Source: Paecilomyces variotii (taxonomy: Eukaryota). Taken from it: a stretch of 64,000 nt of DNA. This document shows positions 1 through 64,000 of the stretch, piece by piece; the stretch's first letter is position 1; each line of letters opens with the position of its first letter. The translations under genes and the position numbers were made by a program. The stretch lies in assembly GCA_004022145.1 (NCBI GenBank), contig RCNU01000004.1. One strand, 5' to 3'. Below the pieces are notes generated by a model that worked only from the letters and a program-made list of their open reading frames with translations, did not search any database and had not been told where the DNA came from.

Positions 1-276
1 GCAAGAGACGTGGATCTTCCAAAGAGAAGCACGTTCCGAGATTCAATGTATGTATCAATGACGATTCTGCGTAACGTCCTAGACGGGTGACCCTCAACAA
101 ATAATAAAGGTGGGATTCCTCGCCTTTTAATCACGTGGGATACGCTTCACTCACAATGTGGTATGTTCTGTTGGAAATACTGACATATGGTTCTAGAAAC
201 TCTTTGCTTGGGCTATCGAAATACGAAAAGTTCGAGCCGTTCATAGAGGACGCTTCACTAATAACCTACTTTCTAG

Positions 277-1591
277 CTAAACGTCGCCATTTCCTGCCTT
301 GTCGACAACGATAATCACCTTCCCAAGACCACCCTGATTGCTGTATACAACCTGGCATGCCTTTCGAACCTCTTCAATATCCCGCATATTGGCAGTAGTT
401 CCAACTACTGTTTTTAGTCTACCCTCCTCAACGTACCCCCTTAATATGTCCAAGTCTTCACCACTGGGTTCTAGGAACATGTAAGAATAGCTGACTCCGT
501 AACGTCTTGCACGAAGCTTGCGGATAGAATCCATCATATCTAACGCAAGCCGGGGAACCAATGGAACAGTAGGGTGATGGGGAAGTCTCATAACTGCGGA
601 ATTTTGTAATTGAGTTCCCGATGGTGTTGTTGATATGGATATAATGCACCCACTCCCTGGCCGCATGAGGCAGAGGTACTCCATAGCGAGACCATTGGTG
701 TCGAATAGGAAATTTACCGAGCCATGTTCAATGACACTTTTCGGATCGACCCTTTTGTAGTCGATAACTAGTGGATGTCAGAAATTATATATCTGCAAGG
801 ATTCACAGACTACGTTACGATGGGTACATACTTTCATCCACTGTTCCTTCTCCTAGAAGTTCGTGTACTTTAGGAACCTTTGAAGTCGAAACGGTAGTGA
901 TCACTTTCCCTGCGTGGAAAACATTTTTGGCTAATTGACAGGCAAAAAGACCTGTACCACCCACTACCATGCTGTTAGCAGAGCGCCTTGAATCTAATAG
1001 GAAGGGTGACTTGCAGGCAGCCGGCACAAGTACAGTTTTCCCTGAAAGGTCGCCGGGATACTTTCTCAGGGCTTGGAATGCCGTCGTAGCTGCCAATGGT
1101 ATAGAAGCCGCTTGCTCGAAGGACAGCGAAGATGGCTTCAGAGAGATGCAGCGCTCTGGGCGTACAGCATATTCACTTCATGAGCCTAACGACATAGAAG
1201 TCAGCGGGAAGTACAGTGGACTAGTCAAGGTGTATATTCAGTACCTCGATGAGACTCTGGCAATCGAACATAAACGGCATCGCCAACCTTAAATCGTGCC
1301 ACATCTGTCCCAATCTCCACAACTGTTCCAGCAGCGTCGTAGCCGATTTTATATGGAAATCTATGACCTCCGCGTTGAGTAGGTCTCTTTCAACGACGGA
1401 GAGGTTTGCACTCACGAGTCTTTAAGCGCGATCTTGAAAACTCCTTCCGCTTTCTTCAGATCTACGGGGTTGACACTTGCAGCATGAACCTGGATAATAA
1501 CATCTTTTGGGTCTGTGATCTCCGGCCGTGGAAGTTCGAGGAGCTGGTACTCGGAAGGTTTGCAGTGGGAAGATACCCCAACGGACAACAT
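277..1591 (-). pseudogene. MDR-family (quinone reductase / alcohol dehydrogenase-like) oxidoreductase with an in-frame stop
   Basis: Spliced translation MLSVGVSSHCKPSEYQLLELPRPEITDPKDVIIQVHAASVNPVDLK...FPYKIGYDAAGTVVEIG...EQAASIPLAATTAFQAL...VPAALGGTG...GKVIIVV. TGA at 1178-1180 reads G-S-*-S-E-Y-A in exon 3. Confidence 0.8.
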
Positions 1592-2186
1592 AATAGCTGA
1601 AAGCCTGGCGCCAAAAACAGTTCGCAGTTAATGAGTGCAGATATGTACGTATAGATGCTATATAGACTAATCGTATAGATCCCCAGATGATGCAGTCTCC
1701 GGCAGTTGTATTGCCACTTATAATGTGACCAGTCACTGAAAAGGACCCGCCATTGGTACTATTAAAACACTTGACGTTATGATAATTGATGGTGCGGATA
1801 GACTTGTTGTTCCGGTCCCGGTCCAAGAGTTCTCCCGCTCGATCATCCATCCAGGGTCCAGATGTTCAATTCCCCCAAAAACGGCATCGTCCTATGCCAG
1901 ACTCGACATTTGCAGGATGTGAAAGGCCAGAGAGATAAGTTGGTATCTTCAACTGAAGAGCAAAAAAGAGCAAGGCTATGCAAATTTCAAGCCCATAACA
2001 CGGGATGCACGGGTTTTTAGCATGTGCTTATCGTCAAATTGATCGTGGCTGAACTACCGGGCTTTCCGTGTCGTTGATTACCAGACAATTCGTAGTAGGC
2101 GCAGAATACTTGATAGATAGAAATTTCATAGCTAGCCAGAATGTTAACTACTTATTCTATTCATTTATTTGCATTTACTCATCTTC

Positions 2187-3804
<1,618 letters not shown>

Positions 3805-3871
3805 TTAAGCGAACCACACCACGCACGGACATTCTGCCAAACCTCACCGCACCTCGCTGTATTTATTCGTT

Positions 3872-5367
3872 GTGTGGTTATAGGTGACTGGCACTCTTCT
3901 TTTACCTCGGCTGCCCCGCAATCTGCTTATTAATCAACCCGTTAGTTAACGTATTTCCCTGCCGACTGGACCACCCGACCGACCGGACCACTGCCGTATT
4001 ACATATAAAATGCCCATTCTCTAGACCTGAATATCTCAACAACCACAAATCTAATATATATAATATTTGATATATAGCTTTTTAGGACAGTATATTTATA
4101 TATACTCAAACTTCAGATTTCAAAAATTATTTCTTCTCTAGGTAATATGATTAAGTACTGTAATTTTTGGTAATTATATTATTTGGAAAATACCCAGAGA
4201 ATTATAGAATTTAAACAGATAAAATTAAGCATATATATTTGAAATAATATATATTTTATATATATCTTCTCTTATAGTCTTTAGAAACGTAGTTGTTGAG
4301 ATATTTAGGTCTAGAGAATGGGCATTTTATATATAATACGGCAGTGGTCCGGTCGGTCGGGTAGTCCAGTCGGCAGGGAAATACGTTATATATAGGGCAG
4401 TTGAAAAATTTTAGATTACAGGTCTGCTTAATTATTTCATTCCTTTACTACCTTATCCCCTTAACTATATGTATTTTTTACTTAACCTATATCTTAACTA
4501 GTTATTAATTAGTTATTAATTAATTATTAAGTACTTAAATAGAGCTATTAGATTTTTAAAGTCTTAAGTAAATCTATAATTACTTAATAAGTACTTAATA
4601 ATTAATTAATAAGTAATTATTAATAATATAGTAAATTATTATATAAGACTTAGAAAAATTAAAAAATATTAAGGTAATTAGATTTTAAGCACTTAGTTAG
4701 TATTTAAATACCTTAGCTGCCCCTTAATACTTATTAATAGTATCTGTATTATATAAAAAAGAGGGTATAGGCTAATCTAACTAAAAAAAGAGTCTAGCTA
4801 ATCTATAAATTTATTAGTTATTATTTAATATTATACTATTTAAGAGTCTATAGATTAGCTAGACCCTTTCTTTAATTAAGCTAGCTTATACCCCCTTTAT
4901 TATATAATGCAGATATTATTAATAAGTATTTAGAGATAGCTAAAGTATTTAAATACTAATTAAGTATCTGAAATCTAATTACCTTAATATTTTTTAATTT
5001 TTCTAAGTCCTATATAATAATTCGCTAAGCAGTTAATAACTAGTTATTAACTAGTTTCTAACTAGTTATTAAGTACTTATTAAGTAATTATAGATTTTAC
5101 TTAGGACTTTAAAAATCTAATAACTTTATTTAAATATTTAATAATTAGTTAATAACTAGTTAATAACTAGTTAAGATATAGGTAAAGTAAAGGAATATTA
5201 AAAAAGTATATAGTTAAGGAAAATAAAATAATAAAGGAATAAAATAATTAAGTAGACCTATAATCTAAAATTTTTTAATTACTCTATATATAACTAGTAG
5301 GTTAATTAATAAGTATATTATAGGGTAACTGAGATAAAAGAAGAGTACTAGTTACCTGTAACTATAC
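3872..5367. mobile_element. Foldback / long-inverted-repeat non-autonomous element, heavily RIP-like mutated
   Basis: 3872-3946 is inverse of 5293-5367. 4387-~4808 is inverse of ~4848-5292, with a ~40 bp central spacer. Arm differences are mostly C/T and G/A transitions; very AT-rich; no ORF. Confidence 0.8.
3949..4386. mobile_element. 438-bp MITE, Fot1/pogo (Tc1-mariner superfamily) type
   Basis: 98-bp TIRs starting ACGTATTTCCCTGCCG with 4 mismatches; flanking TA at 3947-3948 and 4387-4388; internal direct repeat CCGACTGGACCAC/CCGACCGGACCAC within the TIR; no coding capacity. Confidence 0.9.
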
Positions 5368-5492
5368 TACTTAATTAGTTATTACCCCCTTGTAAAATTA
5401 ACTACCCCTTAAATTTAATCTCCTATAGTTATTTTATCAGGTATTCTTATTTTACCATTATAATTAGATAAGTATACCTTAAAATTAGAGAA

Positions 5493-5580
5493 TTAGGGCA
5501 TTAGGGCATTAGGGAAATTAGGGTATTAGGGGGGTTAGGACTTAGGGAGAGTTAGAATATAGAATATTTTAAAATTAGGG
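5493..5580 (+). repeat. Degenerate TTAGGG-containing (telomere-like) tandem array
   Basis: TTAGGG at 5493, 5501, 5509, 5518, 5526, 5542 and 5575, with TTAGGA at 5535; roughly 8-bp period. Confidence 0.6.
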
Positions 5581-5734
5581 GGATTAAGGAATGTATATAG
5601 AGTATATTTTTACCATATGTGGTAACGAGTTTACTTAGCGAAGATTGCGAGGTGAGGTGAGGTCTCGGAGGTCTCGGTGTGGTCCGTGCGTGGTGAACCG
5701 AGGTTTTGGAGCGAGGTGAGATGATCTGTAGTTA

Positions 5735-6033
5735 TACATTCACCCGACCATCTCAACTACCAGAGGCAAATTACAATTTGAACTCAATCTTCTTCAATAT
5801 TACTGAATAGCTGAGTTCGTCATTCTTTATCGCAAACCATAATAACTACCCCAATCTCTGTTGTGCCCCTCGTTATTTCTACCCTAATGGGTGAGTTACT
5901 AATGATTTAGACTCGTAGGAAAGAAAAATATTGTAAATTACGAGCGATATAGAGAGTGTTTACTGTATTAGTTCGAGACTGAAAAGACTTTCAAGAAAAT
6001 ATCATTGGTATTTCAAATGGTCGGGTGAGTATG
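5735..6033. mobile_element. Possible ~300-bp degenerate MITE with short TIRs
   Basis: CATTCACCCGACCATCTCAACTACC near 5737 is an imperfect inverse of GGTATTTCAAATGGTCGGGTGAGTATG (6007-6033); it interrupts the right arm of the outer inverted repeat. Confidence 0.45.
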
Positions 6034-6809
6034 CACGTACCAACAATCACCCCCGATCAGGCTTAGTCTTGGTAGTGCACTAAAATAGTACAGTCAGTTG
6101 ACATACATTACATACATAAGAAGGCATAAACGGGCTTTATCTACGGAGTAGACCTCGATCCCAGTGGGCTAGAACAAGTGACCTGTGGAGGCTGTATCCC
6201 TGGTGGCCTCCCATGGAGTATATGGACGTGCTAATGTCTGCTTTGGGTTGCATGGTAGGACGAGTTTCGTACACATGGCCGGTTATTCTCGAGGCTTGTT
6301 CAAGAGGAGTTGACGAATATCGTCAGTTCTCTCTTGGAAGTAACTAGCTTTTTGTACAATGGATAGAAAACGGGCTTTTTATATGGTGTCCTGGGGTGAG
6401 TATCACGGATCTTGCTGCGAGTACCGCAATACTTTCACTAGCCAGTCGGCGAGGCCAGGGAATTTCAGTCTACAACTTCGATTCTGGAGAAGATGTCAAA
6501 TCTGAAAACAAGCCATGCAAGTATAGAAACTATACAATCTCGAAATTTCCTTAGGATATCGAACTCACTCAAGATAATGTCGAGTACGCTCTATAGACTC
6601 TCTATTCGTCCATTATTGACCATATGAAATAGAGGTATATTCCCTTATTGAACCCGCCCGTATGTTAACATCATAACTTTCCCCGTACCACAGACCATGA
6701 ATTAATGCAACGCTACCGATAACCCCCAATAAGAATATAATAACCCCTAACAGCAGAAAGAATATAGAAACCCCCAAAACCCACATCTAGAAGAACATAC
6801 TCCAAACCC

Positions 6810-7643
6810 TTAGGTACGTCGCTGCACCATATTCTGATAATTCACCTCGAGCGAACCACTACGGTGCCAAGTTGCGAGAAGCACACCACAGTTACCGCAG
6901 TGGTGCTCTACGTCCTTCGTCGAGTCAACTAGGTACGGAATACAACCGAGACAGGTGCACCAGCAGATAAAGAGAGCCCACACGCTTCAAATTCGAAAAC
7001 AAAAAAGAAAAAGGTTAGTGGTACGTTTCAAACTCGATCTGGTTCATTTGGGTAACTTCTGCACATACTGGGTTGTGTTCCCACTGTGGTATGATACCTT
7101 GGTCAGAGACCTGACCCCACAAGCAGGACAATCTACTGGAGCAGCATTCCGTGAAAGTGAAGTGATCGGGATAGCAGTGGTGAAGTTTTGTCCTGGGACG
7201 GCCGGCCGATAAACACCAGTTGGTTGCTTTGACTCTGTGTGTGCCGCGTCAGGATGCGCGGGATACGTTCTGGTTGAATGACATATCTGTCAGCGATGTC
7301 TATGTGTATTTGATGATATGGGGTATATAGAAAATAGAGGAGCAGTTAGTTCTGGGAGATATATTGAGGACGCGAGAACTGAGAATAGGAATCTTCCAGC
7401 AATTTCCTAACCAAGACTGCGGTAATATGGGCAATATGGAAAAAACGAAAATAGACATGGATAAACGTGAAACATACTGGGGTTCTATTGCATCGGTGTT
7501 AGGTGCCTCTCTGTCCTGCGTCTCATAAGAAGGAGCTGTAAATAGACAGAAGTAAGTTTCTCAATTTTACCAAGGCAGAGGGTATATAGTGGATATATAT
7601 TAAACCCACGGGATTGTGCCTTGCTATCCTGACCAGTCGACAT
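6810..7643 (-). CDS. LITAF-like zinc-binding membrane-associated protein (4 exons; absent from the ORF track)
   Basis: Spliced translation MSTGQDSKAQSPPSYETQ...APVDCPACGVRSLTKVSYHSGNTTHVWALFICWCTCLGCIPYLVDSTKDVEHHCGNCGVLLATWHRSG...RRT*. Shows the PPSY motif, CxxC, a hydrophobic segment and HxCxxC; GT-AG introns. Confidence 0.88.
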
Positions 7644-8541
7644 GATTTCGTTTGCACTGCTTCTGTACACGATGCCAGTTCCCACAGATAGAAAGTCGTA
7701 AAAAACCCAGGCTGTAGCAAAAAAAGAAGGGATGGAAAGTGCGATGAGAAGGATACTATCCCACTAAAAAAGGCAATCTACGTTGAGGCTCCTAACAAGG
7801 GGGTGGGGTAGTGCCATTTATTTGTCTCACAAGGCTACCTACATGCGTGCTGTCATCTGCAAGCCATCGCATTGTCATCGTAAATGTGAATAAATAGATA
7901 TTTGGGGGCGGAGTTAAGTAATGGGCCCGTGTCTGCCTGGCTTGAATTGCGGCTGCGTTCTCGAGAACACGAGATTGAACAAGCCATTCAATTGACACAT
8001 ATGACCGCTCCCAGGCGGACATCCCATCTATTATGTAACTATTATTTCTCGTAACAATGTCGATCGCTGGACTCAGTGCTGTAGGTGGAGGCAAATGGTA
8101 ATTCGGAGTACTCCGAGAGACTCAGATTTCCTGAAATAGGTCAACCTATCCTACGGTCAATTCGATATCGACAGCGCATTGTCCTCTTCGTGTGAAGAGG
8201 CTGGGGCAGTGCTGAGGACGAAATCACGTTCCACGAGCCAGGCTGCAGTAATACGCCTTAGGGTATGGGTGGGAGCAATATTTTAGACAGCTCCTTCAGC
8301 TTCCATTTTTGCTTCGCTGCTCTAAATATTCACAGAACACTTAAATTGATATTATTAGCTATCTCTGGTATGTATCATATACTCTGACAAGGTTTCTCTT
8401 GTAAAGTATGCGCGTATACGTGATATCGGATATCTAGATGTCTCAAAGACCAGCAAAAAGATTCATGGATCCCCGACTTTAGATATATAGATGCATTGCA
8501 TAAAATGCACAAGAGGGTTACATTTCGAATAGATATTCCAA

Positions 8542-11500
8542 CTATGAAGAATTAGCGCCGTTTGCCTCCGTGATGGCGGTCCCATTCGCGGCTTTGATAT
8601 TGCCATCCATGGAGCCGTTAGGCTCAGCATCAACTCTGAGGGTGTTTGTCACAGCTGTCCCGGCCTTGGTAAGGCTATGCGGAGCAACTGGTCCAACTTC
8701 AACGCCGCTAACAAAAGCTTCGCTCAAGAACTCCAGCCCTGCGACAAATGTACACAGAAGGCTTGCAATGCAGAAATGACTGATCGTCGTCCCGATGTCA
8801 AGCCACGAACCCTCATCGCGGACCATGTAAAAGAAGTTTAATGTCATGACATCCGATATGGACATCACAACCATGAAGAGCGCGCTAGGCGTTACTTCGA
8901 GTCTGCGGTTTAAGATACCAAGGTTGGCACTGATAATGGCGAAGGGTATCAATAGTTTCAGAATCAGCAGCGCTCCCTGACTGAATGGGCTAAAGACCGG
9001 AATAAGTCGGGTCACGCTCTCCATCGAGAACGAGGATACTGATGCGATATTTCCTGTGCTGAAGAATGCAGACTGTAGCAGGAAAAAGAAGAACAGCGCC
9101 ACACGCGCATCAGAGATAGTGAGAGCGCGGTATCTGTAGGTATGTGATCCCACGGTTGCGGTCGAGGTTGAATCTTGTCCAGACTCAGCCCCAGAACCAA
9201 CTCTGTCTTCGGGCTTCGAGACGGCATCAACAACAGGGTCAACATGTTTTTGAGCACTATCGATAGTGACTGTTTTCCCAGATGAGGTCTTGGAGCGTAC
9301 ATAAATAGCATGCTCTAGTCGTACCCAGGTGACCAAGGTCATGCAGAAGACGAAGTAGAAAAGCCCTTCGTAGGAGATGGTGAGGATGATAAAGGTGGGA
9401 GAAAATGTAAGGAATATTATTATAAGGCGATGAAGATAGTGGCTGTTCGGATAGAAGCGATGGACGAAGGGAAGTAAGAGCGACGTGACTGTACAGAAGC
9501 AAGGTGAGCTAAAATCCCAAAGATATAAATCACGCTGGCTATATAGTATGACTATACAGCGACGCCCATCTAACTGAGCAAGATCCCGGCAACTTACCGA
9601 GAACGAACCAGCCAACCACTTGGTTGCCAAATGGAAGACCTCTCTTTGCTTGTAGAGATGCGGCGCTCGACCTAGTTACGATAATGGCAAGTAACACCAT
9701 ACCGAGCTATAACAGTTGTCATAGTAAGTAATGTCGCTTATTGTCCAGTGCCCGAAGACAGATAAAAATAATCGATTTTGACAACATACCTGGACTCCCA
9801 TGATAATTCTCGAGCCAATGCTGCTTACGACACTTGCTCCTGAATGCCGAGCAATTGTTTCCTCGAAAACCAGGTATAATGCTCCAGTGAAGAACATGAG
9901 AAGGCCACCAACAGTTCTGGTTGTTATAAGCCACATAATTAGTGGGTTTCTTTTGCATGAAAGCCCGGGGTCCTGTTCACATACATCATTGTGATACTCT
10001 CCACTTTCACAGCTGGTAGCAAAGTGAAGATGCTCATCAAACTACATCCAATAGCCCAAGTCGCAGAAAGCAGTTTGTTCGTGGTGAGGAACTCTGAACC
10101 GTAGGCCAAAGGCCAGAAAGCTGCTAGTAGGAAACATACAGTGTATATTTCTCTATGGAAGTACGATTGGACCTTTAGTTCATAGTTAGTACTCCAATAA
10201 CTCAAAGATACGGACTGTAGAGGGGATGGTGCTCACAAGGGCCTCTAAAACGCCAATGAAAGCAAATGCCTGCAGACCAAATAACGCGTAACCTCCTAAA
10301 TTATGAATATGGCCCAGAAGAATCTGGCGTCCTGCTATTAAAGCCTTCCTTCTCGCAAATACTTCTTCCCAGAAGAAGATAGGGCAGATAGCGTATGCGT
10401 AATACCTCCACGAAGAACGCTGGTACAGTAATACTGAGAATAGGCCAACCAGGACCGAAGAGAAGAGAATAGTGCTAGAGGTCGTACGGTGGGCATCAGA
10501 GGTGCCGTGCAGAACATGAAGATCGATGACGGTGGTGATAGCATAAGCAATCCAGCCCAAGTATCCAAGAGTGATGATAGTCCTGAGAAAAAGCCAGTCG
10601 TACGTTTGTAGGTAACGAAGACCTTCTAGCGCAGTCGTCAACAAATTTTGGGATAACGTGACCGATTCCTCAAACTCTCCGTTGGCGATCAAGTTCCTGA
10701 TCACTTCGATGCGATGTTCGATCGAGTGCTGGCTATCTCTTAATGGTCCATAGGGCTTGTAGTGCAACAAAGTCGCACGCTTCTGCTCCTCTTTGACGCG
10801 ATACATCTCCAGCACTTCCTGGGCATTCGCAAGTGCCGCTAATGCACTCTCCTTCGGGTCTGCATCGATATATTCCAGGGGCAACTGGCCAACAGAGTTC
10901 ACTGGAAAATCCAATCCTAGCAAATATGCCATGAGGGCAGCAACGTCGGCCTGCGCTACATCGTGCCTTCGGATGTCGTCAAATCCCCAGTCGGATGAAA
11001 ACCCGTCTTCGTGACCTGTTATTTTACCAGCTTCCGTATGTTTGGGCCTTGCGACACCAGCACCCCAAGCAACCAAGGGCGTACGTGTGTTGTCCGGATG
11101 GCCATCACCGTGGCTACCCCAATCGCTCATTCCATGGTCTGCTGTAAAAATGAAAGCCGTCTTATCGTCATCATAGAAGTCCTCGATCAACTCCGTGATC
11201 TCCTTGACGCCTCTGTCGACCACTTTGATATTATGCAGATACTCCTTGGAGTAGGGTCGGTAGGAGTGTCCGGTTGTGTCCAGTCCGAGTAGATGCAGGA
11301 AAAACACCAGCTTATCCTCCCTTAGTTTGGCGTTCAACTCCGGGTCCGTCTTCGCAGATGCAAATAGTTCCTTGACCTTGTCAAACACCCATGTATCAAG
11401 ATACGTCGCGTCCATTGAAAAGTCCTCTGCTTCCTCGCTATACATTTCCGCATCCACCCTGCCAGGAACAGCTCCCTCCTTGAACATGGGTAGAATATCT

Positions 11501-11982
11501 GGGCTCCCCCAACTCCAAGTATGCCTGCTCCGGTTGAACACGCTGTCGAAGTTCACAGGATTCAGCTTCCAGCCTGTTGTGACCGCCGATACGTCTTCAT
11601 AAAGCCCCGCGATGAGCGCAACATGACCGGGTCTCGATTCGGTGGGAACTCGGGTATGGGACACGCCAAAAGTACCGTAGGATAAAACTCGAGATCGTAC
11701 AAAAGGCGCCAGGCGAATAGGCTCGCTGTTTTCATCCTGCTCGCCCTCCGGCGGCGAGGGATCCGGAAATGCTTGGAAGGCTTTGTCCGCGCGCAACCCG
11801 TCGCCAACAAAAAGAACGAGACGTTTCGCCGGCGCTTCTTTTCCTGGTTCCCGTTCGACGGAGAATGATCGCATGCCACTCACAATCGGACTGACAAAGT
11901 ATATGTCAAAGATTGAGTAGAGATATAGGAGATGGAAAACCACCGCCAGGACGAGGAACCCTACGCGGCCGAGACGCGCCAT
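8542..11982 (-). CDS. MCD4: GPI ethanolamine phosphate transferase 1 (PIG-N)
   Basis: RLVLFVGDGLRAD, SHTRVPTESRPGHVA, HLLGLDTTGH, TADHGMSDWGSHGDG; multi-TM C-terminus with FFYMVRDEGSWLDIG; start MARLGRVGF; internal introns. Confidence 0.96.
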
Positions 11983-12596
11983 GCTTCCGCTGTCCGGGGA
12001 GGCTGCGTCTTCAGAACAAATAAGCAAAAGAGCGGAATTGGTCCCCTGAGAGACACAGAGAAAGATACTCAACTAAGAGAAAAGAGATTAGAAGAACAAG
12101 AATCTAGTGTGGCCCACGCATTGTAGGCTGATGCGTGTTCAACTCAGCAGGCTCCGGAGGTGCTCTCGATTTCTGCAAGGCTGAGAACCAATGACGGCGG
12201 CTCTCGTTGGCACACATTATTCCGCGTCCACCGGGGGATTTTACGGTCATTCATGAACACCAATTGTGCAGTACCCCTGAATAGATGACGATGGATTGAA
12301 CAATCTATACATAAACAATTGCGTTGCACCTCATGTGCCAATCATGGATGATCCTATCATGACGACTCAGGATCGGAGAGTCTTTGACAGTCATGTCGTG
12401 AAAACATTACGGTAACTAAGCTAATTGTCTTTATATAACCTCTCGCTGTCGCCCAGGGTATTCCATAAGTATGCAATGAAGTATGCAACAGTAACGCCAG
12501 TAAAGATCACCCAAATCCATCTTTGATTCACCAACCCAGTCAACAGAAGACTGTGAAACGTTGTTGCTGTAAGAGAATTCATCTTAAACAAAATCT

Positions 12597-14265
12597 TCAG
12601 TCTGCCCTTCTCTTAGTCAACGCGTCCATGACCCTCGTATAGAATTTCGCAGCTTGCTGTCGGGAGAAGGTGATATCGACGGTAAGATAATCCGGCAAAA
12701 TCTCCACCAAGTCCCTGTCATGATTCTCATCGAGCAACGGCATGTAGTGGAATTCAGCAGATTCGAGACTGCTGGTGGTCTTGCTCTCTGCCTCGTGAGC
12801 AACAGCCAGTTTAAAGCGAAGAGCTGAGCTGTCATTAGTAAAAGCTTGGATCGTAGAAGATATCTAGACTTACTTCCGTTGGCTCCTGTTTGGATACAGT
12901 CGTACATATCGTCCGTTTCCCTCTTCTTCACATCGCGGATGATTAGACCCGTAAGATCGCTATAGAGATCCTCCTTGAGCTGTGCGATTTGAGCAGCCTG
13001 GACTGCTTCCGCGTTGGCGGCCATCATGCTTCGATTTGCCGGAGTGTTTTTAACAGCACTCCCAGGCGCCTTTGATGTGATGCTCTCTACGTTCGCTACC
13101 GTGTTGCGGGCAGCTGTCAATTTCGTCTGCAGCATTTTGATTTCGTTCTGGGCGGACGACAGCTCTGACGTGAGCTCGTCCACTCGTGCTTCGAGGTCAC
13201 CGACCTGCATTTCGCGGTCCTTCAACTTCTTCTGAATCGTTCGCGTCTGCTGACTGATCGCTTTTTGGGCTGCCAATTCTTCCTTCAAAGAAGCTACAAG
13301 TTTGCTCGATGCTGTCTGCAGTTAGTACAGTGCAGCATCCGTGATTCTTAGAAAATCTCCATACCTTCTGTCGTAGTCTCGCACTGTTTCTTTAACTTCT
13401 CCATATTTTCATTTGCCTCCACGATACCAATATCTCGAAGAGTCCGGAACCTCGACTCCAGACTCTCATACCTCTTCGTCATGTCGCTCAATCTCCGTTT
13501 CAACTCTGGGTCTCCGACAATTTTCTCCGCCTCTGCCATTCTACCAGCATTCCAGCGACTCTGCGATTCTTGCAAGGCGCGTTGCCCCGTCTTTCCTGCG
13601 TTGTGAAACTTCGAAGGTGAGAATTGCCGTGACTGAAGAATCGAATTCTCTGGAGAGAGAGTAGTCTCATCGATCTCTGGCGCCTGGCTCTCCATAGCAA
13701 CTTCGTTCTCGTCCGTCTCCGCTCGTTGTCTGGTTCCAGCGGTCCTCTTGGCTCCATGCCCTGCTCTATCTGTTGCTTTCAGCGCCTTGCTGTTTTTGGG
13801 TGTGTATTCGAACTCGCCATCCTTGCTGACTTGTTTTTCGGGAACAGCCTTCTTCCGCCCTCGTGTACCTGCGGGCCTTCCTGTCTTCTTTCCTGGCGCT
13901 ACATTCTTAGGCGAGTCCAGTTCGTCGTTAGAGACGTCTCTCCGCGGATCCATCTCGAGAGAGTCATCGTTCCCCGTTTCAATTTCGCTTTCTATCGGAT
14001 CCTCAGGCTGGGGTTCTGGCGGGGCTTTATTCACTCGAGGTCTGCCCCTTACTGCAGCCGCTCGAGGCTTCACTGCGGCTTTCTTTGTTTCAGGAGCGCC
14101 CTGTCCGGACGATCGAGGTCGTCCTCTGTGTTTCTTGACTGGGCGCTCCTCTGCCTCTGAGTCGCTGCGTATTGCGCCTTCGATTGCATCCATCTGCATA
14201 ACATCATCTTCGTCGTCGGTGTCGACGAGACCCGAAAGCTGGACGGCCTTGCGCTTGGGGGGCAT
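12597..14265 (-). CDS. pcs1: Monopolin subunit Csm1/Pcs1-like chromosome segregation protein
   Basis: Coiled coil followed by LKEDLYSDLTGLIIRDVK...YDCIQTG...YMPLLD...LPDYLTVDITF...KFYTRVMDALTK; two introns. Confidence 0.85.
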
Positions 14266-14606
14266 TTTGCTTATATTAATTGGGACTGTCGCACACTGTA
14301 TATATAATTGAATCGCAGTGTTGTAGTGTTCTGTGGCGCACCAGACTCGAGGCGCAACACAGCGATCCTATCGCGTTCTCCAGTTGTGCAAACAAAGAGA
14401 CGCGCTCCGACGCAGCAGCATGTGACCGAAAGCGCTGACGCCGAACCTCCGCGGCAAGCCACATGGGAACCAAGCGCCACAGCTCCCCGAACTCATCGCC
14501 TCTACCTCTTCCACATCATTTGATCTAATCACTACTCTCACACTTCTCATATAGTCCATGATCCTTTCTTTCCTTGGGGTAGTCGTGATATAGTTGATCT
14601 GTCGTT

Positions 14607-15913
14607 ATGGCGTCCGCTGGCGGCCGGCGATGGCAACAGTTCCTTCAGGAACTTGTCATGATCGCGGGAACAGTAAGTGGTGAACACAGCTGTCGCTGAT
14701 TGAAGGCAATCTGACCTAAGTTGCATAGTCCGCATCCGCATATTTCCTGATTCGCTACCTTCTTTCGCGCATCGATTTCGACCCCGAAAGCTCCAAGAAA
14801 GAAGAGCAGAAGCGCAAATCAGCGGCCATTCTGCGAAGGCTAGATAGAACCGAGGAGTCGGAAGATGAGTCGCCCAGGCGGGGTGGACGGCGACGGAGAC
14901 AGCGGAAGGAAGACCTAGAGTTGACGCAATATGAGCAAGCTATTGCTATGGATGTGGTTGCACCGGAGGACATTCCTGTCTCGTTCGAGGACATTGGGGG
15001 TCTTGACGAGATCATCGAAGAGCTGAAGGAATCCGTCATATACCCGCTGACCATGCCCCATCTATATTCATCTACGTCTTCGCTGCTCTCGGCGCCGTCT
15101 GGTGTCCTACTCTACGGCCCTCCAGGTTGCGGAAAGACCATGTTGGCAAAGGCATTAGCTCACGAGAGTGGAGCGTGCTTCATTAATCTGCATATCTCTA
15201 CGTTGACGGAGAAATGGTATGGTGACTCGAATAAACTTGTCAACGCCGTTTTCTCTTTGGCCAGGAAGCTCCAGCCTTCCATCGTGTTTATTGATGAGAT
15301 TGACGCCGTCTTGGGAACACGGAGAAGTGGCGAGCATGAAGCCAGCGGTATGGTCAAGGCAGAGTTCATGACGCACTGGGATGGCCTCACATCGGCCAAC
15401 TCGATGGGCGAGCCTCAACGGGTCATGGTCCTGGGTGCTACCAACAGAATCCAAGATATCGATGAAGCAATCTTGAGACGAATGCCGAAGAAATTTCCCG
15501 TCACGCTACCGCCAGCACCGCAGCGTCTACGGATATTGGCTCTTATCTTGAAGGACACCAAGATCGACCGGGAGAACTTTGACCTTGACTATCTTGTTCG
15601 CATGATGGCGGGTATGTCCGGCAGCGATATCAAAGAGGCCTGCCGCGATGCAGCCATGGTCCCTATCCGGGAACTCATTCGGCAGAAGAAGGCGGCCAGT
15701 GTGCATATGACGTCCGTGGATCCCAGCGAGGTGCGAGGACTCCGTACGGACGACTTCTTCACTCGGGCAGGAGGCGTGAAGGTCATTCCTAAGCCTGCAC
15801 CCTCACTGGATGCAAGCAAAACTGTGTCGGAGAAAGAATGGGTCACCGACGATGAGGTTGGTGAAGAAGCTGATGCTCCATCAACTGCGCCAGTGGCCGA
15901 GCCGCCCGAATAG
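14607..15913 (+). CDS. MSP1: Mitochondrial/peroxisomal membrane AAA ATPase (Msp1/ATAD1)
   Basis: Walker A GPPGCGKT, Walker B IVFIDEID, KWYGDSNKLV, GATNRIQDIDEAILRRMP; short N-terminal exon MASAGGRRWQQFLQELVMIAGT. Confidence 0.93.
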
Positions 15914-17047
15914 GTATTCAATAGAGCCCCTTGCGACCCTTCTCATGCCGGAATACATCATCCCGAGGGACTGGCGTTGCGGACATATCCACCACGAGCT
16001 GATCGAGAGATGTCTGTTTATGTTAAATCACTCCACCACGATCTTCCGGTCATACATGTTGCCATTAATAGGCCTTTGCTGGCCGTGTATTTAGAATTCC
16101 TTGTCGTTACAGCCGCCTTTGGCATGCTCTCCCAGAGATGTTGACGGTATTTTGCCTGTAGATACCAGAGTTAACGATTTGCTCGAGGTTCACATGATCG
16201 CAATTCCGGTAAACCGACTGCGAGTAAGACTTGAGGAAGCCGCCATAGATAGATAGACGTTTCACCCACCAAACCGGAAAACAGAGTGTGAACGACCTAC
16301 CTGAAGTGGCCTTGAAGCGCCTTGAGACAGTATCTTTGAGACAGTATCTAGGCATGAAATCGTTCAGGCCACAGACTGAGCGAGCATTAGTATTAGTATG
16401 AGTGGATGAGGCTCCGTAGCAGGCAGTCCTTCAAGGGGGCAAAATGCGCCGATCAGCCAAGTGGGATGTATCGGTACCTCGCGTCCAGTACAGTTTCCGC
16501 GTGGGAGTTACGTACCCCTACATACGTACAGCTGGGCCGCCCAGCGAGCGGGCCGCGTGGGCTGGCCAGGGAAGAAGCCCTCTGCTGATACCAACTGCTT
16601 TGTTCCTTAACGAACGCTTCCTAGGATCTCTTTCTTACCAGATCGCCGTACCAGGCTCCCCTAGAGCCCTAACGATCCTCTAACCAGCGTCTTATCTGAG
16701 ACCACAGACCAGGCCTCAGACTCTGCCTCATCTCTCCTCCCTGGAGCCTCTGTCGTCACGCCCGTACCTGCCGCGCTCCGTAGACGCCCCGATAAACCAC
16801 CACGGCCGCGCAATTGAGGTCCGGAGACCTGGTTCGGATTCGCATCAGAACATGCGTCTCGATGTCACTACTTGAACTCCCTTGCCCTTGAGTTTTACGC
16901 GAAAGCGGGTGTGGTCACTGCGCTGGATGACGAATGATCTCGAGGTATAACCGTAACCTGCCTCCGATGACGCCGGCCCAGCAGTCGGAAGCAAGCTGAC
17001 AGTCTATGTCTCTTTGCACAGGATATATCAAGCCTCTGTCGGCGGGA

Positions 17048-18988
17048 ATGAGCTCCAGTAGCAGTTTTCTCGACGCTCTCAGCCCGTCGACCTCGAGTAG
17101 TACCACGAGCAGGAGGTCGACCTCTACGGTCCGGCCACGCAATCGTCGCCTGATATCAGTGACCGACGACGACGATGATCAGGGAAACTTGGGAGGTGAC
17201 CTTGCTCACCAGCAGCTGCCGCCGGCCTCGGATTTCGATTTGACACCTCCGCAGTCTCCTGTCGCTACTCCATCCCCATATACATCGCGAGGGGTATCGC
17301 CCCTGCCTACCACCCATCCTTCCCGGGCGACGACAACCGCGAACCGGAGCAAACAAAGTCTGGTGGATTATTTTTCTGCCTTTGGTCTGGATAATGGGAG
17401 CAAGACGCAGAGCGCGAACTCAAAACTTGGCTCCAGTCTACTGGAGACATCCTGGTCGTCGTTGCAGAGCCTAGCATCGTCCGTTCTGGGGAGTGACGCT
17501 GCACGGCCAGCGTCGAACAAGACACCAAATTCGCATCAGAGAAGAAAACCGTCCCGTTCAGATGCCTATATCAGCAGTGCACCGAAGTCGGCGCCCTCGT
17601 CATGGGGACCATCGAAGCCTTCCACCGTCCAGATCGGATCAGGCACTAAAGAAGAGCGACGCGCTTTGGTACAGGCGAAGAAGCGGGAGGCGTTACTACT
17701 GGCAAACGGAGATTCTGTATCAGAATTAAGCGGCCGCCATAAGAGAAGGGATTCGTGTGGGCCTGCGGATGCATCTGCCGCGGACCCCGAGCACGATGAA
17801 GATGCTTTGGTCTATGTACATCAAGTCCAGCCTGCGGATAGCATTACTGGAGTCACTATAAAGTACGGTTGCAACCCTGGTGTGATGCGAAAAGCCAACG
17901 GATTCTGGCCGAGCGACAGCATTCAGAGCAGAAAGACGGTCCTACTCCCAGTGGAGGCGTGCACGGTCAAAGGACGTCGGATTCAGTCGAGTGAGGAGGG
18001 CAATCTTCTCGAAAACGAAACACCTGGCCGGAGACCATTCGACGACTCAATTGGCGGTTCAATTGCACCAGCTGAGACGGCCAGTCGTGATAACGAGGTC
18101 GAAACTGATGCGCAAGGTGGAAAGAACAAAGACAAGACGTGGAAGCATGAAGCGTGGGTCAATATAGATGGGTTTCCAGGGCCAGTGGAAATTGGACGTG
18201 TACCACGCAGAACGTTGGGCTTTTTCCCGCGCAGACGCCGAAAGTCGCAATCATTGCCATATACCGATTCGGAATCTGCCGTGACCTCTTTTGATATACC
18301 TCGAATTGAGCCCGTGTCGGAACCACGAACATCATCCTCCCACTCTCAACCTCTGTCCACTGCACCATCATCCACATTTTCTCCCACACGCAATGGTCGG
18401 GTTTCGGGTTCCTTTTCGCGAGCCAATGGCCCGACGCCGCCTTCAGGACATGGCCATCGTCGTCAGCGCAGTAGTTTCCATCTTTCTGGTCCCGGCGGCG
18501 TTGGCACCCTTGGCCGAGATGTTACGGCGCCGGGTCCTGCCCCTGATAAGCTAAACAACTTCTTCTCCCAACATCTACCGAATCTCACTGCTCCAGCACC
18601 TCCTAGCCTACCTCGCACAGCTTCTTTTGGGTCCACTTCTACCGTGGCGTCGGGTTCGTCCACCACAGGACTCGAGAATGTCGGTGGTGCTATCGAAGGG
18701 TGGATGAGGAAGATGGCAACCCGGGCAAAGGCAGGTCTAAACGAGCTGCAGCAGAACGCGCAAGGCGGCCAAGTATATGGCCTGGGGCAAGCAATGGGAA
18801 TCGGAGGGATGGGAGATTTGATTGAAATGGACGACAGTCTTGAAGGAAGAGCAACACCTGGGAGCAGCACTGGCCGGCTGGCCATTCCCCCTGGAGCAAG
18901 ATCGCGCTCAAACCTGCGTGAGGAATCATCTCAGAGAAGAGGATTGTCCAGCACAGGTATGTCTCGAGACAGCAGCAAGGAGGACTGA
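17048..18988 (+). CDS. Intracellular LysM-domain protein, Ser-rich
   Basis: YVHQVQPADSITGVTIKYGCNPGVMRKANGFWPSDSIQSRKTVLLP is a LysM motif; no signal peptide. Start placed at MSSSSS because a branch point and acceptor lie at ~16995-17021. Confidence 0.8.
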   Translation: MSSSSSFLDALSPSTSSSTTSRRSTSTVRPRNRRLISVTDDDDDQGNLGGDLAHQQLPPASDFDLTPPQSPVATPSPYTSRGVSPLPTTHPSRATTTANRSKQSLVDYFSAFGLDNGSKTQSANSKLGSSLLETSWSSLQSLASSVLGSDAARPASNKTPNSHQRRKPSRSDAYISSAPKSAPSSWGPSKPSTVQIGSGTKEERRALVQAKKREALLLANGDSVSELSGRHKRRDSCGPADASAADPEHDEDALVYVHQVQPADSITGVTIKYGCNPGVMRKANGFWPSDSIQSRKTVLLPVEACTVKGRRIQSSEEGNLLENETPGRRPFDDSIGGSIAPAETASRDNEVETDAQGGKNKDKTWKHEAWVNIDGFPGPVEIGRVPRRTLGFFPRRRRKSQSLPYTDSESAVTSFDIPRIEPVSEPRTSSSHSQPLSTAPSSTFSPTRNGRVSGSFSRANGPTPPSGHGHRRQRSSFHLSGPGGVGTLGRDVTAPGPAPDKLNNFFSQHLPNLTAPAPPSLPRTASFGSTSTVASGSSTTGLENVGGAIEGWMRKMATRAKAGLNELQQNAQGGQVYGLGQAMGIGGMGDLIEMDDSLEGRATPGSSTGRLAIPPGARSRSNLREESSQRRGLSSTGMSRDSSKED

Positions 18989-20171
18989 TGTGCCTCCACA
19001 AACACAAACGAGCTGTACGAGTGAGTTTTGCATCGACGCTACTTTGGTCTTATGGTCACTAGCGATGTGTTCTGCACCAGTATCTGGGCGCGTCAGTCGC
19101 TCAGACTGCATCGGTTCATCTAATTATTTGTATTCCTTTGGGCGTACCTCCGGAGTAGTACGGCATGGGAGTGCACTAGATCAATCGTCCTGTTTTTCAT
19201 TTTCTTTCTCTCTTCAGCTCTTGCTAGATGAGCGAGACTAATTGCGCAAGTATACTCTCACCTGTTACAGTCGTGTTATTGAGCCCGAAATGTCATACAC
19301 AGACCCAGATACCATGTCATAAACCCTCAAATCAATGTTGCTACAGCTTTTTACAAGGACCTCTGTTCGTCCTTTACCTCTTGTTCAAGTGATGTTTATA
19401 GGAGCTACACCGGCGCCGGCGCACAGGACTTGTTTCTTTCCTTCCGGTTGTAAATACCTTCAGATCAATTGCTATCATTGAATTTAGAAAGCTCTTCTGT
19501 TTCACCGCATGGTTGACTTGCGCCAGGGATATGCATTGAATAGTATAAGCTGCAGAAACAACCGGTCGAAACTGCTTTGTTGATCTCCGCACCAGCCGAT
19601 AGTTAGCGGGGTAGAATAAACGCAAGTGGCAGGCTGAAATGTCAACTTATCTGACTTGTACTGTACATATACTGAGGTATTGACACCCGCAGTTCATCAC
19701 TCGATGCTCAACAGAGAAAGTACGGTCCTGTTTTCGGGATTTACTGTGCTCCACAGTTAGAAAACAAACTACGTACATACATATAATCAAAACGAAACAC
19801 TAAGTGCGGGGTAAACTCATTTAAAAAAAAAAAACCACTTGCATAAGAGGATATACTTTTCATTCATTCCTCAGTCTCCAATCTGATATACGTATACGAG
19901 ATCTTAGTATCCGGGCGGGGAAATCGGTCCTGGTTTTAGAATTACATCCTGAAGACTATTTTGCAGTCTTTCAAAGAATTAGATGTTATATTTATGGATC
20001 AGGCCCTGTCCAGCCTCTAGGAAGTGGTACCATTTTCAAAAAAAAAAAAAAAAAGGCTCCTCTGGCAAAATGCCGCATGGTATGTACAATACAAAGAGCG
20101 ATTCTTATAAGCTTCAGCCTACAAACAGATCCATTTCAGATATTATTCTCAATGACGATGAACCTGCCCTA

Positions 20172-21411
20172 TTACCAAGTAGTAGGAAAGGTAACATAGT
20201 CGTAGAAAGCCCCAGTTTGAATCAACTTCTGGTCCAGACCCTCCTTTCCACTGCTGAGGAAGAGGAACTTGGTAAAATAAGAGCCACTCCAGTACTTGAA
20301 GGTCAGATTTCCAGGAACGAAAGCCACATCACCAGTACTAAGCGATGCGGTTGGATACTGAGCGATCTGGATTTTTAGATTTCCTTCGAGGACCTGAAAT
20401 GCTGCAGCACCAGGAAATGACCACTGCGGGATAGTAATATTTTTTGGTGTAGTGCTGATTGAAATAGTGGACAGAGTGAAGTTCGTGTCTTGCGTCTGGG
20501 CTGGTGTGGCTAGAGGCTGAACAATCTGATATCCGTACTGCGAGTTGATGTATTTTGGACCCCAGCCGTTTGCGACGAAATAAGGGCTACCATCAGTAGT
20601 CAGCGTGTTGTTGCCCGTGTGCCAATTGCTAGCTGGGGCTGTTCCATTTATTGCATCCCGTCGAGGTTCAAAGTCTAATTGGGCATGGACGTCGAACTTT
20701 GTTAGAGATGAAATGATAGATGAATTTGGTCCCGTCGCAGAGGAGCCATCGTCAGCCTGTGGGACATAGGGAGTATGCGTGGTCGTAGAAAGGTTTGAAC
20801 CTAAATAGTAGAAGAGCTCCCTGGACTATCATTAATTGGAGAACCGACATTTCCTTGGATGGGTCACTGCAGATAACCAATATCTAAAGACAAATTAGGC
20901 CGACTTACTCAAATCCACCTGGAACAATGGCTCCAACGAGTTCGGTATCAGGATCCAAGATCTGGAATGTATGCGTCGTATTCCTTACCACCGATCCGTA
21001 GTCGCCCGGGTAGAGAACTCGTGATTGTTGAGTAGCATTGTCCTTTTGTGCCCACAATTGCACACGGCCCTTGTAAGTGAAGAAATTCTCGTAATGATGA
21101 TAATGTATATGAGGAAGAACTCCTAGAGCCGTGGTGTAGGGTGCATTGGTCCCCATGAGTGTGAATGCATAATTGGAGGAAGGACCAGTAACGTAGAATC
21201 GGTACGTCTGCGAACCAACTGTGACGGCGTGGGCAGATGCGTAATGAGGGATCACGTATGGACGGAGATAGGATGGAGGTGTATCGACGAAAAGTGATTC
21301 TGGCAATGAGTCTGCACTACGCTGGGAAACCGCGAAGGTTGAATGTGCAGGAACTATGGGAACGTATGCTAGAAGCGTACTTGTAACTGCGAATAGTAGC
21401 CGGAAATGCAT
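20172..21411 (-). CDS. Secreted quercetin 2,3-dioxygenase (bicupin)
   Basis: Signal peptide; GVLPHIHYHHYENF and THTFQILDPDTE metal-binding cupin motifs; IVPGGFE|ELF across one intron; second cupin with ANGWGPKY and GDVAFVPG, ending FPTTW*. Confidence 0.9.
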
Positions 21412-22437
21412 TGTGCAGGTTACCTCCTGATGATAATATTATATCAAGATGTGCTCCAATGAATTAAGCTGACATCTGACGGGTGTCCACTGTAGATTAC
21501 AGGAGATCTTGTATATAAGTATTGCGGAATTCTATGGAGTATATCGTTCGTCACACATAAATGCAGTCAGTTGACCTAAAACAAAAGTGGAGATGCAGAC
21601 AAGGTGCCGTTTGAGAAATCTTAGTCCTTAAAAGAAACCCGATATAAGAGAGGATTAAACCGAGGATCATCGTTCTACATTTGAGAAAGACAGAATGGGA
21701 ATATCCGACAGAATTAGTAGTATTGTAAGGGGGTATAAAACATAAATAAAAGCTACTGCTAGTTGCGACAAAGCATCCATCCCTCGGAATTCCCGAGCCG
21801 CTTGGTTCGATCTATTTTATATGCCGGGAGAACCCTCAATTCCCCGAATATGTAACCAGGAAATCGCTCGGGTATTCCGATTCGCGCAGTTCGATTTGAT
21901 TTAACTACTATAGCACAAGTTAGCTTGGCCAGGGATAGATAAACATAGTAACATATCCACTTGGAATTCATAACCTTCTTAGCTCTATTTAAAAGAGACC
22001 TTCGCTCTGCTAAAAACGCCTGTCTCTTTTCTTCCTCTTATAGGGTGTTTAAGTTTCCTAAAGCAGTATATTTCTATCACATACGACCATAGGGTGTGGA
22101 AAATAGGGCTTCCCGTCCGCTCAGCCGTACTCAAGCCACACGCCGGTAGGTTAGTAGTTGGGTGGGTGACCACCAGCGAATCCCTACTGTTGTATGTTTT
22201 TGTCTTTTTATTTATTTATTTCCTCTTTTTTTTGTCCCTTTTTGCTTCATATCCTCTTGGAATTATAAGGTGGAAGGGCTTTTTCTTAGAGTAATTAAAC
22301 TTGCCTTTTTATTAGTTTGAATATCTGCAGCTTGTGCTCGGAGTTGTTAAGTAGTCAGGTCACGTTCTTTACCCTTAATATACTTAGCTTACCTATATCT
22401 ATCAAGCTTCTTAGAAGGATCAGCTGTGTGTAGACGA

Positions 22438-23148
22438 TCAAAATGACCCTCTGAAAGCAGTAAAAAAGCCCGCGAATTCAGATTCCCGCGCAAGTAATGC
22501 GGATGGACTATCAAATTCGACGAGCTCTCCATTCTTTATCAGAGCCACTCGGTCAGACTTAGTGATATAGCGGAGTCGATGTGTGACCGCGATAATCGTC
22601 TTATTGGCGAATTCTGTCTCTATCACTTTCTGCGTGATCGACTCTGTTTCACGGTCGACACTATCATTCGTTAGTTCTCGTGGTAAATCTATGCTTTGCT
22701 GCATTACCTGGGAGCAGCATACTTGCTTGTAGCTTCATCGAGGATCAAGATGGGACTTCGTGGCGTTAACGCTCTCGCCAAGGCTAGCAGTTGCCTTTCT
22801 CCCATGGACCATTTCGAATCTTTGAGATCTCCGTCAAGGCCACCGTTCGTCTGAATCTGTCTCCACAGGCCCACTTTCTTGACTGCGCGGAGTATCTCAT
22901 CATCAGAGGCGACTGTATGGGGGTCTATGTTGAGCCGGATGGTGCCAGGCATGAGGTACGGGTCCTGGGGAGTAACATTGAGTCGCAGGCGGATATCAGA
23001 TGGTTGTATGGATGCCAGGTCCCGTTTATCGATAGAGACACTCCCGCTTTTCACTTTTGTCATCTGCAGGAGGGTCATTATCACAGATGTTTTACCACTG
23101 CCCGACGGACCGCAGACGGCGACTTTTTCGCCGGTTTTAATCTCGTGA
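22438..23148 (-). pseudogene. 5'-truncated ABCC/MRP-type ABC transporter fragment (NBD2 only)
   Basis: GEKVAVCGPSGSGKTS (Walker A), PQDP, WSMGERQLLALARAL, ILILDEATS|NVD, IAVTHRL. In-frame TAG just upstream and no transmembrane exons before the tRNA at 23701. Confidence 0.8.
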
Positions 23149-23700
23149 TCATGGCTTCTCTAGGTGGCTATACATCGAAGTAGTCCATCCACGAAACAAT
23201 TGAGACTGGCAAGATAGCTACCTATTTACGGTTGTCTACAGATGTGTGCCTCATTGATCTGGGTCGTATACTTAAGTAGCTGATCCTACCTGCTTACCAC
23301 ATTCCTTCGAGAAAGGCTTTTCAGTTGATATGCCTCGAAGGGTCTTTATAAACGGGGTAAGAGTAGCTAAGTTAGAAGTAGGGCTCAGTCAGTTCGTGAA
23401 CTTCCTGATTACTTTTCTTATTGACCTGTAGTAGATGGTGTAGTAATAATATATATATATAGCATGAAGAACTGAATGCATCTGTAAAATGGGGATGACG
23501 TCCTTATATATACAGTCCTTTATAGCTAGCCTGAAATCAATATATACTTAGTAGTAAAAGGACTCTATGAAAGTAGTATACTGAGAAAAAAGTAAGTATC
23601 GCGTCTTTACAGACGTAGGTAGGTAGTGACGACTATGTGGTTACATCCTACATGGTCTGAGATTGTTATATGGCTACTCCGAATCCAATCTTCAACAATT

Positions 23701-23772
23701 GGCCGGCTGGCCCAATGGCAAGGCGCTTGACTACGAATCAAGAGATTGCAGGTTCGATCCCTGCGTCGGTCA
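23701..23772 (+). tRNA. tRNA-Arg(ACG)
   Basis: Acceptor stem GGCCGGC/GTCGGTC, anticodon arm CTTGA-CT-ACG-AA-TCAAG, T-loop GGTTCGATCC, downstream T-run terminator. Confidence 0.96.
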
Positions 23773-24030
23773 TTCGAATTTTCTTTTTTGCACCTTCTAC
23801 CTTACGCAATAAAAATTTTGCCGCAGTTCTCGCCGGATAGAGCCGGACAAAAAAAATGAATAACTGAATATTGCGCTTAACAGAAGGGTACAGGAAGTTC
23901 ACTTTTTTTTAATATTATTCTTAATCTATATTCTAGATATAGATTGTTATTTAAGTCTAATGGATTTTGTGCTGCCTGCAAAAAGTATAGAGACAAAAAA
24001 AGTGATCTCTCTTTAAGAGAGACCATTCAT

Positions 24031-24102
24031 TGACCGACGCAGGGATCGAACCTGCAATCTCTTGATTCGTAGTCAAGCGCCTTGCCATTGGGCCAGCCGG
24101 CC
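24031..24102 (-). tRNA. tRNA-Arg(ACG), identical inverted copy
   Basis: Exact reverse complement of 23701-23772; T-run downstream on the minus strand (A-run at ~23995-24001). Confidence 0.96.
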
Positions 24103-24955
24103 AATTGTTGAGAGGTCCAAGCGCAACTAGAAAATATATGGAACTTTCCGCACATAAGAACCTCGCCCGCTTGCCCCAAGTATGCCCTTATTGAAAAAGC
24201 GCATGCATTCTGGTACAGCATCTCTGTGGTATATCCCTAGAGCTAATAGATTTTATCTACTCTCTTTCCTATAGTCGGAGGGTTATTGCTACATTCTCAA
24301 GACATTCTCAAGCAGTGACAAACGTTTTATGTGACGTCATTCTTGTACGCGCAAATGTATCTAGATAGACTTCGATTCAACCCCCGAGAATATTTGACTG
24401 TCTAGATAGGGGAGGCTTCTAACAGTGGAGATATCTGATTACTACTGTAGTCACTGAGTTCTAGTATATTAATATTATGTAGAGTTAGACTGTTACCCTA
24501 CATTTTTGCGATGGCGGTCAACCCGGATAATTGGAATGGCCATAGATATCGGATAAATAAATAGCCAGATCTTACTGGAAAATAGCACGGGCTTCAGGGA
24601 AACACACATACAGGTCCTTCAATTTTCACATTACCAGACACCAAACAAGGTCAATTTCTACATCTATATCACAAGAGTATACAAGTGGACAGTAAATGTT
24701 ATTGTGTAGCTGACCTACTGGCCTTATCCTCAACCATAAGGAATCACAAGCCGCTGAGGCATAGAGGAACATGTTTGCTGCACATCTAGTGCAGGTATTA
24801 ACTAAAGCAAGAGAATGGACATTGGAAAGAAACCCAGCTTATAGGAACGAACCACTTCATCCTGTAAAGTCGCTCATTGGGTAAATTATATAGTGCGCAA
24901 GAAACCGTGGCTGAACAAGAGTTGAGAGAACTAACAGATAGCTCTGTGCACTGGA

Positions 24956-26391
24956 TCATTCCTCCTTACTCTTGCCGGACACAAAAGAAATCTTCGACAA
25001 GATACTACTGTCTTGATTTCCCTGCTTTCGTTGCTCACGCTGGCGAAGCTTGTTCTCCTTATATTCTTCCCATGACGGGACCGAATCGCTACTCTGCGAA
25101 CCCTCAGGCACTGCCTCTTGGCGCGTTTTCTCACCTTGCAGCTTCAAAACAGAATCGAGCGTAGCGACCTCTCCCGACTGAGAGTGAGCAGGGCTCTGGA
25201 GAGGCACAACCTCCGATTCTCCGGCAAACGAGCGGATCGCTGTCTCGAAACCCCATTCAACTGCTTCGTCTATGGGCCGGTCAAACAGATAAGGCAAGAA
25301 AGGGACCACGGAGAGACCAAGCTAAAGGAACAATACAATTAGCTCATACTACTCGAAGTGTGGTTCCGGTTGAACGTCTGTCCAGGGTGTTACTCACTCC
25401 TATAGGCCCCCAGGTCCGTAACATCGCATTTTTGCTGTTCTTGAGATACTTGCCCGAATACTTGACGACACTGTGGATCGTGAATGCAGGCAACCCCATA
25501 CTTGCTATACTTTGGAACACGGCCCGCTTCGCCATGATAACCCGGTAGTCCTCTATCAATGGAATATGGGGGGTAGGCCATGGCACTAGATCCGCGTCCC
25601 CTTCATTCGGCCTGCTCTGATCAACTGAAGACGAGCTAGATGTGAGGGAGCCACTGATATTGCCAGTCGCCATTCCTCTCATCACATGCGGTAAGTTCAG
25701 GTCCGTGGCATCCTTGTATGCCTCGCTGGGTGGCGCTAGGACGCGCCTGTTGCGCAAATAGGCCTTATAGCCCTCATGGGCGACGTCACCAAGGATGTAT
25801 GTCCATGAAATCGCGTATGCTCCGCGGACCAGCAGGGGATGTGCTACTGGCCGGAAAGATTCGCCTATGTCGGATGTGTAGGCGACATAGCGATGTGCAG
25901 AAAGAAGGATGGTACGAATACGGTTCGCGTATGCAGCATATCTGTATGGGGTATCATTGGTGTCCACAGAACTGTCGAGTTATTAGCTATTATATCCTGT
26001 TGGACAGTCAAAATGCGTAAAAGGCTCAATGACAATCTAGAAGAGCTTCTGGAGGCCACTTTGCGCCGGGTTCGTAGCACCCCGAATATATTGACATGGT
26101 GTTGAACACGTCGCGGGGAAGCGGAGCCAGAAGCTCTAATGACGTTGACCGAGGGTATGTAGCCCGCACGCGAGCTAGATCATAGCAATGCAACGAGACG
26201 GATAAACAGCAAGATCGGACGTACTATGGACTGTAAATTTCGTCAAAAAAGTTATCCTCACGGTCAACTAGCTGCTGTAGCTTGGGAGGAAGTTTCTCGC
26301 GGGGTAGAGGTTGCTTGCTGAAGTCCGGACGAGGTTCGTCTCGGACATGGGCAACACCGTCGTCATCGCTTTTCCGCTTTCCCCAGAACAT
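24956..26391 (-). CDS. MTFP1: Mitochondrial fission process protein 1 (MTP18 family)
   Basis: MFWGKRK...EKLPPKLQQLVD...|TPYRYAAYANRIRTILLSAHRYVAYTSDIGESFRPV...FQSIASMGLPAFTIHSVV...WGPIG|...PFLPYLFDRPIDEAVE; two introns. Confidence 0.9.
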
Positions 26392-27182
26392 CGTGACTAG
26401 ATGAAGGCTGGACTATCACAGGCGGAGGACTGACACAGATGTTAAAGACGGCGAACTGGAATATCTGGACTCTCCTCGTGTGTTGGAAGGAGCAGCGAAT
26501 TTAGACAAGAGAGTATGTCGAAAGGTGATCAAGACCGCGGCACGAGATCAGGCACCACGTTAAGTAAATGCTGTGCAACCGGCAAGTATTATTCCGCCAA
26601 GGGGTATCCGAGGAGCAAGGGAAGAAAGCCGTCGGAGGAACGGTGGATCATGGAAGAGCACAATACCGGGGGGAACAGCAACTATTACTTTACGACGACG
26701 GTGATTGCTTCGAATAGTTGCTTTGCTGGGCAACATCTGAAGACCCCGGGAGTGCCGGACAGCACTGCCATGATGTGGAATCGAATCTTCCCCTCCCCAA
26801 GACGCATTATTACAAGCTGGCATCGTGTTCTGCTTGCTGCATCTGCGCCGTTCATGACGTCCGCCATCTCACATATCTACCAGTCTTAGCGTTCATCATG
26901 TCGGCCTTTGCCTGGAGCTCCTCCGGCTTCTTCTCCGCATCCCACCTTTTGCCGGCCTCCGCGTTTTCCTCGGTCGTTCTCGGACTTGGCGGCACTCCAT
27001 ATCATGTGACCACATATCCAGAAACGGGCTAGCCTGCCAAGGCCGCTCTTCCGGAATACGCAGCTTCAACCTTCGTTCTCATATTCGCATCGCCTCCATA
27101 GGATTGCCTCGCACCATTATCGCCCTATTGATCCTGTCTCCACCGGCTTTTTCACAGCTCTGAACGAGACTCTTCCGTTACA

Positions 27183-27619
27183 ATGGTCGCCTACTACCAG
27201 ATTGCCGGCAAGAAGGTCGGCTCGCACTATGTACGTCACTCTGTCATGGTCTCTATTTTGCTCGGTTTCTCCTTCTCCCTTTGCGCTTGTCAGAGTCAAT
27301 TGAGTGCCAGATATGCAACTAACAGACTTCCTGTTACTATAGCTCGCCATGGGCGTCCTCGGTGCGATCTTTGGCACTACCTATCTCGCTACCCGCGGTG
27401 GTGCTGCAAAGAACCCGGCCCAGGGTCCTCCGATCAACGCCGCCTCGAAGGATGAGGAGCAGTTTATCCAGTGCGTATTCCCTTCCAATCTGCGATTTTG
27501 GCCCCCCCAGCAACGCTCTGATATATAATCTCAAAACCGACGGGTTGCTGACGCGTGTGGTACCATTTAGGGACTTCTTGAAGAATGTCGACGGAGGTTC
27601 GAAGGCAGCAAGCCACTAG
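27183..27619 (+). CDS. ATP19: Mitochondrial ATP synthase subunit k
   Basis: Three exons: MVAYYQIAGKKVGSHY|LAMGVLGAIFGTTYLATRG...PPINAASKDEEQFIQ|DFLKNVDGGSKAASH*. Confidence 0.9.
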
Positions 27620-28486
27620 AAATCTCCCAACGGAAGACATTCATGATCTGAGGACAGCTACTCAGTGTACAATGACAGCGTGGCATGATCGATCTCAGGG
27701 CGCGGCTACACAAGAATGACTGGTGGTATTCCGGATCCAGGTTACTTGTCGCTTGAGGGGCTTATAGGACCATCGTAGCCGGTTGATTGATCTGGCTCAT
27801 GATGTGATAGTGTACATATAAAGGTCTAACTCGCATAGAAACGTTTACGACATTTCTCTCCTGACTGTTTACTTCATGGGTATTCATGGGTATGATGTCT
27901 CATTCGCGACCAGGCGAGCTCCTTCGGGAAGATATGATGGGTGATTATAAGACTGCTCGTGATATAACGCCTTGGTCACCATCTTGTGTGGAAATTTCGG
28001 ATATATCTGGCCCAACAAGTAGTCAAGAGCTGCTATTATCCGTCCCCTTATTTTGATTAACAGTAGTAGACCAATTGCCAGACCTGTTCGAGCACTGTAA
28101 GACTTAACAGCAGACTAATAAAGTCCGTTGGAAAAACAAAGGTACAGTTAGTTAAAGGCCACAGTTCTGTTAATTTGTACTGATTCTTCGCATAACAAGG
28201 TTGCTATCGGAGTTGACGCTGCCAGACTCTTGGTAGTAACAACGTCCGCTTATTGGCCCATGCGGCGGAAGTTCCAGTCGTGTCATCGGTCAACTTTTCC
28301 AAGGGTTGCTTGTAGCTTATTACCCCTCTGGTCTGTTCTCTTGGGAACGCGACCCAAGTCCATGCTCCAGCCCTTTAATACAACTCGTTGACATGGCCAA
28401 CTTATACTACTGATGCCTCACGGCCCGGATGTGCACTCAATTCTTGAGCCAAGCTACTTACTACCCGCGACAACGACAACAACAAC

Positions 28487-28957
28487 ATGAAACCATTACC
28501 CTTCCCGTACCCTCTCAACATCGGTACTGACATAGTCCACCTTCCGCGTATCCTTCGTTTGATCACGTCTGCCACTAAAGAAGGCTCCTCAAAGCTCGAT
28601 CGTTTCACCCGTCGAATTCTTTGCGAACAAGAACAACGAGATTTCCGGTCCAGATTTCACCTGTCTACTAGAGCCGGACCTTGTCTCAGTACAGTAACTC
28701 CTACACCGGATATGGCCCGTTGGCTGGCAGGTAGATTCGCAGCAAAGGAAGCGGCACGCAAGGCTTCAACTAGAGGGGCAGGTGCGATTGGATGGAAGGA
28801 TGTTCTAGTCAGTGTTGAAGACACAGGGACGCTGGGATCCGGGAGACCGCAGGTCATTTACTTGGATGCTAAGACAGAGGGGAATGCACGGATTGGGAAA
28901 CTCTCCATCTCGCACGATGGAGAATATGTCGTCGCAACGGTTCTTGCTGCTGAGTGA
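28487..28957 (+). CDS. pptB: AcpS-type 4'-phosphopantetheinyl transferase (mitochondrial holo-ACP synthase)
   Basis: IGTDIV, WLAGRFAAKEAARKA, GRP, LSISHDGEYVVATVLA. Confidence 0.9.
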   Translation: MKPLPFPYPLNIGTDIVHLPRILRLITSATKEGSSKLDRFTRRILCEQEQRDFRSRFHLSTRAGPCLSTVTPTPDMARWLAGRFAAKEAARKASTRGAGAIGWKDVLVSVEDTGTLGSGRPQVIYLDAKTEGNARIGKLSISHDGEYVVATVLAAE

Positions 28958-30502
28958 GACAAGGAAGCTTATTGGTCTGAGAATAGGGGACGTCGTGTGC
29001 CGTCCATAATGCTTCGTGATTGGGTCCTACGAGTGTACAAGCTCTGTGGCTTATGGCCACGGTTCTGTGGTGTATGATGTGTCCGGCTTTGACTCTGCCT
29101 CCGTCGCATACAAGTCGACAATATGAAAGGCCTAAAAAGGCTGTCTACGGATAAGCATGGAAGAGAGTCGTTGCAGATACTACTCAACATACCACGCACT
29201 TGAAGATACCATCCTCGGCTAGGATATCGACGTTTGTAACGTGAAACTATGTTGCTATCCCCACGCTGCAGTTCTCAGCGTCAGACATGTCTAGATTCTC
29301 GTGAGCTAACGAGAATCGAACCGAAAGAAGAGCACGCTTTATCACCCTCTCGGGAAGAGCCACACAGTTGTGATGCCTTAGTTTCATGATGAATGATAAA
29401 GGATAGCACACGCGTCACATATCAACACTCGAGAAGATTAGCTCCCGTCTGTTCTCGGAGAATTATCCTGTCCCTTCGTTTCCGCTGCGAGCTTTATAGG
29501 TGGGAAGTATAAACGGCTGGGATACGGAGTACTCCGTGTGAGATCCGGGGTCGATCTCCATTTAAGCTGGACAACAGACTTGGGGGAAGTTCTAGTACAG
29601 CAGCTCTGGTTGCTGGAATCATGCGGGATTCGATTTAAATGCCTTGACCGCTCGCTCACACCTACAAGTGTTGTAGAGTGACGCAGAACTTCAGATGTTA
29701 TCAGACGAGAACAATAACACAACATGAAATTGTGTTAAGCCAGACACTAATTTCGGAGATATAATGAAGCATACACGTATCTACATAATATGAGATCTTT
29801 GCATTTTATGATGTAACTACCTGGACTATAGAAAGATGCAATGGCCGTAAGTGGGGAAAGAGCTCATGTCGGGGAATTTACAGAAGAAAACTTTGTCGAG
29901 TAGGTATCGCAGTCTTATCGCACCGTGTTCCCGGGGGTCCCACATCGAAACTTCAACAACCGCTGTCTGTATTCATATCGAACATCCACTCCTACCTCCT
30001 TCAACGCTCTCTGGTACATCGACGAAGCCCATATCGCTATCGCGGACCCAATAGTCCCAGGTATGTCAAGTAGTCTATCTTGAAGCTGTCATTGATGTTG
30101 ATCAGTACGGCTGTCTCTGCGGGAAATGACCGATCTAGATGTGCTAGCATCACACCTGCATTCTCATGTTTCTTTTTCCTTCATGCCTCAGAGATTCGAG
30201 TCCTTCTCGTATCTAGTTTCTCTTCTTAGTATTTGTGCTTGTTCTGTTCCTGGTCCTCGCCTCTCCCCCTCCTCGTTCAAGAGGCGTTTGCTTTGTGCTC
30301 TTAAAGATCATCGCCTCGTATCTGTCACGGAATTTTGTGTCCTTTGAGTAGAGCTTTTGGGCCCGTTTGCATTTTCTGAGCCAGGATTCTGTGCTATCTG
30401 TTCTCACTAACCAGGAACTCTAGACTCCCTACTCACTACAGTTTTCACGCTGCCACAATTGACGACACGAGAAATTGGCCGACTGTGTGAGAACCGCCCC
30501 TC

Positions 30503-31572
30503 ATGCCTTTCTCACACCATAGCCATTCGGGCCAGTTTTGCCCAGGACATGCCAAGAACTCTCTGGAGGAAGTGGTTCAAACCGCAATTTCCCAGAAGAT
30601 GGAGGTATTTTGTCTGACCGAGCACATGCCTCGACATGAGGCAGATCTCTATCCCGAAGAGGTGGGCCGAGAAATCCGCAGCCAGTGGATCCTTTTTCTG
30701 ACCTCGAAGCTAGGTCGAAGCCCATCTGACTGAAGAAGAAATGGTTGTCAATGAGGCTGCATATTTCAAGGAGGCCTCCAGACTGAGGGAGAAGTATGCG
30801 TCCCAAATCAAAATATTGATTGGATTCGAGATCGACTGGATCCGCCCCGAGTCTCTCACCCTCATCGAGAAATCTTTGTCCGCATTCCCCTTTGAGTTTT
30901 TCGTGGGATCTGTTCATCACGTTCATACCATCCCGATCGATTATGATACCCCAATGTACGAAAAGGCACGAGAAATCGCTGGAGGGAGTGACGAAAAGCT
31001 ATTCGAGGATTATTTCGACGCCCAATTCGACATGCTGAAGAGGTTGAAGCCACCTGTTGTTGGCCATTTTGACCTCATCAGATTGAAGAGTGAGGACCCA
31101 GAGAGGAGCTTCACCCAGTGGCCTGGCGTTTGGAGAAAGATCCTGCGTAATCTAGATTTTATTGCAGAGTATGGGGGCCTGTTGGAACTCAATTCAGCTG
31201 CCCTGCGAAAAGGGATGAGTGAGCCATATCCGAAAGCAGAAATCTGCAAGGTAAGGTTAACCGCCAATCTGTAAGTTGGAGAACACTAGTGCTGAAGCCT
31301 CTTTCCCATAGGAGTTCCTAGTAAGAAATGGGCGTTTCTGCTTATCAGACGATAGCCATGGAATTGACCAAGTAGGGTTGAATTTCCACCGTGTCATTCA
31401 ATTTATGGGGGATACCGCTATTTCAACACTTCACTATCTGGAGCTGTCTGATACGCAATCTACGGATCCTGTGGATAGCCGATTTCCACGGACAAGGATA
31501 CGGTCTTTGAGCCTTTCCGCGTTGAAACAGCTCCCCTTTTGTTCACCATCAATGAACAGAAACCATCAATAG
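30503..31572 (+). CDS. HIS2: Histidinol-phosphate phosphatase (PHP family)
   Basis: SHHSHSGQFCPGHA, LTEHMPR, GFEIDW, VGSVHH, GHFDLIRL, ELNSAALRKG, LSDDSHG; two coding introns. Confidence 0.93.
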
Positions 31573-33172
31573 GGTCTTTTCTGTCATAGAGGCAGAGACA
31601 CCAATCCTAAGTTTATTATACGTGGGCCCTTCCATGGACGGCATGGACTCTAATTTTTGCGCTGTGCGATGGAGCACGCATGACGGTACCGAAATGGGAG
31701 AGACCGGAAGCCAGACTAGGCTACCTAGGGACTTGTCTTGAACGCAGCTATTATGGGACAATGATCACGATAGTCAAGACAAGGGGCGATACTACCATCA
31801 GCAAAAGAGCAGTCATTCGTAGACGACACTTCATCCATTGATAAATTCCAACGCTGATATCGATTCCGGACGTCTCACATAACAACTAACTAGACCTCTT
31901 GCGTAACATTACGTTGTCGCGAGAAAACTGGAAAAGATGATTAGCGCTCTGAGGTGCAGATGCTTGTGTGAAGTTCGCGGATTGCCAGGTAGATATGAAC
32001 TCTAGCTTCTGCTACTAATAGCATAGTAGGGTCTTTCGTGATAAGGATGAGGATATAATTCTTACTTGGCATCTACCGTCGCATTGACGATGCATATGCA
32101 ACATTGGAAGTGAAGAGCTTCAAGGAAAGGGTCCAATCTCCGAAAATGGACATCGAGGACAAGAGTATTGATTTTCAAGGCGGCTATGGCGTTACGTACG
32201 GGTTAGTATCACCGCGCCGCTGAAGCCGCCACAGGCCTCCGAAAATGCCAGCAGTCTGATAAACTGGAAATAGATCGACAAGGGCATTATTAGTATGGGC
32301 GCAGTAATTGAAAACAACTCCAGGGTTCATGGATGCCGATCGCTCGACTTGGACGTCCGAGTCCAGGGCCACGGACTCGCCGGTGACCGATCTAATTCAT
32401 GACTTGGGGCCCTAGATCGCCCGTCCACGCATCTATGGTGGCATTAAGCCTTTAAGGAGACCCAATGGACATTACCCTGCACAGGTCAGACTCCGGAACA
32501 TGCCATTATCCACAGAGGAGCCATTGTCTTACGGGTTTTAGCCTGCAAGGCTCATCCTCTCCCGTAAAGATGGGACGGGACCTGTAGGCGCAGTCTTCCC
32601 TGTGCCAAATTATCCCCACCCCGCAACGTGGTTGTGCATACGTCCAAAGATTGCTGTTCTTTGCTTTGCGTGTCTGAGGAATGCGCAGAACTGCCTCCAT
32701 ACTATCTCGGAGAATTGCAATCACTTCCGCGCTGCTCAGGCTCGATGATATATGTACATTTGATCGCGAAATCTATGTACAGTACTTCTGATATACACCT
32801 AAGCGAGGTTCTGATCCGCACTCTCTCCTCGCCTTCTCCCCGCCCTATGCTTCGAATCAGCATTGTCATATGATTCTAACACAGTGTCCTATTATAGCAA
32901 GATTATTCTCCTATACTGTGCGGTCACTCTATACCGCGACGAAGGCAGATTGGGGAGCCATACCGCGGCGACATGGCCAAGAAATCAATATCTGACGTCG
33001 GTCACTCCACATTCTGACTGGTGTGTGCAGCAACCCATTGCATATACCGGTGCAAGACCTCTCTATAACCTGATCATTGTGCCAATACTCGAGTAAGCAA
33101 AACCCTATTCGTGGAGACGAGAGATACGAGGAGCCGTTTCTGCTGTACTCTGCAACTTCAATGGATCACAAG

Positions 33173-33290
33173 AGACCTTCGGAGTGACCTCGAGCAAACC
33201 TTCTTGGAAGCTTGGGAAGCGATCTAACCGTCGACCATTCTGGACCGTCTACAAGGGAGCTTATGAACAACTCAATAGTTAATAGCGACA
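33173..33290 (+). mobile_element. Possible decayed Tc1/mariner transposase C-terminal remnant
   Basis: One frame reads DLRSDLEQTFLEAWEAI*PSTILDRLQGSL*TTQ*LIATK, resembling the EAW..IP...IDRL..SM..R..AVI..KG tail of Tc1-like transposases; three stops; no TIRs found. Confidence 0.3.
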
Positions 33291-33835
33291 AAGACACGCG
33301 ACATAAGGTTGGCTATGGTTCTTGGGAGCATTATGCAGGAGTCCAGGACACACAAGGCTTAGCGAGAATGGTTGCCACTGGATGAGCAGGGGAACCGATC
33401 TTTGAGCTATCAATGGATCGCCGTAAATTTACTATTTTAATGTGCAGAAATGCTTTCGTCATGCAGGAGTCGGTTAAGCCGCTCACATTATCTTGCTCGC
33501 CTGTGGGAAGCGAGCCACAGTACTTAGCTGGTTCCAAGCCCAATCATCCAGCAACGCAGCATCCTTTGGAGAGTTGATCGATGGCTCGAGACCTCAGTTC
33601 TCACCACTAAGGTAGCTCTGATGTCCAATATTATTACGTCCCGTCCCAGAGTCATGATGCTCATCTGGGACCCCACTTAGCCTGGCCGGAGCTGAGAACG
33701 TCTTAAAGCTTCGTGCCCCTCCCCGCAACATATACGTAGCTCTTTCTCGCATCAAGCTCCTCTGACTTTGTTCCACCTAAAACATAACGCTACTTCCCTT
33801 CAAATCCTCATTGGAAACCTCTACAGAAGACCAAA

Positions 33836-34838
33836 ATGCCGGAACAACAAAAGTGGACGAGAACTGTCCTCAAAGAGGGTGATAAGCAGAATTTTCCTAA
33901 GAAGGGTGACCTCGTCAGCATCCACTACACAGGATGTCTGTACGACCCATCGAAGGAACATAACATGGGAAAGCAGTTAGTTATACCTTGAAGCTCAGAG
34001 CTAGGTTGAGGATAGGACCTGACTATGTCCAGATTTGATAGCTCTGAAAACCCAGAAGCAAACAGGGGACCTCTCAGCACCCGTATTGGGGTGAAAAATG
34101 TGATCCAAGGTACGTGCACTAATTCCGTGTCTCCTATCAAGATTGATAGAAATGCATTATTTGGATCAACGACGCATTATGCTCTAACGACTATTTTGTC
34201 GGCAGGTTGGGATGAAGGAGTTTTGGAGATGAGTCTCGGGGAGCAGAGCATCTTGACCATTCCTGGGTAAGTTAAGACGAGTCCGAGTCTTCGCCTTGGG
34301 ACTATACCTCTTATGATGTCCGGGCTTTAGAGAATCAAGCATGCTAACTACATTCCTCAACACAGACCATATGCATATGGTGACAGGTATGTTTAAACCC
34401 GCATCCCGATTCACACCAGGCGAAACCATAGCACACAACTTCCCATTGGCACAGTTGAGATATGTTCTACGGTTTTGCCGTATCAAATAATTAGTTGTGT
34501 GAAAGTCGGCACGGTATGCGCAATATACTGATCCTAGCTTTACTTAGGGGATTCCCGGGCCTGATCCCGCCAAATGCCACACTCGTTTTGTAAGTACTCT
34601 TGTTTAGCTTACGACCCACCCCTTCACTGTTAGATTTTTTTGCTTGACTCGGTGGAGGCCATCCTCAAGACGCGGACTGCTCTACGGATCATTGAGCCCA
34701 TTGTGTTACCATCGCCCGGTTGCCTCTTCAATGGGGCTGCCTTTGCGTCTGGCTTCTGAATTCAAGCTTTTAGTATATACTAACTCGAGTCTCAGTCGGG
34801 TCCGACTTCTCTCAATTAACGGCAAGACTGCCCAATAA
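33836..34838 (+). CDS. FKBP12-type peptidyl-prolyl isomerase (6 short exons)
   Basis: FPKKGDLVSIHYTGCLY...Q|FDSS...NVIQ|GWDEGVLEMSLGEQSILTIPG|PYAYGDR|GFPGLIPPNATLVF|RVRLLSINGKTAQ*. Confidence 0.9.
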
Positions 34839-35908
34839 TGACTGAAACGGTTCTTCCTGCGCACGTGGAAGCCTCCCATAGCGACCTGTGAAGGCGTCGT
34901 TATACGCAGCTCGATTCCACACTATAGTTTGATGCCAGGAACACTCCTTCATGCTTGAAGCTCGCGATTGGCATCAAGTTTTGGTCAACCTATATCGATA
35001 TGCTTGGGTAGATTCTATATACTATATGTGTCGTCCGGAAATCTATCAGATTCATCCAGATTTACTTCCAAAATACCTTGGCTTTTTGGTTTCTTTCTCA
35101 CGAATATTGAATCTCATACTGGACTTCAGTCAGCTCTACTATTACTATTCTATATCTGATAAATGACTTTACAGTTGTCACAGGCATATCTTGATTACTG
35201 ATTTCCAGATCTGAGAGAGGGCGCCAGCAGTATCACGGCAATTGCGATTAGAGGCTGCATTTGGGATTAGGAGGAGGCTCTTAGTTCACTAGACTTTTCT
35301 TATAAATTTCCTATTCCTCGCTACCTGATAGTTACAACTTACCTTTTGCTTATCTCACAAGCCAGCCAGTGGCCATGTCTACTTCTCCCCAGCTGCGGCC
35401 CCTTTGAGTACTATAATCTCTCGTTAACAGGCTCAATGTTGCCAATCTAGCAAATCTTCCCTCGTGAATTAGTGACCTTCAGCAATATCGGTAGTAAGAA
35501 AAAGGCTCAGCTAGACCCGATTGGTGAAGTATATTCTAGTATAAAAATACATCACCACTATATCCCATATCCGAACTTAAAAAAAACATTTATAATTGTC
35601 ATATGACATCAAAGGAAAGTAACACTTTATTACTTATCCCCTCTACCCCGCACCCGTAAAAAATTAGTCTTATGCGAAATTGGACACTGATAATCGCCAA
35701 TACAAAGCGTGCAAAAGCACACGCAGATGACACCATCCACGCCACTTACTTCCTAGAGGCTAGACAGGGCTTGAGTCAGTTGGGCACTTCGCTTAAATTT
35801 CCCAATATACAACTCTCACGCTATCTTGCTTAAGTTGACAAATAGCGTCATTCTAACTCCCTTTCTGAATCCACCTTCAGCAAAAAGAGCGGCATTATTG
35901 ACTGCAAG

Positions 35909-37199
35909 ATGGCGACTGTACAAGCCACCCAAGTGGATCAAGCTACATACGATTCATACGATAAATTATGGGTTCTTAGAGCCCTATGGGATCCGGCTGA
36001 ATATCAAAGGTAGGAATCTATCATAGCTCCTTAGACGTTGACTAAGATGGCTTGTTTTCTAGGTACAGAGATCGCCAGCTGACAGTCGCCAATAAGGCAG
36101 TGGCTCAATGGCCCGACAGTCCACTATATCGACGTAGACTCCAATGGATTCAAACCCATACTCCCGAAGGGCCTGTGTAACTTTTCCCTTGATCTAATTG
36201 AAAATGCTATTATTATGATCGAGTCTAACTAGGCTATCTATTAGAATTCCTCCGTCTGAGCCGACAGGGCTGACCTTGATAACCTATCACTGTATTGAGA
36301 TACTGAAAGACACACTCGCCAACTATACACTCTTGAACGAATCTGAAAGAATCAATATCGATGCTATTCTTCATGCATACAGGAGCGGTTCTCTAATTCC
36401 TCAACCAGGCCTTGTAACGTATTGGTACAACGGCATACAAACAGAGAACCCGGGACCTCCTGGCAGCCAACGTACTGAGGTCATAGAACGATGGGAAAAA
36501 GAACACGGCAAGGGATCTTTGTGGATAGAGACTGTAAGTTTTGCTCCGAATCTGATCTTTTTTTTATCTAGGTCTTTGGCTTAAGGAGTTAAAATTAGGT
36601 CCGGAGCTTGACTGATGCAAATCCTCAAATGGCAGCATTATCTATCTACCCCCGTCAGCCTCAGAACAACTTCAATCCACTTACCGATGAAATAATGGCT
36701 CATCATAATGTGAGCCTACACATTGATTTTCCGGAATATCTGTAATTCGCTAATAGATGCTGGATAAATTCAGATTCACATACTTGTTCGCATTGTCGAT
36801 TTTCAGAATGTCCAACTCATTACGGTATTGGATGACACTGGGTCCAGTTATCTAGAGTTATTTATGGATGATTGTCTTTCCCTTGGCCTGGATCCATCTA
36901 ACATACCTGCATCTCTCAATTGCGGCATCGAACGACTTACAACAGCCAATGGAATCATTCGGGTTCGAAAAATCCTCGTTGAAGTGCAATACATTGCGTC
37001 CGACAATTCAACCATCGGTTTACCCATCATGATCAAAGCGGTCATAAGAGACGGATATAGTGAAAACCGACCTAGATGCTCGGGACAGTCGCTTAGAAGG
37101 CACCTATTTACGGCGACTGCACCAGGTGCCATCGGTGCCGGAAACCTGCATGTTGGAACCCGTAAAACCCCTGTCGTCACTAGTCTGCCGGCCAGTTGA
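35909..37199 (+). CDS. Uncharacterised ~346 aa protein with C-terminal retropepsin-like (clan AA aspartic protease) domain
   Basis: Exons 35909-36009, 36063-36176, 36245-36533, 36599-36709 and 36774-37199 join in frame. C-terminal ITVLDDTGSSYLEL and RLTTANGIIRV; only one DTG motif. Confidence 0.72.
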
Positions 37200-37606
37200 A
37201 ATGTCCCTAAGCTGACAGTGGATGAATGATACCCAGGCTGAACGATTGAGTCCTATCCGATATCACCCGTAACGTTTTTCCGCTTCTTCACTCGAGTCGG
37301 CGTCCTAAACAACAACAAAAAAGTCCATTCATCGATACGAGATCACGTCACACTGAACACGAAAGCACATACAATTGATTCTCTATGCTGACATGCAATT
37401 TGAAACTTGAATGGGGGTGACGGTGGTTTTGAGCCCTTCAAAGGCACTCTAAAGTGGAATAAAGGAGTAAGAAATATTGTTACAGTTTAATGGCTGCAGG
37501 TTGGTAGATTATAAGTAATGAGTAGGGAACGTCATTGGCGATGTCTGGTTCACCCCAGTAAAAATACAGAGTCTAAACCCAAGACTCCATCCATCTATAC
37601 TCCAAA

Positions 37607-38704
37607 TCACGCCTGAACCGCAGCCGCCTCAAAATCTTTGCTAAACTTGTAATCGATATAGCCCTCCGGTGTCTGACCGTAAAAGGTTGATGGGTCAGGC
37701 GGCGCGAAGGGAATTCCCTGCTTCACCCGAAAAGCCAAGTCTGGATTCGAAATAAACGGACGTCCAAAGGCAACAACCACGTCACGATCTTTATACTCCC
37801 CTGCGAGTGCCTGCGCGGCGGATTCACCATTGTAGTTGCCAGCGACAATGACTGGGCTCGCGTTGCGGTAGGCGTCAAGCAGCCAAAGCAAATCCTCGCC
37901 TTGGGCCTTTGCATCGGACTCACAGGCGTGCAAATAAGCAAGCTTGAGCTCCGCCAACTTCTTTACAACGTCTATAAACTGGGAGGTCGGATCGTCCATA
38001 CGCATGCCTTGGTAGCGACTCCATGGGCTAAGTCGAATGGCTGTGCGATCATGGCCGATGGCGTCTGCCACGGCCCTGGTTGCTTCAACGGCGAACTTGG
38101 ATCGCTTTTCAATGCTTCCTCCCCAATTATCCACACGTTTATTCGAGACATCCTGGATGAATTGGTCGACGAGATATCCATTCGCTCCGTGAATTTCCAC
38201 ACCGTCAAATCCAGCACGAATGGCATTTTTAGCCGCAGCAGCGAAATCGGCGATAGCATCCTGGATCTCTCCCTCAGTTAAGGGTCTGGGGTTGTGCATT
38301 TCGTCGGTATAGGGGCTCTTCATGGGCACGTCGCTGCTGGAGACCAGGTCAAGCCCTTGTTGTTGGAGAAATCCTGGGTTGGCTGCGCGACCAAGAGCCC
38401 ACAGTTGGAGATATATGTAGGACCCTTTCTCGTGAACTGCCTTGGTAACTTCTTGCCAGGCAGCCAGGTGTGCATCTGAGTAGATTCCAGGGACATTGGG
38501 ATATCCACCGTGTCGAGGACTGATCACGGTTCCTTCTGTAACTAGTAAGGTGCCTGGGATGGCGGCACGTTGCTGGTAGAACTCCTTGACGATAGGTAGG
38601 GGGATATGATTGGCATCAGCACGCAGACGAGTCATTGGAGCCATGGCGATACGCTGTTGAAGCGCCATGCGTCCAACTCTGAGGGAGTCAAATAAAGGAG
38701 ACAT
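37607..38704 (-). CDS. NADH:flavin oxidoreductase / old yellow enzyme
   Basis: IAMAPMTRLRA, LQLWALGRAA, AGFDGVEIHGANGYLVDQF, AIRLSPWS, AFGRPFISNPDL; no introns; start MSPLF. Confidence 0.93.
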   Translation of the reverse strand: MSPLFDSLRVGRMALQQRIAMAPMTRLRADANHIPLPIVKEFYQQRAAIPGTLLVTEGTVISPRHGGYPNVPGIYSDAHLAAWQEVTKAVHEKGSYIYLQLWALGRAANPGFLQQQGLDLVSSSDVPMKSPYTDEMHNPRPLTEGEIQDAIADFAAAAKNAIRAGFDGVEIHGANGYLVDQFIQDVSNKRVDNWGGSIEKRSKFAVEATRAVADAIGHDRTAIRLSPWSRYQGMRMDDPTSQFIDVVKKLAELKLAYLHACESDAKAQGEDLLWLLDAYRNASPVIVAGNYNGESAAQALAGEYKDRDVVVAFGRPFISNPDLAFRVKQGIPFAPPDPSTFYGQTPEGYIDYKFSKDFEAAAVQA

Positions 38705-39446
38705 GGTTGCGGTAGGTTTCTTCACTTCATGAACCTGTGTATTTTCCCAGGTGGACACAAATCGGAGACACCTTGGGACACTTATACAGGCATGTAACCC
38801 TCGAGGAGATGGACATCGGGACAATTTTTTCCGTGTATCACTTTGTGCAAGCTCCTTTCCTCCATCAGTATAGATCGGGTATTATTTTCTTTCCGTGTTT
38901 GTCAGCATCGGCGTTCGGACAACCGAGCAATGCGAGTAACAATAATAATAGAGTCGGTGATAGCAACAGAATACTCTCTACTATTGCTCTGATTGGTCCA
39001 CCATTCTATTATTTGTCTCAATAACCAGATATGTAATAATATATAGTGTGCTCTGTGCTCTGTGACAGGATTCCAGACCGCCGTTCTGTGACAAGTGCTC
39101 TAAGTGCTCCTTTGTATTTTCTAGCAAGAGAGGATGAAAGGCCTTGGGCAATCCGATTACCCGCTCCTGACACCCCTGTGGACGAACAGAGACTCCATAG
39201 AAGATATTATTGCCCAGGAAACCCAGAGGAATAATGTAGAGAATTAAAAAAGTAAGTGTGACAATCATACAAGTCGTTCTAAGATGGTGCGCTCCTGCGG
39301 CAGTTCCCCTTGTGATACATCTTGTTGGTATTATTGTGGTCTTATCTCTCAGTCTCCAGATAATTAACGCGGTGTACCACGGAGTGAACACAAAATAACT
39401 AGTCCATATTCATTCAATGTAAAGAGACTGAATGGCGTCGCAGCTC

Positions 39447-42400
39447 TCAACTCACTGCCCATGAACCAGCCACACCCATAGGGCTCCCTAAGGCCGCAGC
39501 CTCCTGCCGAAAAGCGCTTAGAACACGGTCTATATTTGACGCAAACGGAACGATTCTTCGTCCTTCCGACGTATTTATATATAGACTGCCATGCTGCACG
39601 TAACAGCTGAACTGCTCGTCAAAGCTTCGTTCGATCCATGCCCCATATAACAACCGCAGAACTTCTGTACCAAAACCCGGAAAATTGTCGTAGAAATAAT
39701 CATAGCTCATCAACATACGCACGATCCTTAGACGTACCAAATGAGGGATGTGGGGAAGTCTGTCGACTATCATTTGTAGAATAGGCACCGGCAGGTCAGC
39801 TCGGTTGACTATAGTATCAACAACAGAAGACCTCGGGTGTAGCCAAGTATCTTCCAGTCGGGATACCACAGCCCGGAGGATGTGCTCTGGCAAAGTGGTT
39901 TGATTTCGTAAGACATCAGCTGCATGTCGCCTTACGTCACTGTCACTATCCTCTAGTCGGGAGGTCACCAGTGGAAGAACGTGCTGCGGCAAAGTAGTCT
40001 CGCGGGCTAGCACAAGCGTTGCATATTTCCTGTCATGTTGGTCAACGGCCCCTAGCAAGGATAAAGTATGCCGAAGGATATCCGCCTGCAGAACGCACGT
40101 TCTGCTGCACAAGGTGTAAATAATATCATCTCTGGAGTCCGGATCGATCTTCGTCAACTTGGATACTTGAGATATGACATCCTGCAGAACATTATCCCGT
40201 AAAGTTAGGCCACGTAGGGTATACTGTGCATCGTATCTGACATCTTCATCAGGATCCTCCAGCTTGGATACAACTTCTCTGACTACATCGCCTGGCAGCG
40301 GGGTTCTCCGATTGTTAAGGACCCAAAGAACAGCCTTTTTCAGTCGCGTGTCGGTATCGCGGAGTAAGCATGTTATTTCCCGAAGAATAGAGTCTGAAAA
40401 GATGGGTTTTCTCGCTAGGCCCCAAAGTGCAGCTTCTCTTGTGTCCACATTTTCGTTGGTATCTCGACAGTAAGATACCAGTATTCGAGTCAAATCGTCG
40501 GACAATAATCTGATACCCACTGCATGTAATACCGACGTCCTGACATCCTGAACAGGGTCTTTTATCCGTAACAACACATTTAGAAAGACATTGTCCGGCA
40601 GATCTTGGTCCCTTAGGATTTCAGCCGCACTTATTCGTGTATCTGGATTGATATCCTGCAGTCGACATATTAATTTTTGCAATATATGCTCTGGCAAGCA
40701 TTGATTGCTTAAAATTCGAAGCGCAAGTTGTTTTCTGTCAGCATCTGCGTCGTCTAGCTGAGACATAAGCACCTGGAGCACACGATCTGGCAATCTTTGC
40801 TTGGATAGAGCGCGTGCCGCTGACTCTCGGGTACCCGTGCTAGCATCATCCAGCTTGTGCAGAATTTCCTGGACGATATGTTCTTGTAAGGTTCTCTGGC
40901 TCAAAGCAACACTTGCATGTTCTCTGATAGTTGCCTCGGGAGCATGAAGCCGGGTCAGTATTACTGGGAGGATATGTTCCGGTAGCACTGTGTCTCTGTT
41001 TCCGAGTGCATAAAGTGCCGCTGATGTCAAAACTCCCGGAGTGCCATTTTCAAGAAAGGACAACACCCTGTTCAAAATGAGAGGCGAAATCCGTGCTCGA
41101 TCTCTCAAAACTTTCAAGATGTGCTCTTTGACGTCCTCGGCTCCTTCCTCCAGCATAGTATCCAGCAGATGATCAGGAAACTCCATTCCACGACAGAGTT
41201 CCATTTTCTTGTGGAGCTCGTATTCGAAAAACGCCCATTGTTTCAATTGATTTTCTATTTCTGTGCGGGTATCACCAAACGATGACATGGGAGGGACCTC
41301 ACTGAGACAGTGCATTAGAATCCGCTGATGTCCTGGGCCCAATAGGTCTGATGGCGCACTCCGCAGCATTTCAAAGAATGTGTGCAGTCGTTCTTCATCG
41401 TGGTCTTGGAGTAACCCAGACACAAAACGCCAAAAAATATCGTAGCGCCCGTCATACTTCTCCTGCTGAAGGAACATCTCCGGTGTGACATATGTCACAC
41501 GCTTTTGCTTTGCGAGGCTAAAATTGAAGCACAGTAGCTCTTTTCCATTTTTCCAGCAGCTCAGAAAATACTTCGCTGCGAAGTATTCCTGAAAGGTAAG
41601 ATGGAGAAAATGGTAAGACTTATCCTTCTCCCTGGCTGAGGAGTCCGCCGTGCGCAGGAAAGAGAGCCTCACTAGATTCCGCGATAAGAGCGGGGTGACA
41701 AGCTTGCAGTGCTTGTAAACCTCGTCTCGATGCTGGGCGTTGAATTCGATGATATCATTATATATCCCGGTGAAAGCCAAAGACTGCAGGAGCGTATCCT
41801 CTTCTTCGATTATCGACAGAATCTCTGCAGGGGATACGTAGGGCAGGTCAAATTCGGACAACGGACTATCCTTTGGTTTGCCCAGTTGCAGAATATCCTT
41901 TGTCCACAATTTCAGCTCGATCGCCTGATACAGCGCTGTCATTGTCTCTGGTGGACCTCGAAAAGAGAAATCACTGTCCCAACTGTAGCACAATGCATCG
42001 AGTTGGATTGGAATCTGGACCAACCCCTGAATAAGCCAATGGCTCTGAATAAATGACCGCATTTCTCGTGCCGTATCTTCGTCACCGACAACCTTGCTCA
42101 GATAACTGTCAACTTGGTCTGAATGGAACCCGACGGTTTCCAATTCCAGATCAAACGGTTCAAGGACGGGCAGATGTACAGCATGTGGCCGGGAAGTGAT
42201 GATGACGTTCTGTCGATTCAGCAAGTTTTTGAAGGTTTCAACCAGGTCAATTCCAGAAGAATTACGCTCCCCAGAAATCTCATCCAATCCATCGAGGATG
42301 AACAAGGTTCTACTATCGCCCTGGTCGCAGATAGTTTTCCATAATGCCGGGGCTAGGATATCGCGCTCACGGTGCATGGAGAAATATTCATCGTAGATGA

Positions 42401-44153
42401 ACTGCTGCAGCGTTGATCTCTCTTTGAGCTTTCTCAAAGGGACCCAAAGCACTCGGTCAAATTCGTCCTCCCACATTCTCTCATATATGAAGTCGTGGAC
42501 AATCCTTTTGCACAGTGTGGTTTTTCCTACTCCTGCACGTCCACGAATAAGAATCCTCCTGGGCCGAATCATGCTACCGTCTGACTTTTCTCTTTTTCTG
42601 AATAGATGCGGCAGGATAATTTCCGGTTTTATATCGGATTCCTTCACTTTGAGACGGCTGAAGAGTGTAAATGCTGAAGAGTTACTCTCCACATTGTCAC
42701 CGTATAGCTCCTTTGTGGACTCACTCCCTTCGTGTTCTATGATAGCAAGATTGATATAACAGTACGCCATATCGAGAAGGTCACCGGAGAGTCGTTTAAT
42801 ATCAAGCAGCCTGCGCTGAGTGTAATAATGTCGTATTCTGCTATCAGCATAGAACTGCTGAGCTTCATGGCATTGAAGCCAAGCACTTTCCAGCAACTTT
42901 GCTGACAGATGGTGTGTTTTTACCATCTCAGTAGGAAACCGACTCAGTCTTGATTCGTAGTCCTTGTTCTTCCAAATTCTCAATCTGTGTCGATTCTTGC
43001 AGAAGCTTTCTCTCCAACTGGATTGCTCCATAGTGCCTGCAACTAATTTGACCCAGTCCTGAGCGCGTCGCCAATTCGGCCTTATTTGTCGTATTAGACG
43101 CGCAGTCAACTGCAGGATCTGCTTCTGATCTGATCCATCGCCAGTCATCCAGGCCAGCTCGAGCTGAGCGAATAAGCCACAAAAGAACGACTCATCTTCT
43201 CGACAAGGCGACCTCTCAATAAAGACCGTAAGTACTTCGAATTCTTCGATCTCTATCAACAGTTCGGTATAGCGAAGGGCCGTATACCAGCGTTTCTGTT
43301 GACACAGGCTGATCATACCGTCGACGAGACTCTGTAGACTTCGGGACTGAGGTCCCCCCGGTGCCGCTTTGGCTATCTTCTTGACCAGAGATAGCAGTTC
43401 CATTAGGGCTGGAGTAGCACTAAGGAATTTCGTCACATCCATAGTCATAACAGCGGCGCTGATATTTGCTGTAGCGTTGATGATTGTACAGCTGTAGCGC
43501 CAAAGTGCTTCATAAGGACTTTCGTCGTCCGGAACACCCAGCAAGGCTTGATAAGCATAGCGGGCTGCTTGGGAAAGTCGAGGCTCTCGATGATTCTTCA
43601 GGGGCTCTAATTGCTTGAGAAGAGGTTCATGTAAACCTTCTCTGCTGAGACCAGAAACACGAATATCCACCATGGCATCCAGGACGACAGACAACATATA
43701 CACGAGCTGATACTGGGTCTCGATCTCAGCTCGTTTGACAGCATTTTCTAGCCTTGTTTGAAGACACTGTAGGACGGATCCGAGTTTTGCAGTTTCGGCC
43801 GATAGTGTACTCGGAGCTCGACGAAGGACATGGGCGAAACTAGTGAGGAGTGTTGATTCGAGTATATTCCCGTCATTTGTCCCTTGGATGATGACGTTTG
43901 AAAATGCTGCTAGAAGATCCACATATTCCTTCTCAGGAGCACACCAGGATAGATGGGCCGCTTCGAAAATATATGAGTTTTTAGGGTCATCTTGGAAGAT
44001 TTGGACCATGGCCTTTGCCCATGCTTCCAATGCCCTTCTCTCGTTAGAGCTAGTGGCAGGGCTCAATAGACGTCCAACGAGGTCGTCGGTCCTGGTAGGT
44101 CTCGACAGGTTCTCGTAAGATGGAGAAGAATGTCCACCTGCCATTTCATACAT
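39447..44153 (-). CDS. NLR-like STAND protein: N-terminal Arm-like helical domain + NACHT + ~13 HEAT-like repeats
   Basis: Single 4.7 kb ORF. Walker A GRAGVGKTT, Walker B LFILDGLDE, IITSRP, FLHLTFQEYFAA; C-terminal 32-35 aa repeats of the form LPEHIL..V..RLED....VR..A...L. Start codon uncertain (first ATG used). Confidence 0.9.
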   Translation of the reverse strand: MYEMAGGHSSPSYENLSRPTRTDDLVGRLLSPATSSNERRALEAWAKAMVQIFQDDPKNSYIFEAAHLSWCAPEKEYVDLLAAFSNVIIQGTNDGNILESTLLTSFAHVLRRAPSTLSAETAKLGSVLQCLQTRLENAVKRAEIETQYQLVYMLSVVLDAMVDIRVSGLSREGLHEPLLKQLEPLKNHREPRLSQAARYAYQALLGVPDDESPYEALWRYSCTIINATANISAAVMTMDVTKFLSATPALMELLSLVKKIAKAAPGGPQSRSLQSLVDGMISLCQQKRWYTALRYTELLIEIEEFEVLTVFIERSPCREDESFFCGLFAQLELAWMTGDGSDQKQILQLTARLIRQIRPNWRRAQDWVKLVAGTMEQSSWRESFCKNRHRLRIWKNKDYESRLSRFPTEMVKTHHLSAKLLESAWLQCHEAQQFYADSRIRHYYTQRRLLDIKRLSGDLLDMAYCYINLAIIEHEGSESTKELYGDNVESNSSAFTLFSRLKVKESDIKPEIILPHLFRKREKSDGSMIRPRRILIRGRAGVGKTTLCKRIVHDFIYERMWEDEFDRVLWVPLRKLKERSTLQQFIYDEYFSMHRERDILAPALWKTICDQGDSRTLFILDGLDEISGERNSSGIDLVETFKNLLNRQNVIITSRPHAVHLPVLEPFDLELETVGFHSDQVDSYLSKVVGDEDTAREMRSFIQSHWLIQGLVQIPIQLDALCYSWDSDFSFRGPPETMTALYQAIELKLWTKDILQLGKPKDSPLSEFDLPYVSPAEILSIIEEEDTLLQSLAFTGIYNDIIEFNAQHRDEVYKHCKLVTPLLSRNLVRLSFLRTADSSAREKDKSYHFLHLTFQEYFAAKYFLSCWKNGKELLCFNFSLAKQKRVTYVTPEMFLQQEKYDGRYDIFWRFVSGLLQDHDEERLHTFFEMLRSAPSDLLGPGHQRILMHCLSEVPPMSSFGDTRTEIENQLKQWAFFEYELHKKMELCRGMEFPDHLLDTMLEEGAEDVKEHILKVLRDRARISPLILNRVLSFLENGTPGVLTSAALYALGNRDTVLPEHILPVILTRLHAPEATIREHASVALSQRTLQEHIVQEILHKLDDASTGTRESAARALSKQRLPDRVLQVLMSQLDDADADRKQLALRILSNQCLPEHILQKLICRLQDINPDTRISAAEILRDQDLPDNVFLNVLLRIKDPVQDVRTSVLHAVGIRLLSDDLTRILVSYCRDTNENVDTREAALWGLARKPIFSDSILREITCLLRDTDTRLKKAVLWVLNNRRTPLPGDVVREVVSKLEDPDEDVRYDAQYTLRGLTLRDNVLQDVISQVSKLTKIDPDSRDDIIYTLCSRTCVLQADILRHTLSLLGAVDQHDRKYATLVLARETTLPQHVLPLVTSRLEDSDSDVRRHAADVLRNQTTLPEHILRAVVSRLEDTWLHPRSSVVDTIVNRADLPVPILQMIVDRLPHIPHLVRLRIVRMLMSYDYFYDNFPGFGTEVLRLLYGAWIERSFDEQFSCYVQHGSLYINTSEGRRIVPFASNIDRVLSAFRQEAAALGSPMGVAGSWAVS

Positions 44154-44825
44154 TAGTATTTCCCGAGTATAATAGAAAAAAGGATTCGTGATGAAGCTCA
44201 ATCACAGCAGAGAAATTCGACCTTTACAAACCTGACGCCCGACATTGCACATGTCATCTCTGGCTTACGTCGCTGTCACAGCCTCATGCAACCTGCCGTG
44301 TGAGGAAAAGAACGTCCTTTTGTAGGCGCTAAGATCATACAGCTGAGTGGTTGGTATCAGGGCGCTAGGAGGGTTTCCAATGATGAGGGCGCTTACAGAG
44401 TGTTCTTCATTGGCTAAACGATACAGATACAGGCAGCATATGCAGGGAACAAGAATAGATCTTTACTAGGTAGACTAAGTAGAAGAAAATGTTTCATGAT
44501 CTTGGAGGAAGTCATAGATGCGAGCCTCTTTAGGGGTTCAGTCGAGTTTGTACTGTAGTATTGTTTGCTCAAACCCTTTCTTGGTTAATGTACGGTCTGA
44601 GGCGCTGAGTACCTCAACAGGTGGCACAGAGCCTGCGTAGTTTTCCCGCTAGCAAACATTTCGGATTGAAGGGTTGGAATAGCCATATAGATGGCCTCTG
44701 TGATTACCGATTATACTTTGCCTGAGACTCTGAGAGGGGTTTATATGGTTGAGCTGCCGCTTTAGAACAATGGTCACTGCAAGAGAGCATGAGCTTTGCC
44801 GCATTACTATCAGTGAGACAGCCAG

Positions 44826-44829
<4 letters not shown>

Positions 44830-44887
<58 letters not shown>
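44830..44887 (+). repeat. Poly(A) tract, 58 nt
   Basis: Uninterrupted A run. Confidence 0.95.
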
Positions 44888-44888
<1 letters not shown>

Positions 44889-45948
44889 ATAAAATACAAA
44901 AAAGATATTAGTTATCGTGTACCGAGTATGTGCATATGGATCTAAGTATAACCCCCGAATTTTGGATCACTTCAATACTTTCGTCGCTTCGAAACACTTC
45001 TGGTCTGAGATCTGGAAAGCTCCAGAGTCCAAAGAACGGTTATCTAGATAATCTAGGTCCAAGCTCTCAGTGGTGTATACTTTGATAAAGCAGAGCACAG
45101 AGTTATTATTATTATCCCTAGAAGTTATCATGAGGCACTGATTGCTCTTTGCAGAATGCTAGTGGAAGAATAAAATAGTGCATAACTATTCTGAATCATA
45201 ACTTCCTCAGCATAGGGCTAGTGAGGTGGATAGACCACTATGGTATTTTTTGTCTCCTTTTCTTTTCTTTTCGCTGATTTTTTTTTTCTTCTGCCCCAGT
45301 TTAACCTTCCGAATGGATTTTAGTTATATAATGCGAGACCCATCCGAGTTCCACTTAGAAGTTAGTAATGCTGTACTCCGTACATAACTACTGCTCCATA
45401 TTCTGTTCCGGATGCAAATAAGCAGCTAGGATCGCCTCGATGGATCTACAGCGAAGTCGTATCGAAAGTACGGAGTATGAACTACGGACACCACATCCGT
45501 GCTCCATGGAGTAAAAAGCCTTGTCGATACGCGACCTCCAGTCTGACCGATCCAGAGGACTACAGGACGAGTCCTTCGCGGGCGGGTCGATCATCGGCTT
45601 CACGGCTGAGTACTCTGAAGATAATAGCAGCAGGGATTGACATTGACCGAGACACCGTGTACTCCGAAGAGCCCATGACGGTATGACCCATGAAACCCGT
45701 GCGATCGTCACGCACTTAAGAAATAAAAAACGTGAGCTCTGCTATGCAGGAGATTACTCGTATTCCGTCGATAAAAAAGCCCATGATGAATTATTGATTA
45801 ACTTAGGGTGGTTGCAGATCCGGCTGATCCCATCCCGTGCATTTGGATAGGAGGGTAAGTAGTGACGTATAACTAGATGGTGTTTTTTCTTTCCGAGTCT
45901 GCTGACAGTGTTAGAACTAACAGATCTTCCATGAAAGGTAAATAATAT

Positions 45949-45950
<2 letters not shown>

Positions 45951-45994
<44 letters not shown>
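45951..45994 (+). repeat. (TG)22 microsatellite
   Basis: Perfect dinucleotide run. Confidence 0.95.
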
Positions 45995-45995
<1 letters not shown>

Positions 45996-48630
45996 AATTT
46001 TCTGGTTTCTTTTGCTTGACCGGTGAGGATATGTAGATATAACCTGCGTAATTAGGTAGGTGGCTTGGGTATCAGATCGAGCACGCATTCCGGACAGCTC
46101 TGTAAACGGAATATCAAGAAGTTCAAGTTGCTTACAATGCTGTCAATTGTAAAAGAAGGTTGTCCCAATCGTGAGTCTTCCGTGGTTTGGGATAAGAGGT
46201 AAAACGATACCCGCGCGTTGCCAAGAAGGGGCTCCATGTCTGAGAAATAACCTTGTCGCATGTTAACTGTGGTTCATGATGCGTTTCGAGTCTTTTTTTT
46301 TTTCGTATCCTTTTCTTTTCCACGGGTTTCGCGACTGTGGTTCCTGTCCCGGTCATGCCGGCCGCCGAAAGCTCCACGGCGGATAACACTCCGATCCTTG
46401 TACTCCGTATATAGTTGTCAATATATTATGGTAAAGGGCAAAGTATCGAGAACAGAGTGACTGTTAACAACATCGACGAAGGATATTATTGGTTCAGCTG
46501 AAACGCGGAAGCTTACGAGTCGGGTGTCCATCTCTACGCGCGATGATGATATAGTAAGTTAATTACTCCGTACATCAAAAGATGATCAAAAGCGTTGCGT
46601 CTTACCGGCTCCACCTCCTCCGCCCGGGATGCGCGAAAAAAAAAAGGAAAAAGCTCATCGGAGGTTTGAAGTAGTAGTTAGTAGTTAACAGACCGCGTTC
46701 GAGGATGAGAATCCTTAGTGGCCCTTGCTCGCACGAACGTGCATTCTTTTTGCACCGTGTTCATTGCTCCGTATGGAGTATTAATCCATACTCGCAGATA
46801 ATTTTATGGAGCGAGTGATCAAACCAGCCACAGATCGATCAGAAGCTTCCCGCTCGAATCGCGCCGGCACCGTATAAGCCTGCCCATCCCCCTCGGTGTA
46901 CTCTGCACGGGAGTAGATCAACTGGTTATGCCGCCCTTTGTTAGGAAGATCAGTTACTGATCGCATGGGCCCTCTCTTTCTTCGACTTTCACGGATGACT
47001 GCGGACGACGACGCACGGACGAGCTGTGAAACATCGGCCGCTCGAACAACCGCGTGTTCCCTCTCTTAGTGCCCTTGTTATTGTTAGGTTCTTCTGGACC
47101 TTTTTTTTTTCTCTCTCGCAGGGACGGATGATGTTAGTCATGAGGACTCTGACTGCATGGAGAGCTGGCTGATAACTCGCATATCAAGAAGATGTGGCTG
47201 AGTTAGCGGGGACTGGGCGGCTAAGAGCAGACGAACGATCGTACCGTTGCGGGCAGCCAAGAGAGTCCAAGGAACCGAGACTATGATGGTCCATCGGCCT
47301 AGTTGACGGGTTTTCAATCTCTGCTACCTTTGGGTTCCTAGCGGCGGCTTTAGTAGGCCATCTTCCAGCGATGAGAGGCCGCCACGGTTCGATTCCACGT
47401 CTCATCGATGATCCAACCCGTCAAGACGATCAGCGGGTGCTTGGCGGCGTTGGACGTGCCGCAAGTCGTCGTAAGACATGCGCCGTTAAGGTTGCTAAAA
47501 TTGGGGATGGCAACTGGACTGGATGAGAGCGCTGGGGTAAAGAGTCTGGTGAAGTCCAGGGCGACCCGGTCCCCAGATGATGCTGAAGAGCCCGATCAAT
47601 GGCGGAGACGAGGACGACGCGCGGTGATACTATGCTTGGTGGAGAATTGAATTGATTTAGATAGTTATCTAGTGCGATCCAGAGGGGATGACGCCAGCTT
47701 CTCTCGTTCTCTTTCTCTTTTTCTCTTCTTCTGTGGCAGACGACGCATCGGTCAGTGTCAGCATTCGTTTGAGACATGCTCAGGGATCCGGAACAACACA
47801 CCCCAAGAAACATTCTTTTTTGACCCTTTGGGGTAAGCTATCGGGATTCACTATTCTCTCGGAGGGCGCGGGAGTCGCGGACCGTCAAGACTAGTCATCG
47901 TTCAGCAGTAGTATTAGTAGTGTAGTAGTTACTCTAGTTCTCAGGTAACAAATAGTAGCATCTCCGGTATTACCGGCTCTTGCTGGATATAGGTTAACCA
48001 CGGGAATACGCAGAGAGAACAGACAGACAAGACAGTCAGTCAGTCAGTACTCAGTAGGAACTAGTTCTTTTTGCCTCCCCGTTTCTTTCTCTCTCTCTTT
48101 CTTCTCCTCAGTCTGGTCAAACCACCAGCACCACCACCATCCCTCCTTCGTTTTCTTTTCTCTTATCGTTTCTTCTCTGGGCCGCACCAACTGCTCTGCC
48201 CTGTTCTCGGGGACGAAGATCATCGTGAACAAGCGTCCGTCAGCCTTCTAGAAGACCGACGTCATTATCTGCAGCACTTTCGCTTACTCTACATTCCTCC
48301 GGTTCTTCGCTTTCCGCTTCCAGCCCTTCCACTCGCTTGATCATAGTTCTGTCCATGGAACAGCCCAGATAGACGCCCTCATCGTCCCCAGAACGTCTCT
48401 CTGGCGCCAGTGGAGAAGACGGGTTAAGAACTCCCCTGCTCCCGGTAGTCATCTTCTCTCCTCGACCTCTTCTGTCCTCGGTATTCTCTGCTCCTCCCAG
48501 CCATTATCTGGCATCCGACCTCGTCGCTTTGGCTGTCCCCAGGCCGAAGATCGCTCCGGTTTACAGACTCCTCTCCTTCGAGTTGAACGGTCGAACAGGC
48601 TTCCCGTTCTGACACGGACGATCACCCGTC

Positions 48631-51600
48631 ATGGGTCGCTCTCGAGGTAAGTAGATCGATGCTTGAGATCGGATCGGATCGTGCAAATGTTTATCGCGGA
48701 TTGCTGACCCCCTTGCGTCGCATCAGTTTTCTCTTTCATATCGACCTTCGGGCCTGGCCGACATCATCTCCATGGCCGTGACAATCAAGACCAGAGTCCC
48801 GCGGCTTCGACAGCTGCCATTCTATCGAAACCACAGGTAGAGCCCAAAGTCGACAACCCGTCCCCAGATCAGTATGCGTCAGCGACTACGCGGGAAGTGT
48901 CCACGGCTTCGGCCGCGACGACGATGAGACCAGAGCGCTTCACTCTACGTCCTGCGTCGATGGCCTTTTCCCTGCATCCCCCATTGATGGATGTCACGGA
49001 AGACACGTTACCCGAATTGTTTCCTATCTTTACCTTTCTGAATAGTCATTCGAATAAGCTGTACCAGGAAGGGTACTTTTTGAAGCTGAATGACTTGGAT
49101 TCGCGTATGTAGATCACTGTGGGCGGAGAATGTGGAAGTGAATCTGTCTGACGTGAAATTGTAGATGGACGGCCGTGCCCCGATCGACAATGGGTCGAAT
49201 ACTTTGCACAGCTGATCGGAACGGTCCTCTCCTTGTGGGATGCGTCTGCGCTGGACGCAGCCGGTCACGATGGAGAAGTTGCGCCGACGTTCATTAACCT
49301 AGCAGACGCCTCGATCAAGATGGTAAGATTATCCTCTACTTTTTGTGTGCTCTGGAGACAGTTGCGTTAATCAGATTTCGCACATGTGTAGATCGATCAG
49401 CTGCCCACGCGAAACCCAGGAATTCAGCCGTTGCAGAACGTGCTCAGCGTATCGACCGCGGGCAAGAACCGATATCTACTGCACTTCAACTCCTTCCATT
49501 CCATGACGCAGTGGACGGCTGGTATCCGTCTGGCGATGTTTGAACATGCTTCTCTGCAGGAGGCCTACACCGGCTCGATTATTGCGGGCAAGGGCAAGAT
49601 GCTCAACAACATTCGATCCATCATGGAGCGCACTCGATTCAAGCAAGAAGACTGGGTTAGAGTGAGATTCGGCGCGGGAACGCCCTGGAGACGCTGCTGG
49701 TGTGTCATCAACCCGCCCGACGAGAAGCAGTACCAGAAGCTGCAGAAGACGATGAAGAAAAAATCGGCCTATGACAGGCCTCCTCCCATGCCCACTGGAA
49801 ACATCGAGTTCTATGAAACCAAGAAGACGAAGAAGACGAAGCCCATTGCTACAATCACGGGTGCATTCGCAGCCTACGCCATCTACCCCCAGTCGAAGCC
49901 GTTAATCGACCAATCCACTTTGGTCAAGGTCGAAGGGCAGATCGTCATTCATTCACAACCGGAGTCGACGACGGAGGGCTTCGTATTTATCATGCCAGAG
50001 GTGCACCCGGCCGTGTCTGGCTTCGAAATGATGCTGCGATTCCTCTTCCCCATTTTCGACACCTTCTCTCTCTACGGTCGGCCGACGCGTCTTCTGGCGG
50101 ATACAAACAACGCAAAGAGCATCATGTTTGCCTTCCCAAAGCACAAGCGATATGGCTATCTAGATATTCTGGATGTTGCCAGTTTGATCCAGCAGGAGGG
50201 TAGCCGGAACTGGAGCGAAGGAGAATGGAGGAAGCAACTGAAAGACGCCACTGCTCGCCGGATGGCCACTCAGGGAAGCCGGACTGATAGTATCAGAACG
50301 CGCCGTCAGAGGGCGAGTCTACCCTCGCGGAATAGTACATTGCGGTATCGCGACTCGAAGCGGTCTGTGACTACCCCTGCAGTACATCTCGAGTTCAATC
50401 AATCTGCAGATGCCGTGTACGAGGCTTCGCCAAAGGCCGAAACGGTTTATTCAACACCCACCCACACACGTGCCGCTTCAGATACCACTGGATTTGCTAT
50501 GGGTCGTCAACGCGAATCGTACATGCCTACTCCTTTGGAGAAACCTCACCCGGAGTCTTTGGAGAGCGAAGAACGGCCTAGCACAAAGGAATCCAGCGAA
50601 CACACTAGTTCCGACAGTGAGACGAAGGAGTTGCAGGCCACCCATGCGGAAACTGTGGTACAGCATCTTCGACCAAGCTCACCTCCGTCCCCGGTGGTCA
50701 GCCCGCCGGCCTTTGCACACAGCCCTGGAGAGGTTCCTCAGACTAGACCATTACCTTCACCGGATCTCAGGAAGGCCAAAGTCCGGATGTCGGACGCCAC
50801 CCTTTCGCAACTTGTTGAGGCAGGAAACTTGAGAGGATTGGCCAGCGCCACGGAACGCAAGGATCCCGGAGCCGGAGGGATAGACCAGCGAGAAGTAATA
50901 CATGATGATACCAGCATGTTTCGTGCCACTGCTAACGCGAACGTCTTCCCCCAAAGGACTCCAGGGAATAAGACTGCGACCCCGGATGAGCGCCCCCCGT
51001 CCGTGCCCGTTCATGGTTCCTATGATCTCAACGCCAGAGTTCAGGATGTTGCACACTCCTCCCCTCAGCGCTATTCGCATCTCCCCCAGATCGATACTAC
51101 CAAAGCTATCACACGGAAACCTGTGCCCCAGCGACGACCGGAGCCGCCAGCTGATAGCCCCAGCGAGGCCAGTCTAGGAAGTTTCCGGCACGCTTTTGAT
51201 GAGGAGGCTCTTAATCGTATCGTTGCCCGCCAGACATCATTCTCTACAGATCGAGACTGTCGGCCAGATGAGGAGAGTGTCTATGATGACGACGACGCCT
51301 CGACTGTTTCTCCTGATTATGCAAGCACTCGCAAGTCCATAGACAGCAAAAATTCTCAGCAGTCAATCCCGAGACCAAGGATGGGCGTGTTGAAGACCGT
51401 CGGGGTTGATCCTGAACCGGAAGAACTAGTTATCGGTGATGCTAAGTACAGGCGTGACGCTCCACCAACGCCGAAAGCAGAGATCCCAGCGGTCGATTTC
51501 GGACCGACATTGTCCTACGTTCCGACCACCAAGAGCCCTCGTGCACCGGATGCTTTAGGCGAATTTGGACATCATCGAAAAGGTTCTGATGCTACTGTCG

Positions 51601-52445
51601 GTCGCAATGAGATTCTGGCCGGAGTCAGGGAGAGCCCAGGAATGGCGAGGCAGGACCGTCCTCATTCCAGATCTCCTAGCGGAGATGAGCTTCGTCGCAA
51701 CGTCTATTGGCAGCCAGGCATGGCTTCTGCTCGCCCTTCCACCCCCGGTCAAACTTTGACACCGGAGCAATTCGTTCAACAGCGGGCCGTCATAAACAGG
51801 AAGCCATCCCCGGCCTACGCCCATCAGCGCAGCTCTTCAATGACACCACCACCCAGACCATCCTCGGCTGATTGGAATGCTCATACGCGTCGTCCTTCAT
51901 ACATTAAAGAGTTGCCAGTTCGCCCTCAGTCTCGCGGTGCCGGTAGCACGCTTGGTTACAATGATATCACTTCACATCTGTCTGCCAGAGAACAGGAACA
52001 TATTGCTCGAATTACTGGATCGTCGTTCTTTAACATCTCATCGAATAACAGTAGGCAGCAAGCTCCCATGAATCCGGCTACTCTTGTGGGTGCAATCGAT
52101 GTCCGCGAGCGAGAAAGGCAGAGTATGAGGGAGGGAATGAGCAATCAGATGGTTGAATATGCTATCGCTCAACGTCAGCAACAAGAACAGGCACAAATGT
52201 ACGCTATGCAGCAGCAGCATGCTCGTGGCCATAGCATGTACAATCTTCCGACGGCAAACCGCACGTGGGATGCTCTCACTCAGATAGACCAAACGTATTC
52301 GATGAACGGGCGTGGTCGACAATCTTGGGCGGGGCAGTTTCAGCCTCAGCAGTCAACGCCTCCTATGTCTCAACCGAATCAGTATTTCCAACAATATCCT
52401 GGCACCTATAGCGATGCTGGGGTGCAATTCTCGCATAATCGCTGA
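48631..52445 (+). CDS. PH-domain protein, Skg3/Caf120 family
   Basis: MGRSR| first exon; PELFPIFTFLNSHSNKLYQEGYFLKLNDLD, LSLWDA, VLSVSTAGKNRYLLHF, EDWVRVRFGAGTPWRRCW, HLSAREQEHIAR. Confidence 0.88.
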
Positions 52446-53573
52446 GTGTCTCCCAAGGATGGACCTCAGGATTTGAGACTGCACTGAGATCCATGATGAC
52501 CAAGCATTTACTTTCTACTTACGTGCTTATTTATCCCCCTTGCATTTTAACGGCGTCTAGTGTTCGTGCAGATAGAATGCGCCGCCTATTTCTTGCAGCA
52601 AGAGTCCCAGTCATAACATACCTCTGAGTGTTTCCTTTTTCTGTGTTTTCTCTTATTTGGGTTTCAATTGATTTCTCTTATTCCAGTTGTGCCAGATATT
52701 TCCTAGATCTGTGCCCCGCTACAAGCTTTATGCCTGCACGAATCCCACAAGAGTAAGTCGGCAATTAGTCGCATCTTCTGCATCCTCATCATCGAACGGA
52801 GTTGGCACATAGATCAGGCGTCTTGTTCTTGTTCCATGTCTCTGTTGGTATCCATTCCTTGTCCTTTCCTTTTAAGTTGTCATATTGCCTCGCTATGAGA
52901 CCAGTCGCGATAAGAGCAAGTTGTGGTTTTCCTCCTCATCATCAAAGATTTTGTTCTTGCTATTTTGCTTCTCCCTATGCAGCAGAATGGAGTTAGACAT
53001 CTACTGTAGTGTACTCTTGTTACATAGTGGCCAGATGTTTTGAATACCGATACTTTTTCTCTCCTGAGCACTATTTCGTAGTTACTTGTTACCTAGTAGG
53101 AAATCTCGAGTCTTAATGCTTTTACCATGCGTAAGTATCAAGGAGGGTTAATCCGCTTTCTTTTTCTTTTTTTCCCTCTCCCAAAATTGTCCCAGATTGA
53201 ATGCCGCTAGAGATAACTAAAAGCACGCATCGAAGCACAGAAAACAAGGCTAAGGCAGACAGAATACACGAGCCTAACAGTGGCAGGGGGGATAAAGCAA
53301 TGAGAAACACAAACAAGAACAAATCCGTTGAATAAAAAGAAAAGTAAGAACGCCTTCCTTTTGCTATTGGATGAAACTTCCAAAGAAGAGGCTCTTTGCT
53401 TCGCTATATAGCTAAGCTGCAAAGAAACTTTCCCACCACTATGGAGATAAAAGAACAAGAGAATCATCTCTTTATTCCTTGCTTGTCCCTGAGTCCTGGG
53501 TTTGTTCCATCTCTATATCATCTTTTGTTTTTTTAATCTTTTATATATCTTGCTGAGTATTTGAGGGTTGGCT

Positions 53574-55046
53574 TTAATTGGAATGAAGCTTCTTCACTCT
53601 CAACGCGCCCTCGTACAAGCCACGGTCGATGGCGGCTGCTACGGTCAATGTACCTCCCACAACGGCACAAACGCCGGTGAGGAAACCAGTGAAGGTCTTG
53701 GGACGTGTCTCCCGGTTGATGACTTTCATGGGAGAGATGTCGTACTGGAAGAAGACGCCGGGTAGACCACCTTGCGCGTGGACACGTTCCTTGTGGCCTT
53801 CTGCGGCGTCGTTGCCGCCCATAAGAGATCGTTTGTGAGATGTGACGGAGTACTGGTGCGTTTCGATGCTGCCTTGAGCGCCGTATCCGAAGCCGTGCTG
53901 GCCGAGTGGTGCCTTGTCCAATGCGGTATGGATTGCGCTGGAGAAGGTAGGATCCCAGCCCAAGGGGAGGTAGGAAGTTGATACGACCTTGATGAAATAC
54001 ATGAAGTTGTAGGCTGGGTCTTGAATCTCTTGTTTCGTGCCATCAAGAGGGTTGGTATGGTGGTGGTCGGTCCACTGCCAGCGGTCTGCGAGCTCATCGG
54101 GGAGCTGTGGACCGAAACGCAGCTGATGGATCTCGTGGGTCATTGTGTGTCTCTCTGCCTCTGGGAGATTCGGATCAAAGTAGTTATCTAGGTCGTGAAC
54201 GTGCATGTTACCGTTCGTGAAGCTGCGGCCGGGGGCGATGTGGAAGTTCCCGACGACCTTGTTCACTTGGATAACACCCTCCAGACGACAACCTTCCTTC
54301 CGCTGTGCCTCGAGTCTAGCTGTGTAACCTTCTCTTTTGCATTGTTCGACATTCCTGCCGTCTCCGAAACTCCATTGTTTCAACGCGTATGCTTCTCGGA
54401 CCTCCTCACAGGTGGTACAGCAGCCGGGTTTGATAGTGTTCGGGGGTGCGGGAGCTCCAGCGCACTCGCCGCAATATTCAGGATCGAGATGCGCTGCACT
54501 GTCTTCCTTCGCGTGGCTGCATTGGGGGAAGATGTCAGCATTGATCTAGAGTGACCGTGAAAGTGTCAATTGTGGGAGGGCTTGCTGCTCACAGTTCAAG
54601 TGCCTGGATATCAATGACACCACCACCCTCCGCAGGCGATCTCAGTCGCACCTTGTTAATTCCGTGGACGACACCCACTTGCTGTTCTCCTGAGACATCC
54701 ATCACATCGAGTGTCAATAGCTCACATGGAAGCCGCGGGAACGTCATGTTTAGATGGATCTCCATCCTCTCTCCTGCATAGTACCAACATAATATTTAGC
54801 TTGCGCCTTCTTGACAACTCGCATACGGAATGAATATCTGTCTCGTTCTATACCTCTTGACTTATCCACGATCAGCTCCGGCTCAACAACGATCCGTCTA
54901 TAATCCGCCCATTCTCCCCAGACCAGCCATAGGATGACGATTAACGAAACTATCGTGACAATGCCGCCCGATGCGGTGCGGATGCGCGCATCCTCCACTG
55001 TCTTCGCGAAGGCATCTAGCCTTGTAAACCGTGATTTGGCAGGCAT
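53574..55046 (-). CDS. ERV46: ER-Golgi intermediate compartment / COPII vesicle protein
   Basis: MPAKSRFTRLDAFAKTVEDARIRT, EGCRLEG, VNKVVGNFHIAPG, GGLPGVFFQYDISPMKV, CAVVGGTLTVA. Confidence 0.95.
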
Positions 55047-55791
55047 ATTATCTTTTATACTCGAGGCACCATGGACGCGAAGAGAGCGATGGTCAGAGGT
55101 AATTACGCGATGCAGTTCAATGGATAACCACTTAGCGCCTGCGTCGAGGGCTCTGGGAGAAGTAGTTAGCTGCAACAGACCATCCGATCCACCCAAGGCT
55201 GAGAATGCTCCAGAGAATGGGCAATTGAGTCGTGCGAACGAAGAGAAGAGAGAAATCAAGACTGGTGATGCGGCCACCTTCGCTATCAGCAAAGAGCACG
55301 CCTGAACCCTTCCGGCAAGCTGTCCAATACTCCGCGTACTACTTGACTCCTTGTATGAAATGCCCGGTATCGCTGTGACAATACCTGAGGCCAGACAACG
55401 CTTGGTGATTGGATCGCGGGGCACATCGAGAGCTAAGCCTCTTTGGGTGTATCATGTGACATGCATGCGATCTGCTGCCTTGCTTAGTCATCTCCGTCAT
55501 CGCCTCAACAGGAAACTCTTGCTTCACGTCAAGCCTATTCTTTGATCTTCATACCCTCATTCAACTCACCCAAGAACACTTGACGCTGGGTGCGTTTTAC
55601 CCAGCCACCTACATTTGTAACATCTCTTTATTCTTAATACTGAGCTCTTCTACCTTTCGAGTCCTCAGCCCTTCTGTATGCGCAAGCCATAAAACGGAAC
55701 GGCAATAGTTGAGGCGCTGAGCGCTCCGTCTGCCTCGACATCCTATTTTTGCAAATCGCCTACCGTTCTCTATTTCCTTGCCGCTGGAGGG

Positions 55792-58089
55792 ATGTTGAAG
55801 ATGTCCGCTGCGACCATGAACAGCACGAGAAACAGAGGCCCTCGCGGCAGATCTAACGCCCCGGATCGCGGAGGCATTCGCAAACGAGGCGCTACGCGTA
55901 TGGACCGTGACGGTGATCTGGATATGGATGGGCCAACCGGTCGTGGCCGTGGTGGAAAGAGGTCGCGCGGTGACTCTGGACGAGGCACACCAGCTGGTGG
56001 CCAGACGCAGGGCCGCGATCAGAGAAGAGCCGGCCCCGATCGTGAGAGAACTTTAAACGCCATCCAGAAAGCGCTCACTGGCAAAGTCGACTCTCAAGCC
56101 AACATTAGACAAGCCAGGGGAGGATTGGAACAAGTCAGTGTCACTGGATGGAAGCAGAGCAAGGCGGCATCCAACCCCGACGGTGGCCTTGAGAGTCTGG
56201 TCGCATTTCTTGAAAAGAAAATCACCCCGCAAGACTCGAAGGCCCCGAACAGTGCCCGCGCAAAGATAACAAAGGTATGTGTGAATCGACATCTGATGGT
56301 TACCGACATGGATTCGCAGCGTCCTCTCCGGTGTGTTCTCGTTTCATGACGGTGTTCCACGACGACGACCGAGACTACTCCCTAGGCCTTATCGCATCTT
56401 CGTTTTGGGTGGCTGCAACACCTCCAAGGTCTCTTTAGCCTTGCTAACATTCATTAGTCGCGCGTTGAAGGCGACTCCCTCATAGTATCTATTCGCCCAG
56501 AACTTCTAGACAGGATGCTTCAGATCAATGGCTTCACTTTTGCAGGCGCCCCTCTTACCATCCAGCGCTACGGCGGCGCGGCAGGAGCAGGTGAGCCGAC
56601 AACGGCTGACACCAAAGCCAAAATGACTGCATTCCTCGGCAAGCGCTACTACCAGCAGACAAAGTTGCTTGATCTTTCCAATCTTGCCAGCGACCCGGAT
56701 CTGCTGGAGATGGGCATGTTCAACAGCATGTCTACCCAATCGAAATTCTTCCCTGCTTTGATGAAGGTGTGGGAAATGGGCTTTGACAACGCGAAGGCTA
56801 GACGCGAAGCTGTTGAAAGTGTCAGTCTCGCGAACAACCAACTATCTAACATCTCCGTTGTTACTACCCTATCGCAAACGTTCCCCGACCTCAAAAACCT
56901 CGACCTATCCAACAACGCTTTCAAGGACGCGCAGGCTTTGATCAACTGGAGATGGAAGTTCCGGCATCTCGAGTTCCTCGACCTTAGCGGCTCACCATTC
57001 AGCGCCGATCCTAAATTTAAGGATACGATGCTCAGATGGTATCCGAGATTGAGGATGTTGAACAACATAGAAGTTCGGACAGCGGAGGAACTTGCCGCTC
57101 AGAAGAAGACGCCTATTCCAGTCCAGGCTCCATATCTCCAGGATGACTCTCAGATCGCGGAGAACTTTGTCAAAGCTTTCTTTGTCGGATTCGACAACGA
57201 CAGGAATGATCTGGTGAATGGTATCTACGACAACAGTTCCACATTCTCTCTCAGTGTCAATACAGCCGCCCCGCGAGCCTTACAGTCGGATGCGACTGCC
57301 AGCTGGGACCAGTGGATCAAGAAAAGCAGGAATTTACTCAAGATCAGCCATCTTCCCGCTCGTATGTCTCGTACTTACACCGGGGCTGAGAAGATCCGCG
57401 AGGTGTGGAATACCCTGCCGAAAACGAAGCACCCTGACATGATGGCTCACCCAGAGGACTGGCTCATTGAATGTCACCCGGTCCCCGGTCTCCCCGATCC
57501 AACTGGACAGAGTGAGACTGGCGTCGGTGGTCTTTTGATCATGGTGCACGGCAAATTTGATGAGATCAACACGTCCAACCCGTCCAAAGTCGAGACTCGG
57601 AGCTTTGACCGTACTTTCGTGCTTGGCCCCGGTGGTGGAGTTGGGGGCTTGAGAGTGGTCAATGACATGCTCTGTTTGAGGGCGTATGGTGGCAACGAAG
57701 CTTGGGGACCAGACGGCCAGTCGGCCACTGTCAATCCTCAGATAGCTCAGCCACAGGCAGCACCGGCAGTCCCGGCAGTCCCGGCAGTCCCTCAGCCCGT
57801 TCATCCACAGGCTCCTGAAGGTTATGGTATGCCGGCACCAGGCAAAGCAGAAGTCCAAGTTCAACAAGAGCAGATGGTTCTGGAGATAAGCTTGAAGACC
57901 AAGATGACTCTGCAGTATTCAGAGATGGCGCTTTCAGGCAACTCTTGGAACATGGAGGCCGCGTTGAAGAATTTCGAAGAACTGAAGGTGAGCTCACTTC
58001 GCACACGACGTCGACAATCTGTTCTCTTACTAACTTGGGTGTAGACACAGGGCAAGTTGCCTCCTGACGCCTTCCTCCCTGGTGCTTGA
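55792..58089 (+). CDS. MEX67: mRNA export factor (RRM-LRR-NTF2-like-UBA)
   Basis: RG-rich N-terminus, LRR (SVSLANNQL, LKNLDLSNN), NTF2-like (VHGKFDE...RSFDRTFVL), TAP-C (KTKMTLQYSEMALSGNSWN...|GKLPPDAF). Confidence 0.94.
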
Positions 58090-58833
58090 TCAGTTCCTCT
58101 ACTACACGAGTGCACATCGAGATGATTTCTCTTCAGTTTCATAAAATTTTTATTTTCTCACGAAGTCGACTCTGCTGGAGACGTAAGCAGGTGATCGTTG
58201 TTATCTTTGTAAAATTATTACGCATATCACGGAATTATGTGCATGGCATGGCGAATCACAGGGTGTTAATTTTGTACTGGTGATTGAAATTTGGTTCCTA
58301 TTTTCTCATGCTCGAGCAAACGAGGGGAAATTTGAGATTCTACTGTGTTTATCGAGATTGATACCAAGTCGTGACCACTCGACTAAATCAAAACAATTGC
58401 ATTCTTTTCTAGTGTCGATCATTGTTCTTCAGAAATCATAACTTGATTACCACATATCTGAAGTCACTATACGTACAACCCTAACAAGGTGTCAATAAAC
58501 TATATATAGTCTATCGTGGAGTCCGACATATAAATAAAGGATGATGAGGGAATCCATCAAGATGAAACAATAATAATGAACGGCGTGCTGGATGCCAAGC
58601 TGCTTGGCACTAGACCACTTCGGGAGCTTCATCAACTCCCCGACTTGGTCGCTACGTTGGTCATTACGAAGCCACCATCGCAAGACATTGTCCTTGTTTG
58701 TAACGCCAGAACGGTGCTCTGGAGAACTGGAAAGCGATCGGAATAAAAGAAATCGGTGTTTCGACGCCCAGAGAGTCGCAGCATGCGCTTTATCCGTTGC
58801 TGAAGATCCGATCGAATGTTGTCCACGAACCAT

Positions 58834-61537
58834 ATGCCCGCCAACGGAGCTTCGAGTCCCGACCCTCTGGACGCAGGTGAGAAACAAGTTATCGTGAGAA
58901 TCGGCAGCGCTATTTGAGATCTAATACGTGTCTCAAGATGATTATGACCCCGTCGAACATCTTAACGCTATCTTCTCCCACCCCTCGACTCTCTCGTCGG
59001 TCTCGAAAACGTCTCAAGCGCTCCGTGCATACGAGAAGGAATTAGACAATGACATAGCCAGGCTGGTGGAGGAACAGGTCACCTCTAATGCGGAGAGTGT
59101 CGAGCGGATCCAGGCTGCGAAGGCAGACCTTTCGGAGCTATTCAAGAAGATCGACGATGTGCGCGAACGGGCATTGAAAACGGAGCAGGCGATCACGGAG
59201 ATGACGGCGGACATAAAACAGTTGGATAGCGCAAAGAAGAACCTGACTCTGTCAATGACGGCACTGAAGAGGCTGCAGATGCTGACGACGGCATATGAGC
59301 AGCTTCGCGCGCTCAGCAAGACTAGGCAGTATCGCGAATGTGCTCAATTGTTACAGGCGGTGATCCAGCTTATGGCACACTTCAAGTCGTACCGCTCTAT
59401 TGATCAAATTGCGACACTCAGCCGTAATGTTGCGGATATCCAAAGAGAGCTGCTCGAGCAGATCTGCGAGGACTTTGAGCTTGCCTTCGCGAAAGGAGAG
59501 GTGGCCCAGAAGAAGAACACTCTAGCCGAGGGTTGCTTGGTGATGGATGCTTTGGGAGAGAACGCCAGATCCAGGCTGGTTACGTGGTACTGCAATACGC
59601 AATTACGAGAATATCGCCAAGTATTTAGGGGTAACGAGGAGGCTGGCTCTCTGGATAACATATCCCGCAGATACTCGTGGTTCAAGCGCATGCTGAAGAC
59701 GTACGACGAAGAGCATGCTGCTATATTCCCATCTGCTTGGAGGGTGAATGAGATATTGGCCAACGTATTCTGTGAAAATACCAGAGATGATTTCAAGGGT
59801 ATCCTGTCGAGATCTGTGAGGAGTGGTCAGGCATTAGATGTCAATCTTCTGTTGTCTTGCCTGCAGGAAACCCTTGACTTCGAACACTCCCTCGACATGC
59901 GATTTACCAATGTATCACGCGCATCCATCGATACCTTCGCTGATAGTGAAGCTCCAGTATTCACCCAGGCGATCTCGGAAGCCTTTGAGCCATATCTAAG
60001 CGTCTGGGTCGAGGCGCAAGACAAGCAGCTGGCTACCTTGATGTCGAAGTACCGACAACAGCCGCCGAAGCCACCGGATGAAGATTTCAGCCCTCAACTT
60101 GTGGTAGCTTCATCGACTGAACTTTTCACGTTTTACCGCCACTGCTTGCAACAATGTGCAAAATTGTCAACGGCAGCTCCGCTTGCTGAACTGTCCAGGG
60201 TATTCGCAAAGTACCTGGATCAATATGCACAGAATGTTCTTCTGCCCTACATCAGTGAAAGGCCTACGGGGCAAACTCCGTCAAAGGTCCCCTCGTTGGA
60301 AGATTATATCCTAGTCCTTAACACGGCAGATTACTGCTATACGACTTGCAATCAGTTGGAAGACAAGATCAAGGGCAGAATTGACGAGAATCTTAAAGAG
60401 AGCGTGGACCTACAAAGCCAAGCGGATTCGTTCATGGGCTTGGCGAGCGCTGCTGTCCGCGGACTGGTTCGGAAGGTAGAGGTCGAATTGGAGCCTTGCT
60501 GGCGGGAAATGCGAAACACACCTTGGACTAGACTCGAAGGTGTAAGCGACCAAAGCTCATATGTAGGGGAGCTCATGACAAGAATAAAAACAAGAGCAGA
60601 GGAGATCCTACAGTTGCTGCACAAGCATCAGTATGCGAGAGCATTTGCTGATCACCTGGTGGAGCTAATATCTAATGCTTTCCTATCGAATATCTTCCAG
60701 TGTCGGCCTGTGTCTGAGACTGGCGCTGAGCAGGTAAGAAAGAACCAACCTCTAATGATCTGAAGTCTCTTAACACGTACTTAGATGCTCCTGGACTCCT
60801 ATACTTTGAAAACCGGTCTCTCCTCTTTGCTCCCCGCACCGGCTCCAGCAGGTTTCGTGAAGCGTGTCAACACCAGCTTCTCAAAGATCGAGACCCTTCT
60901 GAAGACAGTCCAAGTTCGACCATCACCCCCGGAGGCTCTCGTTCAAGCGTACCTTGTCCACATTGCGGACCGCAACGATGGCAATTTCCGTAAAATCCTC
61001 GATCTCAAGGGCATCCGCAGCCGACAAGAGCAGAACAGCCTTGTGGAGCTCTTCCAGGCCCATCGGTCTTCAGAGCGCTACGCCCCTCATCTCCAACAGA
61101 GCAATCCGATTCTAGCAGCTTTGCAGCCCAGCTACTCATCCACAACTACCTCCTCGACTTCAGTCTCTCAAGGTCTGGGCCTCAGCACTCTAGGAACTTC
61201 GGCCGCAGCATCGCTCGGTTCGTCGAATCTACCGACCCGGTTCGACCCCTCCGTCCTAGGTTCTGCCCTCATCTCCGCCGCGAAGGATGGTGTCGACCGA
61301 TTCGGAAACCAAAGTCTGGGTACCCTCGGCTCCGGCGCAGGCGGCGGTGGCTCTATGGGTGCATCGGGGACTTTATCTCCCTCGGCATCGTTCAGCGGTC
61401 TCAGCCCGGGCGGCGAAGGCAGTGCGGCAGCCAATCTCAATGAGAATTTGAAGAATATTGGGAAGTTCTTCCGGCGGGATCTGGGTGGGCTTGGTGGCAG
61501 GTTTGGAAGGGGAGGAGAGGATGGCGGTTCGAAGTAA
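58834..61537 (+). CDS. VPS53: GARP complex subunit Vps53
   Basis: MPANGASSPDPLDA|DDYDPVEHLN, MTADIKQLDSAKKNLTLSMTALKRLQMLTTA, AGSLDNISRRYSWF, GAEQ|MLLDSY. Confidence 0.94.
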
Positions 61538-62344
61538 ACCAAAAACACCTAATTACTTCGGCATCCATGTACGAATAATATACCAGCAGCACTCAGTGAA
61601 GTGAAACCGTTGCGATTACTTGTGACGTTTACTTGTCCCTTTCTTAAGATACCTGATTATATAGTGACCGCACGGGAAGTCATGAACGTATATATATATA
61701 CTTTTCATTGTTTTGAATCTAGGCCTTGTGATTCCACTACTAACTAACGCAATGTCCAACCGGTAATTCGTGCGCGACCACATGGAGTGATCAAGATTCT
61801 ACGTATGGGCAGGGAAGCAAGAGAAAGATCCCACGGACTACGCTGTTGCGAGGGACAAAGAATATCACTCTAATTGGATATGGACCTATCAATCAATGAC
61901 ACTGTTAGCATCCTGTATTGTATCCAGAACTGATGATGAATCCAATGATAAACAGTGTAGATTGTATATGAAGGGCGTCATCAAAAAATTAGAGTGTTGT
62001 TGTTGCATTTTTAATCTTCAGTGCCACCAGTATGGTGGTCTCGGGGTTAAAAATTTTTAATCATTCGCCAGCGGTGGGATGAGGGTGATATGTGAAGTGT
62101 CAAGTATCAAAAGAGATTTGAGATGCTCACCTTCTTAGTTGTATAAACGAGGCACAGAAACTGTGTCTACGTCTATGTTAATCGGCAAATGATGCCAGCA
62201 ATAACGAGTTCTGACGTTGGCAATTCGTTTTCCATTCTACCACGAGCAGCGTAATGGTCCATGACAGTATCTAGTACATCGCATTCGTAGCACGTGACAG
62301 AAAATGGCCCCTGCAAACCGTTTGGTCGAAGAAACCACCGAATC

Positions 62345-62407
62345 CTGGGACATCGGGTCAGCAATTGCTCGTCCTTATAATACAGCAACTTGAGTTTAGA
62401 TACTCAC
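62345..62407 (-). other. Intron in the 3' UTR of RPP0
   Basis: TAA-GG-GTGAGT donor 2 nt after the stop, GCTGAC branch point, CCAG acceptor; 63 nt. Confidence 0.75.
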
Positions 62408-62409
62408 CC

Positions 62410-63480
62410 TTAGTCGAACAGACCGAAGCCCATGTCCTCGTCGGACTCCTCGGCTTCCTCCTCCTTCTTCTCCTCGGCCGGGGCAGCACCACCAGCCGGG
62501 GCAGCAGCAGCAGCGGCAGCGGGGGCCGCGGCGGCGTAGGCGTCAGGGTTGGCAATGCGGTCCTTGAGCTCCTCAATCTCAGGCCAGCTGTACTCGGTAG
62601 AGATAGCAACGGCCAGGACCTTCTTGTAGGAGTTGACCAGAGAGTGGACAACGGAAGGAAGGGTGGGGTAGTTGGCAGCCAGAGAGATGGCAGTGATGGC
62701 CTTGATGGCAGACTGGAAGGTAGCAAGGAGCTGGGACTCCTCAATGTCCAGAATCTCAGGACCGAAGGTCTGGCCCTGGTCGTAGACCTGAGCAATGCTC
62801 ATACCGTAGGTGAACGGAGAGATGTTGAGCATGTTCAGGAGGGTAGCCTCGGAGGCACCGACCTTGGAACCGGCCTCAACGAGCTTCAGGTCGCTGACGA
62901 TTTCAATGGTACCACGAGCAATCTTGGTGGGGACACCGAGAGCCTGGAAGAAAGAGGTCTTTCCGGGTTCCATACCGGTGTTACCAGCAGGGACGAAGAC
63001 ATCGGCCGGGGCGATGGCACCAGCACGAGCCGGAGCAGCGACACGGTTGGACAGAATCTTGGTACGGGTCTCCTTCATGTCACCGTTGGTGAAGATGAAA
63101 CCGACGTTGCCTATAATCATGGACCGCCCGATTAGCTTTGAGGAGTGCGATTGACGCTGAAAGGAGACTTACCCTTGACGTGGGGCAGGAGACGCTCGTA
63201 CTCAGGGTTCTCAGTGATGAAGCCCTTCAGCGCACGGCGGACCTGGAATCATAGTCAGTCATTGCTGCTCTCGAAATAGTCAATTGCCTGCAGAAAAATT
63301 GCTTACCATGGTGTTCTTTCCCATGAGGACGACACCCTCGCCACGGAGACTCAGACGAATCTCGTGCATCTGCTGAGAGCTGACATTGTCGACGTTGACG
63401 ATGAAGATCGTCTTGTACTCGTCGAGAAGGCTCTTGAGCTTATCGAAGTAAGCGGCCTTGGTAGCGGACTTGCCCCCCAT
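62410..63480 (-). CDS. RPP0: 60S acidic ribosomal protein P0 (uL10)
   Basis: [12 protein letters not shown]...VDNVSSQQM...MGKNTM|; [18 protein letters not shown]-terminal [13 protein letters not shown]; two coding introns. Confidence 0.97.
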
Positions 63481-64000
63481 GTCTCCTTATTTTGACTGAA
63501 GATAGGATGTTTAAGGGCAAGGGAAAATGTCTGATGTTGGTTGGTGTCGTAGAAGTTGGAGTTTGGAGAAATTCCCGAGATGTGCGATTTAGGAAATTCT
63601 CTTGTGGCTTCGCCTAACTAGCCCGAATGGGGCCGTCGCGACCAATCACGTGGCGCCGTTGTACGGCCGGCGACAGCTCCAGCAGATAGCAAAATCGATA
63701 TAGAGATCAATTAATGGCCATGAAGTGCCTTGGTGTCAAGCTGTCTTTCTGGTCGCGCGGCGTCCTTCCAACCATCTGACTATCCTGCTGCCGTCGCTCA
63801 GTAAGCTCATTACATCGTATATTCTGCAGCTCTCCATCATTTGACTCCGCCATGGCTGCAAAATTTCAATATCCGTTCCAGCGCATCCAATTCTTTGAGC
63901 CACAGGCGCCGGCTCAAAGAATATTGGTTGCTGCTGCTGGTCCAAAGCTTTACTGCTATGCTGCTGAGTCTGGACGGCGACTAAGTGTCTGGCCTCAAGA

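What the first reader, a model, noticed from the sequence alone, without database searches (positions are those of the whole stretch)
39447..44153. Single-ORF NLR with an unusual Arm-like N-terminus, NACHT and HEAT repeats
Seen: a ~1570 aa uninterrupted ORF in an intron-rich genome, with intact NACHT motifs and ~13 HEAT-like repeats. Established: typical ascomycete NLRs carry HeLo/HELL, HET, PNP-UDP, patatin, SesB, Goodbye or amyloid N-termini and WD40/ANK/TPR sensors; none of these is evident. The N-terminal block YQLVYMLSVVLDAMVDIRVSGLSREGLHEPLLKQL...LSQAARYAYQALLGVPDDESPYEALWR resembles, from my recollection only, the Arm-like domain of NACHT proteins of Mortierellaceae and their Mycoavidus bacterial endosymbionts. 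Inference: a poorly described NLR class with an unknown effector domain, possibly acquired horizontally.
Basis: partly seen in the sequence, partly recalled or inferred. Interest (0 to 1): 0.8.

Follow-up and report, generated by a model that had tools for sequence, protein, structure and literature searches.

The report
Polymorphic ARM-NACHT-HEAT fungal immune receptor
This is an intact, transcribed immune-receptor-type (NLR) gene of the mould Paecilomyces variotii whose unusual helical head belongs to an already catalogued domain family, and whose repeat "sensor" differs strongly between strains while the rest of the protein hardly changes.

Summary
Window 39447-44153 (minus strand) is one uninterrupted 1568-codon gene with intact NACHT motifs and 13-15 HEAT repeats of 32 residues.

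The N-terminus is not an unknown domain. It matches Pfam PF23948 (ARM_5) over the whole profile (E 9e-158).

The class is already in print. The literature describes an "NLR_Helical" N-terminal domain (PMC9815663) and NAIP-like "N-NACHT"/HEAT fungal NLRs (bioRxiv 2024.11.26.625400). This protein carries that class's diagnostic motif, FLHLTFQEYFAA.

Horizontal acquisition by Paecilomyces is not supported:
- ARM_5 and NACHT trees both place the protein among Eurotiomycete sequences.
- The neighbouring genes scanned are ordinary housekeeping-type genes.
- Base composition matches the flanks.

New here: 13 P. variotii protein variants (25 contigs) fall into four HEAT-array types that are 73-91% identical. 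Residues 1-1000 stay 96-100% identical. The changes sit at particular repeat positions, as in polymorphic NLR sensors.

The function of ARM_5 remains untested. Verdict: new member of a known kind, moderate interest.

The parts
39447..44153 (-). Whole coding sequence, 1568 codons plus stop, no intron
   Evidence: RNA contigs of run X17 lie on 39392-41468 and 43131-44170, and all bins of the gene are covered.
42879..44105 (-). ARM_5 (PF23948) alpha-solenoid N-terminal domain, residues 17-425
   Evidence: E 9.3e-158, 525.8 bits, profile positions 2-419 of 419. AlphaFold model is all-helical, pLDDT 72.9. Only generic solenoid fold matches.
42744..42896 (-). Conserved pre-NACHT segment, residues 420-470, including invariant C465-Y-I-N-L469
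   Evidence: Invariant columns in alignment A1. Many Mycoavidus loci match only query residues 441-518.
42081..42560 (-). NACHT P-loop NTPase core, residues 532-691 (Walker A 538-545, Walker B 617-625)
   Evidence: Best solved relatives are NLRP3 chains, E 6.7e-14.
41358..41609 (-). Helical-third / HD2 region with the NAIP-like motif FLHLTFQEYFAA (849-860); NLRC4_HD2 match at 851-932
   Evidence: motif. (38.6 bits against cut-off 33.1). The motif definition was read in bioRxiv 10.1101/2024.11.26.625400.
39702..41153 (-). HEAT repeat array, residues 1001-1484, 13-15 units of 32 aa; hypervariable between strains
   Evidence: repeats. (164 of 484 sites vary among 13 P. variotii variants). (an RNA contig is about 10% diverged here and 0.5% in the ARM_5 part).
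39450..39701 (-). Conserved C-terminal cap, residues 1485-1568: three-stranded sheet plus helix, no Pfam family
   Evidence: found at the extreme C-terminus of 45 of 186 proteins held. (pLDDT 92.3; strands at 1516-1536, helix at 1541-1554). (no specific fold match).

Best explanation
This is a functional, vertically inherited NLR (STAND) receptor of Paecilomyces variotii belonging to the known ARM_5 / NAIP-like-NACHT / HEAT class. Shown: an intact 1568-residue frame in all 13 variants examined; RNA contigs lie on it; the NTPase motifs are complete; and the HEAT array is the fast-evolving part. Four discrete array types exist within the species, with substitutions concentrated at repeat positions 7, 8, 11 and 18-30, while the framework positions stay fixed. 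Inferred by analogy with NLRP3, NAIP/NLRC4 and the fungal HET-E/NWD receptors: the HEAT solenoid binds a variable ligand, either non-self or an allelic self product. Binding releases the NACHT domain for nucleotide-dependent oligomerisation. Oligomerisation brings the ARM_5 heads together. ARM_5 has no enzyme-like fold, is conserved, and sits in the slot that PNP_UDP, RelA_SpoT or HET domains fill on sister proteins. It therefore most likely acts as a proximity-activated protein-interaction platform that recruits or releases a downstream executor. The conserved C-terminal cap closes the solenoid and may contribute to auto-inhibition.
For: Architecture and motifs.
Class membership: the motif FLHLTFQEYFAA equals the N-NACHT consensus quoted in the preprint. 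119 of the 120 best NACHT-module relatives carry the motif, and 53 of 120 carry an ARM_5-like head.
Effector-slot argument: on the NACHT tree the ARM_5 state needs only 8 changes (shuffled mean 39). A 15-row clade without ARM_5 is nested among ARM_5 rows; I counted PF01048 (PNP_UDP_1) by eye in 12 of the 120 rows, and most of those 12 are in that clade.
Purifying selection on the chassis, diversification of the sensor. Variable sites among 13 P. variotii variants:
- ARM_5 25/430
- linker 14/100
- NACHT 10/170
- HD 18/300
- HEAT 164/484
- tail 23/84
Four HEAT types lie on 6, 11, 7 and 1 of 25 contigs. Two P. lecythidis strains are 98% identical in residues 1-1000 and 62% in the HEAT array. Repeat positions 15-32 vary more than positions 1-14 (58/144 against 23/112, Fisher p 7e-4).
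Independent nucleotide-level support: in run X17 one contig differs at 188 of 1912 laid bases in the HEAT part, while another differs at 5 of 1040 in the ARM_5 part.
Transcription: X17 shows GT..AG spliced joints in neighbouring genes. Depth is 14-111 on the gene, against 3-7 in five of the six flanking bins with little cover and 0 in the sixth.
Vertical descent: trees; GC; neighbouring genes.
Against: No experiment exists for any member of the ARM_5 family. The searches found none, and the supplements of PMC9815663 could not be read.
The signalling role of ARM_5 is inference only. Fold searches give generic solenoids (best Z 10.8, below the roughly 13 that the tool names as background for helical repeats). 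The Atlas search gave no usable hit.
The variation was measured on proteins, so dN/dS was not computed. Relaxed constraint on the repeats could produce part of the pattern.
Expression rests on one metatranscriptome run. A second RNA-labelled run (X15) behaves like genomic DNA, with contigs running through intergenic DNA exactly as in the DNA runs.
Strain sampling is not random, so haplotype frequencies say little.
The repeats are not of the 'high internal conservation' kind: mean pairwise identity is 32% and no tandem repeat is found at DNA level. The repeat-shuffling mechanism known from HET-E-type genes therefore does not apply.
Confidence: 0.8

Rival explanations
1. The gene entered Paecilomyces recently by horizontal transfer from a bacterium (Mycoavidus-like) or a Mortierellaceae fungus.
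For: ARM_5 is shared across kingdoms. All 29 bacterial loci found are Mycoavidus MAGs. Three Mycoavidus genomes have 12-25 matches each. Transfer between Mycoavidus and Mortierellomycota is proposed in print (PMC9815663; PMC11291939). The gene has no intron. The distribution among named Eurotiales is patchy.
Against: A branch with 100% support separates Mortierellaceae plus Mycoavidus from all Pezizomycotina rows, both in FastTree (150 rows) and in IQ-TREE quick (62 rows). The window sits in a starred 19-row clade whose named rows are only Eurotiomycetes and Xylona. The NACHT tree agrees: a 44-row clade with 100% support. Identity to Mycoavidus is 23-31%, against 41-57% to Aspergillus, Talaromyces and Penicillium. 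Mortierellaceae members use WD40 rather than HEAT. GC of 0.47-0.49 is like the flanks. The gene is present in every P. variotii variant cluster seen and in P. lecythidis.
Confidence: 0.03
2. ARM_5 is not the output domain. It is instead a second sensor or integrated decoy, or an auto-inhibitory lid, and signalling proceeds through another partner or through the C-terminal cap.
For: Alpha-solenoids are typical binding surfaces (generic matches to importins and adaptins). In Mortierellaceae and Mycoavidus, ARM_5 starts 165-965 residues into the protein. One unnamed protein has a Ribonuclease_T2 domain in front of it (P0174), so there ARM_5 lies between a possible effector and the NACHT domain. 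Mycoavidus L002 encodes ARM_5 alone next to a NACHT-HEAT gene. A conserved C-terminal cap of unknown role exists.
Against: Within the species ARM_5 is as conserved as the NACHT domain (5.8% against 5.9% variable sites), unlike a sensor under diversifying pressure. In the Pezizomycotina clade it begins at residue 2-17 with nothing upstream. It alternates with known effector domains on the same chassis. P0174 and P0126 may be gene-model fusions.
Confidence: 0.2
3. The protein is a housekeeping STAND ATPase or scaffold with no recognition role, and the HEAT variability reflects relaxed constraint.
For: It lies among core genes. The repeats have low internal identity. No defence-system model matches (PADLOC, one row at E 0.007).
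Against: All 13 variants keep the full frame and repeat register. Eight are 1568 aa, and the shorter models are explained by predicted introns. Variation is position-specific within the repeat: framework positions 1, 6, 13 and 14 never vary in the 8 clean repeats. The types are discrete rather than a continuum. The family shows birth-and-death evolution and domain swapping typical of NLRs.
Confidence: 0.07

Closest known systems
Fungal N-NACHT (NAIP-like) / HEAT NLRs (bioRxiv 10.1101/2024.11.26.625400; passages read)
   Same: Exact diagnostic helical-third motif FLHLT[FY]QEYFAA; HEAT repeats as the C-terminal sensor; a rare, patchily distributed class in Ascomycota and Mortierellales.
   Different: [quoted passage not shown] Here the head is ARM_5. 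That paper does not treat within-species sensor polymorphism in the passages I read. Its supplementary tables were not seen.
'NLR_Helical' N-terminal domain of fungal NLRs (Wojciechowski et al. 2022, PMC9815663, section 16 read) / Pfam PF23948 ARM_5
   Same: Long N-terminus (Walker A at residue 538); predicted as two alpha-solenoid stretches (helices 22-228 and 240-383); found in Pezizomycotina, Mortierellomycetes and Mycoavidus.
   Different: Equating NLR_Helical with PF23948 is my inference from the description. The cluster sequences are in a supplement that I could not open. No function is assigned in either source.
Mycoavidus / Mortierellomycota NLRs (NACHT-PPR-WD40; PMC11291939, passages read)
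   Same: Share the ARM_5 domain and a NACHT domain. One Mycoavidus gene (L001, 1840 aa) has the same three-part ARM_5-NACHT-HEAT order.
   Different: A deeply separate clade, 23-31% identical, with an extra N-terminal extension of about 165-300 residues. The Mortierellaceae proteins scanned have WD40 sensors. Copies are numerous: 12-25 matches per 2.6-3.1 Mb genome.
Animal NLRP3 and NAIP/NLRC4 inflammasome receptors
   Same: Best solved sequence relatives of the NACHT module (NLRP3 E 6.7e-14; the motif aligns with YSFIHMTFQEFFAA); NLRC4_HD2 Pfam match. The presumed mechanism is ligand-induced oligomerisation.
   Different: LRR sensors and death-fold heads in animals; HEAT sensor and ARM_5 head here. 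Only the NTPase module is homologous.
Podospora HET-E / HET-D / NWD polymorphic NLRs (named from my own knowledge, and as discussed in PMC13449251, passages read)
   Same: A near-invariant effector-NOD chassis combined with a highly polymorphic repeat sensor whose variable residues occupy defined repeat positions.
   Different: Those are TLP1-type NACHT proteins with WD40 repeats of high internal conservation and repeat-number polymorphism. Here the repeats are only 32% alike, the array length is fixed, and variation is by substitution.

Membership tests
NACHT NTPase (Pfam PF05729, STAND class) | Profile match above the curated cut-off | tested here: met
   70.2 bits against cut-off 26.7, residues 532-691.
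NACHT NTPase (Pfam PF05729, STAND class) | Intact Walker A (GxxxxGK[ST]) and Walker B (hhhhDGhDE) | tested here: met
   GRAGVGKT at 538 and LFILDGLDE at 617.
NAIP-like NACHT ('N-NACHT') | Helical-third motif FhHxxhQE[YF]hxA (definition read) | tested here: met
   FLHLTFQEYFAA at 849-860. Present in 119 of the 120 closest NACHT-module relatives.
NAIP-like NACHT ('N-NACHT') | In fungi, coupled to HEAT repeats | tested here: met
   HEAT_2 57.4 bits with 6 stretches; 13-15 units. HEAT_2 is found in 19 of the 26 homologues in A1.
NAIP-like NACHT ('N-NACHT') | HD2 helical domain of the NLRC4 type | tested here: met
   PF17776 38.6 bits against cut-off 33.1.
ARM_5 (Pfam PF23948) | Full-length profile match above cut-off | tested here: met
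   525.8 bits against cut-off 27, profile positions 2-419 of 419.
'NLR_Helical' domain of Wojciechowski et al. 2022 | N-terminus over 500 aa, two alpha-solenoid stretches, occurrence in Pezizomycotina, Mortierellomycetes and Mycoavidus | tested here: met
   Walker A at 538; model; taxa.
'NLR_Helical' domain of Wojciechowski et al. 2022 | Sequence membership in the authors' clusters | not testable with these tools
   The clusters are listed only in S1 Text, and supplements are closed.
Classical ascomycete NLR effector domains (HeLo/HELL, HET, PNP_UDP, patatin, SesA/SesB, Goodbye) | Profile match in the region N-terminal to the NACHT domain | tested here: not met
   None appears among the 25 rows shown of 28 at E<=1. 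In-house sesB-like and Goodbye-like profiles from the literature were not available.
High-internal-conservation (HIC) repeat NLRs such as HET-E | Near-identical repeats and repeat-number polymorphism | tested here: not met
   Mean repeat identity 0.32. TRF finds nothing. Eight of 13 variants are exactly 1568 aa, and the 1551-aa models are explained by a predicted intron.
Starship cargo gene | A tyrosine-recombinase 'captain' (DUF3435) nearby | tested here: inconclusive
   15 of the 23 ORFs of 180 aa or more in the window were scanned with Pfam and none is a captain. Eight were not scanned, and a Starship can exceed the window.
Bacterial anti-phage NLR-related systems (PADLOC models) | Match to a defence-system model | tested here: not met
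   Only PDC-S73 at E 0.0073 over 25 P-loop residues.

The most novel reading that the evidence does not exclude
The locus is a specificity locus of P. variotii, for allorecognition or pathogen recognition, kept polymorphic by balancing or diversifying selection. At least four HEAT-sensor haplotypes are recombined onto a nearly invariant ARM_5-NACHT chassis. ARM_5 would then be a new class of NLR signalling head, conserved from Pezizomycotina to Mortierellaceae and their endobacteria. That would make this gene a tractable entry point, in a transformable mould, to the function of the whole cross-kingdom family.
Probability: 0.3. Interest if true: 0.65.

Novelty: new member of a known kind. Interest (0 to 1): 0.4.

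Why it matters
The ARM_5 / N-NACHT / HEAT receptors are a catalogued but functionally untouched branch of fungal NLRs. Their NTPase module is the fungal one closest to animal NLRP and NAIP proteins.

This gene adds two things. First, it is a clean Eurotiales member whose evidence favours vertical descent, which narrows the cross-kingdom transfer story to Mortierellaceae and Mycoavidus. Second, it shows a within-species signature: four sensor types on one chassis. That is the pattern expected of a working recognition receptor. It also points to concrete strain pairs for compatibility or infection tests in P. variotii, a food-spoilage and fermentation mould for which many sequenced strains exist.

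If the polymorphism proves to be selected, HEAT arrays would join WD40, ANK and TPR as polymorphic fungal NLR sensors. In this case the variation arises by substitution rather than by repeat shuffling.

Tried and rejected
- **Own genome:** none is held for the window. Paralogue counts and synteny in relatives could not be done.
- **NCBIfam:** nothing near any cut-off.
- **PADLOC:** one negligible row.
- **Fold of ARM_5:** Foldseek against the PDB gave no match at E<=1e-3, with TM 0.15-0.24 to designed armadillo proteins and importins. VIA-align against 48,161 chains gave a best Z of 10.8, with a flat list of solenoids below the level the tool calls informative for helical repeats. No functional lead resulted.
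- **ESM Atlas:** with PF23948 clusters excluded, no usable hit.
- **Fold of the last HEAT units plus C-terminal cap:** the model is confident, but Foldseek found only designed armadillo and HEAT proteins. The small sheet-helix cap remains unassigned.
- **Tandem-repeat search on the HEAT-coding DNA:** no rows.
- **Run X15:** labelled RNA, but rejected as expression evidence. Its contigs of 7.6 and 14.5 kb run through intergenic DNA exactly as in DNA runs X9 and X10.
10 small ORFs between 34.2 and 48.2 kb gave no Pfam match, so I could not confirm it. The large upstream neighbour at 49392-52445 has a fungal PH-like domain (PF25381).
- **Trans-species polymorphism:** considered and not seen. The P. 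variotii HEAT types are closer to each other (74-91%) than to P. lecythidis (56-62%).
- **Literature searches:** PF23948 / ARM_5 / NLR_Helical and 'Paecilomyces variotii' + NACHT (listing only) returned nothing on this gene or on the domain's function.
- **Earlier findings of this scan:** look-ups by place and by sequence returned nothing.
Full report
**1. What is there**

One search lists a single open frame on the minus strand at 39447-44201. The first ATG is at 44153 and yields a 1568-residue protein (P0001). A stop codon lies immediately upstream in frame, and the Pfam ARM_5 profile already starts at residue 17. The N-terminus is therefore complete without an upstream exon.

The exact protein is on record on two NCBI contigs. 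Its 90% cluster mate is a 'hypothetical protein' of Paecilomyces variotii, so the window is P. variotii or something indistinguishable from it.

**2. Domain anatomy** (motifs)

- ARM_5 (PF23948): residues 17-425, E 9.3e-158, covering profile positions 2-419 of 419.
- NACHT: residues 532-691, 70.2 bits, with Walker A GRAGVGKT at 538 and Walker B LFILDGLDE at 617.
- NLRC4_HD2: residues 851-932, 38.6 bits against a cut-off of 33.1.
- HEAT_2: six stretches.

A repeat HMM built from five of the gene's own units finds 13 units between 1001 and 1436. Two more are visible by eye, and the period is 32 residues.

An 84-residue tail (1485-1568) follows the array. It recurs at the extreme C-terminus of 45 of the 186 proteins then held. 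It folds confidently (pLDDT 92.3) as a three-stranded sheet plus a helix that caps the last HEAT unit. No Pfam family or solved fold was matched for it.

None of the classical ascomycete NLR heads appears among the 25 rows shown of 28.

**3. The N-terminus is a catalogued domain**

The tools bear this out.

- A full-library HMMER search with residues 1-430 finds 633 cluster representatives at E<=1e-3, 391 at <=1e-10 and 97 at <=1e-30.
- The more distant hits that I looked up are from Mortierella alpina, Modicella, Entomortierella, Lobosporangium and a Mortierella sp. (5 of 10 looked up). The other five are Sordariomycetes.
- A scan of one genome per prokaryotic species returned 29 loci. Every one lies in a Mycoavidus cysteinexigens MAG. 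One caveat: the scan relies on two peptide patterns, so very divergent copies elsewhere would be missed.
- One Mycoavidus gene (L001, 1840 aa) has the same ARM_5-NACHT-HEAT order. Another locus has an ARM_5-only gene beside a NACHT-HEAT gene. A third has ARM_5 with WD40.
- Three Mycoavidus genomes of 2.6-3.1 Mb hold 12, 20 and 25 ARM_5 matches, mostly in open frames of about 1800-2000 residues. None of 14 control genomes has a match.
- In 299 scored genomes of the same bacterial family, 14 have matches, and all 14 are 1.9-3.1 Mb. Two further genomes were not scored.

**4. It is in print**

- Wojciechowski et al. 2022 (PMC9815663, section 16 read in full) describe 'NLR_Helical'. This is an N-terminal domain of more than 500 residues, made of two alpha-solenoid stretches, found in Pezizomycotina and Mortierellomycetes with homologues mainly in Mycoavidus. 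They suggest horizontal transfer.
- My model of residues 1-518 (pLDDT 72.9) shows two helical blocks, and the taxa agree. I therefore equate NLR_Helical with PF23948. The authors' sequences are in a supplement that I could not open, so this remains an inference.
- The preprint 10.1101/2024.11.26.625400 (passages read) splits fungal NACHT domains into TLP1-like and rare NAIP-like ('N-NACHT') types. N-NACHT is defined by FhHxxhQE[YF]hxA, with the Sordariales consensus FLHLT[FY]QEYFAA, and in fungi it is coupled exclusively to HEAT repeats. P0001 carries FLHLTFQEYFAA.
- In line with this, the best solved relatives of the NACHT module are NLRP3 chains (E 6.7e-14). The motif aligns with YSFIHMTFQEFFAA.
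- PMC11291939 (passages read) proposes transfer of NOD-like receptors between Mycoavidus and Mortierellomycota.
- Earlier notes of this scan on Mycoavidus windows reached the same filing.

**5. Was the gene acquired horizontally?**

The evidence says no, at least not recently and not from the bacterial or Mortierellaceae side.

- *ARM_5 trees.* I built a FastTree of 150 rows. These were all phmmer hits with at least 250 aligned positions, minus the two near-duplicates P0002 and P0003. I also built an IQ-TREE 'quick' tree of 62 rows: all named rows, the four Mycoavidus rows and 21 chosen unnamed rows, with 88 unnamed rows left out. In both, a branch with 100% support separates Mortierellaceae plus Mycoavidus from everything else. 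The window lies in a starred clade of 17-19 rows whose named members are Penicillium, Talaromyces, Arachnomyces and Xylona. Sordariomycetes form separate clades.
- *NACHT tree.* A FastTree of the NACHT module used 119 rows: the 120 best hits plus P0001, minus P0002 and P0003. It puts the window in a 44-row clade (100%) whose named rows are Aspergillus, Talaromyces, Penicillium, Arachnomyces, Emergomyces, Blastomyces and Xylona.
- *Same architecture in Eurotiales.* It occurs in Aspergillus fumigatus, A. tanneri, A. alliaceus, A. ibericus, Talaromyces stipitatus, T. atroroseus, Penicillium herquei and P. macrosclerotiorum.
- *Composition and neighbours.* GC content (0.47-0.49) equals the flanks. 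The neighbouring ORFs with a Pfam match belong to the families PIG-N, Csm1, AAA ATPase, MTP18, PHP, Old-Yellow-Enzyme, PH-like, ERV, NXF and Vps53.
- *Starship.* No Starship captain was seen among the 15 of 23 long ORFs scanned.

The patchiness fits the birth-and-death pattern usual for NLRs. These are support values from fast methods and the trees are unrooted. The class-level congruence of two separate domains is the argument, not any single node.

**6. ARM_5 occupies the effector slot**

- Among the 120 closest NACHT-module relatives, 53 have an ARM_5-like head and 119 have the NAIP-like motif.
- Among the rest, the precomputed Pfam lists show PNP_UDP_1 in 12, RelA_SpoT in 4 and HET in 2. 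I counted these by eye.
- On the NACHT tree the ARM_5 state needs 8 changes, against a shuffled mean of 39. A 15-row clade without ARM_5, holding most of those PNP_UDP_1 rows, is nested among ARM_5 rows.
- ARM_5 has no enzyme-like fold. Foldseek found nothing at E<=1e-3, and the wide structural search gave only generic solenoids with Z at most 10.8.

**7. New observation: the sensor is hypervariable within the species**

The collection holds 13 distinct protein variants on 25 contigs. Twelve are named P. variotii or are the window's own protein, and one is unnamed.

Variable sites by region:

| Region | Variable sites |
|---|---|
| ARM_5 | 25/430 |
| linker | 14/100 |
| NACHT | 10/170 |
| helical domains | 18/300 |
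| HEAT array | 164/484 |
| cap | 23/84 |

- The HEAT arrays fall into four discrete types: A on 6 contigs, B on 11, C on 7 and D on 1. They are 99-100% identical within a type and 73-91% between types. Residues 1-1000 are 96-100% identical throughout.
- The small differences in the chassis do not track the array type, which suggests recombination between chassis and array.
- Two P. lecythidis strains repeat the pattern: 98% against 62%.
- In the eight cleanest repeats, framework positions (1, 6, 13, 14) never vary. Positions 7, 8, 11, 18, 19, 22, 23, 25-27 and 29 vary in 4-6 of 8 repeats. Positions 15-32 vary more than positions 1-14 (58/144 against 23/112, Fisher p 7e-4).
- Array length is constant, the repeats are only 32% alike, and TRF finds no DNA-level repeat. 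Diversification is therefore by substitution, not by the repeat shuffling of HET-E-type genes.
- Independent support comes from run X17. One contig differs from the window at 188 of 1912 laid bases in the HEAT part, and has a 165-base block too diverged to align. Another differs at 5 of 1040 bases in the ARM_5 part.
- I could not compute dN/dS, because no allele DNA was available to me.

**8. Expression**

Run X17 is a metatranscriptome from one study. It carries GT..AG joints of 53-85 bases in the neighbouring plus-strand gene at 36.0-37.2 kb, so it is truly RNA-derived. It covers every bin of the NLR gene at depth 14-111. Five of the six flanking bins with little cover stand at 3-7 and the sixth at 0. 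Its contigs reach 39392, which is 55 bases past the stop, and 44170, which is 17 bases before the ATG. Contigs cannot define transcript ends. Run X15 is labelled RNA but looks like genomic DNA, and I set it aside.

**9. Mechanism and verdict**

The best-supported reading is a working NLR.

- The HEAT solenoid is the ligand sensor. This follows from the position-specific polymorphism.
- The NAIP-like NACHT domain is the nucleotide-driven oligomerisation switch. This follows from the intact motifs and the homology to NLRP3.
- ARM_5 is a conserved, non-enzymatic output platform activated by induced proximity. This follows only from its slot, its conservation and its fold, and is the weakest link.

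Whether the ligand is an allelic self product (allorecognition) or a foreign molecule is open.

The finding is a new member of a known, functionally untested kind.

Noticed in passing
window 4001-6000: A sharply AT-rich block (GC 0.266, against 0.43-0.55 elsewhere in the window). It may be a degraded repeat or a RIP-affected element.
   Followed up: no
window 41973-42023 (residues 711-727): The 1551-residue gene models of two other P. variotii strains (P0002, P0003) lack exactly these 17 residues. The DNA here starts with GT and ends with AG, so a 51-base in-frame 'intron' was probably predicted. It removes the nearly invariant IPIQLDALC motif and is most likely an annotation artefact.
   Followed up: partly
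window 42090-42178: One RNA contig of run X17 (depth 8.9, only 28 letters on the shorter side) skips 87 bases that have GT..AG ends on the gene's strand. The skip is in frame and would remove about residues 659-687 of the NACHT domain. This is weak evidence for a minor spliced isoform, or it may be an assembly artefact.
   Followed up: partly
window 42784-42905 and 41985-41999: In DNA runs X9 and X10 the assemblies break here, at the conserved pre-NACHT and IPIQLDALC segments. Contigs of 13.2 and 4.0 kb from elsewhere share the 122 bases at 42784-42905 with 5-8 differences. This hints at a paralogous N-NACHT gene in the genome. No P. variotii paralogue appeared among the 120 best NACHT hits.
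   Followed up: partly
window 44727-44918: About 570-765 bases upstream of the start codon, 190 bases of the window are replaced by 290 other letters in contigs of runs X9 and X15. This is a structural polymorphism in the likely promoter region.
   Followed up: no
window 39450-39701: A conserved 84-residue C-terminal cap (three strands plus a helix) with no Pfam family. It is present at the very end of 45 of the 186 related proteins held.
   Followed up: partly
L002:5425-8007 and L002:8140-12525: In one Mycoavidus MAG, an ARM_5-only protein (860 aa) is encoded directly upstream of a NACHT-HEAT protein (1461 aa) that lacks ARM_5. This is either a split version of the fused gene or a broken copy.
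   Followed up: partly
proteins P0174 and P0126 (representative library): An unnamed protein has Ribonuclease_T2 in front of ARM_5-NACHT-WD40. A Mortierella protein has MMS19 domains in front of ARM_5-NACHT. These are either real fusions or merged gene models.
   Followed up: no
genomes G001-G003 (Mycoavidus MAGs): There are 12, 20 and 25 ARM_5 matches per 2.6-3.1 Mb genome, mostly in open frames of about 1800-2000 residues. NLR-like genes therefore take up a few percent of these reduced genomes.
   Followed up: partly
window 35700-37400 (+) and 45700-46600 (-): RNA contigs show spliced, expressed genes here: GT..AG joints at 36007/36061, 36176/36245, 36709/36774 and 37151/37237, and a CT..AC joint at 46533/46606. 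The ORF fragments I scanned gave no Pfam match.
   Followed up: partly
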